DNA of 64,000 nt. Origin: Blasia pusilla (taxonomy: Eukaryota). Location of the stretch: the NCBI GenBank assembly GCA_050084515.1, contig CM114271.1:4712001-4776000 (forward strand), given 5' to 3'. Within the stretch, counting starts at the first letter, position 1. Each line of letters begins with the position of its first letter. The notes below the pieces were generated by a model, which worked only from the letters and a program-made list of their open reading frames with translations, searched no databases and had not been told where the DNA came from. Below, piece after piece: positions 1 through 64,000 of this stretch. The position numbers and the translations under genes are program-made.

Positions 1-727
1 TTCTCATTATGAAAGTTGTAATTTGATGCTTGTGCAATGAACTAAAAAAAAAGGATCAAGATCAAGAAATATAACGAAAATAAATTAACATGAGATTCCA
101 AAAAAAGGATCTATTTTGAAAATATTTCCGCATTTTTTTCTTATATTTTATACAGGTGTATCTAGCAAGAAAGTCTAGAGAATATTCTTGGAGATTCTTT
201 CAAATGACGAAAAGGTTATTTTAGATTTTCTTACAAGTTCGATACTCTTAAGAGAGATTTTGGGCAGGTGTATACTTTTGAATATTTCTAAGAATGGAGA
301 ACCTAATACATATTGTGTTTCGCAGTTAGAATGTGTAGAACTTTTTAATATATGTTTTAGTCATTTACAATCATATTTTTCAAGTCTACATAGATTGATG
401 ATGTTAACCCAAACCCTAAACATTATATTTTTCTAGAAGAACAACTAGTCATGTGCAAGGAAAATGCAAGGTTAAAGAAAGAATCCTCATTACACCTCTC
501 TCCATATTAATAAAATGGAACTAAGTCATTAGAAAAGACCCAGAGAAAACCTTCAAATAAAGAAGTGTTTGTTATTAAACTTTCACCTAATAATATCTAT
601 ACAAATCTCACATGTTTAAAATAATATTAATGATTAAAGAGTTTTCTCGTAAATCGATGATGGCATGTATTAACCGCACAAAATTATGGTAACCCTAAAG
701 GTCCAATGAGCGCATAGAACCGAGGCG

Positions 728-3700
728 AGGAGTATACTTGGCCGGTTGAAAACCAGAATTTTTGACCCCGGAAATGGGAATGCAGCTGTGTTTCGTATGA
801 CATTGTCGCCTCGTTCGGAAACTGGATGTGCATGTGTTCTTGTTGCCCGTATTTCCCTGTTCACGGTGGAGACATGCCGGAAATATGTGGTTCCCGGGAC
901 GAACTGGCCGGCTTTTTCCTGGCAAGCATTTTCAGCGGGCCGGACTGTTCCCGGGGGAGATTTTGGATACCGGAAAACAAATTTTCCACCGCAACCGTTA
1001 GATGGAAGGTCCGGACACATCTCCTCCCTCCGTAGTAGGGCTATTGTTAGGGGCCTTAGGGCAAGCCCCAAGTCAAGAGTGGAGACTCGAGAGTCTCGAG
1101 TCCGGATGGGAAGTGGCATTCGGGACTCGGGGAGTGGGCTTAGTGGGGTAGCTGGGGCATTCAGGGAATCGGGGGGTTCCTAGAGGCGGGGCCTCATTTG
1201 CGAGTTTCCACATTCGCTCAAGGCCTCCTGACGCTTGCCTCACTCGTCCTCTGAGCTCCTCTCGGTTCCTTCAATTCTGTCCTTGGATTGCTTCCGCCCA
1301 CGCGCCCCACTCTCTTTGTAAGGATCTTTGACTCTCAGAGTCTTGCTGCCTTGCACTTTGCCTTCTCACTTTCGTCTAGTTCAGGCTGTTGTCCAATCCA
1401 GGCTCCACATCTGAGAGCTCCTAGGCCCTCAACTCCTCACGTTTTGGCGCCTTTTCGCTCTTATTTGTGATAGTTTGGGAACTTTGGATCTAGCGACTCT
1501 CGACTCAACGCCTTTTTGCTCGTCTTTATGACAGTTTGAGTCTCACGACTCTTGCTTGTGGTAGTGGTGCCTGGTATTTCCTGCCTCACATTTTTTCTCA
1601 CCCGTGACTCCTTTTTTCTTTTCGTGACTCTCGCTGCAGATTTATGCCTGCCTCACATCGTTTTCTTGCCCGCCTCACATCATTTTCTTGCCCGCGGACT
1701 GTCACAATTTCAATACGCCCTAGGTCTACATTGCAAAGCCGGTTAGGATCTTGGGAACGTCTCTTGTTTATGGCTTGTGCTATAGTTCCTCGTACTGTTC
1801 TTGGCTTCTAAACCCTATAGGTCGGGTGGATCATTTCCCTAAAAGGCCGCCATTGTTTGCTGGTTTTCCTTGCCTCACAGCCTTTCCTTTCGTAACAAGT
1901 TTGACTATCCGACATCTTTAGCCGACTGCTTTCTTTACTCTGTTTGCTTCCACTAGCAACCAAGATTGCATCGTGTTGATTCCTGCTCTTGCATGAGTCA
2001 TATTTGAGGTTCTTTTTGCATGAGTAGAGTTTAGGTTCTTTTTGCTGCAATTATTATCACTGTAAAGAAGCATGGGTTGCCTTTAGGCCGCAACTCGATC
2101 TCCTTTCAACCTTTTGTCTCTTGGCCGCATGTTCTTTAATTCTTTTGGGGTATTGAAGCTGTATCTATTTTGTTATGGTTTAGGGTTAGGTTCTAGATTG
2201 TGACCTGACGTAGAGAGGGGAAGGGGGGAGGGTGAGACATCTTCTTCAGATGGCCAAGAGACAGAGAACTATGAGCGAGATGTTACACAAAGATTGTAGT
2301 CAAGTATTTTCAGAAGAGTCAAGCAAATCCGGCTCATCAGATGGGCGGGAAGTAGATACAAACAATACGAGCATAGCCGATAAGAATGGACATGCATGGA
2401 AGGACATGTGGTACTCCCTCTTTGATTGGATGGAATTTCATGTAGAAAGTGGTAGGATCTTCTGCAAACAGGGAAAGGGAAAGAGCTCGTTTGCAAGGGA
2501 TGGTGCCATAAAGGTCTCGACCTTCACAGATCATGGCAAATCAAATGAGCATATGAAGCTCTCTTGGGCTGCTAACTAGGGAATAGGTCCCTCGCCAATG
2601 CCATCGCAACTACTAATCAAACTTGTGATGTAGCTTTAGTGACTTTATTTAAGTTTGCATATTTCATTGCAAGGGAAGCCTTGCCTTTTGTGAAATTCCC
2701 GAATTTGTGTAAGCTGTTGTGTTATGTGAATGCCCCATTGACCAGAGAGTTGTACCAGGATGAGAAGAGCTATGCTGATATGTGCTTTTACATCAGCCAA
2801 GTTCTTCTCGGAAGGACCCCTAGTAAAGTGCATAAGTCTCCTTTTTCGGGATTATGATGGATGAATCCACGGATATTTCTGTAACAGGGAACTTGGTTGT
2901 ATTTGTAGCGTACTTAGAAGAGGGCCAGGTTGAGAGTTCATTTCTAGGATTGATGCAATGTCTAGAGAAGTGCTCCAATGCTATTACTAGTACTCTTTTG
3001 GAGTTGATAAAGGAATCAGGGCTTGAGAGTACAAAAATGGTAGCTTTTGGCTCTGAAGAAGCCTCAAATATGGTAGGAAGTCAGAATAGGGCAGCGTCTT
3101 AGCTGAAGCAGAAGGTAAACCCCTTTATGCTCTCTGTGCATTGTGTAGCACATAGGACCAATTTGGCTGCTTTGACAACAGCCAAAACACCAACTTGCAA
3201 GGAGACATCAACACATATAGACTCCATATTGAATGCTGTAGCTGGATACTTCAGGAGATCTTCCAAGAGGAAGTGTGCTCTTGCAACATTGCAAGAGAAA
3301 TTCAATGACTCCCAGAGGATTATGAAAAGGTATCATAAAATTTGTTGGTTGTCACGTTGGCAAGCAGTTACTACATTGTGTGATTCGTTGGAATCTATTC
3401 TTAGGTATTTCTGGGATATTTGGCCTTCCGAGGATGATGGTAACGCAAGTAATTTATACAACAGGTTGAGATCATTTCAAATGATCTACCAATTGTATTT
3501 TCTGGCTGATATTTTGTCAATTATTGAAAACTTGAGCAAAGTTTTTCAATACACATTTGTAGATTTAAGTACTAATGGCAACATAGTGAATTCTGAAATT
3601 TCTTCCATTACAATGAATTTTGTCATGGAAAACCATGACTTAAATGCTTCTACTTTCTCAGAAGATACAGGGTACCATATTTTTCCTGATTTTGGTCACC

Positions 3701-4913
3701 CAAGAGGATATTTGAAGCGCATGCAATCTGAGACAAGAGGTAGGAAGTTCTATAGAATAGAGATCGCATGGGAAAGTACTTGGAATCTGCTTACTTTTCA
3801 GTATAAGTTTTCAAAGAGTGTATGTGCAGGTTTATATGACCGATTTAAAGATAATAATTTGATTGGTGCAATGAGGGTATTGAATCCTCTGCACATGCCT
3901 TCAAGGCAAGTAGGACTGAATAGTTAGGGATGTAAGGAGGTAGATGAGTTGTGTACAAATTTTGGAGTGGCACTACCATTGAGGGGTCATTTGCAGCCTG
4001 CTCTTATAAACCCTTATGAGCAGTGAAACAGGAATTTCAGTCATTCAAGCTCATGTCCACAACTGAGTGGAAAGACCGAAACTTTCGAGACTTGTGGGCT
4101 ATGATAAGTTGGAGTCCATCTCTACAATGTAATTTCTATCACCTACTTGTGTTAGCTAATATTGCTAGAGTACAATGTGTGAGTACACTTATTTGTGAGA
4201 GAGCTTTCTCTATTCAGAATACTATTAAGAAAAAAAGTCTTAATAGATTGATGATAAAACATTTGGATTCCGTCCTTAGGATTTCTTTAGAGGGGCTAGT
4301 ATTTGATTATGAGGATCTCTTGGTTGAATCAGTAGTACTTTGGACAAATTTTGCAAACTTTAGATATGTATGTTCCAACCCTGAGAAGTATATTGTTGAT
4401 CCACCAATAGAAGCAACAAATGAGGTTCAGAATGCTGCAAGTCCATCTATTCTAGAGATGTAAGATAGTGGTGGAAGAGGGAGTGGAGGAGGGAGGATGG
4501 AGTGGAGTTTGGGAGGGGGGGGGTAAACCATTTTGTAATACCTTGGAGCTTTTCATGGAGTTTAAAGTATTATGGAGGGTAAGATCCTTGGCTCCCAACT
4601 GGTGGGAGGCTTGGCCAAGTTCAAATCCTGCCAAGGATATGTTTGAGTGAAAGGATCATAGGGACAACTTCGCAAAGAAATTCACAATAAGGAATGATGT
4701 TTTAATTGCATATAATCCTTGGTCCCCAAAGGGTGGGAGGTTTGGCCAAGGATGTGAAAAGAATTTCCAAGTCATGCAAATGTGAGTGGAAAATGGAGAG
4801 AACAAGGGAGTGCAAGAGTAGTGCAGTGGAAAAACTTTAAAGAAAATTACCGGGACAATTTTGAAATTGGCCGCCTGCAAATCCGATTATAAAAATTTCA
4901 GAAGTATACCCCT
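728..4913 (+). mobile_element. hAT-superfamily DNA transposon, decayed; ends tentative
   Basis: Encloses the transposase pseudogene. Candidate 12-bp TIR aggagtatactt (728-739) vs reverse complement of aagtatacccct (4902-4913), 1 mismatch. CCGG-rich subterminal motifs at 760-1010. No 8-bp TSD seen, so the boundaries are uncertain. Confidence 0.5.
2259..4463 (+). pseudogene. hAT transposase (ZNF862/DUF4371-like), interrupted by stops and frameshifts
   Basis: Consecutive ORFs 2232-2579, 2639-2857, 2854-3102, 3127-3927 and 4023-4463 carry hAT motifs MMDESTD, HCVAHRTNLA, WLSR and the C-terminal dimerisation motif VSTLICERAFSIQNTIKKKSLNRL. Confidence 0.9.
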
Positions 4914-7805
4914 TAAAAAATAATTTATCTCAGTAAATAGCTACCTTAACTTTTCTTAATCTCCTCCTACCGAAATCTGCGGATTGCCGGGGAAAAACTG
5001 CCCGGACCTTGGTCCGGTCCCGAAGGCGGTGGACTAGAACTCCTTGGAAGGCCGTTGCGACTTGACTTGGAAAGTAGGCGGTCGTCTGCCGAAGGACGCT
5101 CGCTACCACGAGTGTTGTTAGAGCTAAGTACGTGTCTTTATTAGGGTTGTTAATGACGTGTGGATGGCGAGAGAGACTGCTTCTTCTTTCTTTTCTTTGC
5201 GCTTCTTTACAGTACTTAGTACTTACTTACCAAACACGACACAAGGCACCGAACTGCAGTCGTACCGTGAAAATGACGTCCGCTTCAAGTTACGGAGGAC
5301 AACCGAAAACGTTAAAACGCGTTTGCGAATCATCATGAGCAACTAATCACTGTTGTCGATACCACGTGGACACTGCTGCGGCAAGCAGGAGTTTCAACGT
5401 ATGACTGTAGGAATATCCTCCGAGACTTTCGGTGTTAAGGATTTTAAGGGTCGGGGGGGGGAGGGTACTGTGCGGGAGAGGTAGTCGTCTTTGGTGTATC
5501 TAAGCGGCTCTCATAAAAAGGGATTATGAGGAGGTTTACATAAAGAATTATTTTTATTTACCAATAAATAAGCGTCGGAAAGGTATCTCAATTCTATGAA
5601 CACTGACTTATCTTGCCTACTTTTATGCTTGCTTTTGGGTTTATTAATATTTTGCTTTTAATGCAGCTGCAATATTTGATTACGGGTTACGATTTATTAG
5701 CCCTCATAGGAAACGCATAATCCTTCCCACAATGTTTGCCTGGGAGATGGAATTAAGGCCCTTAAGTAGATCTCAAGTTTGAAGTTTAGAATGATTGGAG
5801 CAGAGCACATGGGGAAACTTTAAAATTTCCCTTAATTAGTAGATAATAAATAATCAAGGGAGTAAAATTTATTGTTCGGGATGCTCTAAAAAGGTTTTTA
5901 ATATCTGCGCGGTAATAAATATGTTTCTTAGTAGCACCTTACCTTTTTTTATATATTAACTAATTTCTCGAGCAGAAATTTGTTAGTGATTCACTTTTAA
6001 ATGATCTTTTAAATCCAAGAAGTCATAGCATGAACCTTAAAGTAGCATTAATTGAGTAAAAGAAAATTTGTGTTTCTCTTATCTACATTAGAGAAAAACA
6101 TAATCCCATAACACCTCATAGACTCAAGAATTAAAAAGATAAGACAAACAAGTCGGTGAATTTTTAAAATGTGAGTAGATTCCTATTACCAAAATTTATT
6201 TTTTAAATAAAATAAATATAATTATAGACCCCATCATGAAAAGTGAATTCAAATGTTTTAATATAATTAATAGAATTATAGACCTCGTCATAAAAAGTGA
6301 ACTCAAGCCTTTGTTAAGGATGAAGAATAGTTCGCATTTGTACTGTCTATGTCGCTTTTTGGCCGGTTGTGGTTTTGGGATACTTGACTTTTTTAATTCC
6401 CCTCTTTTGTTTTCTCTTCTGGATTTTCTATCATATACATTTATTGAAGTCCGTCATTTCTTATTTTTTTAGAGGACTAGGGTCGGCGGAGCGATTCTTT
6501 GGAACCCTATATTTGAGTGTACTTCCGATGGGTTTTCCATCACTCGTTTTTTTCGAAGTGCATCTTTGTTTATCACTCCTCTTGTGTTTCATGGCCACGA
6601 AAAACCCTTCCACATTTTGATTATGACTAAACGAAATTACAACGTCATAACTCTTACAAACATACGTATTGATACGAAAGACGCACGTCTCTCCTACACA
6701 TAAAACGACCAAACATTGTTGCAGTTTGTTCATTCTCCTCTAATCTCGGATTTCGTAGCAAAATGAATATATTCACAGATAATCTCCTAAGAAATATTGA
6801 CGACAAAATGCGCTCCAGGTGAAGACTGTACATATTATTATTTCTGGCACTCATAAAATACACTAACCTTTGCTAATCTATCCAACAACCCTAAATACTA
6901 GCAAAGCTCGAAGCGAACGTATAACGTATGTGTGTGGAGGCAGCCCCTTTATTTTCTTTATCCAAAGTAGAGAAGAAGAGTAGCGAGTTCCCGTATATTC
7001 AGCAGTTACTGGGACTAGAAATAAATGAAAGCGTCGAATCCGATGAGCACTCGGAGTTACTCACTAGAGGACCTCACGACCGCTTTTACGCGAAATGGGC
7101 AGGTGACCTAAATAATCATAACACTTTTGGGCTCAATTATATATGGCGTTATTTGGCTCTCCCATATTACTATTAAGACCGTGCACGAAAAGTAGAAGCA
7201 TCTTCTAAGGGTTCGTGGAATATGTCATATATAGGAGTTTCATTTGATTTATCGTTTATGAGGAAATATAATGATTTTTTTATATTTGTAGATATGATAT
7301 TCTTTTTATTTTATTATAACTTCATTATATCAAAAGTTCCAGTTTATGATATTTCATGCATTTTATGACATATGCTATGCTATTGTAAACTGAATGAAAA
7401 ATGTTTCTCATTGGATTGAATTTTTTCTCTCAAGGTTTTTAATGTCATGAAATTCCTACTTGAAATTACTTTAACTTTGCGATTGGAAGTGCAATATCAA
7501 CTTTTAACATTTTCATATTCTTTATGTATCAATTCAGTGTAAGTCGCCTTGTATAACTATTGCTAATACTAAATTGTGCACGTGCGTCGCTTGGGGCTAG
7601 ATGAAACATTCCAAATCTCGAGAGAGGAGGACTCGTCTCTTTTCATACCTTCCCTCTCGAAAAGATGCGTTTTTATTCCTTCCTTATTCACTTATTTCTC
7701 CTCATCACACATCCACAAAACTTATTCTTAGTCTCTACACTTTTCTTACCTCTACTCTCTAAATCTCTAAGGGAATGGAAAAATCCTTCCTCTTCCCCTC
7801 CCTCC

Positions 7806-7837
7806 CTCTCTCATTTCCTTATGAAAGTCTAAGGACC

Positions 7838-7888
<51 letters not shown>

Positions 7889-7911
7889 CCTTATGAAAGT
7901 CTAAGGACCAA
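7806..7911. repeat. (CT)n microsatellite inside a short tandem duplication
   Basis: ctctctcatttccttatgaaagtctaaggaccaa occurs at 7806-7839 and again ending at 7911. The CT run of the second unit is expanded (7840-7884). Confidence 0.95.
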
Positions 7912-10900
7912 GAAGGTCCTTAGACTTAAACATTTTGCTCTCCTTTGTAATAAGTGGGGATTGATGGGCCCTCCCACAATCCCATAGCATTTGTATGTAG
8001 CTATCCTTCCCCATAAAGCATAGCATCTGTTTGTCTATTTCTTATTCAAGACTAAACACATGAAAATCCCTCCCTAGTTGAAACTTAATCCCTTCTTCCC
8101 TTCTCTCTCCTTTTTCAAGATCCCCTATCTCTCTTTCCCTTTCGTATTGAAGAACTCACACTTCCAAAATAAGCTTTCTTTGAAATCTTTCCTTTTTCAA
8201 ATTTATCATTTTTTATTCTTCTTTAAAAGTGTAACATTATCTCTATTCCAAAATTATTATTTTGGTTACCACTTAACATGTGTCAAATGGTAAGAAAACT
8301 AATGAGAGTTTGTGATTGAATTTATATCATTATTTCATATTAAGGGAAATAAATTTTATCACATGTTTATCTTGAAATGAGATAAACATAAGTCTCCTTT
8401 GTAAAAGAAATATCATTTCAGTTTATGGTCCCTAAATCTTATTATTCTCAAGTTTATTTCCCGTAATATGAAAGAAAAATGTTAATAATATTTTTTAATA
8501 AAAATAAAGAGAAATTTTACATCCCAATTTTTTTCATATTTAAAAAATATACCATGACTTAATTTTGGTATAAAAAAAAGGACATGTGACATTCATGTTG
8601 TTTTCTACATTCAATTATTCTATCAAAAAATATTTGAGGGAGAAAGTTCTTTAATTTTCATTAAATTTATTCTAGTGAAAATTTGATTAAGACTTCATCG
8701 ATTAGAAAGGTTTCATTTTCTTTTAAGAAGGTATTAATGATTAAAATTATATGAATCAATTTGAAAATGAGAAATCCTAAAATCTACAGAGCAAACAAAT
8801 TGAAGGCATAAGTGAAAGGATCTTAAATTAACCAATTTGAAAACATATAGTCTGATTTCATAACATAGATGCTATCTATTTTATTAATGAAAGGTGAATT
8901 TTTGGCAGGATTTGCTCATTCTATGAAACATGTCATATTACAAGGTCAATGATCTATAAATAATTTTTCATAAATAGAATCAAAGTATATATGCTTTTAT
9001 AGATTGGTGCATGTATAACTAGAAGACATATAAGATTTTATGAGGGGATTTAAGAAAATAAGGGAGGATTTTTCCTTGTAAAACTAAGCGGGATAATGTG
9101 CTATAGTAGGATAAAGTAGGGATATTAATATGATTTTTCAACACAAAGGATTGGGAGGGGTTGGGATATCGAGTATCTTAGTTTAACTAAGAAACTATTT
9201 AAACATTAATACAGGGAGTAATGGAGGGAAGGAAAAAAATTGTTTGAAGTAAAAGAAGATGAAGGGAATGTATCACAAATAGCTAAGTTAGCCAAGTATG
9301 CTGGCATCCAGAAGACGAGTCTTGATTGTAAGTCAAACGAGGATGAATTGTAGTGAGAAACACCAAGTTAGATCCTAGACTAGGTTGTCACAAGATTAGG
9401 AGAAGGCGAGAATTTTTTGGCAATTTGAATGATGATACATGAGACTTAGTCAAGACGTACATCCGATCCATGAGTGAATTCTCAACAACAAAAGGATAGA
9501 CATACTAATATAGCAAATAAAGTAAGGTTTAAGACACGAAATTAGTCATTGGTTCAACGCAAGAGGCCAAATGGACAGAGACTAAGTTGTGGGGCTCCGA
9601 CCACTTAATATAGGCATGCACCTCGAGATAAGTCTTATGAGAATAGGGTAGAACTTTCACGAGAACTACGGAATAAAAAAGGTGGGAAATCTTTTTGAGG
9701 AACATTTCTAGTAGAAGGCGATTTCTTTGGGTGTTAGGAGTAGTCAAGATTGATGACAATGCCATACGAAACACAAGTGGCATTAAGGCAAAGGGTGGAG
9801 AAACTCAATGTGCCATCTTTGAGGTGATAAAGGACCAACCCAAATGGAGGGAATCCAATGGGCCATGAAAGGCACATTGGGTCTTATATTAAAGACTCTA
9901 TGATGTTGCAAAAAAAAGCACCAAATAGTCCATGGCTTAGTAGGTGATTTTATAGAAGATAACAACCATGGCTAAGGATAGCGACAAGCCTAAGAAGGCT
10001 AAAAGAAAAGCCACCAAATTTTAGCTTTCCTAGTATGTAGGAATTTTGAGGTATCTTGGGGTCTTATAGTGTCTTATATCCCATAAAGGTATGTTGTAGA
10101 ATGTAAGAATACTCGTAGAAGGGATGGACTAGGAGGAGACCTTTAGAGATGAAATGTCGATCGGCAGAGTAGATATGACTCATACACTTTACACTTTGAC
10201 TGATAAATTAAACTCAAGGATTCTATACGTAAGCTATGCGACCAATAAGACTTCAACATCCAATTTCAATTTCAATATGTTTGCTAAAGCTCATTAATGT
10301 CACCAAAGAGTTGCACCATTGTGATCTTCAATGAGACCCAATGTACAATCTTTGAGCACTTAAAGCACTACCAATAAGACTATATGGACAATATTGTAGC
10401 TGAAATTTTCTTGTTATCAAGGTATGAGTTTATGAATAGGAAGATGGATTATTCATTCATAGGGGCCACCTAGATATTGAGGCCCTTAATCAATGAGTGA
10501 CAAAGGTAGAGCAAGTGCTTGGGACTTAACCATGTTCCTAAAACTATGGGGAGAGTAGAGACCTCTATAAATATAGAAGCATACGCACTCACATGGGTGA
10601 TCGTAGATCTTGAAGGATCAAAACAGAATAGATTTAAAGTTGGGAATGAATACCCTAAGCATTGGTAATTTTCCGATAGATGTAGTTACAAAGTTCCATT
10701 ACGATGTTCATCATTGAAGGATCCATTAGTGATGATTTCTGATATGTTTGATGTCAATGAAGATTTCAACTCGATGGAGTTAATGGCAACCAATTTGAAA
10801 GAAAATCTAAGGAAGAATAGTACTATGATGACAACTAACTTTGGGAAGATGAATGACATCAATAATATGATGACTCAACTTGTGTTTGGAGATCCTAGCC

Positions 10901-12624
10901 TTAGAAAGCAAGGCAAGATAGTTCTAGATCGAAGCACTATTGGGTGGAGTGAACAAGAGGACACCCAAAGAGAAAAAGCCTTATGAAAGATGTAAGTCGA
11001 AAAGACTTAAACCCTAACTTGTGCCAAAGTCCAAGCAAGGGGAAAAATCAAGTGAACCAACCACCAAATGGTATTATGTGTGTCGTGACTCCAATCACTT
11101 CAAGGGGGAGTGCTTTAAGGGAAAATTTTATAGTATACAATTTACGAAAACTATATTTAACATTTGTGTTCTATGAAGAAATCATCATGTATTTGATAAA
11201 CCAAGAAGAACATAAAGTTCTCCTCAAGAAAATATTGGGAACTTGTTCGCCAAACCTTCCAAATGTCAATCACGCTACAAGATATGGAAATTTTGGGTTA
11301 TGCCTTGAAAAGGGGTTTGATCACTCTTTAATAAGTTGGAAAAATTTAGAGAAAATTTAAAGGAGATATATGTGATGTTCCACTATCTTAAGAAGCTATC
11401 TTACGGTGATTGATTTTTTTTGAATATTCAACGTAACCCTGTTCTCCCCATAAGTTGACCCGGACTTGCATGAGCTAGTTATGAATAACCTTAATATCTA
11501 AGACACTTAAGATATTAAGGTTACTAAGATTACTAAATGCCGAAACTGTCCCGAGAATCATCCGGGAAGATCTGGGCATTATGTGACACGCCTCCGTTGT
11601 ACGTCCGTATGGACATGTACCGTAAGATCATGTTCTTACGGTACAAGACGGACCGAGCCGGTTATGTGAGTGCTCCAACATCCCGGAGTACCGGCTGTAG
11701 CGGGTAACATACGAGAGTGGGATCCGTTTGTCTGTGACGTCCAACAACGCGAATCTAGCCCGAGTGAAGCGACACGTGTCGAGGGAGAGAGAGAGGGGCC
11801 TGCGTGGGACAGCATGGCGAAAGAGAGATGGGAAAGAATCCACGGTGGCGACGAAGCGCTTTGGAGAACTGCATTAGTCACTGTACGGCGAAACATCACC
11901 TTGTACGAGAGCATGCGGATAAGAACATTACTCGTCTTCGTTGAGTTCGACCGCAACAAACTGCACGCTCCAACTGGAAGCTCTGCTAAACGCAATCTCA
12001 GGTGGGCCCCATGTTCTCCAAAGTTGGACATTTCAGCGTTGAGCTCGAAGAATTGCAGAAGTGGGGCCTACCGGCCTTGACGACTTTTGTCAACGGATCC
12101 ACTTGGAACATGGTCGGGGGACTCCAACCTTGTGGTCAGAGCCCCGGCTAGGTTCGGAACAAAGGAAGGAACGAATGCGAAGCTTTTGGTTCGTCGGCGG
12201 AGTTACGCCTTCCCGAACCTACCTACACCCACTCGCTCACTGTCTGCCACTCCCGAAAGGTTCCGTCTTTCGCCCGATTCACGTGACTCGAAAATATCGC
12301 CGATCTCCGTACCGCATCCACAGAATGGATTATTGCCGGACGTATTTCGGAGTTAATGATGTTATTAAAATACTAATAAATTTTTGGGATTGATTGGGAA
12401 TGAAAAGACAATATGAATCGAATGGACACACGTTAAATAACGTTTAATCTTAAAAAGTATGACAAAAAATAAGGAAGATAAAGAAAATTTTATAATATAT
12501 TTCATTTGGATCAAGAGAAAATTTCCTATATTTTCTTTTATTAATTGTGGAAAAATAATAATTTCTTGTTTTTCCAAGCATCATCCTTCAATAAGTAAAA
12601 GAAAGTCATTTATTTTGATGAATA

Positions 12625-15597
12625 TTTTTTTTCAAAATAAATATATCCACTTTATTATAAAATAAACCTCAAAAGAGGACACAGAAAGATAATAACAACT
12701 CAAAAGAGGAGTCAAAAAATGCATAAAAGAATGCAAAAAGAAAATGGTAACAAGCCAACACAAACACTGGCTCAACGAGCTACACGATTGATAGCCTGAA
12801 AAAAATATTACAAGAACACGAGTGGTTGGTCAGACTTGAATGGACGACGAGGCGAGCGACCCTCCACCACCTCCGCACGAGGTATCAATGCCAAGGCTTG
12901 TGCACGTTGGAAGGCCACTGAGATACATTGCCGAAAATAAGTAGTAACTACCGAGAGAGAAGGACTACGGGAAGGGGCAAGGTGATGATTCTCGAGGGAG
13001 TGGTGAGCACATGTTTTCAAGAAAGTATCAAAAGACACATGTAAATGACCGAATACTTCCACTGCAAAAGGAATAAATCCATCAGTCGCATGTCTCACAA
13101 CATAACTTAACTCCTTGATTCTTGCTGCAGCTCCGGCCGCCAAACCTTTGGTATGTGCGGCTCGATACACCAAGTCAGAACTTGTTGGATCAGCAATCAC
13201 CATATCACCTAGTGTCTGGAATCCACCTCGAGACATATCAAGATCTACTCTCCGACGAGAGGTTGCTTGTGTGGTTGAAGGTAGGACATGGAGTTGCTCT
13301 TGCCCAACGGTGTATCCTACAGTACGAGCCACCGATGCTACCGCCTTTCTAACGACATCATGTGTGGCCGTTCGTTCTCCATCATGTGCACATCGGAGAA
13401 TATGGATACCCTTGGCATCAATGGGATCCCCGCATACACAATTCGGCACACCTAAGAGTGAAGAATAGGGAAGTCCAAGACGTAACCGCAAAGCTGTCGA
13501 GAATATACTTTGAGGAAGATAAAATGGAAGAATAAGAGGATTTGCAGTAAGCCACGCCCCCGCTCTAGTACCCGCACATGAACGTAGACGAGCTCAATTA
13601 GCGTTAGAGGATGCCTCGGAGAGAATGCTGGAAAAGTTGATTTGATGCAGATTCTCGGAGATATGCTCTTGAAGTTGATCAAACCCTTCCGTAATCAGTT
13701 GACTGAAAGGGGATAGAATTTCTTGTGTAGCAAGAGGAAGAAGAGCTCGTGTAGATCTCAGTTTTTGTTGAAATAACAAGTCCCCCTCCTCTACATGGGC
13801 AATATGATCCATCAAGATAGATGTATCTCCTTGGAGAAACCTTGAAACCTTGAAGCCATAATCGGTGCTACCAACACCCAACTCCCCAAAAAGGCTGCGA
13901 GAGCATAAGCGACTGTGGAGGACAGTCCCACCCCTCCAAAAGAAATAGGCAAGATAGCTTGTCGTGAAGCAAAGACCCCATCCTCTCCCTCAAAGGTATT
14001 CGGGCCAAGAAGTTGACCAAAAGTTGTCAAGATAGAAGCGTCAAAAGAGGCCAACCGATGTAAGAACCTTGAAGTCGGAGGACAAGTGCGAAGAAGGTAG
14101 GAAGGACGTCGTAGAAAAAATTGGGAGAGAATCCCATAAGCCACTTGGGGATCCCCTAGATGAGGTAACAAATAAAGCCATTCCACGTCTTTCAAAAGGG
14201 CCTCATCCAAGAACTTTGAGACATAGTCGATGAAGCCAATTGGGACCCCAAGAACTCTAACCCCTTCAATGTAGATGGGAAAATCAAGATTAGGTGGGGT
14301 GAATGTTGAGGGAAGGCATGAAGGAGACCATACTCCATATTTACTAGGTTGGACTTTAAGGTTTAAGAAAGAGAGTCGCTCCACGAAATGGGTATAAGCA
14401 AGAACCACTTCAGAAGGAGGACCTATAATGTGAGTGTCATCAGCAATAGAAGGGAAAAGACAAGATGGAAATGCTTGCGCTGATGCTCGAAGGGCACGAA
14501 AATGGGCAATGGCAATCAAGAGTGAAGAAAATCCCATGCACCACAGCCTCACAACCTCTAGGAGTTGCCACTCCAAATTGATGAGGAAATAAGTGGGCAC
14601 TAAAGTGAGGACGAAATTGCAAGCATAGGGATCGACTAACCAAGCGGTATAAAACCTCTCCAATAGCCAAAGAGCGCACATCTGAAGGAGGCTTATCCAA
14701 AGCCAACAAATGACAAACCTCCAAGAGCCTAGAGATAGAGAATGGGAGATGACCGGCCGTCATATGTGCACACACCATATAGAGAGAGACAAAGCCACTT
14801 GTTGAATCTGCTGGGATAAAGCAATCGTAGAGATGCTCAAAAACCATCCCTGATAGCCCACTTGCTGATAAGCGAGGAGTATGCAGAAAAGCCCTTGTGA
14901 AACCTCCAAATCAAGCTCCAAGTCAAGGTCCGTTGTATAGTCTTCTACAAAAGGTGGAGCATCGCCACTTGAAGGAGGATGAAGAGATTCTAAGAGAGCC
15001 ACTGTTTCCGCACTTGGAACCGCCGGAGAAAGAGGACCCAATGCTCGAGCTGCATGTGAAAACTCACCAACCTGCCCCAAAAGTAGACTTCGTTGAAGGC
15101 GTTGTTGTATTGAAGGCCTACCATGATTGGCATGTTGAGTAGGATGAGCCGCAACTAAGGCCTTTGCTCGAAGTACATGCTCATTTTGAAGATTCTCCCA
15201 ATCCCCAGACATAAAGCGTTGAATACCTGTGGAGGTTTCACGATGACCTGTTGCACCATCCCTTGGAGGGAGGACTAAAATCCATTATGGGAAGAGTAAT
15301 TGGAGATACCAAGCATTGATATCTGTGGGGTCACGTGCTAACCTTTCTAATGGGAAAAGCAAAGCTTGTTGGGTGATGGGGCGAAAAGCAATAGGAATGC
15401 GAGTGTAGAATCTAGGACGAGGAAGACTTGGATGGAAAGAGCGAAGGAGATCAATTTGGCTTAACTAGGTCCAAAAAGTTATTGTGGGGAGTGCAGTAGG
15501 AGGTGGTATCAGGTTAGGGATTGAAGGCCCATGCATGGATCGACAATACCACTGATGTCTTTTGATCCCATTAGGAGCAAACTCCTTACCACAAGGT
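12625..15597 (-). mobile_element. CRE-like non-LTR retrotransposon, 3' part (RT plus restriction-like endonuclease), decayed
   Basis: RT motifs DVRSLAIGEVLYRL, HQFGVATPRGCEAVVH, IADDTHIIG, LGVPIG, LPISFGGVGL. Zn knuckle and REL endonuclease CVCG..HILRC..RTATHD..RVD..D..K...FIPFAVEVFG (12808-13491). The central RT motifs are deleted near 14520. Short A-tail near 12625. Confidence 0.85.
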
Positions 15598-16112
15598 TGT
15601 CACGACTGTTAGGATAAATCGGTGGGATCTAGCAAAGCGTCTTCACGAGTAGTGGAGGACAGGCCCAGGAGGTCAAGGATGACCTGTTGAGGCCCCAGGA
15701 AACCTGAGAGAGCAGGTTTCCCCTTCGTTTCAGCTCATTTGGAGCCATATAGAGAAACTTACTATTTCAGGTAAATTTCTATATTGAGGATAATTAAATT
15801 TCCACTTTGGGAAGTGGCCCTCGACCCGCTACAGTAGGTCAAGAGCCAAGGAGGTGACTTGCGAGCATAGATTACCGTTGAGAGGGCTTGGGAGAGGGAA
15901 GGGGGTATACCTCCAAGAGAGGGAGCTTGAGAGCTCATTCTCTCTTTGTTAAACCTCTTGGCATAAGGCGGCGGAACTATGGTCCCTTGTCTTGTGAGTG
16001 TAACCCAAGCCTCTCATTAGGAGAGTGGGTTTGGTTTCACATGAGAGAGAGTGCACACATTTGAGAGCTATGGTGTGAGATGATGTAGAGAGATATTGGA
16101 TCTTACTTTACA
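15598..16112 (+). repeat. Terminal repeat segment A1 (about 515 bp)
   Basis: Direct repeat of 25310-25826; begins tgtcacgactgttagg and ends cttactttaca. Confidence 0.92.
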
Positions 16113-17822
16113 AAGACAGAAAGAGAGAATGAGAGAATGAGAGAGTGAGAGATCTTCATGGGGGAGCTCGCTAATCACTTGTTGTTTTTTCAGGTTGGGG
16201 ACCGTGTTCCCCATTCAGCGGCTCATGGGAGTGCTCACCGGAGCAAGGGCTCCTTTGATTGTTCTTTGCATTTGCCGATTTTTCGTGTGGAAGAGTGACG
16301 CGCGGAAGCGCTGCCCAATTTCTGATAGAGATTGATTATGGGGGTGGGTTGCCCCATGCCAATGCTCTTGGGAGCACCATGTAGCTTGCTGATTTGTATT
16401 TTTCCAGGTTTTACATTTTCGTTGAGAGAAATCAGCGCGGAAGCGCTGCCAAATTTTGTGTAGGAGAAAGAGACATTGGGCTTTACGACAGTCCCCATCA
16501 ATTTTTACTGGAATGTTTGGTTCTAAATATTTTTGACATTGTCGTAGATCGTGAAGTTGTGCACGCTGTGCAACAAACAATGCGCAATTTGGATTTGCGA
16601 GCAAAAAGTTATGGTCAATCTTGAAAATTTTCCATTGCTAGGCGATTTTTAGGGTTAAATTGTTCAAATCCGTAAACCAGCCGGCGTCGCCGTCATAGTC
16701 ACAATCAATGGTCCGCCGTTGATGGTCAATCGTCACCATCACCATCAATCATCAACCGTCACCGTCAACAGTCCACGGTCCATTGTCCACCCTTTGGTTG
16801 CCATTGCCGTCGTTACGGAGTGGAGGGTCTTCCATGACGTTCGTTGATTCTCTGACTTGCGTCGCCACTACGTACTTTATTTTGGCCGCCGCCGTCATCG
16901 TTGTTTCATCATCAACCAGTGATGGCAGATGACCTCCGCTTATGGTGTTTGAGTTTTGATTTCATACTGCTATGTTGTGATTGGTAGCCGCTCGACGACG
17001 ATCGAGTACCGTGCCGTGACGCCCGTATCCGCAACGCGCCGCCGATTGCCGCGCCGTGCCGCTCGTGGCCGCACTGCACCGTCTCGATCGCGGAGCCGCA
17101 CCGTCATTTTGGAGAAGAGTGTGGGTTTATTTTTGATTGAGGAGGGTATGCCGCGGAGTGCCACATCCCACCATCGAGGTCCGTGCCGTTCGTAGTCGTT
17201 CCGTGCCGCCTGCAACGCCGCACCGTTCTGTTGGAACCGCACTGTCTATCGAGGATTTTTGAGCAGCGTCAGTACATGAGGAGTATGACTTGCTGATTGG
17301 AGGAGTTATCTCCATGACCGAGTTAGGTTCGAGATTTGCAGTTGCTGAGGAGCGACATCGACATGTGTTCAGGTTACCCATTCTGGTCCTTTACCCTGCA
17401 CGTGTGAGGGATTTTGGGATTTGGGTAGTTTATTTGGGGATATTGGGTGTGTGGATGCTGAGAGCATCATTTATATATGTGGTTTAGGGGACATAGACCT
17501 GTGTGGGATGTCCGGAGTTGAGGGTAGGTTGTCGATGAGATGGTAGCCAGGTCGATTTGCCGCACCACGCCGCGTGTTGCCGCACGTTACACGTCTTGGG
17601 GAGGGAGAGTGTAGATCGAGTGCCACATGTTTGGGATGAGTGATTGAGGGATTATTCACGAGGTTGAGAGTGATCGTATGAGAGGGCACAAGGGTCATCA
17701 CGGAGTACGTTCAGGACTTTGAGAGGCGAGGTGGTGAACCCGAGAGTAGCTCTAGAGGTTTTACGCGGAGTGGCGCGAGGTTCCGAGGGTCTCCACGTGA
17801 GGGACCACCTCGACCTCCTTCT

Positions 17823-18960
17823 GTGTCATCGTCAGACAAGGGGGAGGGTGTAGAGGAGTTTGTGAGCACATCGCCACACATTATGAGTGGTCCTACCAGT
17901 TGGGTGTACGAGATGGACGACCGGGGTAGAGGACCACATAGGTTTTCAGGTGCAGTAGGCACGATTGAGTTGCACGATTTCATAGCCGATTTTAGGAGTT
18001 GGTGCGACTCCCAGCGGGCCAGGAACTCTAGAGAGTTCAACCCGTTTACAACATGGAACGGTATGTTCCAGCATTTAGAGGGGGCGCCCATGGACGATTA
18101 CCATGAGTTCTCTCAGAGATATGCACGTGAGATCGAGGCGTGGAGGCTCTACTATGACCCACATTATGTGTCATGGACGGAGCTGTTCCCAGATGAGGAG
18201 GAGGAGTCAGGAGAGGCTACTTCCTCTTCCACTAGTGACATTTTAGGAGGGGTCACTCGCACGGGAGCAGTTGCACCGTCTCGTCGGGTTCGTCCCAAGT
18301 TCAACCCTGTGGTTGAGTTCTTTGATGAGTTGAGGGCGAGCTACCAGGGGATACGGACGGAGAAGTTGCGGAGCATCCATGACTTCTAGAGGCGCCCAGG
18401 TGAGAGTTTTCATGAGGCTTACACTCGCTTGTGCCGGTTGATCAACGTTACTCAGGGGTGACAGAGGCTTAGGCTATCCAGTCATGGTACGCGATGCTGG
18501 ACCGGACCCTGCGGACACGGGTCTGGGAGGGGGTGCTTCTTATGAACACCTCCCCTACGTTGAGAGATGCTTTTAGGACCGCCAAGAACATTGAGCGCAA
18601 CATGGCGGAGGAGAGCGTAGCCACCATGGGTACTAGGCGAGAGCAGTCGCGATTGTCTGCACCACCTGTGCAGCAACGTGGACTCCGAGATAGGTCGATT
18701 GTGGCACCACCAGCTGAAGGAGAATACCGGGAGGTCGTGCCACAGAGACCTACGCCTTTACATGTGGCTCAGTAGCAGCCGCCTACTATTACTTGTTGGT
18801 CATGTGGTGGAGCCCATCATCAACGCGATTGCACTCGTCAGGGTCATGGACGTGTGCCTTAGCATGGAGGAGGAGATGGTGCTGCACCAGGAGGTTATCA
18901 GTGTCACTATTGTCAGAGGTATGGTCATACACGCGCCAGGTGTTTCAATTTACATCCTAA
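17823..18960 (+). pseudogene. gag with two CCHC zinc knuckles
   Basis: ORFs 17823-18389 and 18494-18775, then CWSCGGAHHQRDC (about 18795) and CHYCQRYGHTRARC (about 18902). Interrupted by stops and frameshifts. Confidence 0.85.
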
Positions 18961-19878
18961 GTTACGTCCGGACCGAGGGCCAGAGAGGGCACCAGAGCGA
19001 GTAGCCGGTCTGGGTGGGTCTAGAGATCGTGCACCATGTAGTCTCGTTGGGGGATGAGGAGCTAGAGTTTCCCGATAGGGTGGTGGAGCTGCCCATGGAG
19101 GAGGTAGTGTACCACCATCTAGATGCGCCGAGGGAGACTCCGGACGTGAGGCTGGGATGGCTGCTCAATACAAAAGCTACATGAGCAGATTTCCGCTATG
19201 GCATTGAGGTTACCCGATGCCGGATCCGTGACATCGACATCATATGGAGCAGCCAGAGATCTGGAGGATCCTGGTTGGATGTGCGGGGTTGCCCAGATGG
19301 AGGCAGCCAAAGTTGTGATGCGTGGAGCAGCTGCAAAGTTGGATCCACAGCGAGGGGAAGCCATGAAATAGACGAGGCTTCCTCAATCTTTCACGTTGTC
19401 CGAGGTGATGAGGATCCCATCGATGGGTCCTGAACAGAGTTCATGGAGAGTTGGTGATGTTGTTGGTATGCAGGCACGGAGGGCGATGAGAGAAGCGAGT
19501 ACAACAACTCCTATTGTTGATGCTCATGAGGGGCATGTGTTGAGCACGTTGTTGGGGGTGGCCACTGTTGTGTACCGCACTCTTTTATTTTCTACTTCCA
19601 ATGTTATGATGTTGGGGGATACGCCCGCCGAGGCTTTTCGGCTGGCCGCCTCACTATGTGATCACTGTGGCGGAGTTGGAGTTCCTGCATCACGTTCAGA
19701 GGTGATTGCAGAGGAGGTGACGGACCTGCCCTTGGAGCGGATGCTCGGGCCGTCCACGTGAGATTCATGGCAGGCTGTGGCTGCTAGGATGGCGGAGATG
19801 CCCGCTAGATCCGCGATAGAGCGTGCCATGGCTTCTCCTGGTGTTGTGTTGCTGGATAACTGAGGAGAGGTCTTTCAG

Positions 19879-20290
19879 TTGGTGAGTCTCAGAGGTAGAG
19901 CTTTTAGTCCGCAGCGTGCCCTGTTGGATTCTGGAGCGCAACCCCTGATGTTGGGGAAAGCGTCATTCAGAGGATTGGGCTTGACGAGAGCTGATGTGGA
20001 GTGTCGTCCATTCCAAATACAGACATCCTTGGATGGAGTGAGTACCACACAATATATCACCCGATAGGAGGTCATGGTGAGGATTCGCCCGGGACATCCT
20101 ACAGATGAGTCCGTGGTGCGAGCCAAGGCGATAGTGACTGATGCAGAGTCCTACGACGTCTTGGTTGGTGGAGCAGTGTTATACTCGATGGGGTTTTCCC
20201 TAGATTACTAGGAGGAGTCAGCGTCCTACAGACCAAGATGGCAGTAAGGTGATGGGCGCCTTAGCTCATTACCCGTTCGATTCACAGGTG
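19879..20290 (+). pseudogene. retropepsin aspartic protease domain
   Basis: RALLDSGAQPLMLG active-site motif and downstream YDVLVGGAVL. Confidence 0.85.
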
Positions 20291-20641
20291 CAGTGATCGA
20301 GCAACGGCCAAGAGAGAGATGGCGACCTTAGTAGCATTTAGCAGTTCCATCACTTACCCTAGTGATTTGATTGAGGGATATGTCCATGCAGAGGATACTC
20401 CCGTTCCCAACATTTCTATGGAGAGGAGTGTTATGGTAGCCGCATCATTCTGTGGAGGAGAGGTGCCGCTGTGGGGTCGACTGAGGAGCTTCGACGATTG
20501 GCAGATGAGCACGTGCAAACCGCGTGGAGCGAGGCGTTTGCACTGGAGCGTGATAGGTCAGAGGAACCCGAGGTAGCAGGGAGTGCTACGATGACACCCT
20601 TGGATACCACACCCATTGTGTGGTGTACCCTGGAGGAGGGT

Positions 20642-21580
20642 ATTCGAGTGTTAGATCTCTTTGGAGGGATTAGCACCGGGTTAGTTGTTGTTTTGCAGGC
20701 ACGAGTGCGAGTACTGCAGTACCTGTATGTGGAGAGTGATGATGTTGCGAGGCGCGTCTCACTACGACATGTGGCGCAGTTATGCCTACGTTTTCATGAC
20801 TTATTGTCTGCGTCCGCAGTACAGGGGTACCAGAGTTCCCTACCGAGGGATATTTTGTTGCTGGGGCGCAGGACTTAGAGAGGGTAGGGACCATTGATTT
20901 GGTCATTTCCGGTTGGCCATGTCAGGGCCAATCGAGTGCTGGACAAGGCAACGGGTTGGCTGACACTCGGTCCAGGTTGTTTTGGGAGATGTTGAGGGTC
21001 TTACGGCAGTTGCAGGAGCACCAGTCTTGTTCTCCAACCTACATTCTGGAGAACGTGCCGATCTTAGGAGACTCCAGGTCATGGGTGGTCACAAGTGCTC
21101 ATCAGGTGCGTGCTTCGATCGGCCCAGCAGTGTTCTTGGATGCGGCGAGTGTAGGTTCTAGAGCCCATCGCCCGCGTCTATGGTGGATCAACTTGGTGCC
21201 CCATGCGGTCTTACGGAGGGCATATGCGAGAGTGGAGCGCCCCTCCCATTTGTTAGTGGATTCCATTCTGGATCCAAGTCGTCGCTTACAAGCAGTGAGG
21301 CACGATGATCGACCATCGTTGACTGTGGTCAACAGGATGGGCAGGCCGCAGGCAGCCTTTCCCACGTTTGTGAGTTTTCCCGCTTCCTATACATACAAGG
21401 AGGCCGGTCCTGGCTTGGTTTGGGATGACTAGGTTCAGCGGTTGGTGGAGACCAATGTCAACAAGAGAGAGAGAGCGATGGGATTTCCCACAGGAGTGAT
21501 GGCAATACCGTTAGTGTCATAGGCATCACAACGCCACGTCTTGGGTCAGGCGATAGACCTGAACTGCTTGACATGGATCC
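20642..21580 (+). pseudogene. DNMT3-like C5 cytosine DNA methyltransferase domain within pol (copy 1)
   Basis: Motif I VLDLFGGISTG, II YVESD, IV IDLVISGWPCQG, VI ILENV, VIII RAHRPRLWWINL, IX/X RERAMGFP...VLGQAIDLN. One frameshift near 20865 and stops in the C-terminal part. Confidence 0.92.
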
Positions 21581-22160
21581 TAGCTTGGGAGTGGCTGAGC
21601 AGCGTTGTATGAGATTGCAACAGATCACAACGGTTGCGTTGGTGAGCCCTATGCCTACTGAGACGGTGGAGGCAGTGGCTGGGGGCGAGACCCGAGGAGA
21701 TCTACACACCATGGGAGATCGGGAGAGACACCCTTGGACTTCTTGGGATGTTTTGCAGGTACGCCAGGAGATGATAGCCACAACATCCAACGTGGTTTAG
21801 AGCACTGCATGTGGAGGAGATCAGAGTTTGCAGTTGGCTGCAGGAGAGCAGTCGAGTATTGTTGTTCGAGACGGGTTTGCACCATAGCAACCAACGATAC
21901 CCGCGCTGGAGAGTCCTACCGTACTCACAATGGAGACTTGGGTGCCAGATATGGGCCCTAAGTTGACAGGAGGAGAGCGGCGACGAATACATCAGTTCCT
22001 CAGGAGTTATAGGAGCTGGTTTGCATTTAACATGGAGGATTTGGGTACGCTGAAGGGATCGGGGATCCACATTGAGTTATCGAGTGATACGCCGATCTTC
22101 CGACGACCCTACAGGTATAGTGATATGGAGAGGGCTCTGATTTAGAGTAGGAGCCAAGAC

Positions 22161-23009
22161 TTGGTTGGAGCAGGACTAGTGGAGATGTTGCATGGAGAGT
22201 ATGCATTTGCCACTATCATGCCCACCAAGAAGGATGTGCATGGCAACAAGACGGATAGGCGGATGTGTGGGGATTACCGACCTATCAATCGGGAGACGAA
22301 GTCCGATAGGTATGCCATGCCCACCCCTGAGGAGATCTTTGATACGAATGGTCACGCAAAGGTCTTCAGTTCATTGGATTTGCGAGCCGGATACCATCAA
22401 CAGCCTATCAGATTGGAGGACAGGCAGAAGACGGCATTTTGGGGCATCGATCCTCACGGGAAGGATTGTTTGTACGAGTGGCGGTTCTTACCATTTGGGT
22501 TAAAGAACGCCATGGTTGAGTTTCAGAGCATCATAGATAGGATCTCGGCTGGTCTGGATTTTGCTAGGTATTATATTGATGACATCGTAGTCTTTAGCGC
22601 CACCGTTGAGGAGCATGAGCGACATGTAGAGGAGGTGTTTCGACGATTGCAAATACATGGACTGAAGCTACATCCAGGCGAGTGCAAGTTCTTCTACGAT
22701 CGGATTGAGTACTTGGGTCATACGATATACCCAAGGGGCCTTGGTGTTCAGCAGACGAAGGTAGAGGCTATCTCACGTATTCCACGCCCTACAGATGTGA
22801 GCCGTGTTCGCGCATTCGTAGGATTGGCAAACTTCTATCGGCGGTACGTCAAGGGATTCTATTCGATTGCGAAGCCGTTGACCTTGCTGACCAAGGTGGA
22901 TCATGAGTGGCAATGGGGGGATGAGCAAGAGCGAGCATTTCAATTGCTCAAGGACAGGTTGACGTCTGCACCCATCTTGAGGAGATCGATCAGGGGGCGT
23001 CCTTTCTAG
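22161..23009 (+). pseudogene. Gypsy reverse transcriptase (copy 1)
   Basis: RMCGDYRPIN, LDLRAGYHQ, LPFGLKNA, YIDDIVVFS, YLGH. Confidence 0.97.
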
Positions 23010-23381
23010 TTGCACACAAATTGGAGCATGTTGGGGCTTGGAGCGGTGCTCACCCAACATGATGATGAGGGTAGAGAGTTTGTAGTGGCTTACGCTAGCC
23101 GCTCGAACAACGCTGCAGAGGCGAAGTACAGATCGCATGAGGGTGAGTGCTTGGCTGCAGTGTGGGCTGTCGCGCATTTTAGGTGTTACTTATTCGGCAA
23201 CCCCTTTACCATCATCACTGATCATCAACCACTGAAGTGGTTGATGGAGTCCGAAAAGCTTACAGGGAAGCTTGCGAGATGGGCTCTGTTGTTGCAAGAG
23301 TATGATTTTCAGGTGGTACATAGACCTAGGACGCTCAACGAGGATGCAGATGGGTTGAGTCGTAACCCATGCCCGAGTTAG
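23010..23381 (+). pseudogene. RNase H (copy 1)
   Basis: GLGAVLTQ, VAYASRS, ECLAAVWAV, TDHQPLKWL, DADGLSR. Confidence 0.95.
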
Positions 23382-23689
23382 CGAGATGCGACTGGAGCTC
23401 GATGGCGTGGAGAGAGTGAAGAGAGTCAGTGCCAGGATGGCACGCGTCAGCCTATTTAGGCATGTTGGCTAAGGAGAGCCAAAGTGTGCAGACTTCGATG
23501 GTGAGGTCTAGTGGCGAGTCCTTGGATCCCGAGGCTAGTGAGGAGACGACAAGTGGCCGAGATATTCATGATGATGGAGTAGTCTTGGAGTACCTTCGTA
23601 CTGGCAGCATTGCGAGCACCGTGGGTGCTAGAGAGCGGAATCGGATCCTATAGCGGGCCAGACGGTTCCGTTGGGAGGGGACACATATT

Positions 23690-24800
23690 TTGAGGGTTTG
23701 GGAGGATGGCAGAGTACGCGTAGTGCCACATCCTTCGCAGAGAGCACGACTAGTGCAGCATGCCCACGAGGAGTTGGGTCACTTTGGGGTGAAGCGGACG
23801 TACAACTTGCTCCAGATTCAGTATTGGTGGCGAGGCATGCAGACTGACGTTCAGCAGTTTGTTGCCAGGTGCATGGTGTGTGATTGGGTCTGAGCATCGT
23901 TCAATGCTCCGACTCCACAGTTGCATCCATTACCGATCATGGGCTTAGGGTATAGAGGGAGTTTGGATTTTGCAGGACCTTTGCCTTTGACGGAGCGTCA
24001 CAGTCGTTATGTATTGGTGATGGTCCAGCACTTCTCGAAGTGGATTGAGTTGGTTGCATTGCCTGACAAAGTGAGTGAGGGAATAGCTTATGCCTTCCTT
24101 GACAGAGTGTTGAGTCATTATGGCGCACCGGATGAGGTGTTGACAGACCAGGGTACCGAGTTTCGCGGTGAGTTTCAGGCCTTGTGTGATCAAGCACTGA
24201 TCGACCATCGTACTACTTCGCGAGATCATCCTAAGGCAGATGGACTAGCGGAGCGGGTTGTGCAGACGGTGAAGAGAGGAATACGCAAGTATGGCTTGCA
24301 GAGAGGTCACCTAGGAGATTGGGACCTTCAATTTCCGTGGTTGGCGATGGGATACAGATTCAGCATGCAGGCATCCTTAGCGTCTTTTTCACCATACTTG
24401 CTATTTTATGGCCGAGAGCCAGATTTACCTGTGGCCATTCGTCGAGATGTTGGTGAGGTGTTGGACCTTGATGACCCAGATGTATGGATGCGAGCATGTT
24501 CTCATAGGGTTGATTTGTTTTGGAGAGTGATGCCCATGGCGTTCGAGAACTTGGCGATTGCGCAGCATCAGGATACATTGAGGTATATGACTATTCGGGG
24601 TGGTGGTTATTGACCAACTATCCGGAGGTTTCATCATGGAGATTATGTCTACTTGCAGCAGACGGCACCAAAAATGTTGGATGTCACTGAAGGGCGCACT
24701 ATCTTGAGAGTGTGTGACGTTTTGCCATCCGGTGTTCTCTTGCTGGAGGGACGCGATGGTATGGTCTGGAAGGACCATGTGCGTAATTTTGCGCCATGTC
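23690..24800 (+). pseudogene. DDE integrase (copy 1)
   Basis: HHCC motif HEELGH...CMVC; core LDFAGP, TDQGTEF, GLAERVVQT. Confidence 0.95.
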
Positions 24801-24856
24801 ACCTTCCTAACATTGGTGGTACAGTAGATCCGAGCTTAGTAGTAGTTCCTTCACGC

Positions 24857-25003
24857 TTGCGTTGTATGTTGTATGGTTCCGCCCGTGGTGCGGCCACGAT
24901 GCTAGTCTGTGATGGATTTTTGAGAGCTTGGCATATGGCATGTCTGACGCCACCTCTCACTAGGGTTCCTCGGGGACGATGGATGTGTCCCATATGTACA
25001 TAG
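24857..25003 (+). pseudogene. C-terminal PHD finger fused to integrase (copy 1)
   Basis: CMLYG...MLVCDGF...WHMACLTPPL..VPRGRWMCPIC fits C4HC3 spacing with two Cys lost. Copy 2 keeps the second Cys (CMLC). Confidence 0.88.
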
Positions 25004-25176
25004 AGGAGATACTAGGTAGGTTTTGATTCTGACTTTTTTTGTGATATGGATGACATGAAGGCGACTAACGATGGGGCCGCATGAGCACCCGACCTTTCTG
25101 CTCTTAGCGTCCTAGAGATGTATGTCGTGGTAGATAGGGATAGAGGGCTATCTGGAGTTAGAGGTACCTAACCACC

Positions 25177-25190
25177 AGCTAGGGGGGCGA
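25177..25190 (+). promoter_or_regulatory. polypurine-tract-like plus-strand priming site
   Basis: agctaggggggcga lies immediately before repeat B1 and is conserved before B at about 50351 and 51202. Confidence 0.7.
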
Positions 25191-25191
25191 T

Positions 25192-25307
25192 TGGAAATAT
25201 TTTGGTACTTCTCGCCTCTGTGTATGGATGCCATGAGTAAGCATGGGATCGTGTGTGCGTTCGATGACAGCGATGTATGTTGTGTAGCAATATGTATGTG
25301 TACGACA
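25192..25307 (+). repeat. Repeat segment B1
   Basis: tggaaatattttggtacttctcgcc...tacgaca; direct repeat of 25827-25956; followed by a 2-bp spacer ac and then A2. Confidence 0.92.
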
Positions 25308-25309
25308 AC

Positions 25310-25826
25310 TGTCATGACTGTTAGGATAGATCGGTGGGATCTAGCAGAGCGTCTTCACGAGTAGTGGAGGACATACCCAAGAGATCGAAGATGACCTGCT
25401 GAGGCCCCGAGAAATCTGAGAGAGCAGAGGTTTCCCCTTCATTTCGGCTCATTTGGAGCCATATAGAGAAACTTACTATTTCACGTAAGTTTCCGTATTA
25501 GGGATAGTTGACTTTCCACATTGGGAAGTGGCCCTTGACTCGCTACAGCAAGTCAAGAGCCAAGGAGATGACCTGCTAACATAGGTTACCGTTGAGAGGG
25601 CTTGGGAGAGGGAAGGGGGTATACCTCCAAGAGAGGGAGCTTGAGAGCTCATTCTCCCTTTGTTGAACCTCTTGGCATAAGGCGGCGGAGCTATGGTCCC
25701 TTGCCTTGTGAGTATAACCCAAGCCTCTCATTAGGAGAGTGGGTTTGGTTTGACATGATAGAGAGTGCACACCTTTGAGAGCTATGGTGTGAGATGGTGT
25801 AGACAGAGATTGCATCTTATTTTAAA
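25310..25826 (+). repeat. Repeat segment A2
   Basis: Direct repeat of 15598-16112. Confidence 0.92.
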
Positions 25827-25956
25827 TGGAGATATTTTGGTACTTCTCGCCTTTGTGTATGGATGCCATGAGTTAGCATGGGATTGCGTGTGTTTGTTTG
25901 TGTGTGTGTTCGATGACAGCGATGTATGTTGTGTAGCGATATGTATGCGCACGACA
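25827..25956 (+). repeat. Repeat segment B2 (right terminus of copy 1)
   Basis: Second copy of B ending gcacgaca, followed by TSD aggt. Confidence 0.92.
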
Positions 25957-26500
25957 AGGTATGCAACGAACCTTTGGTACAAATGGAGAAGTAGAAGGGT
26001 TACAAGGAGAGGTGAGATTGCAAGACGTGGTGATGGCCAACGATGAGGGGGTAAGTAGGTTGGGGCAAGAGGAGGAGGAAGAGGGGAGATTTTCGGGTAG
26101 AATAGATGGGATTTGGAAGCAAGGGCATAGATGAGATATGTGGGGATAGCAAAGTAGAAGGATTCGAAAATAATGGATCAAGATTATGCTCAATAGGACA
26201 AGGCGAAGAAGGGAGAAGAGGAGAATCCGGAAGAAATGTAGCGAGTGTAATGGACGTATTAGCATCTCGAGGAAAATGGCGAGATCTACGATGAGGAGAT
26301 GAACCATTGGGAGAGGTTACGGCTGTAGGAGGGCGTGTAAAACCAGATAAGCGAGTAGACGGAGAATCCAACTCCATCTCAATGACCGCTATGAGGGAAT
26401 GAGTTCGTAATGTTGGGCCCATTCCGTATCTAAAGATCCAGAAAGGCATGAGGAATCCCTTAAACCAATGGTAACCCGGTATCACTCTATAAGGAGAGCG
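25957..26500 (-). mobile_element. 5' part of the CRE-like non-LTR element split by copy 1
   Basis: Pro/Ser-rich ORF remnants. Joined across the TSD to 15597 it reads VRCIPCGKEFAPNGIKRHQWYC (zinc finger). The 5' limit is approximate. Confidence 0.8.
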
Positions 26501-29500
26501 CTATGTTTGAAATTGCGTATAGGAATCTATGAGCATATTTAGGAGAGAAGGAGGTCCAAAGATCCCAAGAACTTTGGAAAACTCAATCTTAAGTGGAAAA
26601 AAGAAGAACCCAAAGTTCAAGCTTGAGAAGATGAACACATTGGGCCTTAGATTGAAAAGATTGGATTACCAAGGAAATAGTTACAAGCAAAATTCTACAC
26701 ATTCCTCCATCTCCTCCGCCATAGTCCTCCTCCTCCATGTCCTTCCTTTCGCGGATTAAATTTAATACCAAAAGAGGGATTAAATTTTTCTCCCCATCTA
26801 ACTTGAAAATTTAAAAAAATATAAAATATATAACTTCCATTATTTTGAAGAAGAATTATTTTCCCATTAGTGTACTTTTATCTTTTTACTTTATTCCCAA
26901 AAGGAAAATTAATTTTCCTCAAAACTAAAATTTTAATTAAATTTTTTCATAATTTTTTTTGCATGAACCTTGAAAAATTAATTTTCAAATTGCAAATGAG
27001 GAAAGAAAATAAAATTTAAAGAGACTCTATGAGATTTCATCGGAAAGATATTTGAAATTTAATTAACTAATTAAAAATTACTAATCAATAAAGAATAACC
27101 TAATTATTAAAAGCTTATTCATTCTTGCTTTCTGCTTAGTATAGGGTAAAATTAAAAAGGAAAAACGTCGTGCACTGGCTTCATGGACAAATATCGTACG
27201 TGTCATTCGTTCATTGGTCTTCACAATGAGCTAATGCGCTTAATAGTATGATTTAAATTCTTTTTTTGTCGCCCGTAACATGCGAAATATTTTCTTGTTG
27301 CCCAGTTGCCAAGTTTGACATCAAACAAAGAGGTATTTGCAAATCAAGGAGGCACTCTCCAATAATAATATAGATTATCCACACTAGGGACGTGGGAGAC
27401 CCTTAAGATTTCTATAATTAAATCCAAGCGCTTTGCTTTGATAGATTAGTTACTTCAAGAGATGATTTCTTCTAGTGTGTGAGTACTTTATCCAAGGGCC
27501 TAAAGTTTTGCTGCCAAATTACGACTTCCAAATTTCTGTGTTTTCTAAGTTGTAAGTTGAAGACCTTCTATGCGGACTCGTGCGGAGGGTCTTTGAAACC
27601 CCATGTCACTTGTAATTGGTTTGTTACACTAAGTTGCGGCTCATGCTATGCAAGGGATCAATAATCGGAAAAAACGTTCGTTTTTTTGTTGTCTATGCTA
27701 CAAAAAATCCTCCCCCCCCCCCCCGCGCGCGCGTTGACCATGTGTAATTAAGATAGGTGTTTACAGATCAAGAATCCATCATATACAAGACTATTAATGA
27801 GGATGGTGGAGAACCCTGTGCAACATGGTTGGAGATCGATCTATCCTCTCTAAACACATATATTCCACTCAAGTAGCCGCAAAGCGCTAAACATGTCCAA
27901 TTCTCCCAAAGTGTGTATTATCTCCCTAGGAAACCTCTTCTTTAAGTCTCGACCGAATCTCCCAAAGTCATTTGACTATATCAAAGTGCATGGGCTTTTT
28001 TTTCAAGATGTTTCCCAACAATGGCTTAGCTCAAACCTGAAACACAACCGTACACTCATCACGATTAGTCCCTTTTTTTTTTGGGCTTGAGAGGGTATTG
28101 AGAAAGAGTCTTCCCCCCTAGTTCCTTGTGGGTTCTTCTAAGGAGCACCACCTTTCCTATTTTCCATCCCAAGCCCTTCATTCAGGTCCACAATCCAAAT
28201 GTGGTTCGGGATCCGCAGACCTGCGTTTGACTAGTTATACCCCAAGATGGTTTGGACGTCTCTTCTTGCATATTCTACAACTTCTAACTCCCAAAATGCA
28301 TCTCAGATCTTGGACTTGCGTTTTGTATGCGTGATGGCCAGTGTCCATCTTAAATTCTTCCGTTTGGCGTCTCATGGTTGTATTGCCGTCCTTTGCATTT
28401 CGTGACTAGTCTCTTGGCTATTGGCGGTCTTGCCTACTCCCACATTTCTTGCCGCTCTTCCTTGACTTAGATCTTGGCTCAAGGGTTTTTCACCTTGCTT
28501 AACTCACCCTTTTCTTCTTGATTAGCCACACCTTCCTTCCTAAGTTTAGTCTCAAGGCTCGTGCCCGTCTTGACTAGTTTGAGTCCTATTGATGATTCCG
28601 CCAACCTTCCTACTCTTGCAGCTAGCTAGTCTACATTTGGACGGGTTGCACCAAGGTCTTTCCTCCTTAGACCATGAGCATGAATTTCTTCCAAGATCCC
28701 CACTAGGAGGAGCCCTATGCACTTAGCTATTTGCAATAGACACCTATTCAAGAGAGACAAAAGAGGACCAAAGGATGATTGCCCAATTACATCCTAATGG
28801 TATGCAATTGCAAGTTTGGAAGGGAAGAAAGATGTTTCTAATCGTCTTCGTAGTTCATAGAACCACACCACACTTTCTCACATAAACCCACTCCAACAAC
28901 TTTGCCATTTCATAAGGATATAGCACAATCACCCATTCTCGTATAAACTTACACGACCTCAATTGTAAATAGATTATTAGTTATCCAAGTTAATGAGCTT
29001 CAAAAATCCTAGTTTTAGGGATTATATCAATTTATATTTTCTCAATTTATATTTTATTTTATCTTTGAGAAATGGGAGTTTTTAGAATTTACATTGACAC
29101 TAAGATAATGATATTTTTCAAGAATAGAAAATTCGCAATATCCCAAATGAATTCAATATCATTAAAATATCATAAGAAAAATAAAATTTCTCTTCAATTA
29201 AAATTTCAATCTTATAATGGAACACAATGTACTAAAACACATATATGTTGATATATGGGAAAACACATTCCTTATTCTCAAACACTTGCTAGATTGACAC
29301 ATAGCACTTAGCAACAAAAGAAAGTTTTTCATATAACCTGCGACAAGAGAATCTTTTCAAAGCAACAAGAATTTTTTTAATCTATACTAAACATACTTAA
29401 TCAAAATTAATTCTTAGGATTATAAACTGCTGTAAAATATGCTTATACCCTTGCATCTTGCGTGCACCTTATTAGTATTTTGTTTATAGAACTCCTAGGG

Positions 29501-30195
29501 GAATATTGTTGCATCCAAGAGGCGTTGGAAAAGAGAATAAAGAGATTTAGGATTGTTTTCAGGAATGCTCAAAGCTTGTCGATAAAGGATACATGTTTGA
29601 CTTCGAAGTATTATTTTATTTTGATCTTTGAAATTTTAATTACAATGATGTAGCTGTCATGCATTGTAACGCCAACATGAGACCTAAAAGGGTACCCCGT
29701 TTTGATTTAAGTGTGCCGTAAGTTGGCTGTGGTGTATTTTTTTTAAGGACCCAATTACTCAACATTATTACTCAATAACCCCCTTCAAAAAATTCTCTAT
29801 TAAAGTGGGCCACAAACCTAAACAGCACTAAATCATCAGGCCTATGCATCCTCGAGTTACTCGAGGATAAATCAATCATGAGTTCTAGGTAGATGTGGGC
29901 AAAGCTTGTTGTCCCTAGAGTTTATGAACCTATTAATTCATATGGGACGCTTTGGTTATTGTGCCAAAATCTCTGGAAAGAAGTATTAAAGAATGCAAAT
30001 TAAAATTTATTAAAGTAATCCAATACAAATTATATAGGCTGCAATTCCAAATTACATACATTTGGTTGGTTGATAGAACCCAAATCTGTACTATTAAAAC
30101 AAGAAAAGTGTACTTGAAAATGAAAATATAAACTTAATAAAGAGTTAAAACCTTCTTAAAAGAGTAGTTAAATGAGATAGTGTTCAAATCTCATA

Positions 30196-30235
30196 CCGCT
30201 TTTTGCAAATCCAAGCGGAAACGCATACTACTAGT
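30196..30235 (+). mobile_element. possible Helitron 3' terminus
   Basis: Hairpin ccgctt...aagcgg (30196-30218) followed 12 nt later by CTAG then T. No matching 5' end or RepHel identified. Confidence 0.3.
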
Positions 30236-31400
30236 AATGTATAAATACATCCATTTTTTAGCAATATTTTCTTAAACTCATAGACCCTAGCAAGTATTGT
30301 TGTTTTCCTCCCGGTTATGTAAGCAAATCTCTACGTCAAAGATGCCGGGTACCGGTTACCGGACTATCCAGGTGACCGACCCATGCGTGTGACGAATCTG
30401 ATGAGGCGACAGCAGCCTGACGGACGTCCAGCAGCCCAAGCCTTTCTGTCAGGCCAATCGTCCGTCCATGACTCACGGCGACGCCAACTTTGGGACTCGC
30501 GATAAGGTCGTCCCCCCTGTGGGAGGCCGGGAGAAAGAGCACTCACTCACGTGTGTTCGCTGAGCAGGAGACGCTCCCGGTCCCCAGCAGAGGAGGGGAG
30601 GGCGAGGAAGGCTTTTCGCCGGAGGGCGGAAGATGCTGGAACTCGGGAGTTGCGAGCTATGGCGGATCGATCTCCCCAGATTTTGCTGCCGGCGCAGAAT
30701 CGCCAGGCCGCACCACGAGGATTGGAGACGGCTCTGCATGCAGTCAGTCAGTCAGTCCTCCTTGCAACGCGGCCCGTTTCGGGACATGCAGAGGGACCTA
30801 AACGCCATCGCGCGAGGATGGGTACGACGCGGCTGCAGGGTATTGGTGGTCTGCGGGGCTGTCTAATCGGAACCCCTCAAGTGACGTTCCGCAGGTCCTC
30901 CTTTGCGTTGCGTCTCCTCTCCAGTTAGTCAGTCAGTCACAGGAGACAGATCGAGGAGATAAGGACATCGATCGCGCGGAGCGAAGAGCGTCTCGATGTG
31001 GAAACCAACTCCCATCGGGACGTCGAGCGCTTCCATCCTTCGAGCTCGCCCCCGATTCGGGAGCCGAATCCGGCCGGCCGTCGTGACGAAGGATATGGCT
31101 TCTTCTGGCTTTCGTGATTTCGGTATATCTGTGGAGATGCGCGGTTGAGACACCGGATCCAGCGCGAGGTCAGGAGTTCGGCATCGGATCCGGCGTGAGT
31201 GTCATGGGATCACGCAGTGGTACACAGTTTCTCGATGTGGAAACCGAACTCCGCGTGAGTTTGAGCGCCTCGATCACGCGATTAGAAAGCAAATCCACCT
31301 GCGCGCGGGGATGGCTCTCTCGTGCCGTTGCGAGCCAGTGAGAAAAAGTCTCTGTTCACAGGGATACTATCGTCGCTGCTCACACTCCTGTATCAGAGAT

Positions 31401-31866
31401 TCAGGAGGGCTTCTGATTAGACAGCACCGCAGAAGCAGTTCCCTCATGCGAGAAGTGGGACCCAAATCCAACTAGCGAATGGCACGAGAAGATTGGGATT
31501 CAAAACCACGAAGTAAAGAAGGTGATGACAACAATTGAATGCTCCTCAAAGCCACTTGCAAGGGGAGCGCAGGGCCGTAGGTGCGCCGTGAATCTGTCAT
31601 ACACTTAAAGCGCGACATTGTGGCGCGTCTGTTTGGGAATTGCTTGGGCCATCATGAGTGCGAGGCTTTTCAAAGCCTCACACTCATAATGGCCTTGCGC
31701 TCCCCTTGCAAGTGGCTCTGAGGAGCATTCAATTGTTGTCATCACTTTCTTTACTTCGTGATTTTGAATCCCAATCTTCTCGTGCCATTCGCTAGCTGGA
31801 TTTGGGTCCCACTTCTCGCATTAGGGAACTGCTTCTGCGGTGCTGTCTAATCAGAAGCCCTCCTGA
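31401..31866. repeat. Long inverted repeat (176-bp arms, 114-bp spacer); candidate hairpin RNA or fold-back element
   Basis: 31401-31576 is the reverse complement of 31691-31866 with about 6 mismatches counted by eye. A second short hairpin lies at about 31647-31694. Confidence 0.95.
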
Positions 31867-32943
31867 GAGGGTGAAACAACTTCTTCATCTCCAAATGTGC
31901 TCGGGTCTGGTGGGGAACTCATGAACATGCTTTTCGAGAACAGTCGAGCAGAGCACAAAGAGATCTTCGATTACAGTCCGTCTCGAAATCCAATCCGGTT
32001 TAGATGCGGAACTAAATGGGCTTTTTCTTCGAGACAGTTGAGCAGAGCCGAGAGATTTCTTAGAGAGCACCTGAGCACCAAAACACGGTGACTTCTGGCA
32101 GCATCCGTCCTATCTCAAGTCCATGCCAAGCTCCTACTGGTTAGGGAATAACGATTAAGAGAGGTGAAACTGGTCGAACGCACAAAGCCAAAGCTGAGAA
32201 CACAATCGTAGAGGACAAGGAGGGAAAAGCCATCCGTGAAAACACGAAGGAGGTCCAAGGAGAAATACAAACCCAAAAGGAGAAGGGTGGGAAAACACAA
32301 CACATCAAGTTACGGAGAGCACGGAAAAACGTTTGGAGAAAGCACGGCGTAAACTATGGGAGAAGGAACAAACCGGTGGGAAAAATGATACAAAAACGAT
32401 GGAGAAGAAACCAACCAAGTAATCGTATAAAACACTACGGAGAAAGACACGAAAGGGAGCACAGGAGACCAAACAAACGAAAAACAAACGAAAAACAAAA
32501 TTGGTGACACTAAGTGAAAACAAGCTCTACCAAGGATGGGAAATCCCATCCAAACAAAATGTGAAACCCTGCAGAAAAAACAACCAAATAACAGTCGCAT
32601 AAAAAACCCCTCGTGGATAGAAAAGAGGTCACCGGAGAGAAGGAAAAAAAAAAAAGAGGATGGAAACTCCATCCAAAGAAACAAAATCGGGAACCCAGGA
32701 GAAAAAACAAGCAAACCAGGGAAATATGGAAAACTCTGGAAGAAAACAAGAAGGGAAACCCCGTAGAAAGAACAAACGAATAAGAGGAGGATGGAAAACA
32801 CATAGGCGAGTCAAAGTGGCCAAACCACCACCTCTAGTGGTTTGGCCACTGGTGGTAGTGGTAAGTGGGAAGCAGATGTTTGTAAGAGCAAATGAATGCA
32901 ACTGGAAAATATTTTATAAATTATCGTGATGGCATACTTCTTC

Positions 32944-35900
32944 TCATGAAGAGAGCTGTTCATCGTCAGCAAGATCAAGCAGCTTGGCTACGTCCCCTTC
33001 TATGTACCCTGTCAAGTATGCCACACAGAGTCTTCTCAGGAGTTGTTTTCGTGGATCCTTAGGCTCTGAGGATGAGAGTGTCACCAGTCTTTCCTTCATG
33101 GAAAGAAGTAGCCTTTGTGCTGTATCGACGCTGTCAGGCACTCCTGGTCCTGTGGCATTCTTCACAGGTGCAAATTCTTCTTCACGAACTACTTCCAGGA
33201 GTACCACCTGCGCAGACACAGCCAAGGGTTGGATTTTCCTTAAAATGACACATATGAAAGGACAAGAGACAATGGTAGATTTGAGTCAAGTGGGAGAGGA
33301 GCTGGGTCAGCACAAAAACTTTGGAGGGGAATGGATTTGAGGTGAATATCGAGGTGCCAGACAAGGAATTGCAAAGAATCAGTACCTTGTCAGGATCGGA
33401 AAACTTGAAGGCATCAAAAATGAAACGCTCCAATTTCACCCCATTAGGTTTCTCCGGAACCACTTGTTTCCATTCGCCATCTTCCATTTCGACATGTGGA
33501 ATTCGCTTCAAGGCTGTGTGGAACTTGAGCTCATTACTTCCATCTCCTAGCTTCTTGAGAAAGTCCACCGAGAAAATATTCATACAGGTGTGGCCCGCAC
33601 GAAACTTGAGTGCATTCTCCTTTGAGATTGAATCAAGACCTTCATGGCTTGCTAAACTACTCTCAGGTTCCCCAGAATCTTCCACTGCTGATCTGAGGGT
33701 ATCTGGGATCTCACTGTACTCCAGAACACCATACCGTAACCTGCCTTCACCTTCATCAACCTTTGTATCTTCAGCACTCCCTACAATGTCATGGCTCCTA
33801 CACACCACACCCATGGCTTCCTCTGGTGATATCTTGGTGACAACTTTCACTCCTATGTCGGCATCGCACTCCTTTGTATACCCAAAGAAAACTGGATCCG
33901 CAACTCTTACAAGGGCATTGTCCACAGCAAACACCTGCAAGGGAAATTGAGATTCATAATTGAAAAAAGAAGGGCCATAGGTTGGATTGGTAAAAAGGGA
34001 AGTACCTGACACTCACAAATCGGGTAATTCTAAGCAATCCAAAAAGGTTTTCATTGCATGATAAGACTCTAGACGTGAAAGTGAGAGATGCACTGAAAGC
34101 ACTCTCAATAGGGATACTTGCGGCTTCTGTACGTATATGACTCGTCTATCTTAAGTGAAAGTACCCTCATGTGGCCTACTTCACAATCCATTACCCTCTG
34201 TAATTGTCAGTGATGGCCTCTTGTTAGGTCATAAAGCTAACATTCGCCTTCCTAGTTTGGAGATTCAAGTTTGATCAGGTCTTTGATGAGATCAATGCAG
34301 GGCCAAAACAAAGAAATGGGAAGGAGTGCATGAATGTCTTTCCTAATAACCTCCTGCAGGGTTTTGACTAGCGTAAATGTAATAGGACACAGAAAACAGC
34401 ATCAAAAACAAGGCAAGCACAAGATCTTCCATGGCATACCGGAGCAGTGTTCTCCAGAACTTGTAATATCCTTGTGCCCAACAGAGTAAACCTCAATACT
34501 TTACAAAGTCATGGCACAACAAACCTCAAGCTAGGATGATGGGTATGACCCTCTGGCAACATATATTTAATGACTAATGGCCATTCTCCCTAACTATTTC
34601 ATGTTGTGCACATGACTTGCACTGTCCATACTTATGAAGAAGAAAAGAAGGCTTGAGGAAACCCAGGAGATATGTTCCTGAAGAATTGAATCTTCTTGGA
34701 TAAATAAATGATAATGAGGATAGTATCATACCTGTAAGTAATCTACACCAAGATCAATTAGACGGTCCAACATTCCTTGCCCATGCAGTGCACTGAAGAG
34801 ACCCCCATTTCCATTTGGTGCCCGTGCCACCTTCCAAGGAGTCTCCATAAGGATGCGATGTTGACCATTTCTTTTCTCAAGACCGATGCATGGCATGCTT
34901 TCTTGCATAAGAAACCATACCTGGCAAATTAGAACCATGGACATCATCAGAACAACTGCAATCTATTGGCCTACATGTGACTGGGCTACAAAGAGCTGGC
35001 CCAAAACCAGGTCATGCCCAAATACACACTTTCCAAGGAACAATCCATTCAGCAAACGATGGGAAAAGAAAGAAACAACCGGTAGAAAATAGGCAAAAGG
35101 AGAAAAAGCTGACCACAGCCAAAAGAATATTGGTGGAGAACTAGTAACTTTGGTGAAACAGAGACTTTTTAGATGGACACAAGCCAAAGAAGTACAAACC
35201 TGGTCTTCTTTGAGACCAAAAAATTTGTTTTCTGCAAAAAATGATCTGGTAGATTTATCCGTGGCATCACTTGTCATGACAATCCAGGGGATATGTGGCC
35301 TTGTTCCGGAACCCGTCACCTGAAAAACTCAAGTATGGCAGGCTTATCACTGTGACGACTGGATCATGTTAAAGAGCATATTTTAGTCACACTCAGTTCT
35401 TGTAAACTAATAGTTGAAACAGACCATACAATAAATTCCTCAGTCAACTTAGAAGAGAACTCTGGCAGGGCATTGGGTGAAGGAACAAACCAGTACGGCC
35501 AACTCTTGAATGATAAGCAAACGCTCTGCTTGTATCTCAAATATGGACTTGCCTTCGGGAAGGCCCAAGTCAAGCATGCCTTTCACCACAAGTGGAGTGG
35601 TGTGTCCCAGTCGTGTGCTTTGTCCTCCTGCCAGCACCACAACACCCACTCTCCCATCAGCTACTAATTGTAGCCCTTCCTGCCACCATCGTACCACATC
35701 CACATCATCTCCTCCAGTCTCCTGTTCCTCCAAAGACCTAGGATTGCCTAACCAGGTGTCCAAATCTTGGCAGCTTACACGAGGGAAAGCTGAAGGTGGC
35801 TCTGGCCACACTGCATTTTCTTGTGGCCTGGGTGACAGCATACAAGGTTGGTCAAATTAACCTCTGACTTGCACTTGAAAACTATCTGTCACCTCTGAAT

Positions 35901-38900
35901 AAGGATGTGGCATATGGCCCACTGCGACTCATTACTCAAAAGCTATTTATGGAAAGCACACTTCTTTGCCCAGACTAACTTTACATCAGAGAAACGAAGG
36001 GATCCAAGGAGGACTTATTATTGGGCTGAAAGACTCACCTTACCGATGAGTTTGAAAGGGGTAAGGCATCTTGCAATGCCAGCTGAAATAATGCAAAGTC
36101 CATGGTCAGAAGTTGCTCCATCAACTCTTGTTGTTGAGCTTCAGAGCCAGTAGATAATCCATCAAGAATGTGTGTTTGTCCGATTGCTGTCAATTTTTTC
36201 TTCAAACCTGCAAACCTCTCCTTCAGTTTCCGCTTTTCTTTGACTTCCTGCTTCATCACAAAAGTGTACAATGGCACTTGTGAGTGTTACTGGACAGGTC
36301 CAGAACCTGAGAATGTCATACAAGCACTATCGATGGCAGAGATGAGATGAGATGAGATGAGACGAGGCCATTCTGAGAGCTTGCAGTGGCAAATAGACAA
36401 GCATTCACTGGTGTAGAAAACAAAGCCAGATGAACCATTGTGCAAAACTTTTTGAGGACAATCATATCCATGGAGACAGTCAGTGTCCACCTGCTTGCGT
36501 TTGGCCTTCACATCTTTGCCATCACCTGGGGCGTTCAGCTCAAGAAGTCCTGCTGGTGGGGTAATCTCCACCCGCCTCATATGCTTGTCAACAATAGGAA
36601 CAATGTCTTTAACAAATGGTATCCAGACCTTGCGATCGCTGCTGCCACCAGCTGAGGCTGTCAGGCTCACTTGCAGGAGGTCAGTATCACCACCGGTATT
36701 GAACACATCTAGCACCACACCAATTTCCTGCCCTGTTTCCTGCATACAGAAATCTTGCATCAGAAGACTCCTTCCCTTAATGCAGTGGACCAAGTGCATC
36801 ATCTATGGGCAAGAGACGAGTTGCTTTCAGATGAAAAAACATCAAAATTCGCATATTTCAAGAGAAAGTAGCACAACCCAATTCTCTGTGAACTTCCATT
36901 TATATTGCACATTCAAACATTTTTACTTGAAAACGGCCCAGTACCTGAAGGGCCACTGACATGCCAACAAGATCTGGAATGTAGAATTCGTCCTCATCTA
37001 AAGAAGGTCTATCTGTCACAAGCATGGTTGATCCCACTAGCTCACTGGCCTGCACAAACTCAAGTGCATGGTATTAAGGTCTTGCTGCCATATTGAGGTT
37101 GCACTTGTGGCAAAGACACATGGATCATAGCTTGCAGTCATGCAGAGAGTCAATCATATCATCCTTAAGCTGGAAAATAGATCAAATCTACTATAAGTCA
37201 ACAGTAAAGGGGTATAAAAACGCCTACAATTTAAGGACAGAAAAAATTCCCTCAAGTAAACTTTACTCCCACATGTTGACATCCAGCTTAAATAAGACCC
37301 AAAAAATAAAAGTATACATGGACACTGGACAGTGGACACTGGACAACCTTCTCTAGAGTGTCGAATCCATTTAAAGTGATGAGCCATGAAGGACGTCTGC
37401 CGGATCGTTCCCTGCCCTCCACAAGCTCGACACGCTGGAGAACAGGTTTACCCATGGAGCGACTACGTATCCATCTTGTTCCTGGCTGGTCAATCACAGC
37501 AACCTTTGATCAATTCAAGCACTCCTTGTAAAATATCATGCTTACTTAAGTTCAGAACAAGAGCTTAGCTAGCCAACGACCTCTTCTCCCATTTTACATT
37601 CAACATGTGACTAAACATGACAAGTAGATATACTTGCTATCCAACAGGCACTCCAGCATTAGACTGGACTAGCTTTTAAGACTCATGAGATTAATTCAGT
37701 CTTGTAAGAGATCTAGCTCAGTCTTCCAATTTTCCTTCTCGAATGCACAATTTAGTTATTTCTGAACATAAGTAGTACGATGAGCCACAATCAACTCAGG
37801 AGAAGCACCCGCTCACACCTTCTCGAATCGTTCTTCAGGGAAATCTGTCAGGGAATGCACGTGGAGCTCCCCATTTACTCCATGAGTATCAGCAATGTAC
37901 CCCACTTCCACGAAGTCTCCAGCATCTGGAATCTCGTCTTCCAACAGAGGACTCAGATTACCTTCAGAAACAGACAAGCACAAGACATTATCACCCAAAT
38001 TTTGGTGGAGCTTGAGAACACTCATGACAACACTGTAGTTCTCACACAGGTGTGTGACGTGACGGCCAGAGACCACCACCTGGAACTGGACCTGAGGACC
38101 TCCTAGGTGGTCTTCGTATGGGCTCTCCCTGCTCAGGAAACTCCACAGGTGTTCCAGATTCAGCAGGAGACACAGAATCTCATGCCCATTCCAATACACC
38201 AACCATCATCTGATGCTTTGCACTGTCAAACTAAAAAAAGTTCAAGGGACCTCTCTCCTCTGAGCCTCTCAGTGTGCACCCAACCCTGCCTCTAGCACCA
38301 TCCAACAGAGCGCGGGGTATCTGGTAGCCAACCTACAACAGGCACTACTTCATGAGTAGTATATATCTCCATCTGATTCACAACACAATGAGTACCATCC
38401 TATGCAGAAATTGCTAGGCTGGTGACACCAGAGCCATACATAACGTTCAGTAGCCTAAATTCACTGCCTACAGCTGCTGCACTGGTAAGTAACACATGTA
38501 ACACATGATTTCAATATGGTCAGCACTCACATTATATGAGGGTGTCACTCATCCTCTCTCTCCTACTGTTCAAGCATTCGTGGATACCATAACCAAAGCA
38601 GTGGGCAAACGCTCACAGCAGAACAGCATGGAGGAAGCCATGAAAATGTCTGACCTCTCTCTCTTGACGGTATATCCCGAGAAGGCAGAACTGAATAAAT
38701 ATTTGCGGGGAACCCCTTGCTTGGGAACCTGGCTCAAGTTCAAGTTCAGAACGGGGGCAATCCCCTTGAACCATAAGAAAAGCAGGATGGGAACACAACT
38801 AAACTCTTGCGCCTTGTGTGACGATGGGGATGAAACCTCTAGTCATTACTTGGTCTCCTGCGCAAAATTCACATCTCACAGAGCAAGAGCATATGCTGAT

Positions 38901-40772
38901 ATTGCTAAGCTGGTAGCACCAGAACTGTTCAACACATTCAGTAGGCTTGATTCATTGCCCAAAGCTGCTGCACTGGTAAGTAATGTCTATTTGGGATCCC
39001 AACCAGGTAAAGTAGATGGTGTGGTGAAGATTTTCTTGGTTGACACTTGGAAGCTCCGCACAAACACGTTGTTTGGTCAGCACTCACACTGCATGAGAGT
39101 GTCTCCCTCCTCTCATATGGTACCTTCTTCACTTGCTCCTCTCTCTACACCTATCCCAGTCTCAAGCAACGTCCAACCAGGGCGCGGGGTCAATGGTCGC
39201 AAGGCTACGACAGGCACTACTTAATGAGTACAGTCTCCTACTGTCCAAGAGGGCAGGTTCCATGGTCGCAAGGCTACAGGCACTACTTAATGAGTAATAG
39301 CCTCAGGGACTCCAGTGGACAACATAATTGACGTCTCTCTCTAAACCCTACATAAACCCTCTCTAAACCCTACATCCTGTTGGTGTCAATAACTTTTGTC
39401 TCTCTAAACCCTGTTGCAGAGAATGAATGAATTGATATACTGTCCACAGGAGCCCAGAAAAAGGGTCATGGGACTTTGATTTGCAGTTCATGCAGGATTT
39501 ACTAATCTGAACCTGGTTCTTGCAGGTCATGAAGTCAGCGAGTGTGAGGGTAGGACCTCTGAAGAAATCTGGGAACACAAGTCTGATGTACTCGTGGTAA
39601 TTGTAATTGAATAAAAAAATGTCACTCCATCATAAAAAAAAATTGAGATTCCGTGCTTACATAATCTTTCCTCTCTTTTGGTTTGTGACAACTTTCCTTT
39701 CTCTAATTCTAAGTCTGTAGAACCACATCGGAATCTAGCAAGTGGATTACGGAGTTTAGTGGGCATTTTGGTAGAGATGTGAGATGCCTGTGCCCCACAT
39801 CGCTCGGTATTTGCACTAATGCTGCATCCTTTCTCCATTTTTTCCAGACTGGACGCACCTGCTCTCCATAGCTTTTGCTGCTTATCTCAGGTAATAAATA
39901 TACAGTCGTTCCATAATATCTCCAAAAGGTCTTTGTGAGTGCTTGTTAGCAGATCATCAATAGATACGCCCCACTTGTTAAGCCATACACTGCACTACTG
40001 ATATCGATTCCTTGCCCCGGTAGCCGATAGCCGGTAGGGGCAGCACTATCCTTGCAAGCTTGGAAGGCTCTTACAGAGAGGCGATTAGGGTCGTCCTCGG
40101 TAATAGCTTCGAGGAGCTGAAGAAATGCGGTCAGGCTTTTGACTGCATAAATCTCCATTGGGACTTCTCCAAACGCTGCAAATGGTAGGTCATGGGGGAT
40201 TGTCATCCTGACACTCGGCCAACAATGCATAAAGAGATTCTGTGGGATCTCCAGTCACTTGAGCCATTAATTGGCATTCGAACCCCAAACATCAGGAGCA
40301 TACAGAGCGGCTGGAATGACGATGGCTTTCAAGAGTGTTGGACTTCTTGTGGTGTGTTCCACACTTCCATTCTCTTGCAGTTGGATTCCAGCAGATGAAG
40401 ACATCTCACCCGTGCAATAACTTTGCTGCGACCGTTATTCGTTCTCCAATTGATGGTGGGGTTTGAACAGAGAGAGAGGGGGAGAATTAGGAAGACAGCG
40501 CATAAAAAGAACCCCATACAATGTGGATACTCACCAGACTGAGCCATCTCTGTAATGCCCCCGCGTGCTGCTCTCGTCGCCCGGCTGTCATCACCATTTC
40601 CTCCTGCTCCTCCTCCTCCTCCTGCGGCTCTTCGACGTTGCTTGCTCATGCTCAATCCAGTCTTCGCGCTCCATCCCTCTGCAGACCTGTTCCGTCCCGT
40701 CAGAAAATTCACGCAAGCAAACGTCGGCACCATCGCCATCATCCTTGCCCTCACCACAAGCGCTGAAGCCAT
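32944..40772 (-). CDS. rimM: Plastid-type RimM (16S rRNA processing) fused to a UDP-N-acetylglucosamine pyrophosphorylase domain; 11 exons, about 846 aa
   Basis: Phase-consistent GT-AG exon chain: 40535-40772, 37819-37961, 37348-37485, 36945-37049, 36491-36739, 36039-36247, 35491-35827, 35200-35319, 34732-34920, 33386-33934, 32944-33207. RimM motifs VGYIADTHGVNGEL, TDFPEERF, EFYIPDLVG, WIPFVKDIVP, TPPAGLLEL. UAP motifs LAGGQSTRLG, APNGNGG, VDN, KLERFIFDAF, EFAPVKN. Exon 1 resembles a transit peptide. Extra small exons in intron 1 cannot be excluded. Confidence 0.9.
38330..39300 (+). mobile_element. 5'-truncated RTE/RTEX-like LINE fragment in intron 1
   Basis: ORF 38505-39224 with LKFKFRTG..L...CALC...ETSSHYLVSC C-terminal zinc motif. 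Repeated caggcactact(t)(a/c)atgagta units at about 38340, 39211 and 39277. Second copy at 63.0-63.9 kb. Confidence 0.75.
39340..40330 (-). mobile_element. 5'-truncated RTE/RTEX-like LINE fragment in intron 1
   Basis: ORF remnants PFAAFGEVPMEIY and LARFRCGSTDLELEKG...REERLCK. The 3' end is homologous to 62050-62260. Confidence 0.7.
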
Positions 40773-41135
40773 TCTCCCGTCTCCGCTTCGCTCGATTCCT
40801 CCCTTGTTTCGAATTCAATCGCTCGCAGTCCAATCTAAAGACAAGCCCCAGAGCAGTCGGTGCACGGACGGAGGACGGAGACGGAGGACGTGAATAGGGC
40901 GTGTCACGCGGCGTCCCGTGGGCATTTTCCGTGCTTTGCCGTTGGGCGTTCCACGGGTAAGACGTCTGAGCCGCTGCAGGACATCTGTAACCTACGGGTT
41001 GGTCCACGGGATATAGAGTGACACGCCCCACTGTGGCCTTCACATTATACGGGCGAACCGGGGAACATGACTCCATCCGGCTTCACACTCGGCGACCTGT
41101 GACACAGGTCATTTAAAAAGGGTGACTGGTGTATG

Positions 41136-41227
41136 CAGGTTGCCAAGAAATGGGTGGGAGTAAGGGCACTCATCCTCCCAAACCTTCAAAACAGGTTGCC
41201 AAGAAATGGGTGGGAGTAAGGGCACTC
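41136..41227. repeat. 36-bp direct repeat upstream of rimM
   Basis: caggttgccaagaaatgggtgggagtaagggcactc at 41136-41171 and 41192-41227. Confidence 0.9.
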
Positions 41228-42795
41228 TCTACTGATTTTTCTTTTTCTTCCTATTTTCTTTTGTAAGGATGAAACTTGATCGTCACCTTGGCCCATAAGG
41301 TCTCCTCCCAAAAATCCAAGATGAGGGGTACAAGTATCTGAGTTAATTTAAAAATTGCAAAGCTACCTGATTAGCTAGATTCATCCAATAGAAGCAATTA
41401 AAAAAACCACTAGTATAATGCATATTTACCTTAAAAATATGAGGGCATTTATTTTGTGATTTAATGAAAATGCCTCATATTAACCCTAAAAATATGAGGG
41501 CATTTTACTTGGAAAGGCAAGGTGGGGCGAGGGAGGTATATTATTAAGTGGTATTTTGTTTGAATGTTAAGAAGTAGAATGTTATTTCAATGTTGAAGAG
41601 TGGAGGTTATTTATTATGTTAAGTTAATTCTTATGATAGGGAATAGGATTGGAGAAGTGGGATGTTTGTGTCATCACCACCATTGGAGCCAAAATGAATT
41701 CATCATTAGACCTACATGTTCTTCAAACATTTAAAAATTCACATTGCCAAAGGAGGGTTTCCCAACACAACATTGATCTTCCCAACTTTTAATAATATAG
41801 ATAGAGAATCTTTCAGAGTAAAAATGACTCACAACGTTATCGATGTACATTGATATATCGAGCCTTATCCACCTTGAGGGAATCCTAACGCTAGCATCCT
41901 AGTCCCAAAACATCTTTTCATGTTAGGAGGTGCATGCAAATGAAGGAGCAATGATCTTTGCTCAACAAGTCACCTTTCAAAGACCAAAATAGAAAAATCA
42001 CGAGAAATGACGTTTTGACACAATTCACATATTGTCAACCTCAGCTCAAGAAGAAGGTACATACAATGCAATGTTTAGTATCTATATAAATTATGAATAT
42101 ATGTGTTTGGTGGTGTTATAAGAGATCCATACAAAAATATCTATATTATTATGAAGATGACAGTGCAATTTCTTAATTTCAAACCAAACATCCCTCCAAC
42201 ATGAGGACTTTAATTGGTAACACTTGCACACAAAAATTATGGAAGGTGACAAGCAAGAAAATCTTTCCATCATGGAGCCTCTAGGTAGCATGAAAATTAA
42301 GATTGAATTCTATATTTGGTACTCACGGTAGGGAAGCTTAATCTTGGCTAGTCGTTGCGCGATTATCATTAGTCAATCAAAATTAGTCGAGACTATGGTT
42401 AAGATTATACACTATATGAAAGAAGGGACGAGCCTCCACTCATTCTCTCATTGCAAATTTTGTTCTCCATGGTGATGTGTATGGAGCACATTACTAGAAT
42501 ATATTCCAACGCATCCAAAATCAAAAAATCCAATTTAATTTGAAAGTGCAATTAATGAAAAAATGCAATTTGAGTAAGAAGTTCTTTCATATACTCAATT
42601 TTAAAATTTGAGGTGAGTGGAATTAATAGTAGGAGTGGTCTATGCCTCAATTGGAGCAGAGAAAGCATGAAATTACATTTTTTGTGAGTGAAAATGTTTA
42701 TCATGGAGTATTCTCAACAACAATCACAAACTAAATAAATTAATGAAACAAAACACACTTTAGTTCACTTCATTACAAACGCCTACTACCCCACG

Positions 42796-44281
42796 TGTCA
42801 CGCCCTTTAGGATAGATCGGTGAGATTATCTAGGCCATTATAGGCCCAATAAACTTAATAGTTTTGCATTTGGAAAAAAACTTAAATGAAAATATGATCG
42901 ACTTTCTAAATATTGAGCTAATTACAAGGAGGTGACTTGGGAGAATAGGTTACCATGAAGAGAGCTTGGGAGAAATATATCCCAAGGAGAGAGAGCTTAA
43001 TGATTGTTGAATCTTAGCATGGCGGAGGAGCTATGGTCCCTTGCCTTGTGAGTGTAACCCAAGCCTCTCATTAGGAGTGGGTTTGGTTTCATGAGAGAGA
43101 GTGCACACCTTTGAGAGCTATGGTGTGAGATTATTAGAGAGAGATTAGATCTTATTTTACAAAGAGAGAATGAGAGAGTGAGAAAGCTTCATCGATGGAC
43201 ACTGCTCCTCTTCGCTCAAAATGGGATCTCAAGGGTTGCTTGGATTGTTCTTTCCTTTTCGATAGGATTGAGTAACTGCCCCATTCTTTGGGAGCACCAT
43301 GTCTTATTTATACAGGTTTTACATTTTTTGGGAGGAATTACAATTTTATGTTGGAGAAAAGACATTGGGCTTTGGCTAGAATGTCCGATTCTAAATATTT
43401 TTAATGATGGCGATTTGAATCAATTTTCGATGAGAAAAAGGTTATGATCAATCTTGCAAAATTTCCATTTTATTTTTAGGTTAAATTGTGCAAACCCTAA
43501 ACCAGCCGCCACATGGCTCGCCGCGCGCGTCATAGTCTTATCACCTCCTGGTCAACTTTTAATATCACCATCAATTCCTAAAATGGTCCACCTTGTTGTC
43601 CACCCTTGGTTGCCATTCACGGAGTGGAGGGTCTTCCACAAGGTTCGTTGATTCCGCCATCATGTACTTTGTTTTGTGCCACTCATCAAAGACGGCATAT
43701 GACCTCCTATTATAGTGTTTGAGTTTTGATTTCCTTCTAATATCAACTAGCGACCGCCTTTGTCTCGCAGCCGATCCGGAATTATGGAGAAAATTGGGGT
43801 TTATTGTTGATTGCACCTTTATTTCTAAGAGTTTTTTCATCCGGGAGAATATGACTTGCTGATTCGAGGATTGCGAGTTGGGGTAGAGATTTTGTTCGAC
43901 ATTGACATGTTATTACCCATTTTGGTCCTTTATTGTGAGGGTTTCTGGGATTTTGGTAGTTTATTTGGGAATACTGGGTATGTGGATGTTACATCATTTA
44001 TATGTGGTTTAGGGGACATAGCTTGTTGTCGAGTTGAGGTTAGGTTATCGATGAAATGATAACATGGTATTTGCGCCATATTCGCTCATTACATGTCTCG
44101 GGTAGGTTTGATCACATGTTTGGGATGAGTGATTGAAAGATTACTCACGAGGCAAGATGAGAAGGGCACGAGGTTCATCGCGTCCGGTCGGGACTTTCGA
44201 GGTGGTGAATCCGAGAGTATCTAGAGGTTTTATGCGGAGTGGCGTGAGGTTCCGAGGGTCTTCACTTCAGGGGCCACCTCA
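42796..44281 (+). mobile_element. Fragment of the DNMT-Gypsy family (A repeat plus leader), riddled with small deletions
   Basis: Starts tgtcacgccctttaggatagatcgg and is collinear with 15598-17815. May be distorted by assembly consensus errors. Confidence 0.8.
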
Positions 44282-47200
44282 GCATGCAAATGAAGGAGCA
44301 ATGTGCTAACTTTTCAAACGACATCGCACATCTGATACAATGCAATGTTTAGTATCTATATAAATTATGAATATATGTGTTTGGTGGTGTTATAAAGAGC
44401 ATAAAAATATCTATATTATTATGGGAGAGTGCTTTCTTGATTTGCAAACACCTCACTGTTAGACACATGGGAATTGGGAAGCAAGAAAATCTTTCACATG
44501 CTCTAGGTAGCAAGAATACAAATTCGGATTTGCGTACAGTGTCATTAGTCCCTTGTCTGACTATACACTAGCAAAAGCTCTTTCCGTACATCGTATGGGC
44601 ACATTACTAGAATATATTATAAAAAATCCATAATTTAAGGTATCGAGTAAGAAGCATATACTACTAAAAGCATCGACCATGAAGTGGACTTAATAGTCCT
44701 ACAAACTAAATAAATTAATATCAAAACATACAACGAAATTATCTACATTATACAATAAACTTAATAGTTGCATTAAAAAGAAAATGAAAATTGAGAAATA
44801 TTAGCTAATTACAACTTGTGCGATAGCCAAAATATATCCTTAATGATTGTATTCATGTACTCCACAGAGAGTGGGTCTTCAAGAGGAAGCCACCCCTCTT
44901 AAGGGCATTTCGATGTCTTACTCAACTTTGTCAATCGATACGATCATGCTCCTCTTCCAAAATATCTCAATCTCCTTTTCTAACTAGCTTCCTCCCATAT
45001 ATATACACTAAATACATGGCTAGAGAAGTTCTATCTTCTATTTATTTTTTTATTAGTCTTACCCTTTTTTTAAGCATACTTGGTTTCGTTGTTTATATTG
45101 CCATTGCTTTCGTGGCATGTAATTGTGAGCATTCACTTTATTCCACCTAAGTTTCATAATTCCGCATTGCTATAAGATTTGTTCAATTACTATACTTTAT
45201 AGTTTCCACTTAGTTTACCTTATAAGGCTTTTCTATGCGCATACATATTCTCAATGTCATTTGACACTCGTGAAAGCCATATCATCTGATTTCGGTGGAT
45301 CAGGTGTCACTTGACACATGCAAATGCATTGTGACTTCATACCTACGGACTTCACAATTTGTGTTAATATCCACAATTTCCTTACTTTCGTTGGGCAAGT
45401 GACATTCACATCATCCACGTTTGTCGTGCTTTCCATGGCCAACCATAATTGCAAATACTTCGTCATCCTACAATCCGCTTAACATGATATGTGTAAACAC
45501 CTAGTACATACATGGGAAATCTAAGATACAATATAAAATACGAAAAAAATATTTCAATTCCATATCGCACTCGCTAGGTTTCATCAAATAAACCATGAAC
45601 TTCCCCACTACCAATTTTCATTATTATTAGCATCTTCTCAAGCTCAATACATCCATACATTATTTCATTAAATCCTATGTTGGCCACATTCTTGCATGAG
45701 CATCTCATTAGTATAGTCTTAACTCAAAACAACTAGAATGAAGAAATGAAGCCTCAATAAAAAACGATTGATGCAAAATCCATCGGGAGTACAAAAGGGG
45801 AGGACACGAAGAGTCAATTGCGTGAAGGCTACAACCAGCCCAAGAAAAAAAGGGGTATCCCTCCTATCGGCTAAACTCACCAAAAATAGAGGCAATATAA
45901 AAAAATTTCCTACATAGCAATGCCTACCACTAAGTGGGCCTCTAGCGCGGATGTCTTCCACTACCTGAGCTCGATGTCGTGTCAAGAGCTTTTCTTTGAG
46001 TAAGGGCGTACCTTCTAGCTACGACAGACGTGGTTGATATAAGGTGAACTCTATAAGAAGTTTTCCTTTCTCAGTACAGAATTATTATATAAACCCTTCA
46101 TTTTCTCACGAATGGTAATCTCGAGGCGATCACTTCTTCATAACATCGAATCCCAAAATTCCTAACTATGAAGTCTTTGCAAACTACTTTATGCTTGTAC
46201 ATAAGAATAATAGCACAACTAGTGTGAAACCCTACTCGAGCACGCCTTCTAACATCCATGGATCGCTATGTAAGAACATACCGCGTACAATCCTATGTCC
46301 TCCTATACGTGATAATAAGAAGAATCACCAAAGTTTGAGATTGCATGACCTGGTTCATGAATGCCTCACCAAAGTGATAAACTAGATAACAAGTAAACTA
46401 GTGCATATCTACAAAGAGAACCTTCATGTGGTACGAGTTAAGGAAAGGAAAATCAGGTATAACTCATGCTCCATCCCTATCCATACTTGACGGACATCCT
46501 CTACTCTCCGCAAGAATGAGTTTTGGCAGAGTTGCTCTCTTAAGAGGGATAATCCACTTTCATTGGGAAAATTACAAGCCAAAACCATCAACTATCTCTA
46601 GTATGACTAAACTCCCCTAAGATGACAAGTCTCAAATCTCCACACATACCACACTCTAGAAACCTCTCGAAGAATAGACCATAGTTAAGTTACTCTCCCA
46701 AGAAGAGTAATCTACTCGCATTGGAAGAACAAGCAAGCCCAATGCCATCCACTCAAGAAATGAAGTAGAAAGTTATAAACCCTTGAAGATCCCTCATCTT
46801 TATGTACTCGCAAGGGATCCACAAGAGTACAAAATAGGGCTATTTTATATTGTGCCACATGGTTTCCTCTCAAGGCTTAGCCAATCATATTTTGACATAA
46901 GTATATTACATCTCATCTCTTCCAAAATATCCTCATTTACTTACTTCATATCTTCCAAACTACCCCAACTACCCTAGCCACCAAACAAGTCTATTTTTTT
47001 TTTTCTTTCATTAATACACCAACCTCACTACTTTATTTCTATTCTCCCATGTCTTATTTATTACTTCTTTTACTAAAGTTGGGCCCACACAAATGAGCCA
47101 CCGTAAAGAGGTCTAAACATGGAAATTTCATTTTCCTAAGCTAATTTACTTAATACTAATAAAACTCTTTCTAACACTTAATGAGAAAAGAATTCACATT

Positions 47201-47329
47201 GTGGGAAATTTACTATACGACACCGCCCTAAAAGCCTATTAGCCTGGGTACACTACAAAGTTATGGGGACCCATTGTCTATAATAAAAAATTGCAATAAC
47301 TAAGGATAATCCATTTTTTGACCAGAGAT

Positions 47330-47461
47330 GATAAGTGTAGTATGTAAGGAACGAGTCAAACTTCTCACCCATAGCCCCATACATCTCTATGGCTGGTGGG
47401 ACAAATCGATATCCATCATGAAGTCAACTATAGAGATGGGTCTTCTTCATTGCCATCGCCG
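47330..47461 (-). mobile_element. 3' remnant of the second CRE-like LINE endonuclease
   Basis: Translates AMAMKKTHLY...RFVPPAIEMYGAMGEKFDSFL, homologous to AARIKELSY...FIPFAVEVFG; continues from 59073 across TSD gccg. Confidence 0.75.
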
Positions 47462-47587
47462 TGTCATGCCTATACACATTACTACACAACATACATCGTT
47501 GTCGAAAAACATACACACAAACACGCACGATCCCATGCTAACTCATGGCATCCAAACTACGAGACAAGAAGTACCAAAATATCTCCA
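47462..47587 (-). repeat. Repeat segment B (terminus of copy 2)
   Basis: Reverse complement of B, preceded on the minus strand by the last about 30 nt of A (47589-47618). Confidence 0.9.
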
Positions 47588-48267
47588 ATAAAAATACGAT
47601 CCAATCTCTCTCAACACCTAAGATTGAGGGTGAACATCCCCCAAAAATGGGATCTACTCACTCTACCTCAAAATAGCTGAATTCACTTGTCCTATCCACC
47701 AAGTAAACTGATTTTTTTTCTACCACTCAAGAAATTATTTCTACCCAATTTTTTTGAAATTTCACTCATACATTGAAATGGTGGCTATGGAAGCCCACAA
47801 AAAGTGTCGTAACTTCATGCTCAAATATTGGATCATGCACCGTTTCTTCTCCAGCATGCACAACTTCTCGATCTATGAGTTCATCAAATTGGTTTCTCCA
47901 TTTGATCTTCCACCAAAAATTGAACTATCGTGTAGCCTAACGTCCCTTTCTCCTACACAAAAATTGGCAACGCTTCCGCCCTGATTTATCCCAAAAAATA
48001 TATAAAACCTATCATAAAACAAACCAACGAGCTACATGGTACTCCTTAGAGCACCAGTATGGAGCAGTCCGCCCCCATTGGGCAGCGCTTCCGAGTGCCA
48101 CTCTCATATATGAAAATCAACAATGCAAAACAACAAACTACATCGCTCCTGCCCCTATGAGCACTCCCATGAGCCATGAAGTGATGAACATGGTCCCCCA
48201 ACCTGAAAAACAAGCAAGCAACCTGAGAGCTCTCCCATGAAGCTCTCCCACTCACTCATTCTCTCTT

Positions 48268-48774
48268 TGTAAATTGCGATCCAATCTCTCTCAACACCAT
48301 AGCTCTCAAATGTGTGCTCTCTCACATGTCTCTCTCAATGTCAAACCAAACCCACTCTCCTAATGAGAGGCTTGGGTTACACTTACAAGGCAAGCAAGAC
48401 CATAGCTCCGCCGCCTCATGCCAAGAGGTTCAACAAAGAGAGAATTAGCTCTCAAACTCTCTCTCCTTGAGGTATACCCCCTTCCCTCTCCCAAGCTCGG
48501 TCCTCGGTAACCTATGCTCGCACGTCACCTCCTTGGCTCTTGACCTGTTTAAGCGGGTCAAGGGCCACTTCCCAAAGTGGAAATTCAATATGGAAACTTA
48601 CCCAAAATAGTAAGGTTCTCTATATGGCTCCAAATGAGCCGAAACGAAGGGAAAACCTGCTCTCTCAGGTTTCCCAGGACCTCAGCAGTCATCCTCGATC
48701 TCCTGAGCCTGACCTTCTCTACTCGCAAAGGCGTTACATGTGATCACTCCGATCTGTCCTAAAAAATCGTGACA
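48268..48774 (-). repeat. Repeat segment A, followed by partial leader (47640-48267)
   Basis: Reverse complement of A starting tgtcacgattttttagg; leader homologous to 58230-58926. Confidence 0.9.
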
Positions 48775-48849
48775 ATCTGCGGACTGGCAACGTCGCTAGT
48801 GGGTGCTAGAGAGCGGGATCGGATCACAGCGAGCCAGATGGTTCCGGTG

Positions 48850-50180
48850 GAAGGGGACACATGTCTTGCAAGTTTGGGAGGTTGGAAGAGTGCGTGTAGT
48901 GCCTCATCCTTCGCAGAGAGCACGTTTGGAGCAGCATGCCCACGAGGAGTTGGGTCATTTTGGAATGAAGCAGACGTACAACTTGCTCCAGATATAGTAT
49001 TGATGGCGAGGCATGCAGACTGAAGTTCAACACTTTGTTAATTGCCAGGTCCATGGTGTGTGATTGAGTCTAGACATCGTTCAATGCTCCGACTCCACAG
49101 TTGCATCAACTTTCGATCATGGGTTTAGGTTATAGATGGAGTTTGGATTTTGCAGGACCTTTGCCTTTGACGGAGCGCCATAGTCGTTATGTGTTGATGA
49201 TGGTCGAGCACTTCTCGAAGTGGATAGAGTTGGTTGCATTTTCTGACAAAGCGAGTGAAGGAGTAGCGTATGCCTTCCTAGATCGAGTGCCGAGTCATTA
49301 CGATGCACCAGCTGAGATGTTGACAAACCAGGGTACAGAGTTTCTTGGGGAGTTTCAGGCCTTGTGTGATCAGGCGATGATCGACCACCGCACCACTTTG
49401 CGAGATCATCCTGAGGCGGATGGACTAGCGGATCGGGTTGTGTAGACGATGAAGATAAGATTACGCAAGTATGGCTTGTAGAGAGGTCACCTAGGAGATT
49501 GGGACCTCTAGTTGCCGTGGTTGGCGATGGGATACAGATTTATCAAACATGCATCCTTAGCGTCTTTCTCCCCCTACTTGCTTTTGTATGGCCAAGAGCC
49601 AAATTAACTTGTGGCCATTCGTCAAGATGTTGGTGAGGTGTTGAACCTTGATGACCTTGATGTATGGATGCGAGCATGTTCTCAGAGGGATGAGTTGTTT
49701 TGGAGAGTGATGCCCATGACGTTTGAGAACTTGGCGATGGCGCAACATTGGGATATATTGAGGTATGCGACAATTCGGAGAGGTGATTATCGACCTACTA
49801 TCCAGAGGTTTCATCAGGGAGACTATGTCTACTTGCAGCCGACGGCACCTACGACGTTGGATGTGACTGCAGAGCGTACAATCTTGAGAGTGCGTGAGAT
49901 TTTGCCATCTGGTGTTCTCTTATTGGAGGGACGCAATGGTATGGTTTGGAAGGACCATGTGCGTAACTGAGCACCATGTCATCTTCCGAACATTGACAGT
50001 ATAGTTGATCCGAGCTTAGCAATAGTTCCTGCAAGCTTGCGGTGTATGTTGTGTGGTTTTGCCCGTGGTGCAGCCACTATGTTAGTATGTGATGGGTATT
50101 CGAGAGGGTGGCATATGGCATGTCTGACGCCACCTCTCACTAGGATTCTTGAAGGACGATGGATGTGTCCCAGATAGACA
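48850..50180 (+). pseudogene. Integrase plus PHD finger of copy 2 (inside the inverted segment)
   Basis: HEELGH, LDFAGP, TNQGTEF, then CMLC...VCDG..WHMAC...WMC; collinear with 23600-25003. Confidence 0.92.
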
Positions 50181-50364
50181 TAGGGTAGGTAGTTCTAGAT
50201 TCCGACTTGTGTCTGTGATATGGATGACAAGAAGGCGACTAACGATGGGGCCGCATGAGCACCCGGCCTTTTGGCTCTTAGCGTCCGAGAGATGTATGTC
50301 ATGGTAGGTAGGGATAGATGGCTATATAGAGTTAGAGGGACCTAACCACCAGCTAGGGGGCGAT

Positions 50365-51342
50365 TGGAGATATTTGGTACTTCTTGTCTTGTTGTTTGGA
50401 TGTCATGAGTTAGCATGGGATCGTGCGTGCTTGTGTGTATGTTTGTCGACAACGATGGATATTGTGTAGCGATGTGTATGCGCACAACAACTATGACCAC
50501 TTTTTAGGATAGATGGGAGAGATTAGATAGAGCGCCTTCGCGAGTAGAGGAGGATATGCTTAAGAGGTCAAGGATGGCCTCATGAGGTCTCGAGAAACCT
50601 GAGAGAGCATGTTTTCCGTTCGTTTCGGCTCATTTGGAACCATATATAAAAATTTACTATTTTTGGTAAGTTTCCATATTTGGTAGAGTTTACTTTCCAC
50701 TTTGGGAAGTGGCCCTTGACCCGCTTAAACAAGTCAAGAGCCAAGGAGGTGACCTGCGAGCATAGGTTACCGAGGACAGAGCTTGGGAGAGGGAAGGGGG
50801 TATACCTCAAGGAGAGAGAGTTTGAGAGCTAATTCTCTCTTTGTTGAACCTCTTGGCATGAGGCGACGGAGCTATGGTCTTGCTTGCCTTGTAAGTGTAA
50901 CCCAAGCTTCTCATTAGGAGAGTGGGTTTGGTTTGACATTGAGAGACACATGTGAGAGAGCACACATTTGAGAGCTATGATGTTGAGAGAGATTGGATCG
51001 CAATTTGACGATGGATGTGTCCGAGATGTACATAGAGTAGGTAGTTCTAGATTCCGACTTGTGTGTGTGATATGGATGACAAGAAGGCGACTAACAATGG
51101 GGCCACATGAGCATCCTGCCTTTTCTCAGTTAGCGTCGAGAGATGTATGTCATGGTAGGTAGGGATAGATGGCTATTTGGAGTTAGAGGAACCTAACCAC
51201 CAGCTAGGGGGGCGATTGGAGAGATTTTGGTACTTCTTGTCTCGTTGTTTGGATGCCATGAGTTAGCATGGGATCGTGCGTGTTTGTGTGTATGTTTGTT
51301 GATAGTGATGTATGTTGTGTAGCGATGTGTATGCGCATGACA
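50365..51342 (+). repeat. B(50365-50489)-ac-A(50492-51006)-duplicated 3' region(51007-51216)-B(51217-51342)
   Basis: Direct comparison with the copy 1 repeats; 51007-51216 duplicates 50155-50364. Confidence 0.9.
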
Positions 51343-51569
51343 AGGTACTCCAAGACCACTCCATCGTCCTGAATGTCTCGGCCACCTGTTGTCTCCTCAT
51401 CGGCCTCTGGATCTAAGGACTCTCCATTAGACCTCGCCATCGAAGTCTCAGCAATCTAGCTCTTCATAGCCAACAAGCCCAAATAGGCTGACGCGGGCCA
51501 TCCTGGCACCAACTCCTCATCACTCTCACCATGCCAACGAGCTCTAGCCGCATCTCGTTGACTCAGGCA

Positions 51570-52813
51570 TGGGTTACGGCTCAAACCATGTGCATCCTGG
51601 TTTAGCGTCCAGGTCTATGCACCACTTGGAAGTCATACTCCTGCAACAAAAGAGCCCACCTCGCAAGCTTCCCTATAAGCTTGTCAGACTCCATCAACCA
51701 CTTAAGTGGTTGATGATCAGTAATGATGGTAAGGTTTTCCAATTAATAACACTTGAAATATGCGATAGCCCACACTGTAGCCAATCACTCACCCTCATAC
51801 GAGCTATACTTCGCCTCTGCAGCGTTGTTCGAGCGACTAGAGTAAGCCACCACAAACTCTCTACCATCATGCATCGTCATGTTGGGTGAGCACGATTCCA
51901 AGCCCCAACATGCTCCAATCGGTATGCAACTGGAAAGGACTCCCGTGATCGATCTCCTCAATATGGGCGCAAACGTCAATATATCCTTGAGCACTTGAAA
52001 TGCTCTCTCCTTCTCATCCTCCCAATGCCACTCCTGATCCACCTTGGTCAACAAGGTTAGCGGCTTTGCAATTGAACTGAAATCCTTGACGTACCGTCCA
52101 TAGAAGTTCGCCAATCCCATGAATGGACGAACTCAACTCATATCTGTAGGGCTTGGAATGCGTGAAATAGCCTCTTCCTTCGTCTGCTTCACACCAAGGC
52201 CCCCTAGGTATATCGTATGACCCAAGTACTCAATCTGGTCGTGGAAGAACTTGCATTTGCCTGGATGTAGCTTCATCCCATGTAACTGCAATCGTTGGAA
52301 CACCTCCTCTAGATGTCGCTCATGCTCCTCAACCGTGGCGCTAAATACTACCATGTCATCAATATAACACCTAGCAAAATCCAGACCTGCCAAGATCCTA
52401 TCCATGACCCTCTGAAACTCACCTGGGGCGTGCTTTAACCAAAATGGTAAGAACCGCCACTGGTACAAACAATCCTTCCCATGAGGATCGATGCCCCAAA
52501 ATATCGTCTTCTACTTGTCTTCCAATCTGATGGGCAGCTGATGGTATCCGTCTCGCAAATCTAGTGAACTAAAGACCTTTGCATGCCCAATCGCATCAAA
52601 GATCTCCTCAGGGGTGGGCATGGCATACCTATCGGACTTTGTCTGCCAATTGATAGGTCGGTAATCTCCACACATCTGCCTATCCGTCCAGTTGCCATGC
52701 ACATCCTTCTTGGCGGGCATGACAGTGACAAATGCATACTCTCCATGCGACATCTCCACTAGTCCTGCTCCAACCAAGTCATGGCTCCTACTTTGAATCA
52801 GAGCCCTCTCCAT
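51570..52813 (-). pseudogene. RT and RNase H of copy 2
   Basis: MCGDYRPIN, LDLRDGYHQ, CYIDDMVVFS, YLGH, VVAYSSRSN. Confidence 0.95.
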
Positions 52814-53359
52814 ATCATTGTACGTGTAGGGTCATCGAAAAATAGGCGTGTCACTCGACAACTCAATGCGGATCCCTGTACCCTTCAACATACCCAAATC
52901 TTGCATGCTAAATGCAAAACAACTCCTATAACTCCTCAAGAACTGATGTATCCGACGCCGCTCTCCTCTTGTCAACTTAGGGCCCAAACCTGGCTCCCAA
53001 GTCTCCATAGTGACTACGGTAGGACTCTCCGGCATGGGTGTAGGTGGTTGCTATGGTGCAACCCCGTCTCGCACAGTAGCACTCGGCTGCTCCCCTACAT
53101 CCATCTGCAAAATCGGATCTCCTCCACGTGCAATACTTGAAACTACGCTCGATGTTGTGGCTACCATCTCCTGGTGTACCAGCAAAACATCCCAAGAAGT
53201 CCAAGGGCGTCTCTCCCGATCACCCCTGGTGTGTCGATCTCCATGGATCTCGCTCATAGCCACTGCCTCAACCGTCTCGGTAGGCATGGGGCTCACCAAC
53301 GCAACAGCTGTGATGTGTCGCATCCTAAAACGACACTGCTCAGCTACGCCTGAGCTAAA

Positions 53360-54301
53360 AATCCATGTCAAGCAATTTAGGTCCATCGCTTGACCTAAGA
53401 CATGACCTCGTGATGCCTCTGATAGTGACGGTACTGCCATCATTCCTGTGGGGAATCCCATTGCTCGCTCGCGCTCATCGGCATTGGGCTCCATGACCTC
53501 TGCACCTAGTCATCTCAAACCAAGCCACGTCCGGCCTCCTTGAATGCATAGGAAGCAGGAAAACTCACCAATGGGGGAAAGGCTGCTCGCTACATGCCAA
53601 TCCTGTTGACCATAGTCAACGGCGGTCGATCATCGTATCACGCTGCCTGTGATCGACGACCTGGATCGAGAATAGAATCCACCAACAAATCGGAAGGCCG
53701 CTCCACTCTCGCATACGCCCTCCGCAAAATCTCATGTGGGACCAAGTTGGTCCACCATAGATGCGGGTGGTGTGCTCTAGAACCTACACTCGCTGCATCC
53801 AAAAATACTGTTGAGCCGATCCATGCATACACTTGATGTGCACCCATCACCACCCGTGACCTCGAATGAATCGCCCAAGATCGGCACATTCTCCAGAATG
53901 TATGCTGGAGAACGAGACTCATGCTCCTACAAGTGTCGCAAAATCCGCTTCATATCCCAAAATAACTTGGATTGAGTGTTAGCTAACCCGCTAACTCGTC
54001 CAACACTCGATTGGCCATGACACGGCCAACCAGCAATGACCAAGTCTATGGTCCCTACCCGCTCCAAGTCCTGCGCCCCCAACAATGAAATATCCCTCGG
54101 TAGGGAACTCTGGTATCCCTGGATAGTGAGCGTAGACAACAAGTCGGAAAAACGGAGGCATAATTGCCCCACATGATAAAGTGAAGCGCGCCTCGCAACA
54201 TCATCAATCTCCACATACAGGTACTGCTGCATGCGTATTCTTGCCTGCAAAACAACAGCTAACCCATTGCTGATTCCTCCAAAGAGATCCAACACCCGAA
54301 T
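53360..54301 (-). pseudogene. DNMT3-like cytosine methyltransferase domain (copy 2)
   Basis: VLDLFGGISNG, YVEID, IDLVIAGWPCHG, LENVP (alternate frame), RAHHPHLWWTNL, ERERAMGFPTG...RGHVLGQAMD. Confidence 0.92.
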
Positions 54302-54699
54302 ACCCTCCTCTGGGATGCGCCACACAATGGGTGTGGTATCCATGGGAGTCACTATAGCACTCTTGGCTACCTCGGGTTCCTATGACCCGTCACGCTCTGG
54401 TGCAAACGTCTCGCTCCACGCGGTCTGCACATGCTCAATAGCTAAGTGTTGAAGCTCCTCAGTTGAGCCCCAAAGTGGCACCTTTCCTCCACAGACTAAT
54501 GCAGCTACCATGACACTCCTCTTCATAGACATGTCAAGAACGGAAGTGTCCTTTGCATGGACATGTCCCTCAATCAAATCACTAGGCCAAGTGATGGCGT
54601 TGCTAAATGATTCTAAGGTCGCCATCTCTCCTGGCCGTCGCTCGATCACTGAATGTGTGAATCGAACGGGTAATGAGCTAAGGAGCCTATCACCTGACT

Positions 54700-56970
54700 G
54701 CCTTCCTAGTATGTAGGATGGTGACTCCTCCCAATAATCCAGGGAAAACCCCATCGGGTACAACACTGCTCCACCAACCAAGACGTTGTAGGACTCTGCA
54801 TCGGTCACTATCGCCTTGGCTCACACCACGGACTCATCTGTAGGGTGTCCCAGGCGAATCCTCACCACGACCTCCTATCGGGTGATATATTGTGTGGTCC
54901 TCGCTCCACCCAAGGATGTTTGTATCCGGAATGGACAATGCTCCACATCGGCCCTCGTCAGGCCCAAACCTCTGAATGCCACTAAAGCTCTACCTCATGG
55001 ACTCACCAGCTAGAAGACCTCTCCCCGGTTATCCAGCAAAATAACACTAGGAGAAGCCATGACACGCTCTATCGTTGGTCTAGCGTGCATCTCCGCCATC
55101 CTAGCAACCGCAACCTGCCATGAATCTGACGTGGATGGCCCAAGCATTTGCTCCAAGGGCAGGTCCATCACCTCCTCTGCAATCACCTCTGAATGTGAGA
55201 CGCGAATTCCAACTCCACGCTCACATAATATAGCGGCCAACCGGAAAACCTCGACGGGCGTACCTCCCAAAGTCATAACATTGAAAGCAGAAAATAAAGA
55301 AGCGAGGTACACAACAGTGGCCGTCCCCAATAACATGCTCGACACATGCTCCTCCTGAGCACCAACAGTAGGAGTCGTCGCACTCGCTTCTCCCATTGCC
55401 CTCCATGCCCGCACACCAACAACATCACCTACTCTCCGGGAACTCTGATTAGGACCCATCGATGGGGTCCTTATCGCCTCGAACAACGTGAAGGACTGAG
55501 GAAGCTTGGTCTGTTTACTGGCTTTCCCTCGTTGTGGATCCAACTCTACGGCTGCTCCACGCTTAACAACTGCAACGGCCTCCATAAGACGTCGATGCCA
55601 CGGATCTGGCATCGGGTAACCTCAATGCCATAGCGGCAATCTGCTGTTGTATCTGAGCATCCATCCCAGACTCATGCCTGTCGTCTCCCTCGACGCGTCT
55701 AGGTGGTGGGACTCTACCTCCTCCACGGGCAGCTCCACCACCATGTGGGGCAACTCCAGTTCCTCGTCCCCCAACGGGACCACCTGGTGCACGACCTCTA
55801 GGCTCATCCGGACCGGCTACTCGCTCTGGTGCCCTCTCTGGCCCTCGGTTTGGACGTAATCAGGGTGTAAACTGAAACACCTAGCGCATGTGTGACCATA
55901 CCTCTGACAATAGTCACACTGATAACCTCCTGGTGCAACACCATCTCCTCCCCTACGTCCATGACCCTGACAAGTGCAATCATGCTGATGATGGCCACCA
56001 CATGACCAACAAGTAATCGTAAGCGGTTGTTATTGAGCCGCATATGAAGGCGCAAGTCTTTGTGGCACGACCTGCCGGTATCTTCCCTGATCTCGTGGTG
56101 CCACAATCGACCTATCTCAGAGTCCACGTTGCAGCACTGGTGGTGCAGGCAATCGTGACTGCTCTCGCCCAGAACCCATGGTGGCGACGCTCTCCTTCGC
56201 CATGTTGCGATCTATGTTCTCGGCGATCCTAAAAAACATCTCTCAATGTAGGGGAGGTGTTCATAAGAAGCACCCCTCCTACACCCGTGTGTGCAGGGTA
56301 CGGTCCAGTATCGCATACCATGACTGGATAGCCTGAGCCTCTATCAACTCCTGAGTGACGTTGATCAACCGGTGCAAGCGAGTGTAAGTCTCACGTAAAC
56401 TCTCACCTGGGCGCCTATGGAAGTCGTGGATGTTCCACAACTTCTCCATCCGTACCCCTTGGTATCTCGCCCTCAACTCAACCAAGAACTCAACCACGAG
56501 GTTGAAACTAGGACGAACCCGACTAGACGGTGCAACTTCTCCAGTGCGAGTGACCCCTCCTAAAGCATCACTAGTGGTAGAGGAAGTAGCCTCTTCTGAC
56601 TCCTCCTCCTCCTCTAGGAATAGCTTTGTCCATGACACATAATGTGGGTCATAGTAGAGTCGCCATGCCTCAATCTCCCGGGTATATCTGTGGGAGAACT
56701 CATGGTAATCGTCCATGGGCGCTCCCTCTAAATGCTAGAACATATCGTTCCATGGTGTAAATTGGTTGAACTCTCTAGAGTTCCTCCAACTCCTAAAATC
56801 CGCAATGAAGTCGTGTATCTCTATAGTGCCTACAGTACCCGAAACCTACGTGGTCCTCTATCCCGGTCGTCCATCTTGTACGCCCAACTAGTAGGACCAC
56901 TCAATGTGTACGGTGGATCACTAACACACTCCTCTACACGCTCCCCCTCGTTTGAAGATGACACATAAGG
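54700..56970 (-). pseudogene. gag and protease of copy 2 (protease DSG motif deleted)
   Basis: Collinear with 17823-20290; the LLDSGA segment is missing near 54978. Confidence 0.85.
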
Positions 56971-58926
56971 AGATCGAGGTGGTCTCTCACATGGAGACCC
57001 TCGAAACCTCGCACCACTCCGGGTAAACCCTCCAGAGCTACTCTCAGATCCACTACCTCGCCTCTCAAAATCTCGAAAGGATGCCGTGATGACCCTCGTG
57101 CCCCCTTCATACGATCACTCTCAACCTCACAAGTAATCACTCAAGCACTCAACTAAACAGGCGGCACTCAATCCACACTCTCTCACTAAGAAGTGTGTTG
57201 TGCGGCAACAAGCGGCATGGTGCGGCAAATTATTTACAGTCATATCATCTCATCGATAAGACACACCCTCAACTCTAGACATCCCACACAGGTCTATGTC
57301 CCCTAAACCACATACATGAACGATGCTCTCAGAGTCTACACAAAACTCAATATCTCAAATAACTATCCAATACCCGAAAATCCCTAACACGTGGAGGACA
57401 AAAGATCAAAATGGACCATGCTCCTTTCGCGACCTGTCTATTACCTATTGATTTGTGGGGTTCGAGTTTTCTATATGCTATGCCTTGATTTGTGACCATT
57501 CGACGAGGATCAAATATCGTATCATGACACTAGTAATCGTGGCGGGTCGCGACGGGAGCGTGGCAGGTCGCGACAGTGCAAGTAGGTCTACGGCAGCTGC
57601 GAGCAGGCCCGACACGAGTGTGGAAGATCGCATTAGGGCAGCGCCTCAGTTAGAGCGGCTGCTCCGTTGACAAACCTTCCGCAGGAGCCGGCGGCTGAGT
57701 AGCCGACAGACGCTGCCGGGACGGATGGAAATGTATGGTGGGCGGGCGGTCACAGGCCCTCACGGAGCCGCGAATAGGCTGATGACACAGCAGGCCCTGT
57801 ACGTGCGTCGGCGCAAGCTCGCCCGTGACTGTCAGCTGAAGGCCTGAAGGTAGTGGCAGTGACGGGGGTGGAAGAGGCACGCGTCCGCATGGAGCAGCAG
57901 GCGGGCCGGGTCGGAAGACTCTCCGCCGTGGAATAGCCGTGTCTACCACATTTGAGCGGCGCCTAGGAGAATGGCCGCGGTTAGTCGCGGTTACTGGGCG
58001 CCCAGGAGGTGTTGGCACCTTGTTCGACTGCGGCACATCAGAGGACGGTAGTGGCGACAAGTCTAGCACACGCGCGGCTCTAGCGGCAGTTTCAGCATGG
58101 TCGGAAGTGGACTACATGCGGCAGGAGGGCTAACTACTGAGAGACAACGTCAGCGGAACAGCCGGCTGGATGCGGTCAGGGCTGGCGGACGTGGTTCCCC
58201 TCACAGACTTCCTATTTTTACTCAAATACCCCCCTACAAATTCGGATCTCAACTCAAATTTTCCCACTAACTCCACAATTGGTGGGTCAAATCTTCTAAA
58301 TTTATTTTTCACTCAGCTTCTACCTCAAAGGACATGTGCCCTTGTCCTATCCCTTAAGATGAAAACGAATTTTAATTTTTCTACCCATCAACAAGGATTT
58401 TTATCCAAAGATTTTAGAAACTTCACTCACAACTTGGAACAATGGCTATGGCAGCCCAACTGTCGTAACTTCACGCTCAGATAAGAAATTGCGCACCGTT
58501 TCTTCCACATCGTGCACAACTTCTCGATGATAGGACCTCATTGAATTGGTTCCTCCATTCGATCTTCCACAAAAAAACTGAGCGGGACTGTCGTGCAACC
58601 TCACGTCTCTTTCTCCTACGCAAAATTTGGATTGCTCCCAAAAAAAGTGTAAAACCTTATCATAAAACAAACCAGAAAGCTACATGGTGATCCCGAGAGC
58701 ACCAACATGGAGCAATCCTCCCCCATACTCAATTTCTATCCAAAATTGGGCAACGCTTCCGCGTGCCACTCTCATGTACGAAAATCAACAAAGAAAAAAT
58801 AGCAAACTTGCGCGGCTCTTGCTCGGGTGAGCACTCCCATAAGTCATGAAGCGGGGAACATGGTCCCCCAACCTGCAAAACCAGTGAGCTCCCCCATGAA
58901 GCTCTCTCACTCACTCATTCTCTCTT

Positions 58927-59072
58927 TGTAAAAATGCGATCCAATCCCTCTCAACACCATAACTCTCAAATGTGTGCACTATCACATGTCTCTCTCAATG
59001 TCAAACCAAACCCACTCTACTCGCGAAGGCGCTCTACCAGATTTCTCTGATCTATCCTAAAAAGTCGTGATA
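58927..59072 (-). repeat. Internally deleted A repeat (5' terminus of copy 2)
   Basis: The first about 55 nt of A are joined to its last about 90 nt. Confidence 0.85.
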
Positions 59073-61150
59073 GCCGCCGCTCCTTATAGCAATGTCCCTC
59101 GTGCCACCACCTAGGCTGGTATAGCCTCCCACATAGGATCTGTCACTACAACCTCCGCCGTCACCACCTCAACCTCTCGCTTCATATAAAGATTAACATG
59201 AATAAGGGAATCTCGCATGGAGTAGTACCTCTCTCTTTGCACATGGAAGCCACTCTTGCGAGCAACACTTAACATCTTATCTCGTACAATCGACTGAGTG
59301 GTGTCGTGTGCAAACATATCGCTACACAACATACATCTTTAGTCACATCTACACCACACAACACTGATCTTCCCCACACACGGGTAGATCCACACATGTA
59401 CACAAATCAACTCATATATATACATGGAGATCACACAACAAAAATAAAGAGTAGTAAAAACGACACATCCGGCCTAAAACTCCACTCCTCAATCTACATC
59501 GGCATATTGAGCCTCGTCCACCCTGTGTTGTCAAGAGATCCGGACGCTAGCACCCTAATCCTATCTCACACACATACAAGAGAGATGCTCCAACGGCCCA
59601 ACATGAGAAAGATGGATTAGGAAAGCCATCTTCCTCTCTTATATAGGGTTAGGAAGAGCCAAAAGGCTCTTCCCCTAAAAATAGCTATCCCCTTGGTAAC
59701 CTGCACGCACAGGTTACCAGGGGCGGATGATCTGGTCAACAAGTCACCCGGTTGTGAAATATCTTAACAGAAAATTTGTCAGAAACAACGTTCCTGACAC
59801 AATGGACCTATCCTCTACCGCATCTGACACTGTGGGACAAAGTTACACTCAAGATAGTCCGTTGGCTCCTACGCCCCATCCACGATAGGTCTCGGCCTAT
59901 CGGCTACTCAGATGTGACATTGGAAATCCTCTCACCCCCAATTGAACAACGTGCCAAATGCACACCAAGTGGATCCAAACTCCAACAATACTTATTGTGT
60001 GTCAAACCAACCACCGATGGTTGGGGGAGGCATAGTCAAAATCGCATTGGTGTGGTGTAAGTAAGTGGTGTGATACGGAAAGCCAAGATGAGGGGGCGAG
60101 CCACCATCCATGAGCTTGCCCCCTTTCTTAAGCAAGAGAGAATACAAACCTGAAACTCCATGGGGATATCCCTAATTGACACAATGTCACTAAAAATTAC
60201 CTCAAAGTGGGCTTCCATCAATGAAGATTGAAGCTTAGACTCATCGGAGGTAACTAAGGAGGAGAAAGTTGGGAGAACCACTTTGGCCCCGACTAGAAGG
60301 GAATCTCTACATGCTTTGAGGGAAGACGGTAGTGGGGAAAGGCCATCATCAACCTGGGATACGTAATGTAGAAGGAGTCATCTATCCCTCACCATAAATA
60401 GAGAGCAAAGAAGGGATGTTGTAGTGGCCCAACTCCCTAAAAAAGCCGAGAGCGCCACTAACTCGGTTGAGAGAAGACCTACTCCGCCAAAGGCAACGGG
60501 CTAACTTCCCCATGGGGCAGTCTAAGGAGTTGGGTCCTAAAAGATCCCCAAACACATGTAGAATCTTCCTCTTAGAGGATCTATAGAGTGTAGAAAGGTA
60601 ACTAGACATCCAACCAATTCTAGTGAGATAACCAGATCGACAAGGAAAACAAGAAGAGAGAATGCCACAGGCCACTTGAGGGTCACCAATCCTCGTAAGA
60701 TCATCGACGTGGAGCAAATCTTTGATAAGAGACAAAGTCATGGCCCCCGAGTGGGACTCCCAAGATGTGCAACCCTCCGACAAGTGTCATGAATCCATAA
60801 GGTAAACGAAGATCATCGAGGAGGCGTGATGGAGACCAATCCTTGCACTTTCCGACCTTCACCGCAACACCCCAACTGCACAAAAAAGTGTTGAAATGCA
60901 AGGACCAATTGATCTCCATAATCCACCACATCAGCATTATCTACAGATGATGGGAAAATGCAACCCAAAAAAACAACCACTCTACAAAGCCTCTCGCATC
61001 ATATAAAAAGAGAATCCCGCATGGAGTAGTATTTCTATGCACAAGGAAGCCACTCTTGTGAGCGGTACTAAACATGATATCCCGCACACCACCGTGAATG
61101 GAAATCCTCTCACCCCTATCATTCAACCCTATGGGAAAATGCAACACAAA
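59073..61150 (-). mobile_element. Second CRE-like non-LTR element (RT C-terminus plus endonuclease), decayed and interrupted
   Basis: VKVGKCKDWSPS, ILGVPLG, IGDPQVACGILS, DPLGVHLARC..GERIS, VVVTDP; homologous to 12808-14400. An extra endonuclease piece lies at about 61020-61130. Confidence 0.8.
59302..59919 (-). mobile_element. Solo A+B-type repeat (618 bp) of a related family
   Basis: Minus strand starts tgtcac and ends gatgtatgttgtgtagcgatatgtttgcacacgaca (B terminus). Flanks gtgg/ttgg (4-bp TSD, 1 mismatch). Removal restores ERISTQSIVRD in the host LINE. Confidence 0.8.
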
Positions 61151-61853
61151 AAAAAAACCCTCCACTCTACAAACAACATTAAACCACCACTTACTTTAAC
61201 TTAAACCCGTCTATATGATTATGGGAGAATGCCTTCCTAATTTGCAAATATCTATAGGTTTGTTTGACACGTGGCAACTAGAACAAGAAAATACATCGAA
61301 CAAGAATCCCTTCCTATAAGCTAACAAAACCTCTCCAAAACGCTAACAAAACCTTTTTTAGTTCGTGTGATCCAACAAAACCTTTGAGATCGGGACCTAT
61401 GGCCGCGGAAAGGTTCGGTTCCTTCGAAATGTCGAGGATTGTGAACAGGTGTGCCGGAGAGTGCTGTGGCCGATGAGGGCTCGGCGACGATGGGAGGAGA
61501 AGATCGGGAATAAGCGATTTCCGAGAACTACTGTGAGGAGACGGGCGCTGGCAAGCGCAGAATTTGAAAGGGAGTGAGCGATGGGGGCGAGCGGAGGCAG
61601 ATGGAGAAAGTGAGATTGCGGGAGGGAGAGATTGAGGAGAGCAGAGGGAGGCAGAGAAAGTGAAGAATGGAAGGGAAAGATGGAGTGAGGCTCGCGGAGG
61701 CGAGTCTGGAAGAAGCGGTGGAAAGAGGGAGAGATGTGACTTGGGCGGAGGTGGTGTCGCGGTTGAGTAGAGAGAAGAGGGAAGAAGATGGGAGGGACGA
61801 CTTGGCGGCGTCACGATATCCTGCGAAATCGATGGATTGCGAGCGAACGTATG

Positions 61854-61855
<2 letters not shown>

Positions 61856-61905
<50 letters not shown>
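61856..61905. repeat. (CT)25 microsatellite
   Basis: Pure CT run after a GA-rich, CpG-rich segment; may mark a 5' UTR. Confidence 0.95.
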
Positions 61906-61909
<4 letters not shown>

Positions 61910-62049
61910 AAACCAAAGTCCCCAAAGTCATGGGACATTGGTTTGCAAAGTGAGCAACGATCTAAACAGAACAGGACGCTGTTGACGAGGCCCTTCGAGG
62001 TCCTCTGTTCATTGTAATTCTTTCTAGCTTTTAAACATTTCTGTAAGAT

Positions 62050-62260
62050 TCAGCAATTTGAACCTGGTTCTTGCCAGCCATGAAATCGTACCAGCGAGGG
62101 CAGGGCCTCGGGAATGGTCAGGCAACTCTGTTCTGCTGATATTGTGGAAATTGTTATGGAAGAGATGACATGAGACCTAGTTTTGTATATGATCAAGTAA
62201 GCTGATTTTTTCAAGTGCTTCTCTGGATTAGCTATCGCTCCACAGTCATGGAGTTTCATG
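62050..62260 (-). mobile_element. RTE/RTEX-like LINE 3' remnant
   Basis: tgaacctggttcttgc...catgaa block shared with 39508-39535. Confidence 0.5.
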
Positions 62261-63039
62261 CTTTGAAATTCTTCTCCCCTTGTGAGTAGTTTGGTGTGCT
62301 TCTAAAGATGGTGTCTCAAACAGGATATTGGTGCCGAAGTATGCAGAGTTGTGTTGAGAGATTGACTGATTTCTGTTCAGTTATTTCCAGGATCCTTTAT
62401 GATTCAAGAAAGATTGGGGGAATAAAGGGACTCTGTTGTTCAACCGAGGGGGTCTCGTTTCTAGATTCTATTGCTTGCACCGGAGAGTACTATTGACAAC
62501 TGGAATGAATAGACTGGTTCTATTCCTCGTTGTGGCACATCAATGTTGCCTACATTGGCACATTTTTCCTGAATTTGAATGTGTCTTTTGTGGTTGGAGA
62601 GTCAGGCTGCCAATTTGGTGACAGGGAACATAATTGAAAGGGATTTGCGAATTGAGAAGGAAGGCACCGTCTTGTTTTTTTTTTTTCATTTTGATTGACC
62701 TGTGGAGTGAATGGCCGAGGGAGATCTTACTATATCTGTTCCTTTGAAAGTCTGATTAATTAAATTAATATTACCAAATATTTAAAAAATGCCAAGTAAT
62801 CTTCACTATGCAGGCATCATGTTAATATTTTTTATTGGTATTTTATTTCTAATAGATTTGTGTAAGTCAAAATTTCTTTTTAATTTTCTGTTGTTTGAAA
62901 AATATTTTCTTATTATCCAATATATTGAGAGGGATATCTGTTCCTTTGAAACTCAGAAGAGGAGCAACAAGGTATCGTGGCAATCGGGACTTACTGCATG
63001 GTTTCTTCTTTCTCATCTCTTACTGTTGTTAGGCCATGG

Positions 63040-63945
63040 CAGGCACTACTTCATGAGCATAGTCTCTGTTATCCCTACTTTGTGTGATGGTGGGGATGAA
63101 ACATTCAGTCACTAAAGTCACTTGCTGTAAAATTTTGAAAACACAGACCAATATTTTAGGTTGAAATTGCATAGCTGAGAGCAGCGGAGCTGTTTTTCAT
63201 GTCCAGTAGGATTCTCTGTCATTATCTGCTGCACTACCAAGCAACATCTTCTGGGGATCCAAATCAAGTAAGGTAGATAGAGTCGTAAAGAGTTTCCCGG
63301 TTGATACCAACACTCTATGTTTCAGCTTTCACTTTATACTAGAGAACTTTCTCCCACTTTTTGGTCCTTCTGTACCCATCCCAGTCTCTAATGGCGTCCA
63401 ACCAGGGCATGGGCTTTCTGGTTGCGAGGGTATGAGAGGGTGCAGATAATGCCAGTAAAGCAGGCCAAATCTTGGATGAAAAGGTTCAAGAGATTGTGCA
63501 ATCAACCAAGCTCCTTGCAGGGCCTGAACTGTGGGAGCAAGATGAGAAACCATTTGTGGATACCATAATCAAAGCAGTGGGCAGACGCTCACAGAAGAAC
63601 AGCACAGAGGAAGCCATGAAAATGTCTGATCTCTCTCTTGACTGTATATCCATAACAAGCAGAACTGAAGAAGTATTTGAGGCGAACCCCTTGCTTGGGA
63701 ACCCCGTTTAAGTTCAAGTTTAGGACGGGGCACAAGAAAAGCAGGATGGGAATACAGCTAAACTCTTGCACCTTGTGTGATGATGGGGATGCAACCTCTA
63801 GTCACTACTTGGTCTCCTGCACAAAATTCACAATACACAGAGCAAGAGCATGTCCTGATATTGCTAAGCTGGTAACACTAGAACTGCTCAACACATTCAT
63901 CAGCCTAGCCTGCCCAATGCTGCTGCACTGGTAAGTAATGTGTGT
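63040..63945 (+). mobile_element. Two rearranged fragments of the RTE/RTEX-like family found at 38330-39300
   Basis: 63550-63945 matches 38575-38990 (FKFKFRTG...CTLCDDGD..SHYLVSC); 63078-63440 matches 38815-39210 more distantly. Confidence 0.8.
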
Positions 63946-64000
63946 TAGGGATCCCGGGACTAACACTCTGGATGGTAATTACTCGTGCTAGACGAGAGTG

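Follow-up and report, generated by a model that had tools for sequence, protein, structure and literature searches.

Permuted terminal repeats and a possible internal integration site in decayed Gypsy-DNMT3 elements of Blasia pusilla

The reading that we favor, at a probability of roughly 60%, is that the 64,000-nucleotide stretch of Blasia pusilla DNA analyzed here (the window) contains decayed Ty3/Gypsy-type copies of a streptophyte Gypsy-DNMT3 lineage, and that the integrase of this lineage inserts end-joined cDNA via an internal site. Copy 1 (positions 15598-25956) is built as A-internal-B-ac-A-B, where A and B are repeated segments, and it has TG...CA ends and the 4-bp duplication AGGT on either side (Table 1). 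On direct reading, AGGT is followed by TGTCAC at the left outer end and GACA by AGGT at the right, whereas at the internal joint GACA is followed by the dinucleotide ac and then by TGTCAT. A1 and A2 were 90.5% identical over 515 nt. B1 and B2 were 84% identical with a single 13-nt indel, and 92-93% identical within the two ungapped blocks. B was absent after A1, and a sensitive blastn search across copy 1 did not detect an additional B. Ten DNA contigs from the same organism (run X1; 3 + 7) linked position 15597 to 25967/25968, with ATGC.. between. These contigs represented the unfilled site with a single AGGT and thus confirmed independently the duplication and the boundaries of copy 1. A-internal-B-A-B with a 4-bp target duplication had been proposed in a sequence-only reading of the window, and the repeats, the direct reading and the unfilled-site contigs all bore this out. 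RNA reads crossed the end of B into sequence resembling the start of A (47 reads at a loose end behind 25956), showing that the internal joint is transcribed.

Table 1. Positions of the features of copy 1 and of the other copies in the window
Feature	Positions	Strand	Basis or remark
Left AGGT, target duplication of copy 1	15594-15597	+	Single AGGT in unfilled-site contigs
A1, 5' repeat, begins TGTCAC	15598-16112	+	Interpreted as 3' part of U3, R and U5
14-nt site within A1, complementary to 16120-16133	15934-15947	+	Candidate self primer and transcript start
Primer-binding-site-like tract shortly 3' of A1	16120-16133	+	
Gag-like frames, broken; CX2CX4HX4C zinc knuckle at 18863-19054	17682-19054	+	Translation reading; no Pfam match
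Aspartic protease remnant, LLDSGA motif	19864-20064	+	Motif seen by eye; no Pfam match
C5 cytosine DNA methyltransferase fragment	20800-21432	+	PF00145, E 1.3e-11
Reverse transcriptase and RNase H, one in-frame stop	22146-23381	+	PF00078, PF17917
Integrase core	23894-24613	+	PF00665
PHD finger, C-terminus of integrase	24614-25003	+	PF00628
Polypurine tract AGGGGGGCG, immediately 5' of B1	25181-25189	+	
B1, GACA at end	25192-25307	+	Interpreted as 5' part of U3
Spacer ac, 2 bp, between abutted CA and TG	25308-25309	+	att-like internal joint
A2	25310-25826	+	
B2, adjoins A2 end directly, GACA at end	25827-25956	+	U5/U3-type joint
Right AGGT, duplication of copy 1	25957-25960	+	
Additional copy, 5' fragment: part of A directly followed by 5' internal part, without B	42925-44280	+	
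Piece X of copy 2: A, 5' internal part, deletion, A end, B	47462-48774	-	CGGC outside, 47458-47461
Piece S of copy 2, inverted relative to Y and X	48779-51342	+	Internal part from copy-1-equivalent 23599
Parts of piece S: B', ac, A, B'	50155-50489, 50490-50491, 50492-51006, 51007-51342		
Piece Y of copy 2: A (internal deletion), internal part to copy-1-equivalent 23598	51343-59072	-	CGGC outside, 59073-59076

The decayed copy 1 encodes gag, protease, cytosine methyltransferase, reverse transcriptase (RT), RNase H, a DDE integrase and a PHD finger. The order of the pol frames in the window (protease, RT, RNase H, integrase) is that of Ty3/Gypsy elements (Metaviridae). The methyltransferase domain PF00145 sits between protease and RT, and it also lies inside pol of the intact relatives P0037, P0044 and P0021, in which protease, DNA_methylase, RVT_1, RT_RNaseH, Integrase_H2C2, rve and PHD were recognized. 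Among the matches listed, relatives from Marchantia and from metagenomes likewise carried PF00145 together with RT. The integrase core retained D, D and E with D-35-E spacing and was 61% identical to that of P0021. A tyrosine recombinase (PF00589) was not matched in 20 window frames from both strands or in the three intact polyproteins, in agreement with the earlier assignment of a DDE integrase without such a recombinase; it was also absent from the Pfam lists of the 120 homologues listed. The proteins closest to those of the window came from liverworts (73-77%, among the matches listed), and the K. nitens proteins among the relatives showed 45-46% pairwise identity over RT, again among the matches listed.

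Copy 2 carries its ac at 50490-50491 and has outer ends at 59072 (A) and 47462 (B), both flanked by CGGC. These coordinates had been given correctly before, but the layout is not the same as that of copy 1, since copy 2 is a three-piece composite and contains an internal inversion. The outer CGGC/CGGC pair represents a second insertion event. The two inversion joints, in which ...GGAGT ACCT is followed by the reverse complement of the B' end and the reverse complement of the A start by ATCT GCGG..., fit an uninterrupted copy-1 sequence (GGAGTACCTTCGT). They constitute a third event, a 4-bp duplication in inverted topology for which the A start and the B end were used. In piece S, B' comprises 336 bp and begins 220 bp ahead of the usual B start.

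The permuted layout is a property of the lineage and not damage to a single copy. Five complete A-internal-B-NN-A-B elements were found in metagenome loci (L016, L019, L021, L036 and L010), together with additional B-NN-A-B 3' ends, and the spacer measured 2 bp in 13/13 joints of the window and its relatives (ac 5, at 5, gc 3). Plain A-internal-B accounted for 8 distinct 3' ends versus 9 of the B-A-B kind; four plain elements were complete, including L007 (flanks TTTT/TTTT) and L051 (flanks AGAT/AGAC). When the flanks of 10 complete elements were compared, all four positions agreed in 4, three in 2, two in 2 and one in 2, the chance expectation for a full match being about 1 in 256; the 4 elements that agree at no more than two positions count against the favored reading. 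A1 and A2 were 74-94% identical over the copies studied. All of these copies are old, and differences between joints could thus be later mutations or subfamily traits. In an outgroup control, six Gypsy loci yielded ordinary LTR pairs. A full AB at both ends, named beforehand as the arrangement that would speak against permutation if it prevailed, was present in no locus studied. Two further products had been predicted: repeat-less A-internal-B exists, as the 3' ends above document, but A-B-NN-A-internal-B was seen at 0/12 5' ends in the metagenome family and not at all among the window copies. Every copy is old and broken, A being deleted in piece Y and piece X being internally deleted, as would be expected if an ordinary LTR element had simply been damaged or misassembled, its 5' LTR having lost B and its 3' end having duplicated B. 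This explanation is scarcely credible: the layout recurs in independent assemblies and in three divergent families with matching duplications at the A start and the B end, the unfilled-site contigs fit the boundaries exactly, the joint of A to the 5' internal region without B is common to four window copies, and the layout has been independently reported for K. nitens (PMC5890265).

The position of the polypurine tract before B1, also claimed earlier, held in the window and at 22 related sites. The B-start motif was matched 37 times: these 22 sites followed a G-run immediately, 11 followed an A end immediately, and 4 were loose matches. In pieces X and Y the primer-binding-site-like tract follows the A end without a gap, and 7 extra nt separate the two in copy 1. 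At 9/17 A1 ends, the A end region was exactly complementary over 8-14 nt to a site lying 70-184 nt further upstream; at the other 8/17, an exact complement of at least 8 nt was not found at that place. The complementary stretch measured 14 nt in copy 1 and in L024, 12 nt in L015 and 11 nt in L025; piece X had 10 exact nt in a 13-bp duplex and L008 10 exact nt in a 21-bp duplex. Duplex z-scores were -3.9 for piece X of the window, -6.9 for L008 (21 bp) and -4.9 for L024. The sequences of these candidate self primers are unrelated among the three families and their location is the same. Two compensatory changes distinguish the primer pairing of L008 from that of L010, and in the metagenome family this pairing is conserved, 84.5% of cells being paired versus 38.7-65.5% when slid; covariation in this family was not significant. 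The table of RNA reads did not give a clear transcript start. Complementarity of the A end to a site within A, like that of a Tf1-type self primer, is new in this analysis. Neumann et al. (2019) used as their criterion for self priming a complementarity of at least 10 nt beginning 0-5 bp past the LTR (PMC6317226), and several copies display complementarity of this kind. It marks the A end as the end of U5, from which we deduced that B-NN-A is probably the LTR made by reverse transcription. A2/B2 would thus be the U5/U3 joint. This joint varies by 0-4 nt between copies, 0, 1, 2 or 3 primer-side nt being retained depending on the copy, whereas the B start is invariably exact.

These observations point to two kinds of ends that would differ in position, those of reverse transcription and those used by the integrase. 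Plus-strand DNA would begin at the B start, directly past the polypurine tract, and minus-strand DNA at the A end, where the transcript's own 5' end would probably fold back as the primer, as in Tf1. The resulting LTR would run B-NN-A, and the integrase ends (TG... of the A start and ...CA of the B end) would lie abutted within its U3, 2 bp apart. Because the two kinds of ends would not coincide, A-internal-B-NN-A/B can be understood as a permutation of BA-internal-BA that contains the U5/U3 joint. Most likely, the cDNA ends would first be joined, giving a circle or a head-to-tail form, whereupon the integrase would cut one internal CA-NN-TG and integrate the ends thus freed, the target being cut with a 4-bp stagger. 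A2 would then serve as the 3' R, and B2 would be only a by-product providing the CA end. Cleavage of a two-LTR joint by integrases has precedent in retroviral work, as far as the excerpted reports go (PMC1180852, PMC1905944, PMC4372172). The sequence-only reading had already suggested a circle opened at an internal att site. The self primer, the U5/U3 joint, its 0-4-nt variation and the additional 220 bp in piece S speak for that suggestion, but not for its symmetric form. A symmetric two-LTR circle is expected to yield A-B-NN-A-internal-B as often as A-internal-B-NN-A-B, and the former was not encountered (0/12). Circles, concatemers and free ends were not observed either. A plain circle with two equal att sites therefore misfits, and an asymmetric step is missing.

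The single permutation, the spacer of exactly 2 bp in all 13 joints (the number that many integrases trim per end) and the transcription of the internal joint would also be expected from a DIRS-like templated route with a conventional integrase, which would need neither joined ends nor an internal cut. RNA would run from within A1 to B2, full-length cDNA would be made, and its outer parts would be restored from the internal B1-NN-A2; the product, linear A-internal-B-NN-A-B with 2 nt more at each end, would be trimmed and integrated in the usual way. In models for PAT and Ngaro, the identical repeat layout serves such a templated restoration. We nevertheless regard this route as unlikely. It offers no reason for a B start right after the G-run polypurine tract at 22 sites or for an A end that coincides with primer-type complementarity, and given priming at the A end, B2 of the RNA would never be copied. 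It also leaves the variation at the A/B joint and the longer B of piece S unexplained.

The abundance of plain A-internal-B copies might suggest instead that this is the unit that integrates, cut at internal sites from linear BA-internal-BA or from a one-LTR circle, and that NN-A-B was a later chromosomal addition through unequal recombination, gene conversion or a second insertion. We consider this improbable. A second insertion should be marked by a 4-bp duplication of its own and should vary in position, but the spacer is fixed at 2 bp, and in copy 1 the A1/A2 and B1/B2 pairs (90.5% and, ungapped, 92-93%) are equally diverged, as if both had arisen at insertion. Moreover, A-internal-B without a 3' R should not be reverse transcribable by the standard route and thus would not be the propagating form. 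Recombination between B1 and B2 is a simpler account of A-internal-B, which could equally have arisen later in this way.

Beyond the insertion of end-joined cDNA as such, we tentatively suggest that this streptophyte DDE-integrase lineage may replicate obligatorily via end-joined cDNA, the integrase opening the U3-internal CA-NN-TG and an asymmetric step yielding only A-internal-B-NN-A-B. To our knowledge, end-joined cDNA, whether circular or head to tail, is a dead end in other retroelements. If the obligatory route is true, DIRS-type split repeats would predate the tyrosine recombinase or be independent of it, and the lineage would be a mechanistic bridge from Gypsy to DIRS elements.

The window element shares with Ty3/Gypsy elements the DDE integrase, the TG...CA ends (here TGTCAC...GACA) and a short target duplication. 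It does not have their paired identical terminal LTRs with the tract at the 3' LTR, as only A is present at the 5' end and B-NN-A-B at the 3' end; an LTR pair would exist only in the proposed reverse transcription product, as B-NN-A. As in the Tf1/sushi group and the plant Tcn1 clade, there is no tRNA-type primer site, and complementarity links the terminal stretch of the 5' repeat to a site within the repeat. Those elements carry a chromodomain and a pair of ordinary LTRs, whereas the window element has permuted repeats and an integrase ending in a PHD finger. In foamy virus and in HIV-1 in vitro, according to the excerpted reports, a DDE integrase likewise acts on abutted LTR ends in continuous DNA, but the reaction there belongs to a side path or was observed in the test tube, and the U5/U3 joint itself is cut. 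In our proposal for the window element, by contrast, the cut would lie within U3, integrated copies would retain the U5/U3 joint, and the element would depend on this path. In IS3/IS30/IS911-type elements, abutted ends 2-3 bp apart are a reactive substrate of the DDE enzyme. Intramolecular attack by such joints gives inversions with inverted duplications, resembling the composite in the window; these elements are bacterial DNA transposons unrelated in sequence, and the likeness is one of mechanism only.

PAT-like and Ngaro elements of the DIRS order have the same split direct repeats, A1-internal-B1-A2-B2, as the window element. PAT-like, Ngaro and DIRS elements encode a tyrosine recombinase and are not known to have a protease, a DDE integrase or a target duplication. 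The window element differs from this order in its DDE integrase, its TG...CA ends and its 4-bp duplications, and no recombinase was found in the frames searched. In the legend for SymbioDIRS-Dnmt3, 'A-coding region-B-A-B' is presented as the typical DIRS arrangement (PMC5890265). The layout was already noted for KnitGypsy-Dnmt3 of Klebsormidium nitens, with Gypsy domains and a DIRS-like repeat structure, in the legend to Fig. 4c of de Mendoza et al. 2018 (PMC5890265), and the earlier remark that no such Gypsy lineage had been described was too strong. In the accessible portions of the literature on KnitGypsy-Dnmt3, including PMC5890265, we found no analysis of mechanism, target duplications, ends, tract or primer. 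Like the window element, KnitGypsy-Dnmt3 encodes a Dnmt3-like methyltransferase as part of a Gypsy-type pol polyprotein (PMC5890265). The closest proteins of the window, among the matches listed, are those of liverworts and thus point to a different host group. Two features of Gypsy-DNMT3, a methyltransferase within the pol polyprotein and DIRS-like repeats combined with Gypsy domains, are present in the window. The window element is probably a new liverwort-like member of this known but unexplained Gypsy-DNMT3 lineage.

The Gypsy-type element at 15598-25956 (copy 1), in which an internal part is combined with the repeat pieces A and B, was analyzed by self-comparison of 15000-26500 and by direct reading of the sequence. 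A1 and A2 were 90.5% identical over 515 nt. B1 and B2 were 84% identical including a 13-nt indel and 92-93% identical in ungapped blocks. Reading of the sequence revealed no B after A1. In public data of the same organism compared with 15300-26300, ten DNA contigs (run X1) linked position 15597 to 25967/25968 with ATGC.. between. These contigs are the unfilled site with one AGGT, in other copies of the repeat hit by copy 1, and thus confirm the boundaries and the target duplication independently of the repeats. The A-internal-B-ac-A-B layout claimed for copy 1 in the sequence-only reading is confirmed. The flanks (15300-15597 and 25957-26300) are a high-copy host repeat, with deep contig coverage and an unfilled site bridged by many contigs.

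Coordinates of repeat pieces, joints and other repeats in the window
Feature	Position	Strand	Description
Left end of copy 1			AGGT then TGTCAC (sequence reading)
A1	15598-16112		
Complementary sites of copy 1	15934-15947 and 16120-16133		14 nt
Polypurine tract AGGGGGGCG	25181-25189		immediately 5' of B1 (sequence reading)
B1	25192-25307		
Spacer ac	25308-25309		between adjoining GACA and TGTCAT (sequence reading)
A2	25310-25826		
B2	25827-25956		
Right end of copy 1			GACA then AGGT (sequence reading)
Inverted repeat	31401-31576 and 31691-31866		two 176-nt arms (97% complementary) separated by 114 nt; may be a small foldback element
Separate repeat family	38376-38983 and 63630-63906		copies 84-89% alike, ~25 kb apart; internal 491-nt tandem step
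Further 5' fragment	42925-44280		A, then 5' internal part directly
Piece X	48774 down to 47462	minus	A, 5' internal part, deletion, A end, B
Piece S	48779-51342	plus	remaining internal part, then B'-ac-A-B'
B' repeats of piece S	50155-50489 and 51007-51342		336 bp
Piece Y	59072 down to 51343	minus	A with internal deletion, then internal part to the point equalling copy-1 position 23598
B remnant	59302-59337	minus	3'-terminal 36 nt of a B, 94% to B2, located 230 bp upstream of the point where the A of piece Y begins; unrelated sequence follows

The internal part of copy 1 was scanned as stop-to-stop frames, and every frame was broken. The pieces followed the order gag-like, protease, C5 cytosine methyltransferase, RT, RNase H, integrase core and PHD finger; gag-like frames with a zinc knuckle and the protease motif LLDSGA were read by eye. 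The integrase piece was 61% identical to that of an intact relative and retained D, D-35-E. Ten further frames from both strands gave no family match. A tyrosine recombinase was absent from these frames and from the intact polyproteins of three relatives, which contain protease, methyltransferase, RT, RNase H, H2C2 zinc finger, integrase core and PHD. The nearest proteins were from liverworts (Calypogeia 73-77%; Marchantia 71%, the latter with methyltransferase plus RT), followed by Klebsormidium and Closterium.

The sequence-only reading knew of no described Gypsy lineage with the mechanism it proposed. The layout is in print: according to the Fig. 4c legend in de Mendoza et al. (PMC5890265), it had already been seen in a charophyte relative, KnitGypsy-Dnmt3 of Klebsormidium nitens. 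The text of that paper, figures and supplements aside, gives no ends, duplications, primer analysis or mechanism for the element. In the literature searched, the name 'KnitGypsy' occurred in one paper only, and neither split direct repeats with retrotransposon nor Gypsy/DIRS/Dnmt3/bryophyte led to an explanation of the mechanism; 'streptophytes (Gypsy-DNMT3)' are mentioned in a preprint of 2026, whose available text does not describe the end structure. Copy 1 is a new member, probably from a liverwort, of a lineage whose unusual layout has been printed without explanation.

Eighty loci from metagenome contigs (L-numbered) were fetched with an alignment of ten related polyproteins; the counts of forms rest on these loci, the window copies and same-organism reads. 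Self-comparison and searches with the A and B pieces identified five complete A-int-B-NN-A-B elements (L016, L019, L021, L036 and L010), where NN is the spacer between B and A. Nine distinct 3' ends of the main metagenome family were B-NN-A-B (L012, L016 (=L073), L019, L021, L022, L023, L036, L037 and L077). Eight distinct 3' ends halted at the end of B with the flank directly after it, four of them in complete elements (L007, L029, L030 and L051) and the others in L009 (=L011), L013, L018 (like L031) and L056; L006 had a B-NN-A end followed by unrelated sequence. Self-comparison gave no repeat pairs in nine long loci (L002, L006, L007, L009, L011, L018, L030, L056 and L064), most of which were A-int-B or incomplete in the search with A and B pieces. 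Flanking sequence directly preceded A at all 12 main-family 5' ends, and the other permutation, A-B-NN-A-int-B, was seen at none of them. The spacer measured exactly 2 bp at 13 of 13 joints in the window and the loci (ac 5, at 5, gc 3). As a control, six outgroup Gypsy loci of the same fetch showed ordinary single LTR pairs.

Flanks were compared for ten complete elements, two in the window and eight in the loci. All four positions matched in copy 1, the window's second region (47462-59072), L016 (ATAA) and L007 (TTTT), three in L019 and L051, two in L021 and L036, and one in L029 and L030. Similar targets recurred: AGGT (copy 1), its reverse complement ACCT (inner inversion of the second region), AGGC/GGGT (L036) and AGAT/AGAC (L051). 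This resemblance hints at a weak target preference, into which CGGC, ATAA, CATT and TTTT do not fit.

The B-start motif was matched 37 times, 22 times directly after a G-run, 11 times directly after an A end and 4 times loosely. Judged from where this G-run polypurine tract lies, plus-strand DNA begins with the first base of B. No tRNA gene was found in the window, and no TGG-type primer site directly followed A1 in any family. In the window family a motif TGGGGGAGCTC occurs 47 nt downstream; it was discarded as a primer site because B2 comes immediately after A2. Bases straddling the A end were complementary to a stretch that lies within A, 70-184 nt further upstream, not only in copy 1 but also in piece X of the second region (13-bp core, duplex -20.2 kcal/mol, z -3.9), L008 (21 bp, -23.2 kcal/mol, z -6.9) and L024 (14 nt, z -4.9). 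An exact complement of at least 8 nt was present at this place in 9 of 17 ends and lacking in the remaining ones. Three families showed the primer-type pairing at the same place with unrelated sequences, and two compensatory changes separated the duplexes of L008 and L010. In the main family, pairing was conserved in 84.5% of cells, compared with 38.7-65.5% when slid; covariation of the duplex within this family was not significant. By this same pattern, Tf1/sushi-type and Tcn1 elements have been classed as self-priming (PMC6317226). If self priming is right, the A end is the end of U5, reverse transcription produces an LTR of the form B-NN-A, and A2|B2 is a U5|U3 joint. The A|B joint kept 0 (L021), 1 (L077), 2 (L022) or 3 (L019, L036 and L024) primer-side bases, whereas the B start was always exact, which fits the reading of A|B as a U5|U3 joint.

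Reverse transcription would accordingly yield BA-int-BA. Because the integrated A-int-B-NN-A|B is a permutation of this product, with ends of the integrase type and duplications at the A start and the B end, the cDNA ends would have to be joined and an internal site opened. We infer such a joined intermediate, the internal cut and self priming, and the most likely route appears to be joining of the cDNA ends followed by integrase cutting at an internal CA-NN-TG site. A2 would provide the 3' R for the next round, and B2 would be a by-product supplying the CA end. Plain A-int-B copies may have arisen by cutting at both sites or by later B1-B2 deletions. The sequence-only reading had proposed that BA-int-BA cDNA circularises and that the DDE integrase opens an internal B|ac|A site, creating the 4-bp duplication. 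A number of its predictions are borne out. A symmetric two-LTR circle, however, should give the two permutations equally often, and only one was seen. The interpretation is partly supported and is sharpened here. A DIRS-like templated route would account for this one-sidedness and for the fixed 2-bp spacer; it gives no reason, however, why the joint should coincide with the tract and the primer site, and we consider it unlikely.

The second region had been taken for a second copy with the same layout. Its coordinates proved correct, but the structure is a composite of three pieces (Y, S and X) with an internal inversion, piece S, instead of the simple layout. CGGC was present on both outer flanks. 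One inner joint read ...GGAGT ACCT followed by the reverse of the B' end, and the other read the reverse of the A start followed by ATCT GCGGACTGG...; the corresponding uninterrupted site in copy 1 is GGAGTACCTTCGTACTGG. ACCT and ATCT represent a single target, duplicated in inverted order. Comparison with copy 1 thus implies that the interior of the element itself received an A start and a B end, through a staggered cut of 4 bp and in inverted topology. These joints are the signature of intramolecular integration, and the composite looks like a chromosomally fixed case. Nested insertion was rejected, since it would give both interior halves one orientation, which is not so here. The composite could stem from cDNA that integrated into itself and afterwards recombined with a resident copy, or from attack by a B-NN-A joint with abutting ends. 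The B' repeat of piece S exceeds the usual ~120 bp. It begins 220 bp upstream of the polypurine tract and of the position where B normally starts, as though plus-strand synthesis had been initiated further upstream during that single round of replication. Since the second repeat of piece S also begins at this upstream position, the A|B joint has no fixed place. The B remnant upstream of piece Y is the stray 3' end of another copy. An inverted A directly beside A1 in L024 (5216-5501) and an inverted B within the internal part of L006 (8844-9005) may be further inversion-type rearrangements resembling the composite.

The family is very abundant in the host: 245,474 (X1) and 35,500 (X2) contig pieces matched 15300-26300. 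RNA reads of the same organism on this stretch numbered 6,310 (X22) and 6,486 (X23), nearly all 85-95% alike, covered the whole element, and were 10 to 100 times more numerous on one strand. Strand-biased coverage at this likeness indicates that diverged family members are transcribed. If the library was stranded in the usual way, the reads are sense transcripts of better kept members and not of copy 1. Loose ends recurred in high agreement at positions 22083, 22343, 23423, 23819 and 23859, which are sites of difference between the expressed copies and copy 1. The RNA joints 25255>25895 and 25376>15670 were rejected as splices or circles and taken as mapping effects, in which reads from other copies are divided between B1/B2 and A2/A1. 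Tabulated starts and ends of reads pointed to no usable transcript start and no usable poly(A) site.

In the textbook account, LTR retrotransposons and retroviruses integrate a linear DNA bounded by the LTR ends, and circles with joined ends are regarded as dead ends. In the present element, the ends used by integrase would sit inside the LTR, and the integrated copy would retain the U5|U3 joint. Either integrase acts on joined DNA or reverse transcription follows an unknown route, and either answer alters how such elements are found, dated and classified; LTR finders would take A as the LTR and miss B2, or class the element as DIRS. The joined-end mechanism, if true, would be new for integrase-bearing retroelements. 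Either answer also bears on the origin of DIRS-type elements and on whether internal joints can serve integrases in general. With an abundant family, relatives that are probably transcribed in sense, and the K. nitens elements of the 2018 paper (PMC5890265), which look active, the question is testable at the bench.

For foamy virus and HIV-1, integrases have been reported to cut two-LTR joints (PMC1180852, PMC1905944, PMC4372172). The window element differs from the DIRS order in having target duplications and no recombinase, and from ordinary LTR elements in lacking two equal terminal LTRs. Bacterial IS elements form joints made of adjoining ends, a likeness of mechanism only. It is the Gypsy-DNMT3 lineage into which the window element fits.

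Follow-up and report, generated by a model that had tools for sequence, protein, structure and literature searches.

Elements of the Tf1/sushi group carry a chromodomain. For Tf1 it is described that the RNA's initial 11 bases pair with the primer-binding site and that RNase H cuts between bases 11 and 12 (PMC7175516). Among surveyed plant LTR elements, self-priming has been predicted for 12%, namely the Tcn1 clade in mosses and clubmosses and the TAR copia elements; the words Marchantia and methyltransferase each occur 0 times in the text of that survey (PMC6317226). De Mendoza et al. (2018) described KnitGypsy-Dnmt3 of Klebsormidium nitens, which has gypsy domains, a Dnmt3-type DNMT in Pol and the repeat order “A-coding region-B-A-B” (PMC5890265). 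The main text of the latter paper makes no mention of a PBS, priming, polypurine, circular forms or target sites, and “primer” is absent from its searched supplement text, beside which other supplements may exist. A 2026 preprint names Gypsy-DNMT3 of streptophytes in passing only. The order A1..B1-A2-B2, whose internal B|A joint has the sequence of the two element ends once joined, is known from PAT, Toc and Ngaro (PMC4157794). Both self-priming in bryophyte elements and the A-B-A-B layout in Gypsy-DNMT3 are already in print; in the literature searched, we found no description of the priming mode of the Gypsy-DNMT3 family or of an offset between its copied and its inserted unit.

The window, by which we mean the whole 64-kb stretch of DNA that was analysed, contains four decayed copies (e1 to e4) of a single retroelement of Ty3/gypsy order with a DNMT3-like domain. 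Self-comparison of the window delimited e1 as a 10.4-kb element (15598-25956) with its repeats ordered A1..B1-A2-B2 (Table 1); the A-coding-B-A-B layout is seen in e1 and e2, and the upstream flanks of the three 5' A copies in the window are mutually unrelated. The domain set of the element comprises a gag zinc knuckle, DNMT, reverse transcriptase (RT), RNase H, DDE integrase and a PHD finger; the e1 remnants from DNMT to the PHD finger are all interrupted by stops and frameshifts. The DNMT lies upstream of RT-RNase H-rve integrase, i.e., in Ty3/gypsy order, in the window as well as in the relatives described below. A Pfam search of the element proteins placed the PHD finger after rve and returned no chromodomain. 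Among the PDB matches of the family DNMT profile, 29 of 31 are DNMT3A, 3B or 3C (best E-value 2.6e-10), an assignment made by profile comparison rather than by a tree. The nearest proteins are those of Marchantia polymorpha and Calypogeia fissa (60-67% identity), and Sphagnum proteins are 48% identical. Like KnitGypsy-Dnmt3, the element combines the gypsy domain set, a Dnmt3-type DNMT and A-coding-B-A-B repeats, and by these features the e1 family is Gypsy-DNMT3 of streptophytes; unlike that element of Klebsormidium nitens, its host is bryophyte-like, as judged by the nearest proteins.

Table 1. Coordinates of the e1 features and of the other copies in the window, with the target-site duplications (TSDs) of lineage M elements.
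Feature	Position or locus	Strand	Remarks
Left TSD copy AGGT (4 bp)	15594..15597	+	Single AGGT at empty site
Repeat A1 (TGTCACG...TTTACA); promoter part plus R-U5 of the proposed copied LTR	15598..16112	+	90.5% identity to A2 (25310-25824)
TATA-like box TATAC	15906..15910	+	TATAAAG at same place in relatives (alignment)
Motif CTCATTCTCTCTTTGT, proposed first 16 nt of transcript and self-primer	15934..15949	+	Begins +29 from first T of TATAC
Putative primer-binding site, complementary to motif	16110..16133	+	Split by 8-nt insertion in e1
Untranslated leader X	16134..17400	+	Common to e1, e2, e3 and e4
DNMT domain remnant (PF00145)	20800..21432	+	Best profile matches DNMT3A/3B/3C
Reverse transcriptase and RNase H remnants	22146..23381	+	
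Integrase zinc finger, rve core and C-terminal PHD finger remnants	23654..25003	+	
Polypurine-like G-run AGCTAGGGGGGCGAT	25177..25191	+	Directly upstream of B1
Repeat B1, short form TGGAAAT...CGACA	25192..25307	+	Long form from 24975, inside end of PHD ORF
2-nt spacer of B|A joint	25308..25309	+	AC in e1; GC in relatives and RNA reads
Repeat A2	25310..25824	+	Contains motif copy at 25648-25663
Repeat B2, right terminus ...CACGACA	25827..25956	+	
Right TSD copy AGGT	25957..25960	+	
Copy e2	59018 to 51342	-	3' part 48776-51341 inverted
Copy e2, last 90 nt of A1 and intact putative primer-binding site	58914..59018	-	
Copy e3	48775-47446	-	Internal deletion
Copy e3, A (48775-48271), motif (48448-48433) and putative primer-binding site (48270-48255)	48255..48775	-	
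Copy e4	42797-44283	+	5' part only
Copy e4, diverged A and putative primer-binding site	42797..43174	+	Site kept, motif lost
Perfect 4-bp TSD	L016 TACA, L025 TCTC, L056 AAGG, L066 TGTT, L068 TTCA		
Perfect 4-bp TSD	L052 TGTG		If first bases are read as one substitution
TSD matching at 3 of 4 positions	L040, L043, L057		
TSD without match	L033		

The original prediction held that the sequence following repeat A is not a tRNA-type primer-binding site and is instead the reverse complement of a motif inside A. A search of the window with ACAAAGAGAGAATGAG, allowing at most one mismatch, returned 8 matches versus 0.00 expected from 100 shuffles, and the complement was present at every place that had been named. 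The matches lie after A at 16118-16133 (+, one mismatch), 43159-43174 (+), 48255-48270 (-) and 58914-58929 (-), and as the reverse complement inside A at 15934-15949, 25648-25663, 48433-48448 and 50829-50844. In e1, 14 nt (16120-16133) pair with 15934-15947, the post-A copy being broken by the 8-nt insertion, and the pairing noted for the 48-kb copy (e3) is indeed perfect over 13 nt (48258-48270 with 48433-48445). When A was shuffled with its dinucleotides preserved, the observed run of e1 was reached in 0 of 2000 shuffles for a 40-nt zone and in 15 of 2000 for a 20-nt zone; the corresponding figures for e3 are 1 of 2000 (40 nt) and 0 of 2000 (20 nt). The first TGG past the end of e1 A (16112) is at 16159, leaving 47 nt free of TGG, and none occurs for about 20 nt in the relatives, so that the predicted lack of a TGG-type site is borne out. 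ARAGORN found 0 tRNA genes in the window, and the 80 related loci together with the window gave no tRNA sequence, as far as its output, the parsing of which was unchecked, can be read. On its own, the window offers a real complement without covariation, because the e1 site is split, the motif of e2 and e3 carries one uncompensated C-to-A change, and e4, the one of three testable window copies in which the pairing is lost, has an intact post-A sequence and no motif.

With Tf1 and Tf2 of Schizosaccharomyces pombe and with Tf1/sushi, the e1 family shares a site beside the 5' repeat that complements the start (here a predicted one) of the element's own transcript, and also the lack of a tRNA-type TGG. 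Unlike Tf1/sushi, the e1 family has a longer complement (13-17 nt), a DNMT domain, a PHD finger in the place of the chromodomain and integrated repeats that appear rotated. Similarly, Tcn1-clade chromoviruses and TAR copia are LTR elements of plants, bryophytes included, with no tRNA PBS and with predicted self-priming (PMC6317226), and the e1 family differs from them in its DNMT and PHD domains and its split repeats.

An alignment of the DNMT region was used to scan metagenome contigs for relatives of the family and yielded 80 loci, referred to here as lineage M. Their layout is the same as that of e1: in L056, A1 occupies positions 1679-2017, B1 10238-10350, A2 10353-10691 and B2 10693-10805, and L040 is arranged likewise. 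The A-coding-B-A-B order was identified in L014, L015, L025, L040 and L056, and also in L005, which is cut by the contig end. The pairing in related families, which had been set beforehand as the test that could refute self-priming, is kept in this lineage. Its motif, CATAGTTCTTTGAG, and its post-A sequence, CTCAAAGAACTATG, both differ from those of the window and are again exact reverse complements of each other. Among the 23 five-prime copies scored (four pairs of which are near-identical), the complement is perfect over 17 nt in 3 and extends over 10-12 nt at the same site in another 6; another 3 pair over 8 nt, which becomes 11-17 nt once G-U pairs are admitted. The pairing is lost in 11 of the 23, where the motif region is deleted or the site has decayed.

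The two lineages were also compared with each other. Within a lineage, the longest complementary run is mostly 9-18 nt, the exceptions being e1 (interrupted, 8 nt) and e4 (motif lost, 4 nt), and across lineages it is 4-7 nt. Motif and site have changed in step, including a matched 2-nt indel (TTTG[AG]T versus A[CT]CAAA), and the complement keeps its position with respect to the TATA box and the repeat end; for the covariation test proposed across subfamilies, the outcome is a concerted change between two lineages. In L033 and L068, an A-U pair is replaced by G-C. In the M alignment, 85.4% of the cells are paired, versus 38-55% once the partner is shifted along by 1-3 columns. Inside lineage M, covariation does not rise above shuffles (the paired percentage is attained in 105 of 500, and double-sided changes occur in only 2 pairs) because both sides are nearly invariant, and the comparative support consequently lies between the lineages and not within one. 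A third lineage was sought in 23 further loci, none of which offered a usable 5' end. Taken over both lineages, these comparisons make self-priming of the e1 family by its own RNA well supported, though not proven.

The position of the motif is that of a likely transcript start. Counted from the first T of the TATA box, the complement of both lineages begins at +27 to +29; the box is TATAC in the window and, among the M copies, mostly TATAAAG, with TATAG and a distance of 27 in some. Repeat A1 runs on into the complement, and A2 stops where the complement begins and is followed by B, its end being ...TTTTCA in M and ...TTT(TA) in the window. Since the copied repeat ends where the complement begins, priming must take place at this boundary. 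A primer at the TGG tracts 20-47 nt downstream was considered and is excluded on the same ground, A2 having already ended.

RNA folds were computed from the motif to the site, i.e., with the transcript start assumed to be at the motif. For L056 (-55.7 kcal/mol, z -2.51) and e3 (-62.8 kcal/mol, z -2.05), the minimum-energy and centroid structures alike pair the 5' end with the site, and an unconstrained RNAalifold prediction for 10 M copies contains 9 motif-site pairs. The RNAalifold structure also includes a small hairpin across the repeat end, with 2 compensatory changes. Alternative folds compete with the long-range pairing, since two further partners are available to the motif: an upstream arm, with which it can form a local hairpin, and a second site some 110 nt downstream of the TATA box.

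These competing folds have a bearing on the alternative that the motif-site pairing is a conserved structure of the leader RNA, involved in packaging, dimerisation or translation control, and that the true primer is another RNA, such as a tRNA fragment at the end of A. A local hairpin together with a second partial complement is what a structured leader would show, and plant copia lineages offer examples of half-tRNA primers (PMC6317226). The site, however, adjoins the end of the copied repeat, which is where priming occurs, and the complement lies at the distance from the TATA box expected of a start site. Moreover, the site differs between lineages in step with its own motif, whereas a host tRNA primer would keep it constant. 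We consider a purely structural role quite unlikely and retain self-priming as the preferred interpretation.

At the other edge of the proposed copied unit, repeat B starts with TG, 2 nt past a conserved G-run (AGCTAGGGGGGCGAT in e1, AGCTAGGGGGGCGAG(T) in M), which is present at 24 of the 34 M B ends scored and, broken by one A, at one more (L063). The joint between A2 and B2 is CA+GT+TG in L014, L015 and L040; L056 has CA+AT+TG, and the joint of L025 is enlarged by a 22-nt insertion containing the end of the G-run. Variation of the joint is also seen in the window lineage, with TTTTA-AA-TGG in e1, TTTTT-AT-TGG in e3 and a B that begins 200 nt further upstream in e2, and DNA contigs show TTTACAAA+T+TGG and other forms. 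Judged by their sequence, the A2|B2 joints look like the joined ends of a B+A LTR (U5 end, 2 nt, U3 start) and support B+A as the copied unit. The proposal that A ends at U5 and that the replicated LTR is B+A fits the end of A2 at the start of the complement, the G-run before B and the A2|B2 joint alike.

The inserted unit is a different one. Integrated copies are bounded by the start of A (TGTCA) and the end of B (GACA), and not by B+A. Ten DNA contigs of one sequencing run join 15597 to 25967/8 with ATGC.. between them and thus represent an empty site, ..CACAAGGT|ATGC.., with a single AGGT, whereas e1 has AGGT on both sides. Other copies of the host repeat are the probable origin of the contigs, and the assembly itself may have been built from this run. 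Among the M elements with both ends (n=10), 6 have perfect 4-bp TSDs, 3 match at three of the four positions and 1 does not match. The A..B-A-B form is represented in M by 5 complete copies and the one cut by a contig end, and the A..B form, with the G-run before B and flank after it, by about 16 distinct loci. A B ahead of the 5' A was found in 0 of 19 distinct 5' A copies, and hence there is no canonical arrangement with the same LTR at both ends. Of the two kinds of joint, A|B varies and B|A is constant, reading GACA-GC-TGTC, which some decayed copies extend into a palindrome of 16 nt.

Three raw RNA-seq runs of one study, bearing the same species label, were mapped to 15300-26200 at 80% likeness. 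The reads are almost all sense (depth 20-260 per bin versus 0.4-19 in the other orientation), and sense RNA covers the leader and the B|A joint in all three. Most of the reads are less than 90% like e1 and therefore stem from other family copies; they do not distinguish A1 from A2, and their starts, at depth bins of 364 nt, include no listed pile-up near 15934. Between 90 and 164 reads per run continue from the B end at 25956 into GC+TGTCATGACC, i.e., into the start of A, and the joint from the A end to the B start is spanned by only 1 read.

The split repeats bring to mind a second alternative, in which a transcript from A1 to B2 is copied and its ends are rebuilt on the internal B1|A2 joint, as in DIRS, PAT and Ngaro, while the complement serves the formation of a circle. 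Such a route would account for the constant B|A joint beside the variable A|B joint. Elements of the DIRS, PAT and Ngaro type are not known to create target-site duplications on insertion, however, and the e1 family has 4-bp TSDs. Unlike the tyrosine-recombinase elements PAT, Toc and Ngaro, it has a DDE integrase: no match to the tyrosine recombinase profile PF00589 was obtained in 26 ORFs of the window or in 6 proteins of the relatives, where rve integrase is present. The 1 read over the A-end/B-start joint, against 90-164 per run over the B-end/A-start joint, indicates that few transcripts reach B2, and the G-run and the priming site lie exactly at the edges of B+A. In spite of an A..B-A-B layout that is the one of split-direct-repeat elements (PMC4157794, PMC5890265), we therefore regard this route as very unlikely. 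That the complement is a chance match of two low-complexity GA/CT tracts can practically be dismissed: both motifs are low-complexity in the window lineage and (GA)n RNA reads cross-map to 16114-16152, but at most 1 of 2000 shuffles reaches the observed run in three of the four tests, the 8 matches compare with 0.00 expected, and the motif of the relatives is not low-complexity, yet pairs over 14-17 nt.

The best explanation, to which we assign a probability of roughly 70%, is that e1 belongs to a self-primed, DNMT3-like gypsy family in which the copied unit is B+A and the insertions are rotated. Transcription would start about 27-29 nt past the TATA box inside repeat A, and the first 14-16 nt of the RNA would fold back onto the complement that adjoins the end of A. 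RNase H may then cut the RNA there, as in Tf1, and so provide the primer of the minus strand. Plus-strand synthesis presumably starts at the G-run just before B, in which case the duplicated unit is B+A (TG...CA), and the integrated copies would be a rotated version of this cDNA product, flanked by 4-bp TSDs.

How the rotation may arise is a more tentative matter. In one scheme, to which we give slightly less than even odds, the A|B joint is created when the two cDNA ends are joined, after which the near-palindromic B|A joint is opened by the integrase. The A..B form might have its origin in one-LTR circles, in cutting at both joints or in a later recombination between the two B repeats. Against this scheme, the opening of a two-LTR circle at either B|A joint should also produce A-B-A..B, which is seen in 0 of 19 cases; a possible reason is the faster loss of that form through recombination between the longer A repeats. 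Routes to A..B-A-B by reverse transcription only (a second plus-strand primer at B|A, read-through RNA or priming at the palindrome) were also considered, and none yields the observed order. In its most far-reaching version, which we think doubtful, the scheme would have this DDE-integrase family insert no linear product of reverse transcription at all: the self-primed B+A cDNA would be joined at its ends and reopened at GACA-GC-TGTC inside the LTR, every insertion would be rotated (A..B-A-B), and the copy of the priming site at the U3 end would form a hairpin with the 3' copy of the primer, such that only the 5' end of the RNA primes.

Self-priming, known in Tf1/sushi and predicted in two plant lineages, probably extends to a DNMT-carrying gypsy family of streptophytes, on comparative evidence (the concerted change of primer and site) that goes beyond a single match. 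The family joins landmarks of LTR elements (priming site, G-run, TG..CA ends and 4-bp TSDs) with split repeats otherwise found in tyrosine-recombinase elements. If the rotation proves true, it would supply explicit sequence landmarks for the replication of split-direct-repeat retroelements. Since the family is transcribed in available RNA-seq data, the origin of A..B-A-B elements becomes testable in it. In the same RNA data, (GA)n loose ends at 16114 and 16152 were set aside as microsatellite cross-mapping, and the apparent joints 25255->25895 and 25376->15670 are mosaics between the two B and the two A copies, respectively, rather than real junctions.

The motif proposed as transcript start and self-primer inside repeat A is accompanied by additional complementary sequence. 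A copy of the priming site, i.e., of the complement of this motif that abuts the end of A, lies at the end of U3, just 5' of the motif (regions L056 1836-1857 and window 15913-15949), reading CTCAAAGAAC at a distance of 3 nt upstream of the motif in the related metagenomic lineage M and CCAAGAGAGGGAG, a degenerate version, in the window. Because of this copy, a local hairpin of the motif across the predicted start site is also possible. About 110 nt downstream of the TATA box there is a second, partial complement of the priming site, at homologous positions in the two lineages.

At locus L025 of lineage M the hairpin/motif region is absent from the 5' A and kept in the 3' A (1898-2113 versus 10497-10837), and a similar stretch is missing in L051 and L017; the palindromic region therefore seems prone to deletion.

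About 16 distinct relatives (L016, L018, L027, L030, L033, L048, L050, L052, L057, L063, L064, L066, L068, L070, L074 and L075) terminate in a G-run, B and the flank, without any A2-B2, and four of them display perfect 4-bp target duplications. Such A..B copies may have been inserted directly as one-unit molecules, or they may have arisen by recombination between B repeats.

In e2, one of the four decayed copies of the retroelement with a DNMT3-like domain, the 3' part (internal 3' end, B1, A2 and B2; window 48776-51341) is inverted relative to the remainder (51342-59018, minus strand), with breakpoints at the e1-equivalent positions 23596/23621 and directly past B2. This could reflect a true inversion or an assembly artefact. 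The AGGT directly after B2 of e2 (51338-51341) is identical to the target duplication of e1, either by coincidence (1 in 256) or through target preference.

Copy e1 is itself enclosed by another high-copy repeat (flanks 15300-15597 and 25961-26200), with a word depth of about 16,000 in DNA run X1; the empty-site contigs also point to a high-copy host repeat around e1. In this flanking repeat, TGGTATCAG (15505-15513) resembles a tRNA-iMet-type primer site.

The 176-nt inverted repeat listed below bears no relation to the retroelement. In chromoviruses, the place after the integrase core that is held here by a PHD finger is occupied by the chromodomain.

Positions of further complements, repeats and the PHD finger
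Feature	Location	Details
Second partial complement, M	L056, about 1925-1937	ATTCTYTGAGTGG
Second partial complement, window	about 15994-16005	CCTCTCATTAGG
Inverted repeat	31401-31576 / 31691-31866	arms 176 nt, 97% complementarity, 114 nt between them
Further dispersed repeat	38572-39214 and 63355-63955	two places, 71-91% identical
PHD finger	24614-25003	PF00628, E 1.1e-06; 3' of integrase core

What the first reader, a model, noticed from the sequence alone, without database searches (positions are those of the whole stretch)
20642..21580. DNMT3-like cytosine methyltransferase embedded in pol between protease and RT
Seen: C5-MTase motifs in order (FGGIS, YVE.D, GWPC, ENV, R.RLWW.NL, ERAMGFP, LGQA.D) in copy 1 and at the same position in the diverged copy 2 (53360-54301). 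It is therefore a family trait, not a one-off capture. The catalytic PC and ENV survive in both copies. Known: the R.R.WW.NL and ER..GFP...R..LG blocks resemble DNMT3. Retrotransposon-borne DNMTs were reported in dinoflagellates and a charophyte alga (de Mendoza et al. 2018, from memory). Inference: the element could methylate its own cDNA or circle, and this may extend the known host range if the organism is a land plant. Both copies here are pseudogenised.
Basis: partly seen in the sequence, partly recalled or inferred. Interest (0 to 1): 0.9.

Follow-up and report, generated by a model that had tools for sequence, protein, structure and literature searches.

The report
Retrotransposon carrying its own DNA methyltransferase
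The window holds two decayed copies of a jumping gene that encodes its own DNA-methylating enzyme, a kind described so far in a freshwater alga, and its closest relatives lie in liverwort and moss genomes.

Summary
Window 20585-21600 (+) and about 53338-54350 (-) encode a C5 cytosine methyltransferase domain (PF00145, E 1.3e-11 and 2.2e-7). All motifs stand in normal order. The domain lies between the aspartic protease and the reverse transcriptase of a Ty3/gypsy element that ends in a PHD finger.

Both copies are pseudogenes. Their divergence still shows purifying selection on the domain (dN/dS 0.26, like RT-RNaseH at 0.29).

The closest solved relatives are DNMT3A/B/C (profile E 8.6e-26, against DRM 1.6e-16 and M.HhaI 2e-12).

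All 22 organism-named relatives (48-70% identical) are from liverworts or Sphagnum; several are unbroken polyproteins. More distant members occur in Closterium, and a second architecture (RT-RH-DNMT-INT-PHD) in chlorophytes.

Copy 1 has the unusual repeat layout A-internal-B-A-B with a 4-5 bp target duplication. De Mendoza et al. 2018 describe this layout for KnitGypsy-Dnmt3 of Klebsormidium.

In the coded organism that holds the sequence, the family is highly repeated. It is transcribed on the sense strand across the DNMT.

Verdict: a new member of a known kind (Gypsy-DNMT3). I found no paper reporting it in bryophytes. Function (methylating its own cDNA) remains inference.

The parts
15593..15597 (+). 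5' target-site duplication (A)AGGT of copy 1
   Evidence: The same 4-5 bases follow the element at 25956/7-25960.
15598..16111 (+). Repeat A1 (5' long repeat) of copy 1; begins TGTCA
   Evidence: 90.8% identical to A2, K2P 0.099.
17928..18964 (+). gag-like region with a CCHC zinc knuckle near 18902-18943; one frame break and several stops
   Evidence: tblastn to Marchantia P0053 residues 9-354 in two frames. The CCHC spacing is read in the ORF. Pfam gave no gag family.
19921..20283 (+). Aspartic protease (motif LLDSGAQ), with stops
   Evidence: BLASTP E 1e-13 to Closterium P0075 residues 483-608. That stretch overlaps P0075's Pfam protease match at 473-569. Pfam itself found no protease in the window piece.
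20585..21600 (+). DNMT3-like C5 cytosine methyltransferase domain, copy 1 (motifs I-X); 2 frame breaks and 2 TAG stops
   Evidence: PF00145 E 1.3e-11. tblastn to P0053 residues 824-1195 at 56-63% identity. Motif table. Lesions.
22233..22727 (+). Reverse transcriptase
   Evidence: PF00078 E 1.9e-24, residues 30-194 of ORF 22146-23009.
23010..23303 (+). RNase H
   Evidence: PF17917 E 3.4e-35.
23978..24232 (+). Integrase core
   Evidence: PF00665 E 1.3e-11.
24890..24997 (+). PHD finger at the C-terminal end of pol; two of the zinc-binding cysteines are replaced in this copy
   Evidence: PF00628 E 1.1e-6. The cysteine losses are my reading of the translation. The shared stop at 25001 is probably the natural end of pol.
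25192..25308 (+). Repeat B1, directly upstream of A2
   Evidence: Repeated as B2; 93% identity, K2P 0.074.
25310..25824 (+). Repeat A2
   Evidence: Copy of A1.
25827..25956 (+). Repeat B2, the 3' end of copy 1 (ends CGACA), followed by the target duplication at 25956/7-25960
53338..54350 (-). DNMT domain of copy 2 (pseudogene)
   Evidence: PF00145 E 2.2e-7. Alignment to copy 1.
51342..57414 (-). Copy 2, gag to RNase H part
   Evidence: blastn at 84-85% identity to copy 1 positions 17378-23596.
48799..51347 (+). Copy 2, integrase-PHD-B-A-B part, inverted relative to the rest of copy 2
   Evidence: blastn at 85% identity to copy 1 positions 23621-25961 on the opposite strand to the rest of copy 2. 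PHD E 1.6e-7. B-A-B layout.

Best explanation
The finding is the methyltransferase domain of a Ty3/gypsy retrotransposon of the 'Gypsy-DNMT3' kind.

Shown: one pol polyprotein reads gag(CCHC) - aspartic protease - DNMT3-type C5 cytosine methyltransferase - RT - RNase H - integrase - PHD finger. Split direct repeats (A-internal-B-A-B) flank it, and a 4-5 bp target duplication marks its insertion. The two window copies are old, dead insertions. They belong to a large family that is still transcribed. The family's unbroken relatives sit in liverwort and moss genomes, with deeper relatives in zygnematophyte and chlorophyte algae.

Inferred (about 0.35-0.4): the DNMT is made as part of Pol. It therefore sits beside the reverse transcriptase in the particle and methylates the element's own new double-stranded cDNA, or the fresh insertion, de novo. 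The copy would then arrive already carrying host-like methylation. The PHD finger on the integrase would choose the chromatin into which it lands.

Whether this hides the cDNA from host defences or damps the element's own activity is open. Damping could pay off in hosts with a dominant haploid phase.
For: Domain identity:
- PF00145 at E 1.3e-11 and 2.2e-7.
- All motifs in canonical order.

DNMT3 affinity:
- A single intact relative scores DNMT3A 6e-12, DNMT3B 1.4e-9, NtDRM 1.2e-8 and HaeIII 3.5e-4.
- A 12-sequence profile scores DNMT3A 8.6e-26 over nearly the whole domain, DNMT3C 6.8e-24, DNMT3B 9.3e-24, NtDRM 1.6e-16, M.HhaI 2e-12, AtDRM2 3.5e-12 and DNMT2 2.9e-8.

Part of pol, not a nested gene:
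- Unbroken relatives carry it in one ORF. P0072 (2188 aa) reads CCHC-DNMT-RT-RH-INT.
- Marchantia P0055 and Sphagnum P0068 run from the DNMT into the RT.
- Other family copies carry an extra base at the places where copy 1's frame breaks at 20862 and 21581. In RNA reads the counts are 24 of 43 and 32 of 46 in X22, and 20 of 41 and 25 of 32 in X23.

Selection:
- dN/dS between the copies is 0.26 for the DNMT (bootstrap 0.19-0.37). Other values: RT-RH 0.29, INT 0.34, PHD region 0.29, gag 0.37, protease region 0.62.
- Across 202 family domains the catalytic Cys is kept in 197. Motif VI keeps its E in 200 and its N in 191. Each arginine of motif VIII is kept in 197.

Distribution:
- All 22 organism-named hits of 69 are bryophytes: Marchantia polymorpha 12, M. 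paleacea 1, Riccia 1, Calypogeia 3, Sphagnum 5.
- Closterium, Scenedesmus and Monoraphidium appear.
- The window copies are sisters (SH-aLRT 99) inside a 14-row clade (98) with Calypogeia, Sphagnum and Marchantia.

Activity of the family:
- 28,175 and 30,715 contig pieces of two DNA runs lie on the 7.9-kb stretch at 80% likeness or more.
- Two RNA runs cover all 30 bins. First mates fall on the minus strand about 8 to over 100 times more often than on the plus strand across the DNMT bins, which means sense RNA in most stranded libraries.

Repeat layout and real integration. The same layout and termini occur in relative L012.

Mechanism: related retrotransposon DNMT3 domains (SymbioDIRS) methylated CG de novo in yeast, and cDNA methylation was proposed (PMC5890265, passages and section 11 read).
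Against: - Both window copies are dead, so nothing here acts.
- In RNA, only 1 of 6436 and 2 of 6229 laid reads are 99% or more alike. The transcripts therefore come from other copies.
- No activity has been shown for any Gypsy-borne DNMT3. The KnitGypsy-Dnmt3 domain gave no methylation in yeast, which the authors call inconclusive (PMC5890265, passage from section 10).
- Among five close metagenome relatives, pairwise dN/dS of the DNMT is 0.51-1.01 in 10 of 10 pairs, and they carry 0-10 stops. Constraint is therefore not visible among young copies.
- Three in-frame stops are shared by both window copies (18773, 20065, 21430). That is more than I roughly expect from parallel hits and fits poorly with both lineages having been autonomous.
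- CpG observed/expected in the element (0.69-0.79) is no lower than in the rest of the window (0.57-0.66).
- I could not place the domain in a tree with canonical DNMT3, DRM or Klebsormidium sequences.
- The host is known to me only as a coded organism.
Confidence: 0.85

Rival explanations
1. The domain methylates RNA, not DNA. It would add m5C to the element's genomic RNA or its primer, as DNMT2 does for tRNA. This could help stability or packaging.
For: De Mendoza et al. raise RNA methylation for the LINE-borne DNMT (PMC5890265, section 11). The Gypsy-borne domain showed no DNA methylation in yeast (same paper, section 10 passage).
Against: The family profile matches DNA enzymes far better than RNA enzymes. 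DNMT3A scores 8.6e-26 and DNMT2/tRNA enzymes 2.6e-8 to 2.9e-8. The region between motifs VIII and IX is conserved in the family. In C5 DNA methyltransferases this region holds the target-recognition domain (my recall).
Confidence: 0.07
2. The domain acts mainly on host chromatin or serves as a regulator. It might methylate around the integration site or elsewhere in the genome. Alternatively it might work like DNMT3L, as a partner that recruits host enzymes, so that catalysis on its own cDNA is not the point.
For: It is coupled in the same polyprotein with a PHD finger, a chromatin reader. The family has a high copy number and sense transcription. De Mendoza et al. discuss accidental genome methylation by such enzymes (PMC5890265, section 11).
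Against: The catalytic residues are kept in 191-200 of 202 domains, which speaks against a DNMT3L-like dead partner. A role on host chromatin cannot be told apart from cDNA methylation with sequence alone.
Confidence: 0.2
3. The domain is not part of the element. It would be a chance capture or a nested insertion of a host DNMT3 gene fragment in these two copies, or an assembly chimera.
For: None beyond the fact that both window copies are broken and copy 2 is rearranged.
Against: The domain sits at the same place in both copies, which differ at 12-17% of compared codon positions. It sits at the same place in unbroken one-ORF polyproteins from other organisms. dN/dS is 0.26. It is covered by thousands of contig pieces and by RNA reads.
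Confidence: 0.01

Closest known systems
KnitGypsy-Dnmt3 of Klebsormidium nitens (de Mendoza et al. 2018, PMC5890265)
   Same: - A DNMT3-type domain with non-rearranged motifs, inside the Pol ORF of an LTR Gypsy element.
- A repeat layout 'as in DIRS' (A-coding-B-A-B) with Gypsy domains (Fig. 4c legend). Copy 1 and relative L012 show this layout.
- Purifying selection on the domain.
- A streptophyte host.
   Different: - The closest named relatives of the window element are land plants (bryophytes) and Closterium, not Klebsormidium.
- No Klebsormidium protein appeared among the named hits, so sequence kinship is untested.
- Whether the Klebsormidium element has the PHD finger or the protease-DNMT-RT order I could not see, because figures and supplements are not held.
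- The copy number here looks far higher than the 'fewer copies' noted for K. nitens.
SymbioDIRS-Dnmt3 of Symbiodinium (same paper)
   Same: [quoted passage not shown] De novo CG methylation was shown in yeast, and cDNA self-methylation was proposed.
   Different: Those are DIRS elements with a tyrosine recombinase in a dinoflagellate host. Here there is a DDE integrase with a target duplication, a protease and a PHD finger.
Canonical DNMT3A/3B/3C (solved structures)
   Same: They are the best-scoring solved relatives over nearly the whole catalytic domain, with motifs I-X in the same order.
   Different: No PWWP or ADD domains. The stretch between motifs VIII and IX is longer (about 88 against about 62 residues, by my count). 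The domain is embedded in a retrotransposon polyprotein. Identity is low, and the match rests on the motifs.
Chlorophyte Gypsy elements with RT-RH-DNMT-INT-PHD order (Scenedesmus 'pol', Monoraphidium MNEG_11595; seen here, no paper found)
   Same: A homologous DNMT domain, a Gypsy backbone and a PHD finger after the integrase.
   Different: The DNMT lies between RNase H and integrase. These form a separate clade in the DNMT tree (SH-aLRT 100). Motif IV mostly reads EC instead of PC (112 of 202 domains have E at that position).
Chromoviruses (Ty3/gypsy with a chromodomain after the integrase)
   Same: A chromatin-reader module is fused to the C-terminus of the integrase.
   Different: No chromodomain was found by Pfam.

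Membership tests
C5 cytosine DNA methyltransferase (PF00145) | Pfam match above the curated cut-off | tested here: met
   45 bits (copy 1) and 31.1 bits (copy 2) against a cut-off of 22.
C5 cytosine DNA methyltransferase (PF00145) | Motifs I, IV (catalytic Cys), VI (ENV), VIII (R.R), IX and X, in that order | tested here: met
   Present in both copies, except that copy 2 has H for both arginines of motif VIII. The motif names are the standard ones, recalled.
C5 cytosine DNA methyltransferase (PF00145) | Unbroken reading frame, that is, a working gene in this window | tested here: not met
   Copy 1 has 2 frame breaks and 2 stops. Copy 2 has 2 indels and 5 stops. Unbroken frames exist in relatives.
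DNMT3 clade | Closer to DNMT3 than to DNMT1, DNMT2, DRM or bacterial enzymes | tested here: met
   By profile E-value against all solved chains: DNMT3A 8.6e-26, NtDRM 1.6e-16, M.HhaI 2e-12, DNMT2 2.9e-8. DNMT1 is not among the 57 matches at 0.01 or below. This is a similarity ranking, not a tree.
DNMT3 clade | Placement inside DNMT3 in a phylogeny with all eukaryotic DNMT classes | not testable with these tools
   No canonical DNMT3 or DRM sequences could be fetched as protein ids.
DNMT3 clade | Motif order not rearranged (which separates DNMT3 from DRM) | tested here: met
   One collinear alignment to DNMT3A residues 12-286.
DNMT3 clade | PWWP and ADD companion domains (animal DNMT3) | tested here: not met
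   Pfam finds none in the window or in the relatives scanned. Sarre et al. 2025 state that protist and algal DNMT3s lack companion domains (PMC12344493, passage), so this feature does not define the clade as a whole.
Gypsy-DNMT3 retrotransposons (KnitGypsy-Dnmt3) | DNMT inside the Pol ORF of a Gypsy element | tested here: met
Gypsy-DNMT3 retrotransposons (KnitGypsy-Dnmt3) | Split direct repeats A-coding-B-A-B | tested here: met
   Copy 1, the 3' part of copy 2 and locus L012.
Gypsy-DNMT3 retrotransposons (KnitGypsy-Dnmt3) | Sequence kinship with the Klebsormidium elements | not testable with these tools
   No Klebsormidium sequence was returned by any search.
Gypsy-DNMT3 retrotransposons (KnitGypsy-Dnmt3) | [quoted passage not shown] | tested here: inconclusive
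   dN/dS is 0.26 between the window copies. It is 0.51-1.01 among five young metagenome relatives. The paper reports below 0.2.
Ty3/gypsy LTR retrotransposon | RT - RNase H - integrase order with Gypsy-type domains | tested here: met
   PF00078, PF17917/PF17919 and PF00665, in that order.
Ty3/gypsy LTR retrotransposon | Two identical-at-birth long terminal repeats and a short target duplication | tested here: met
   A1/A2 are 90.8% identical. The target duplication is (A)AGGT. An extra B repeat departs from the plain LTR layout.
Chromovirus | Chromodomain after the integrase | tested here: not met
   A PHD finger stands there instead.

The most novel reading that the evidence does not exclude
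Gypsy-DNMT3 is not an oddity of one alga. It would be an ancient clade of retrotransposons spanning the green lineage, carrying a writer (DNMT3-type) and a reader (PHD) of chromatin marks, in two architectures. It survives in bryophytes as a very high-copy, sense-transcribed family. If some copies are intact, transposon-encoded DNMT3 could be a real source of de novo methylation in liverworts and mosses. It could also inflate counts of 'DNMT3' genes there. Every organism-named host seen here is a green alga, liverwort or moss, groups with a dominant haploid phase (my recall). That would fit an element that silences or targets itself to spare the host.
Probability: 0.35. Interest if true: 0.7.

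Novelty: new member of a known kind. Interest (0 to 1): 0.55.

Why it matters
Cytosine methylation is the host's main weapon against transposons, so a transposon that encodes the enzyme itself is counter-intuitive.

Print reports I could find name only Symbiodinium and Klebsormidium as hosts. A 2026 preprint still cites 'streptophytes (Gypsy-DNMT3)' from the 2018 paper.

The same kind of element, with a PHD finger, appears to be abundant and transcribed in a land-plant-like host. Unbroken copies stand in Marchantia polymorpha, a transformable model. This makes the open question directly testable: what does a retrotransposon gain from a DNMT?

It also warns that DNMT gene counts in bryophyte genomes may include transposon copies. 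One Marchantia and two Sphagnum polyproteins carry the UniRef name 'DNA (cytosine-5-)-methyltransferase'.

Tried and rejected
- Own genome: not held. Copy counts and intact copies in the host could therefore not be sought directly.

No fold comparison was made.

- Profile search of representatives: my alignment let the two long rows define 1146 profile positions (gag, protease and part of RT as well). The totals (13,743, 2,307 and 538) are therefore not DNMT-specific. I use only the listed 150, most of which match at the DNMT positions. I re-scored all stored proteins with a DNMT-only HMM.

- Klebsormidium sequences: none among the named hits.

- Canonical DNMT3/DRM sequences: not obtainable as ids, so there is no tree with them.

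- Protease: Pfam found none in the window or in Marchantia P0053. This was settled by BLASTP to Closterium P0075.

- CpG observed/expected: no special depletion, so it says nothing on self-methylation.

- Rfam: 0 matches in the window.

- Index of runs: no RNA holder listed. The RNA evidence comes only from the two raw-read runs laid.

- Shared stops: one search printed 40 of 2707 differences. Place 18773 is shown (most other copies read C there). Places 20065, 21430 and 21520 are not shown, so I cannot say whether the shared TAGs are parallel hits at methylated CAG or TGG codons, or inherited.

- Programmed read-through at 21430: rejected as unlikely, because unbroken relatives have a sense codon there.

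- dN/dS among metagenome relatives: 0.51-1.01. I read this as decay of young dead copies, but it is not support.

- Literature: searches found no paper reporting a DNMT in a bryophyte retrotransposon. Subscription journals are mostly not held and supplements are closed. Supplementary Fig. 13 of PMC5890265 and the supplementary trees of PMC12344493 may list further streptophyte hosts.
Full report
**1. What is in the window**

Stop-to-stop ORFs on the plus strand between 17.7 and 25.0 kb give the parts of one retrotransposon polyprotein in shifting frames. Pfam finds the following:
- C5 DNA methylase PF00145 on 20800-21432 (E 1.3e-11, 45 bits, cut-off 22);
- RVT_1 (1.9e-24);
- RT_RNaseH (3.4e-35);
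- rve (1.3e-11);
- a PHD finger (1.1e-6).

Four of the ten pieces gave no family at 0.01, and the zinc-knuckle piece gave only hits below cut-off.

tblastn with unbroken homologues lays out copy 1 as follows:

| Part | Window positions |
|---|---|
| gag | 17928-18964 |
| protease region | 19168-20474 |
| DNMT | about 20585-21600 |
| RT-RNase H | 21924-23441 |
| integrase | from 23903 |

Pfam does not see the protease. Window 19921-20283 aligns at E 1e-13 with the stretch of Closterium P0075 that Pfam calls an aspartyl protease.

Copy 2 carries the same parts on the minus strand (51342-57414). Its last 2.5 kb (integrase, PHD and terminal repeats, 48799-51347) is flipped onto the plus strand.

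**2.

Copy 2 also matches PF00145 (E 2.2e-7).

Both copies are pseudogenes:
- In the DNMT, copy 1 has two one-base frame breaks and two TAGs.
- Copy 2 has a 4-base insertion, a 1-base deletion and five stops in the projected frame.
- Copy 2 has histidines for both arginines of motif VIII.
- Lesions are spread over the whole of both elements.

**3. It is a family trait under selection**

The two copies differ at 11-17% of compared codon positions. Nei-Gojobori dN/dS values are given below.

| Region | dN/dS |
|---|---|
| DNMT (324 codons; bootstrap 0.19-0.37) | 0.26 |
| RT-RNase H | 0.29 |
| integrase | 0.34 |
| PHD region | 0.29 |
| gag | 0.37 |
| protease region | 0.62 |

Most of the divergence therefore arose while the lineages needed a working DNMT as much as a working RT.

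Against this, ten pairs among five close metagenome relatives give 0.51-1.01. I read these as young dead copies drifting apart, but they are not support.

Over deep time the signal is clear. In 202 family domains with at least 85% coverage, conservation is as follows:
- the catalytic Cys in 197;
- the E of motif VI in 200 and the N in 191;
- each arginine of motif VIII in 197.

**4. What kind of methyltransferase**

An unbroken relative (P0003) finds DNMT3A first among all solved chains (6e-12). DNMT3B follows (1.4e-9), then a tobacco DRM (1.2e-8) and HaeIII (3.5e-4).

A 12-sequence profile sharpens the order:

| Solved chain | E-value |
|---|---|
| DNMT3A (aligned over residues 12-286) | 8.6e-26 |
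| DNMT3C | 6.8e-24 |
| DNMT3B | 9.3e-24 |
| NtDRM | 1.6e-16 |
| M.HhaI | 2e-12 |
| AtDRM2 | 3.5e-12 |
| DNMT2 | 2.9e-8 |

DNMT1 is not among the 57 matches. The motif order is not rearranged, unlike DRM.

This supports 'DNMT3-like' by similarity. I could not build the tree that would prove clade membership. No structure could be predicted.

**5. Relatives**

- With the window's own read-through as query, 46 proteins of similar length and 23 longer ones match.
- Of these, some bear an organism name, and all 22 are bryophytes: Marchantia polymorpha 12, M. paleacea 1, Riccia sorocarpa 1, Calypogeia fissa 3, Sphagnum species 5.
- Identity to the window among these named hits is 48-70%.
- Several are unbroken. 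Mp_4g09160 (1278 aa) runs from gag through the DNMT. MARPO_0091s0058 and a Sphagnum fallax protein run from the DNMT into RT and integrase.
- Further out there are one-ORF polyproteins CCHC-DNMT-RT-RH-INT (P0072, 2188 aa) and many Closterium proteins.

Of 286 proteins fetched, 282 have the domain.
- Where RT or RNase H is also present, the DNMT lies upstream in 25 proteins. Named examples are Marchantia, Sphagnum and Closterium, and the window has the same order.
- It lies downstream, between RNase H and integrase, in 103 proteins. Named examples are Scenedesmus and Monoraphidium.
- A further 22 show only DNMT-INT, and 132 show the DNMT alone.

A quick IQ-TREE of 64 DNMT domains splits exactly along this line, with SH-aLRT 100 on both sides.
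- The rows were all 20 upstream-type domains with enough coverage, the named and some chosen rows, a random 25 of the 98 downstream-type domains, and the two window read-throughs.
- The root is only a midpoint.
- The window copies are sisters (99) in a 14-row clade (98) with Calypogeia, Sphagnum and Marchantia.

A PHD finger after the integrase is precomputed for most of the long hits. It is present in both window copies.

**6. Repeat layout**

Copy 1 is not a plain LTR element. Its repeats are:
- A1 15598-16111 and A2 25310-25824, which match each other (90.8%, K2P 0.099);
- a 117-130 base repeat B, which stands just before A2 (25192-25308) and again just after it (25827-25956).

The element starts TGTCA and ends CGACA. 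It is flanked by (A)AGGT on both sides.

A distant relative from a metagenome (L012, order DNMT-RT-RH-INT) has the same layout, the same terminal letters and its own duplication, (A)ATAA.

De Mendoza et al. describe this layout (A-coding-B-A-B, 'as in DIRS') with Gypsy domains for KnitGypsy-Dnmt3 (Fig. 4c legend). This is the strongest link I have to the published family, because no Klebsormidium sequence came back from any search.

**7. State of the family in the holder organism**

The best holders of the DNMT stretch are DNA runs of one coded organism, with at most a third of the sampled words.

Laid at 80% likeness on 17300-25200:
- Two DNA runs give 28,175 and 30,715 contig pieces over all 30 bins. 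Summed depths over the DNMT are like those over gag and about half those over RT. The tool warns that this is not a copy number.
- Two RNA runs of the same species label give 6436 and 6229 reads over all bins.
- Across the DNMT bins, first mates fall on the minus strand about 8 to over 100 times more often than on the plus strand. In most stranded libraries this means sense RNA.
- Only 1 and 2 of these RNA reads are 99% or more alike, so the transcripts come from other copies.
- Where copy 1's frame breaks at 20862 and 21581, 24 of 43 and 32 of 46 RNA reads in X22 (20 of 41 and 25 of 32 in X23) carry one more base, as the unbroken relatives require.

**8. How it most likely works**

Shown: the domain is translated as part of Pol, has been kept with its catalytic residues across green algae and bryophytes, and is coupled with a PHD finger on the integrase.

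Inferred: the protease releases it inside the particle, where it meets the new double-stranded cDNA. It methylates that DNA de novo, before or at integration.

De Mendoza et al. propose this for the DIRS-borne DNMT3 domains, which methylated CG in yeast. The Gypsy-borne one gave no signal, which the authors call inconclusive (PMC5890265, sections 10-11).

What the element gains is open. It could be protection of the cDNA, a host-like mark on arrival, or self-restraint that spares a host with a dominant haploid phase. I put cDNA self-methylation at about 0.35-0.4, action on host chromatin or as a regulator at 0.2, and RNA methylation at under 0.1.

**9. Unexplained**

Both copies share in-frame stops at 18773 (TAG and TAA), 20065 and 21430 (TAG and TAG).

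Most other copies read C at 18773. The other two places were not among the 40 of 2707 differences printed.

Nine single-copy CAG-to-TAG differences show that this change is common here, which would fit deamination at methylated CAG. My rough expectation for coincidences is well under one. A shared defective ancestor, or exchange between copies, is therefore not excluded.

**10. Comparison and novelty**

The kind is known: 'Gypsy-DNMT3' in streptophytes (de Mendoza et al. 2018). A 2025 paper and a 2026 preprint still cite it in that form (PMC12344493 and 10.64898/2026.05.21.726589, passages read).

Eight literature searches found no report of it in bryophytes, of the PHD coupling, or of the two architectures. 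The Neumann et al. 2019 survey of plant LTR elements contains neither 'methyltransferase' nor 'PHD'. Supplements and most subscription journals were out of reach.

I file it as a new member of a known kind. The window copies themselves are dead. The interest lies in the family.

Noticed in passing
window 15598-25956; L012 5663-14983: The element has split direct repeats (A-internal-B-A-B) with termini TGTCA...CGACA and a 4-5 bp target duplication. In both elements, three bases (AAC) join B1 to A2.
   Followed up: yes
window 48799-51347 versus 51342-57414: [quoted passage not shown] The letters after its B2 (AAGGTA) are the same as those after copy 1's B2, which I cannot explain.
   Followed up: partly
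window 18773, 20065, 21430: Both copies share in-frame stops at these three places, although dN/dS between them is 0.26-0.62. Most other family copies read C at 18773.
   Followed up: partly
window 42796-44280 and 47924-48775: Further fragments of the same family lie here. One is an A-like repeat start with some gag-upstream sequence on the plus strand. The other is an A repeat with downstream sequence on the minus strand, next to copy 2.
   Followed up: no
window 36287-38205 (-) and 33182-35856 (-): Intron-split host-like genes. One is RimM-like: N-terminal domain PF01782 at 1.1e-8 and PRC barrel PF24986 at 8.7e-9. The other is a nucleotidyl-transferase-like ORF (PF12804 at 9e-4, below cut-off).
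   Followed up: partly
window 2214-4463 (+), 12808-15284 (-), 38502-39224 (+): Other transposon-like ORFs lie around the element. By eye the first looks hAT-like and the second like a LINE reverse transcriptase. Pfam gave nothing at 0.001 for the three I scanned. The third has a weak zf-RVT match (5e-4).
   Followed up: partly
proteins P0124, P0235, P0267; locus L013: Chlorophyte-type relatives carry the DNMT between RNase H and integrase. Their motif IV mostly reads EC where C5 methyltransferases have PC (112 of 202 domains have E there). In L013, gag (2-1396) and pol (1400-7480) are separated by a single in-frame stop.
   Followed up: partly
DNMT tree: Inside the bryophyte clade, Sphagnum sequences sit nearer to Marchantia than Calypogeia does. 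Moss and liverwort domains are 75-80% alike. This does not follow host relationships, but the forks are poorly supported.
   Followed up: no
runs X7, X10, X11, X15: Several air-metagenome runs hold a small share of the words of the DNMT stretch.
   Followed up: no

What the first reader, a model, noticed from the sequence alone, without database searches (positions are those of the whole stretch)
48774..51346. Fossil integrase-mediated inversion: an internal B|A junction attacked its own pol gene
Seen: minus-strand pol of copy 2 stops at ...gagtACCT (51343-51346) directly against a precise B end (51342). The remaining pol resumes on the plus strand at ATCTgcggactggc (48775-48778) directly against a precise A start (48774). 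In copy 1 this spot is one contiguous gagtACCTtcgtactggc (23592-23595). So 4 bp are duplicated (one C>T change), the family TSD length, and both breakpoints are exact att ends. Inference: flipping 48775-51342 back re-forms a B|A junction in a tandem array, so integrase used a joined junction intramolecularly. This supports the circle-junction model and implies that genomic copies carry latent rearrangement sites.
Basis: partly seen in the sequence, partly recalled or inferred. Interest (0 to 1): 0.85.

Follow-up and report, generated by a model that had tools for sequence, protein, structure and literature searches.

The report
Flipped segment inside an old retrotransposon
A decayed plant retrotransposon copy carries a 2.6-kb flipped piece whose two edges are exact element ends with a 4-base duplication, and it is best explained by one copy landing backwards inside another and the two then recombining, not by a new integrase reaction.

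Summary
In the composite copy (47462-59072), pol runs on the minus strand up to ...GAGTACCT (51343-51346) against a B end (51342). It resumes on the plus strand at ATCT (48775-48778) against an A start (48774). Copy 1 is contiguous there (23592-23595), so 4 bp are duplicated with one C>T change.

The family is a Ty3/Gypsy element carrying a Dnmt3-type methylase and a PHD-finger integrase. Its repeats are A1-int-B1-AC-A2-B2, and both complete units have 4-bp target duplications.

The composite has its own outer duplication (GCCG), so its four element ends pair off by duplication into an outer and an inner element. That is what an ordinary backwards nested insertion followed by homologous recombination between the inverted copies would leave, plus a later ~9-kb deletion.

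This route gives the same topology as the joined-junction route and as autointegration routes. Shared derived sites among the three A copies lean 4:1:0 towards pairing by duplication, but the numbers are small.

Reads could not verify the inner breakpoints because other copies of the family swamp the locus. Interest is modest.

The parts
47458..47461 (.). Outer target-site duplication GCCG, left copy
   Evidence: identical to 59073-59076.
47462..47589 (-). B repeat, short form, with a precise B end at 47462 (the 3' terminus of the composite)
   Evidence: It differs by 9.6-10.4% from the other two B copies of the composite.
47590..47618 (-). Last 29 bp of an A repeat, joined directly to B; what remains of a 3' A2
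   Evidence: It shares the extra T and the T state with the A at 59072.
47619..48262 (-). About 640 bp of 5' internal region following the A at 48774. It ends at a deletion junction that removed roughly 9 kb.
   Evidence: homology to the 5' internal region of the full copy stops near position 650. No B-like sequence was found in the 5' internal regions.
48263..48774 (-). A repeat (A_X) with a precise A start at 48774; left breakpoint of the flipped segment
   Evidence: It differs by 8.8% from A2 at 50492-51006.
48775..48778 (+). ATCT: one copy of the 4-bp duplicated pol target (ACCT with one C>T change)
48775..50154 (+). 3' part of pol (linker before the integrase, integrase core, C-terminal region) on the plus strand
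   Evidence: 85% identity to copy 1, 23621-25762. (rve at 49074-49445, E=1.5e-09).
50155..50489 (+). B1, long definition. It is followed by the 2-bp spacer AC at 50490-50491.
   Evidence: It differs by 8.7% from B2 at 51007-51342.
50492..51006 (+). A2 repeat
51007..51342 (+). B2, long form (336 bp, against about 130 bp in copy 1 and at 47462), with a precise B end at 51342; right breakpoint
51343..51346 (-). ACCT (AGGT on the plus strand): second copy of the duplicated pol target
51343..58926 (-). 5' part of the element on the minus strand: RNase H, RT, Dnmt3-type methylase, gag region and 5' internal region
   Evidence: 83% identity to copy 1 over 6245 aligned columns. (RT_RNaseH_2, RVT_1, DNA_methylase).
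58927..59072 (-). A1 of the composite, with an internal deletion of about 370 bp; A start at 59072
59073..59076 (.). Outer target-site duplication GCCG, right copy
   Evidence: A 162-nt contig of run X4 spans 59009-59170 with one differing letter (table 8).
15598..25956 (+). Copy 1, the uninterrupted reference: A1 15598-16110, B1 25192-25307, spacer AC 25308-25309, A2 25310-25826, B2 25827-25956, TSD AGGT. The pol target ACCT is intact at 23592-23595.

Best explanation
Two ordinary integrations followed by ordinary recombination.

1. An outer element (R0) integrated on the minus strand with a GCCG duplication. Its ends are the A start at 59072 and the B end at 47462.
2. A second, nearly identical copy of the same subfamily (Y) integrated in the opposite orientation into ACCT, in the linker between RNase H and integrase of R0. 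This made the 4-bp duplication. Its ends are the A start at 48774 and the B end at 51342.
3. The two copies were then long inverted repeats. A homologous crossover between the 3' part of Y and the 3' part of R0 flipped the DNA between them. This leaves pol-5' on the minus strand against Y's B end, and pol-3' on the plus strand against Y's A start.
4. Later, an illegitimate deletion of about 9 kb, from about 650 bp into the 5' internal region to 29 bp before the end of A2, cut the second body down to 47462-48774.

Shown: the two junctions, the two duplication pairs, the strand split of pol, and the equal divergence of all the repeats. Inferred: the order of events, the crossover (invisible because it lies in homologous sequence), and the later deletion.
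For: (1) The four termini pair by duplication: GCCG outside and AGGT/AGAT inside. This is what two normal insertions leave.

(2) A contiguous unit flanked by non-matching duplications (47462-48774 sits between GCCG and ATCT) is the usual mark of recombination between elements. This is established knowledge, recalled and not taken from a call.

(3) Nested insertion is plausible a priori. In this 64-kb window the family fills copy 1 (10.4 kb), the composite (11.6 kb) and a 5' fragment at 42925-44280. Read depth in the 1-in-100 sample reaches about 45 per mate direction on the A repeat, against 0-1.5 on the least repeated bins.

(4) Recombination needs near-identity, and the repeats fit that. A_X vs A2 differ by 8.8%, B1 vs B2 by 8.7% and short B vs the others by 9.6-10.4%. 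The X and F 5' internal regions differ by 19.8%, which stands in the same ratio to the copy-1 distance (about 32%) as for A. So all parts were alike at one time.

(5) Shared derived sites among the three A copies number A_X=A2 4, A(59072)=A2 1 and A_X=A(59072) 0. In addition, A(59072) and the 29-bp A remnant at 47590-47618 share an extra T and the T state. That groups the repeats by duplication pair, as this model predicts.

(6) Misassembly through the repeats is unlikely because they now differ by about 9%.
Against: Three events are needed, and the crossover and the second full body are not visible. Only 1.3 kb of the second element remains.

The site count is small: 4 against 1 gives a one-sided binomial p of about 0.19. 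In the first 58 bp of A, the A at 59072 is closer to A2 (10 of 61 mismatches) than A_X is (16 of 65).

The equal age of all the repeats would follow automatically if everything came from one replication event. Under this model it requires Y to have arrived soon after R0 from a very similar source.

An autointegration inversion circle recombined into a resident copy gives the same product and the same partition, so this evidence cannot exclude it.
Confidence: 0.45

Rival explanations
1. A fossil of autointegration before or during integration. Integrase joined an A start and a B end of unintegrated cDNA to ACCT in the element's own pol on opposite strands (the 'inversion circle' topology), and the product then reached the chromosome. 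It could have arrived in two ways. The circle could have recombined homologously with a resident copy. Or two cDNAs could have been involved, with one A end and one B end attacking pol while the other two ends integrated at GCCG.
For: Reading the minus strand from 59072, the order is A, gag-pol5', ACCT, reverse-complemented 3' end, reverse-complemented pol3', the target again, then A and the 5' internal region again. That is an inversion circle read for more than one turn.

Inversion and deletion circles from autointegration are described for a plant element and for Ty1 in passages of PMC7197481 and in the abstract of PMC2644782 (listing).

The equal divergence of all repeats follows directly if everything came from one event. 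The circle-plus-resident version also predicts the 4:1:0 partition.
Against: Autointegration products are dead-end circles, so a second rare step is needed to fix one in the genome. The two-cDNA version needs two mixed intasomes and predicts that A(59072) pairs with A2, which leans against (1 vs 4). The 9-kb deletion is still needed. The polypurine-flap argument is empty here: copy 1 has 34 purine-rich tracts of at least 13 of 15.
Confidence: 0.27
2. A head-to-tail array sat in the chromosome with a joined B|A junction. Integrase cut that junction and inserted it into pol of the same array, flipping 48775-51342.
For: Flipping the segment back abuts the B end at 51342 and the A start at 48774 exactly. 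Every element carries an internal B1-AC-A2 junction of abutted ends with a conserved 2-bp spacer, seen in 2 of 2 full copies, so joined ends are part of the family's design. A relative, KnitGypsy-Dnmt3, is said to have the repeat structure of a DIRS element (Fig. 4c legend of PMC5890265), and circular intermediates have been proposed for DIRS elements (recalled).
Against: No array is observed; it is only inferred from a topological equivalence. The outer GCCG duplication would require a pre-joined dimer to have integrated as one unit. Use of a chromosomal joined junction by a retroelement integrase has no precedent that I know of (recalled; the search found only autointegration of free ends). 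This model predicts that A(59072) pairs with A2, against the lean. It also predicts rearrangements from the internal B1|A2 junction; none is among the 15 joints shown of 77.
Confidence: 0.08
3. An assembly artefact: a false join or false inversion through the A and B repeats.
For: The inner breakpoints could not be checked with reads. Laid reads come mostly from other copies of the family (3408 of 3634 in X14 are 95-99% alike) and single-copy depth is about 1.
Against: A false join would fall inside repeats. It would not fall exactly at element termini with a 4-bp duplication of a pol site. The repeats in the locus differ by about 9%, which is easy for an assembler. An independent 2019 run has a contig across the outer junction at 59072/59073 (table 8, record 16).
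Confidence: 0.05

Closest known systems
Recombination between LTR retrotransposon copies (nested insertion, then homologous exchange; units left with non-matching target duplications)
   Same: There are two duplication-matched pairs of termini. A contiguous unit is flanked by different duplications. The exchange lies in homologous sequence and is invisible. Later illegitimate deletion trimmed the locus.
   Different: The partners here are inverted, so the result is an inversion and not a deletion or solo repeat. The element also has split repeats, A...B-AC-A-B, in place of plain LTRs. The precedent is recalled knowledge; the search listed no paper describing exactly this case (listing only).
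Autointegration 'inversion circles' of retroviruses, Ty1 and Arabidopsis SISYPHUS (PMC7197481 passages; Garfinkel 2006 as cited there; the Moloney MLV circle with an inverted segment is recalled, not seen)
   Same: An inverted segment is bounded by one element end on each side, with a target-length duplication at an internal site of the element.
   Different: The known products are extrachromosomal dead ends from a single cDNA. This one is chromosomal, has an outer duplication, and has a second A with 5' internal sequence and a second B.
KnitGypsy-Dnmt3 of Klebsormidium nitens (PMC5890265)
   Same: The domains are Gypsy-type with a Dnmt3-type methylase in pol, and the repeat structure is DIRS-like (Fig. 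4c legend).
   Different: The host is different: the best protein matches are liverworts at 71-77% identity. The 4-bp duplications, the AC spacer and the PHD finger were seen here; I did not see them described in the passages read.
Joined-end junctions of bacterial insertion sequences (IS30, IS911, IS21 dimers or circles)
   Same: As an idea: abutted ends with a short spacer act as a reactive site and give intramolecular inversions or deletions with target duplications.
   Different: These are prokaryotic DNA transposons. There is no evidence here that the B-AC-A junction is ever cut. This comparison is recalled and not tested.

Membership tests
Ty3/Gypsy retrotransposon with Dnmt3 (KnitGypsy-Dnmt3-like) | Pol order RT, RNase H, DDE integrase | tested here: met
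   RVT_1 1.9e-24, RT_RNaseH 3.4e-35 and rve 1.3e-11, in that order along copy 1. One search gives the same domains for the composite.
Ty3/Gypsy retrotransposon with Dnmt3 (KnitGypsy-Dnmt3-like) | C5 cytosine methyltransferase of Dnmt3 type inside the element | tested here: met
   DNA_methylase 1.3e-11 at 20800-21432; of 24 PDB sequences matched, the best 23 are DNMT3A, 3B or 3C (best E=1.6e-05). Only a fragment of the domain is intact.
Ty3/Gypsy retrotransposon with Dnmt3 (KnitGypsy-Dnmt3-like) | DIRS-like (split direct) repeat layout A1...B1 A2 B2 | tested here: met
   present in copy 1 and in the composite. The A|B junction is also seen as joints in reads from other copies.
DIRS / Ngaro / PAT tyrosine-recombinase retrotransposons | Tyrosine recombinase instead of DDE integrase, and no target-site duplication | tested here: not met
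   rve is present and no recombinase family was hit among the 12 ORFs of at least 100 aa scanned on the plus strand of copy 1. 4-bp duplications are present in 2 of 2 complete units.
Nested insertion plus inverted-repeat recombination | Two pairs of termini, each pair sharing its own target duplication | tested here: met
   Outer GCCG/GCCG; inner AGGT/AGAT in element orientation.
Nested insertion plus inverted-repeat recombination | Repeats co-derived according to the duplication pairs (A at 48774 with A2; A at 59072 with the A remnant at 47590-47618) | tested here: inconclusive
   shared derived sites 4:1:0 in favour, plus a shared extra T. The overall mismatch counts are not different.
Nested insertion plus inverted-repeat recombination | Two element bodies present | tested here: inconclusive
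   Only one full body, plus 1.3 kb of a second (47462-48774). A later deletion of about 9 kb has to be assumed.
Autointegration inversion product | Inverted segment bounded by element ends, with a target-length duplication at an internal site | tested here: met
Autointegration inversion product | Attacking ends and target belong to the same cDNA molecule | not testable with these tools
   All repeats are equally diverged. The topology is the same as for the rival routes.
   No array is present in the window. No genome is held. The read joints shown do not address it.

The most novel reading that the evidence does not exclude
Integrase of a Gypsy-Dnmt3 element with split direct repeats cut a joined B|A junction lying in chromosomal DNA and inserted it into the element's own pol. 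Integrated copies, each with an internal B1-AC-A2 junction, would then be latent rearrangement sites, as joined ends are in some bacterial insertion sequences. A milder version is that the locus is a chromosomal fossil of autointegration of free cDNA ends. I put that version at about 0.27 in addition.
Probability: 0.08. Interest if true: 0.7.

Novelty: new member of a known kind. Interest (0 to 1): 0.3.

Why it matters
If the ordinary route is right, the locus is a clean worked example of how nested copies of one family scramble each other. It also warns that exact element ends plus a duplication at inversion breakpoints do not prove an intramolecular integrase reaction.

If an integrase self-attack were shown, it would be a rare chromosomal record of autointegration. 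If a joined junction were shown to be used, it would change how this unusual family is thought to move: Gypsy enzymes combined with DIRS-like repeats. The family itself is the more interesting object, with its split repeats, AC spacer, 4-bp duplications, Dnmt3 domain and PHD-finger integrase.

Tried and rejected
- Reads: four runs were laid on 47200-59300. The family is so abundant that reads from other copies dominate, so the two inner breakpoints could not be confirmed or refuted.
- Central polypurine flap near the target: rejected, because copy 1 has 34 purine-rich tracts.
- A B-like sequence in the 5' internal region, which would have made 47462-48774 a natural unit: a sensitive blastn found nothing significant beyond the expected 5' internal homology.
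- I first read the low X-F identity in the 5' internal region (76% by BLAST) as showing two different subfamilies. I dropped this after one search showed the region simply evolves about twice as fast in all comparisons.
- Metagenome relatives: the first scan found none. The second gave 80 loci, of which only L001-L003 are close (48-57%). I examined the two whose contigs extend past pol (L003 and L001), and neither showed B...B repeats.
- The 59300-64000 region: 6 ORFs were scanned and no pol domains were found.
- A short non-autonomous element inserted backwards followed by a crossover within the 128-bp B repeats: this is topologically possible without any deletion. It predicts the opposite A partition (leans against it), and such a unit lacks B1 and most of A2.
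Full report
**What is there.** The window holds two large copies of one retroelement family (self-BLAST).

Copy 1 (15598-25956, plus strand) is uninterrupted. Its broken reading frames hit Pfam DNA_methylase, RVT_1, RT_RNaseH, rve and PHD, in that order. The methylase fragment is closest to DNMT3A, 3B and 3C among solved structures. The RT frame is 71-77% identical to liverwort proteins, some of which also carry the methylase. So this is a bryophyte Ty3/Gypsy element with a Dnmt3 domain and a PHD-finger integrase.

The repeats are not plain LTRs. The layout is A1 (15598-16110), internal region, B1 (25192-25307), a 2-bp spacer AC, A2 (25310-25826) and B2 (25827-25956). The unit starts TGTCACGAC, ends CACGACA, and is flanked by AGGT on both sides. 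In K. nitens, a Gypsy-Dnmt3 element is reported to have "the same" repeat structure as a DIRS element with Gypsy domains (Fig. 4c legend of PMC5890265, passages seen). So the family type is in print, although I did not see its duplications or spacer described there.

**The observation.**
- On the minus strand, pol of the second copy matches copy 1 up to GGAGTACCT (51343-51346) and then meets a reverse-complemented B end at 51342.
- On the plus strand, a reverse-complemented A start ends at 48774, and pol resumes with ATCTGCGGACTGGCA. This aligns without gaps to ACCTTCGTACTGGCA of copy 1.
- Four bases are therefore present twice, with one C>T change.
- Pfam places the integrase core on the plus strand (49074-49445) and RNase H, RT and the methylase on the minus strand.
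- In other copies of the family, pol is contiguous here. 86 read pairs in X14 and 80 in X15 join about 48797-48800 to 51342/51343 on opposite strands (table 5). That is how an intact pol appears when laid on this flipped copy.

The whole composite, 47462-59072, is flanked by its own 4-bp duplication, GCCG (47458-47461 and 59073-59076). It contains two A starts (59072 and 48774) and two terminal B ends (47462 and 51342).

By duplication, these pair as an outer element (59072 with 47462) and an inner element (48774 with 51342; AGGT/AGAT in element orientation).

The stretch 47462-48774 consists of an A repeat, about 640 bp of 5' internal region, the last 29 bp of an A, and a short B. It is an element with about 9 kb deleted.

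**Routes to this layout.** Several routes give an identical product.
- (a) A second copy integrates backwards into ACCT of a resident copy. A homologous crossover between the 3' parts of the two inverted copies then flips the DNA between them.
- (b) Autointegration of a cDNA gives an inversion circle (known: passages of PMC7197481), which recombines into a resident copy.
- (c) Two cDNAs exchange ends, with one A end and one B end attacking pol while the other two ends integrate at GCCG.

Unless the short unit was already mobile, which is unlikely since it lacks B1 and most of A2, all four routes also need the 9-kb deletion. That flipping 48775-51342 back makes a tandem is a property of the topology and does not favour (d).

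**Can the sequence tell them apart?** Only through which repeats were copied together.

Divergences are flat:
- A(48774) vs A2: 8.8%.
- B1 vs B2: 8.7%.
- Short B vs the others: 9.6-10.4%.
- Copy 1's own A1 vs A2: 8.8%.
- Copy 1 vs the composite: 13-16%.

The 5' internal regions differ by 19.8% within the composite and by about 32% from copy 1. That is the same ratio as for A. All parts of the composite were therefore alike at one time, and there is no age signal.

Shared derived sites among the three A copies, polarised with copy 1 and the fragment at 43 kb, number:
- 4 for A(48774)=A2, three of them transversions;
- 1 for A(59072)=A2;
- 0 for A(48774)=A(59072).

In addition, A(59072) and the 29-bp remnant share an extra T. 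This groups the repeats by duplication pair, as routes (a) and (b) predict and (c) and (d) do not. However, A(59072) has lost about 370 bp, the comparison covers only about 150 columns, and 4 against 1 is not significant. In the first 58 bp the mismatch counts point the other way.

**Weighing.** Route (a) uses only commonplace events.
- The family fills about a third of this window and is very abundant in reads, so landing in another copy is likely.
- Kilobase-long near-identical inverted repeats recombine readily (recalled knowledge).
- Illegitimate deletions are the normal fate of plant retroelements (recalled).

Route (b) needs a suicide product to be rescued. Routes (c) and (d) need reactions without precedent for retroelements, to my knowledge; one search found 9 papers, none of which, by title and abstract start, reports a chromosomal autointegration product.

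My probabilities are (a) 0.45, (b)+(c) 0.27, (d) 0.08 and misassembly 0.05. The remainder goes to routes not considered.

Misassembly is unlikely for two reasons. The breakpoints are exact termini with a duplication, and the local repeats differ by about 9%. Still, only the outer right junction is covered by an independent contig (record 16).

**Limits.**
- No genome is held.
- Reads could not isolate this locus.
- Metagenome relatives were too short to show repeats.
- Supplements of the cited papers were not opened. Supplementary figures of PMC5890265 may describe the repeat ends of the algal element.

Noticed in passing
15598-25956 and 47462-59072: The family combines Gypsy enzymes (DDE integrase, 4-bp duplications) with DIRS-like split repeats, A1...B1-AC-A2-B2. 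The abutted B end and A start keep a 2-bp AC spacer in both full copies. How reverse transcription makes B2 after A2 is unexplained. No tRNA-type primer site follows A1, and a G-run (AGGGGGG, 25181-25187) lies just before the short form of B1, not before A2.
   Followed up: partly
25827-25956, 47462-47589, 51007-51342: B2 comes in two lengths. It is about 130 bp in copy 1 and at 47462, and 336 bp at 51007-51342. Read joints show several different A|B junction positions in other copies, so this junction varies within the family.
   Followed up: partly
15594-15597, 25957-25961, 51343-51347: Copy 1 and the inner insertion share the same target in element orientation, AGGT followed by A. The outer insertion has CGGC. 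Two of three could be chance or a target preference.
   Followed up: no
59302-59337 (minus strand): A 36-bp B end (94% identical to copy 1) sits 229 bp right of the composite. Its inner sequence is different and matches 25 of 30 letters of a loose-end consensus seen in over 100 reads per run at 51307. So another abundant subfamily shares only the terminal 36 bp, probably the integrase-binding end. No pol domains were found in 6 ORFs to its right.
   Followed up: partly
42925-44280: A further 5' fragment of the family on the plus strand (part of A, then 5' internal region up to the gag start), truncated on both sides.
   Followed up: no
58927-59072: A1 of the composite has lost about 370 bp internally. 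The deletion lies between two short similar motifs (GAGTAG.. / GAGAGTGG..).
   Followed up: no
16110-16153: A 44-nt purine-rich tract begins immediately after A1. The same motif follows the A copies at 48262 and 58927.
   Followed up: no
31401-31576 / 31691-31866 and 38572-39000 / 63548-63955: An unrelated inverted repeat pair of 176 bp (96.6% identity, arms about 115 bp apart), and a direct repeat of about 430 bp (84%). Neither belongs to this family.
   Followed up: no
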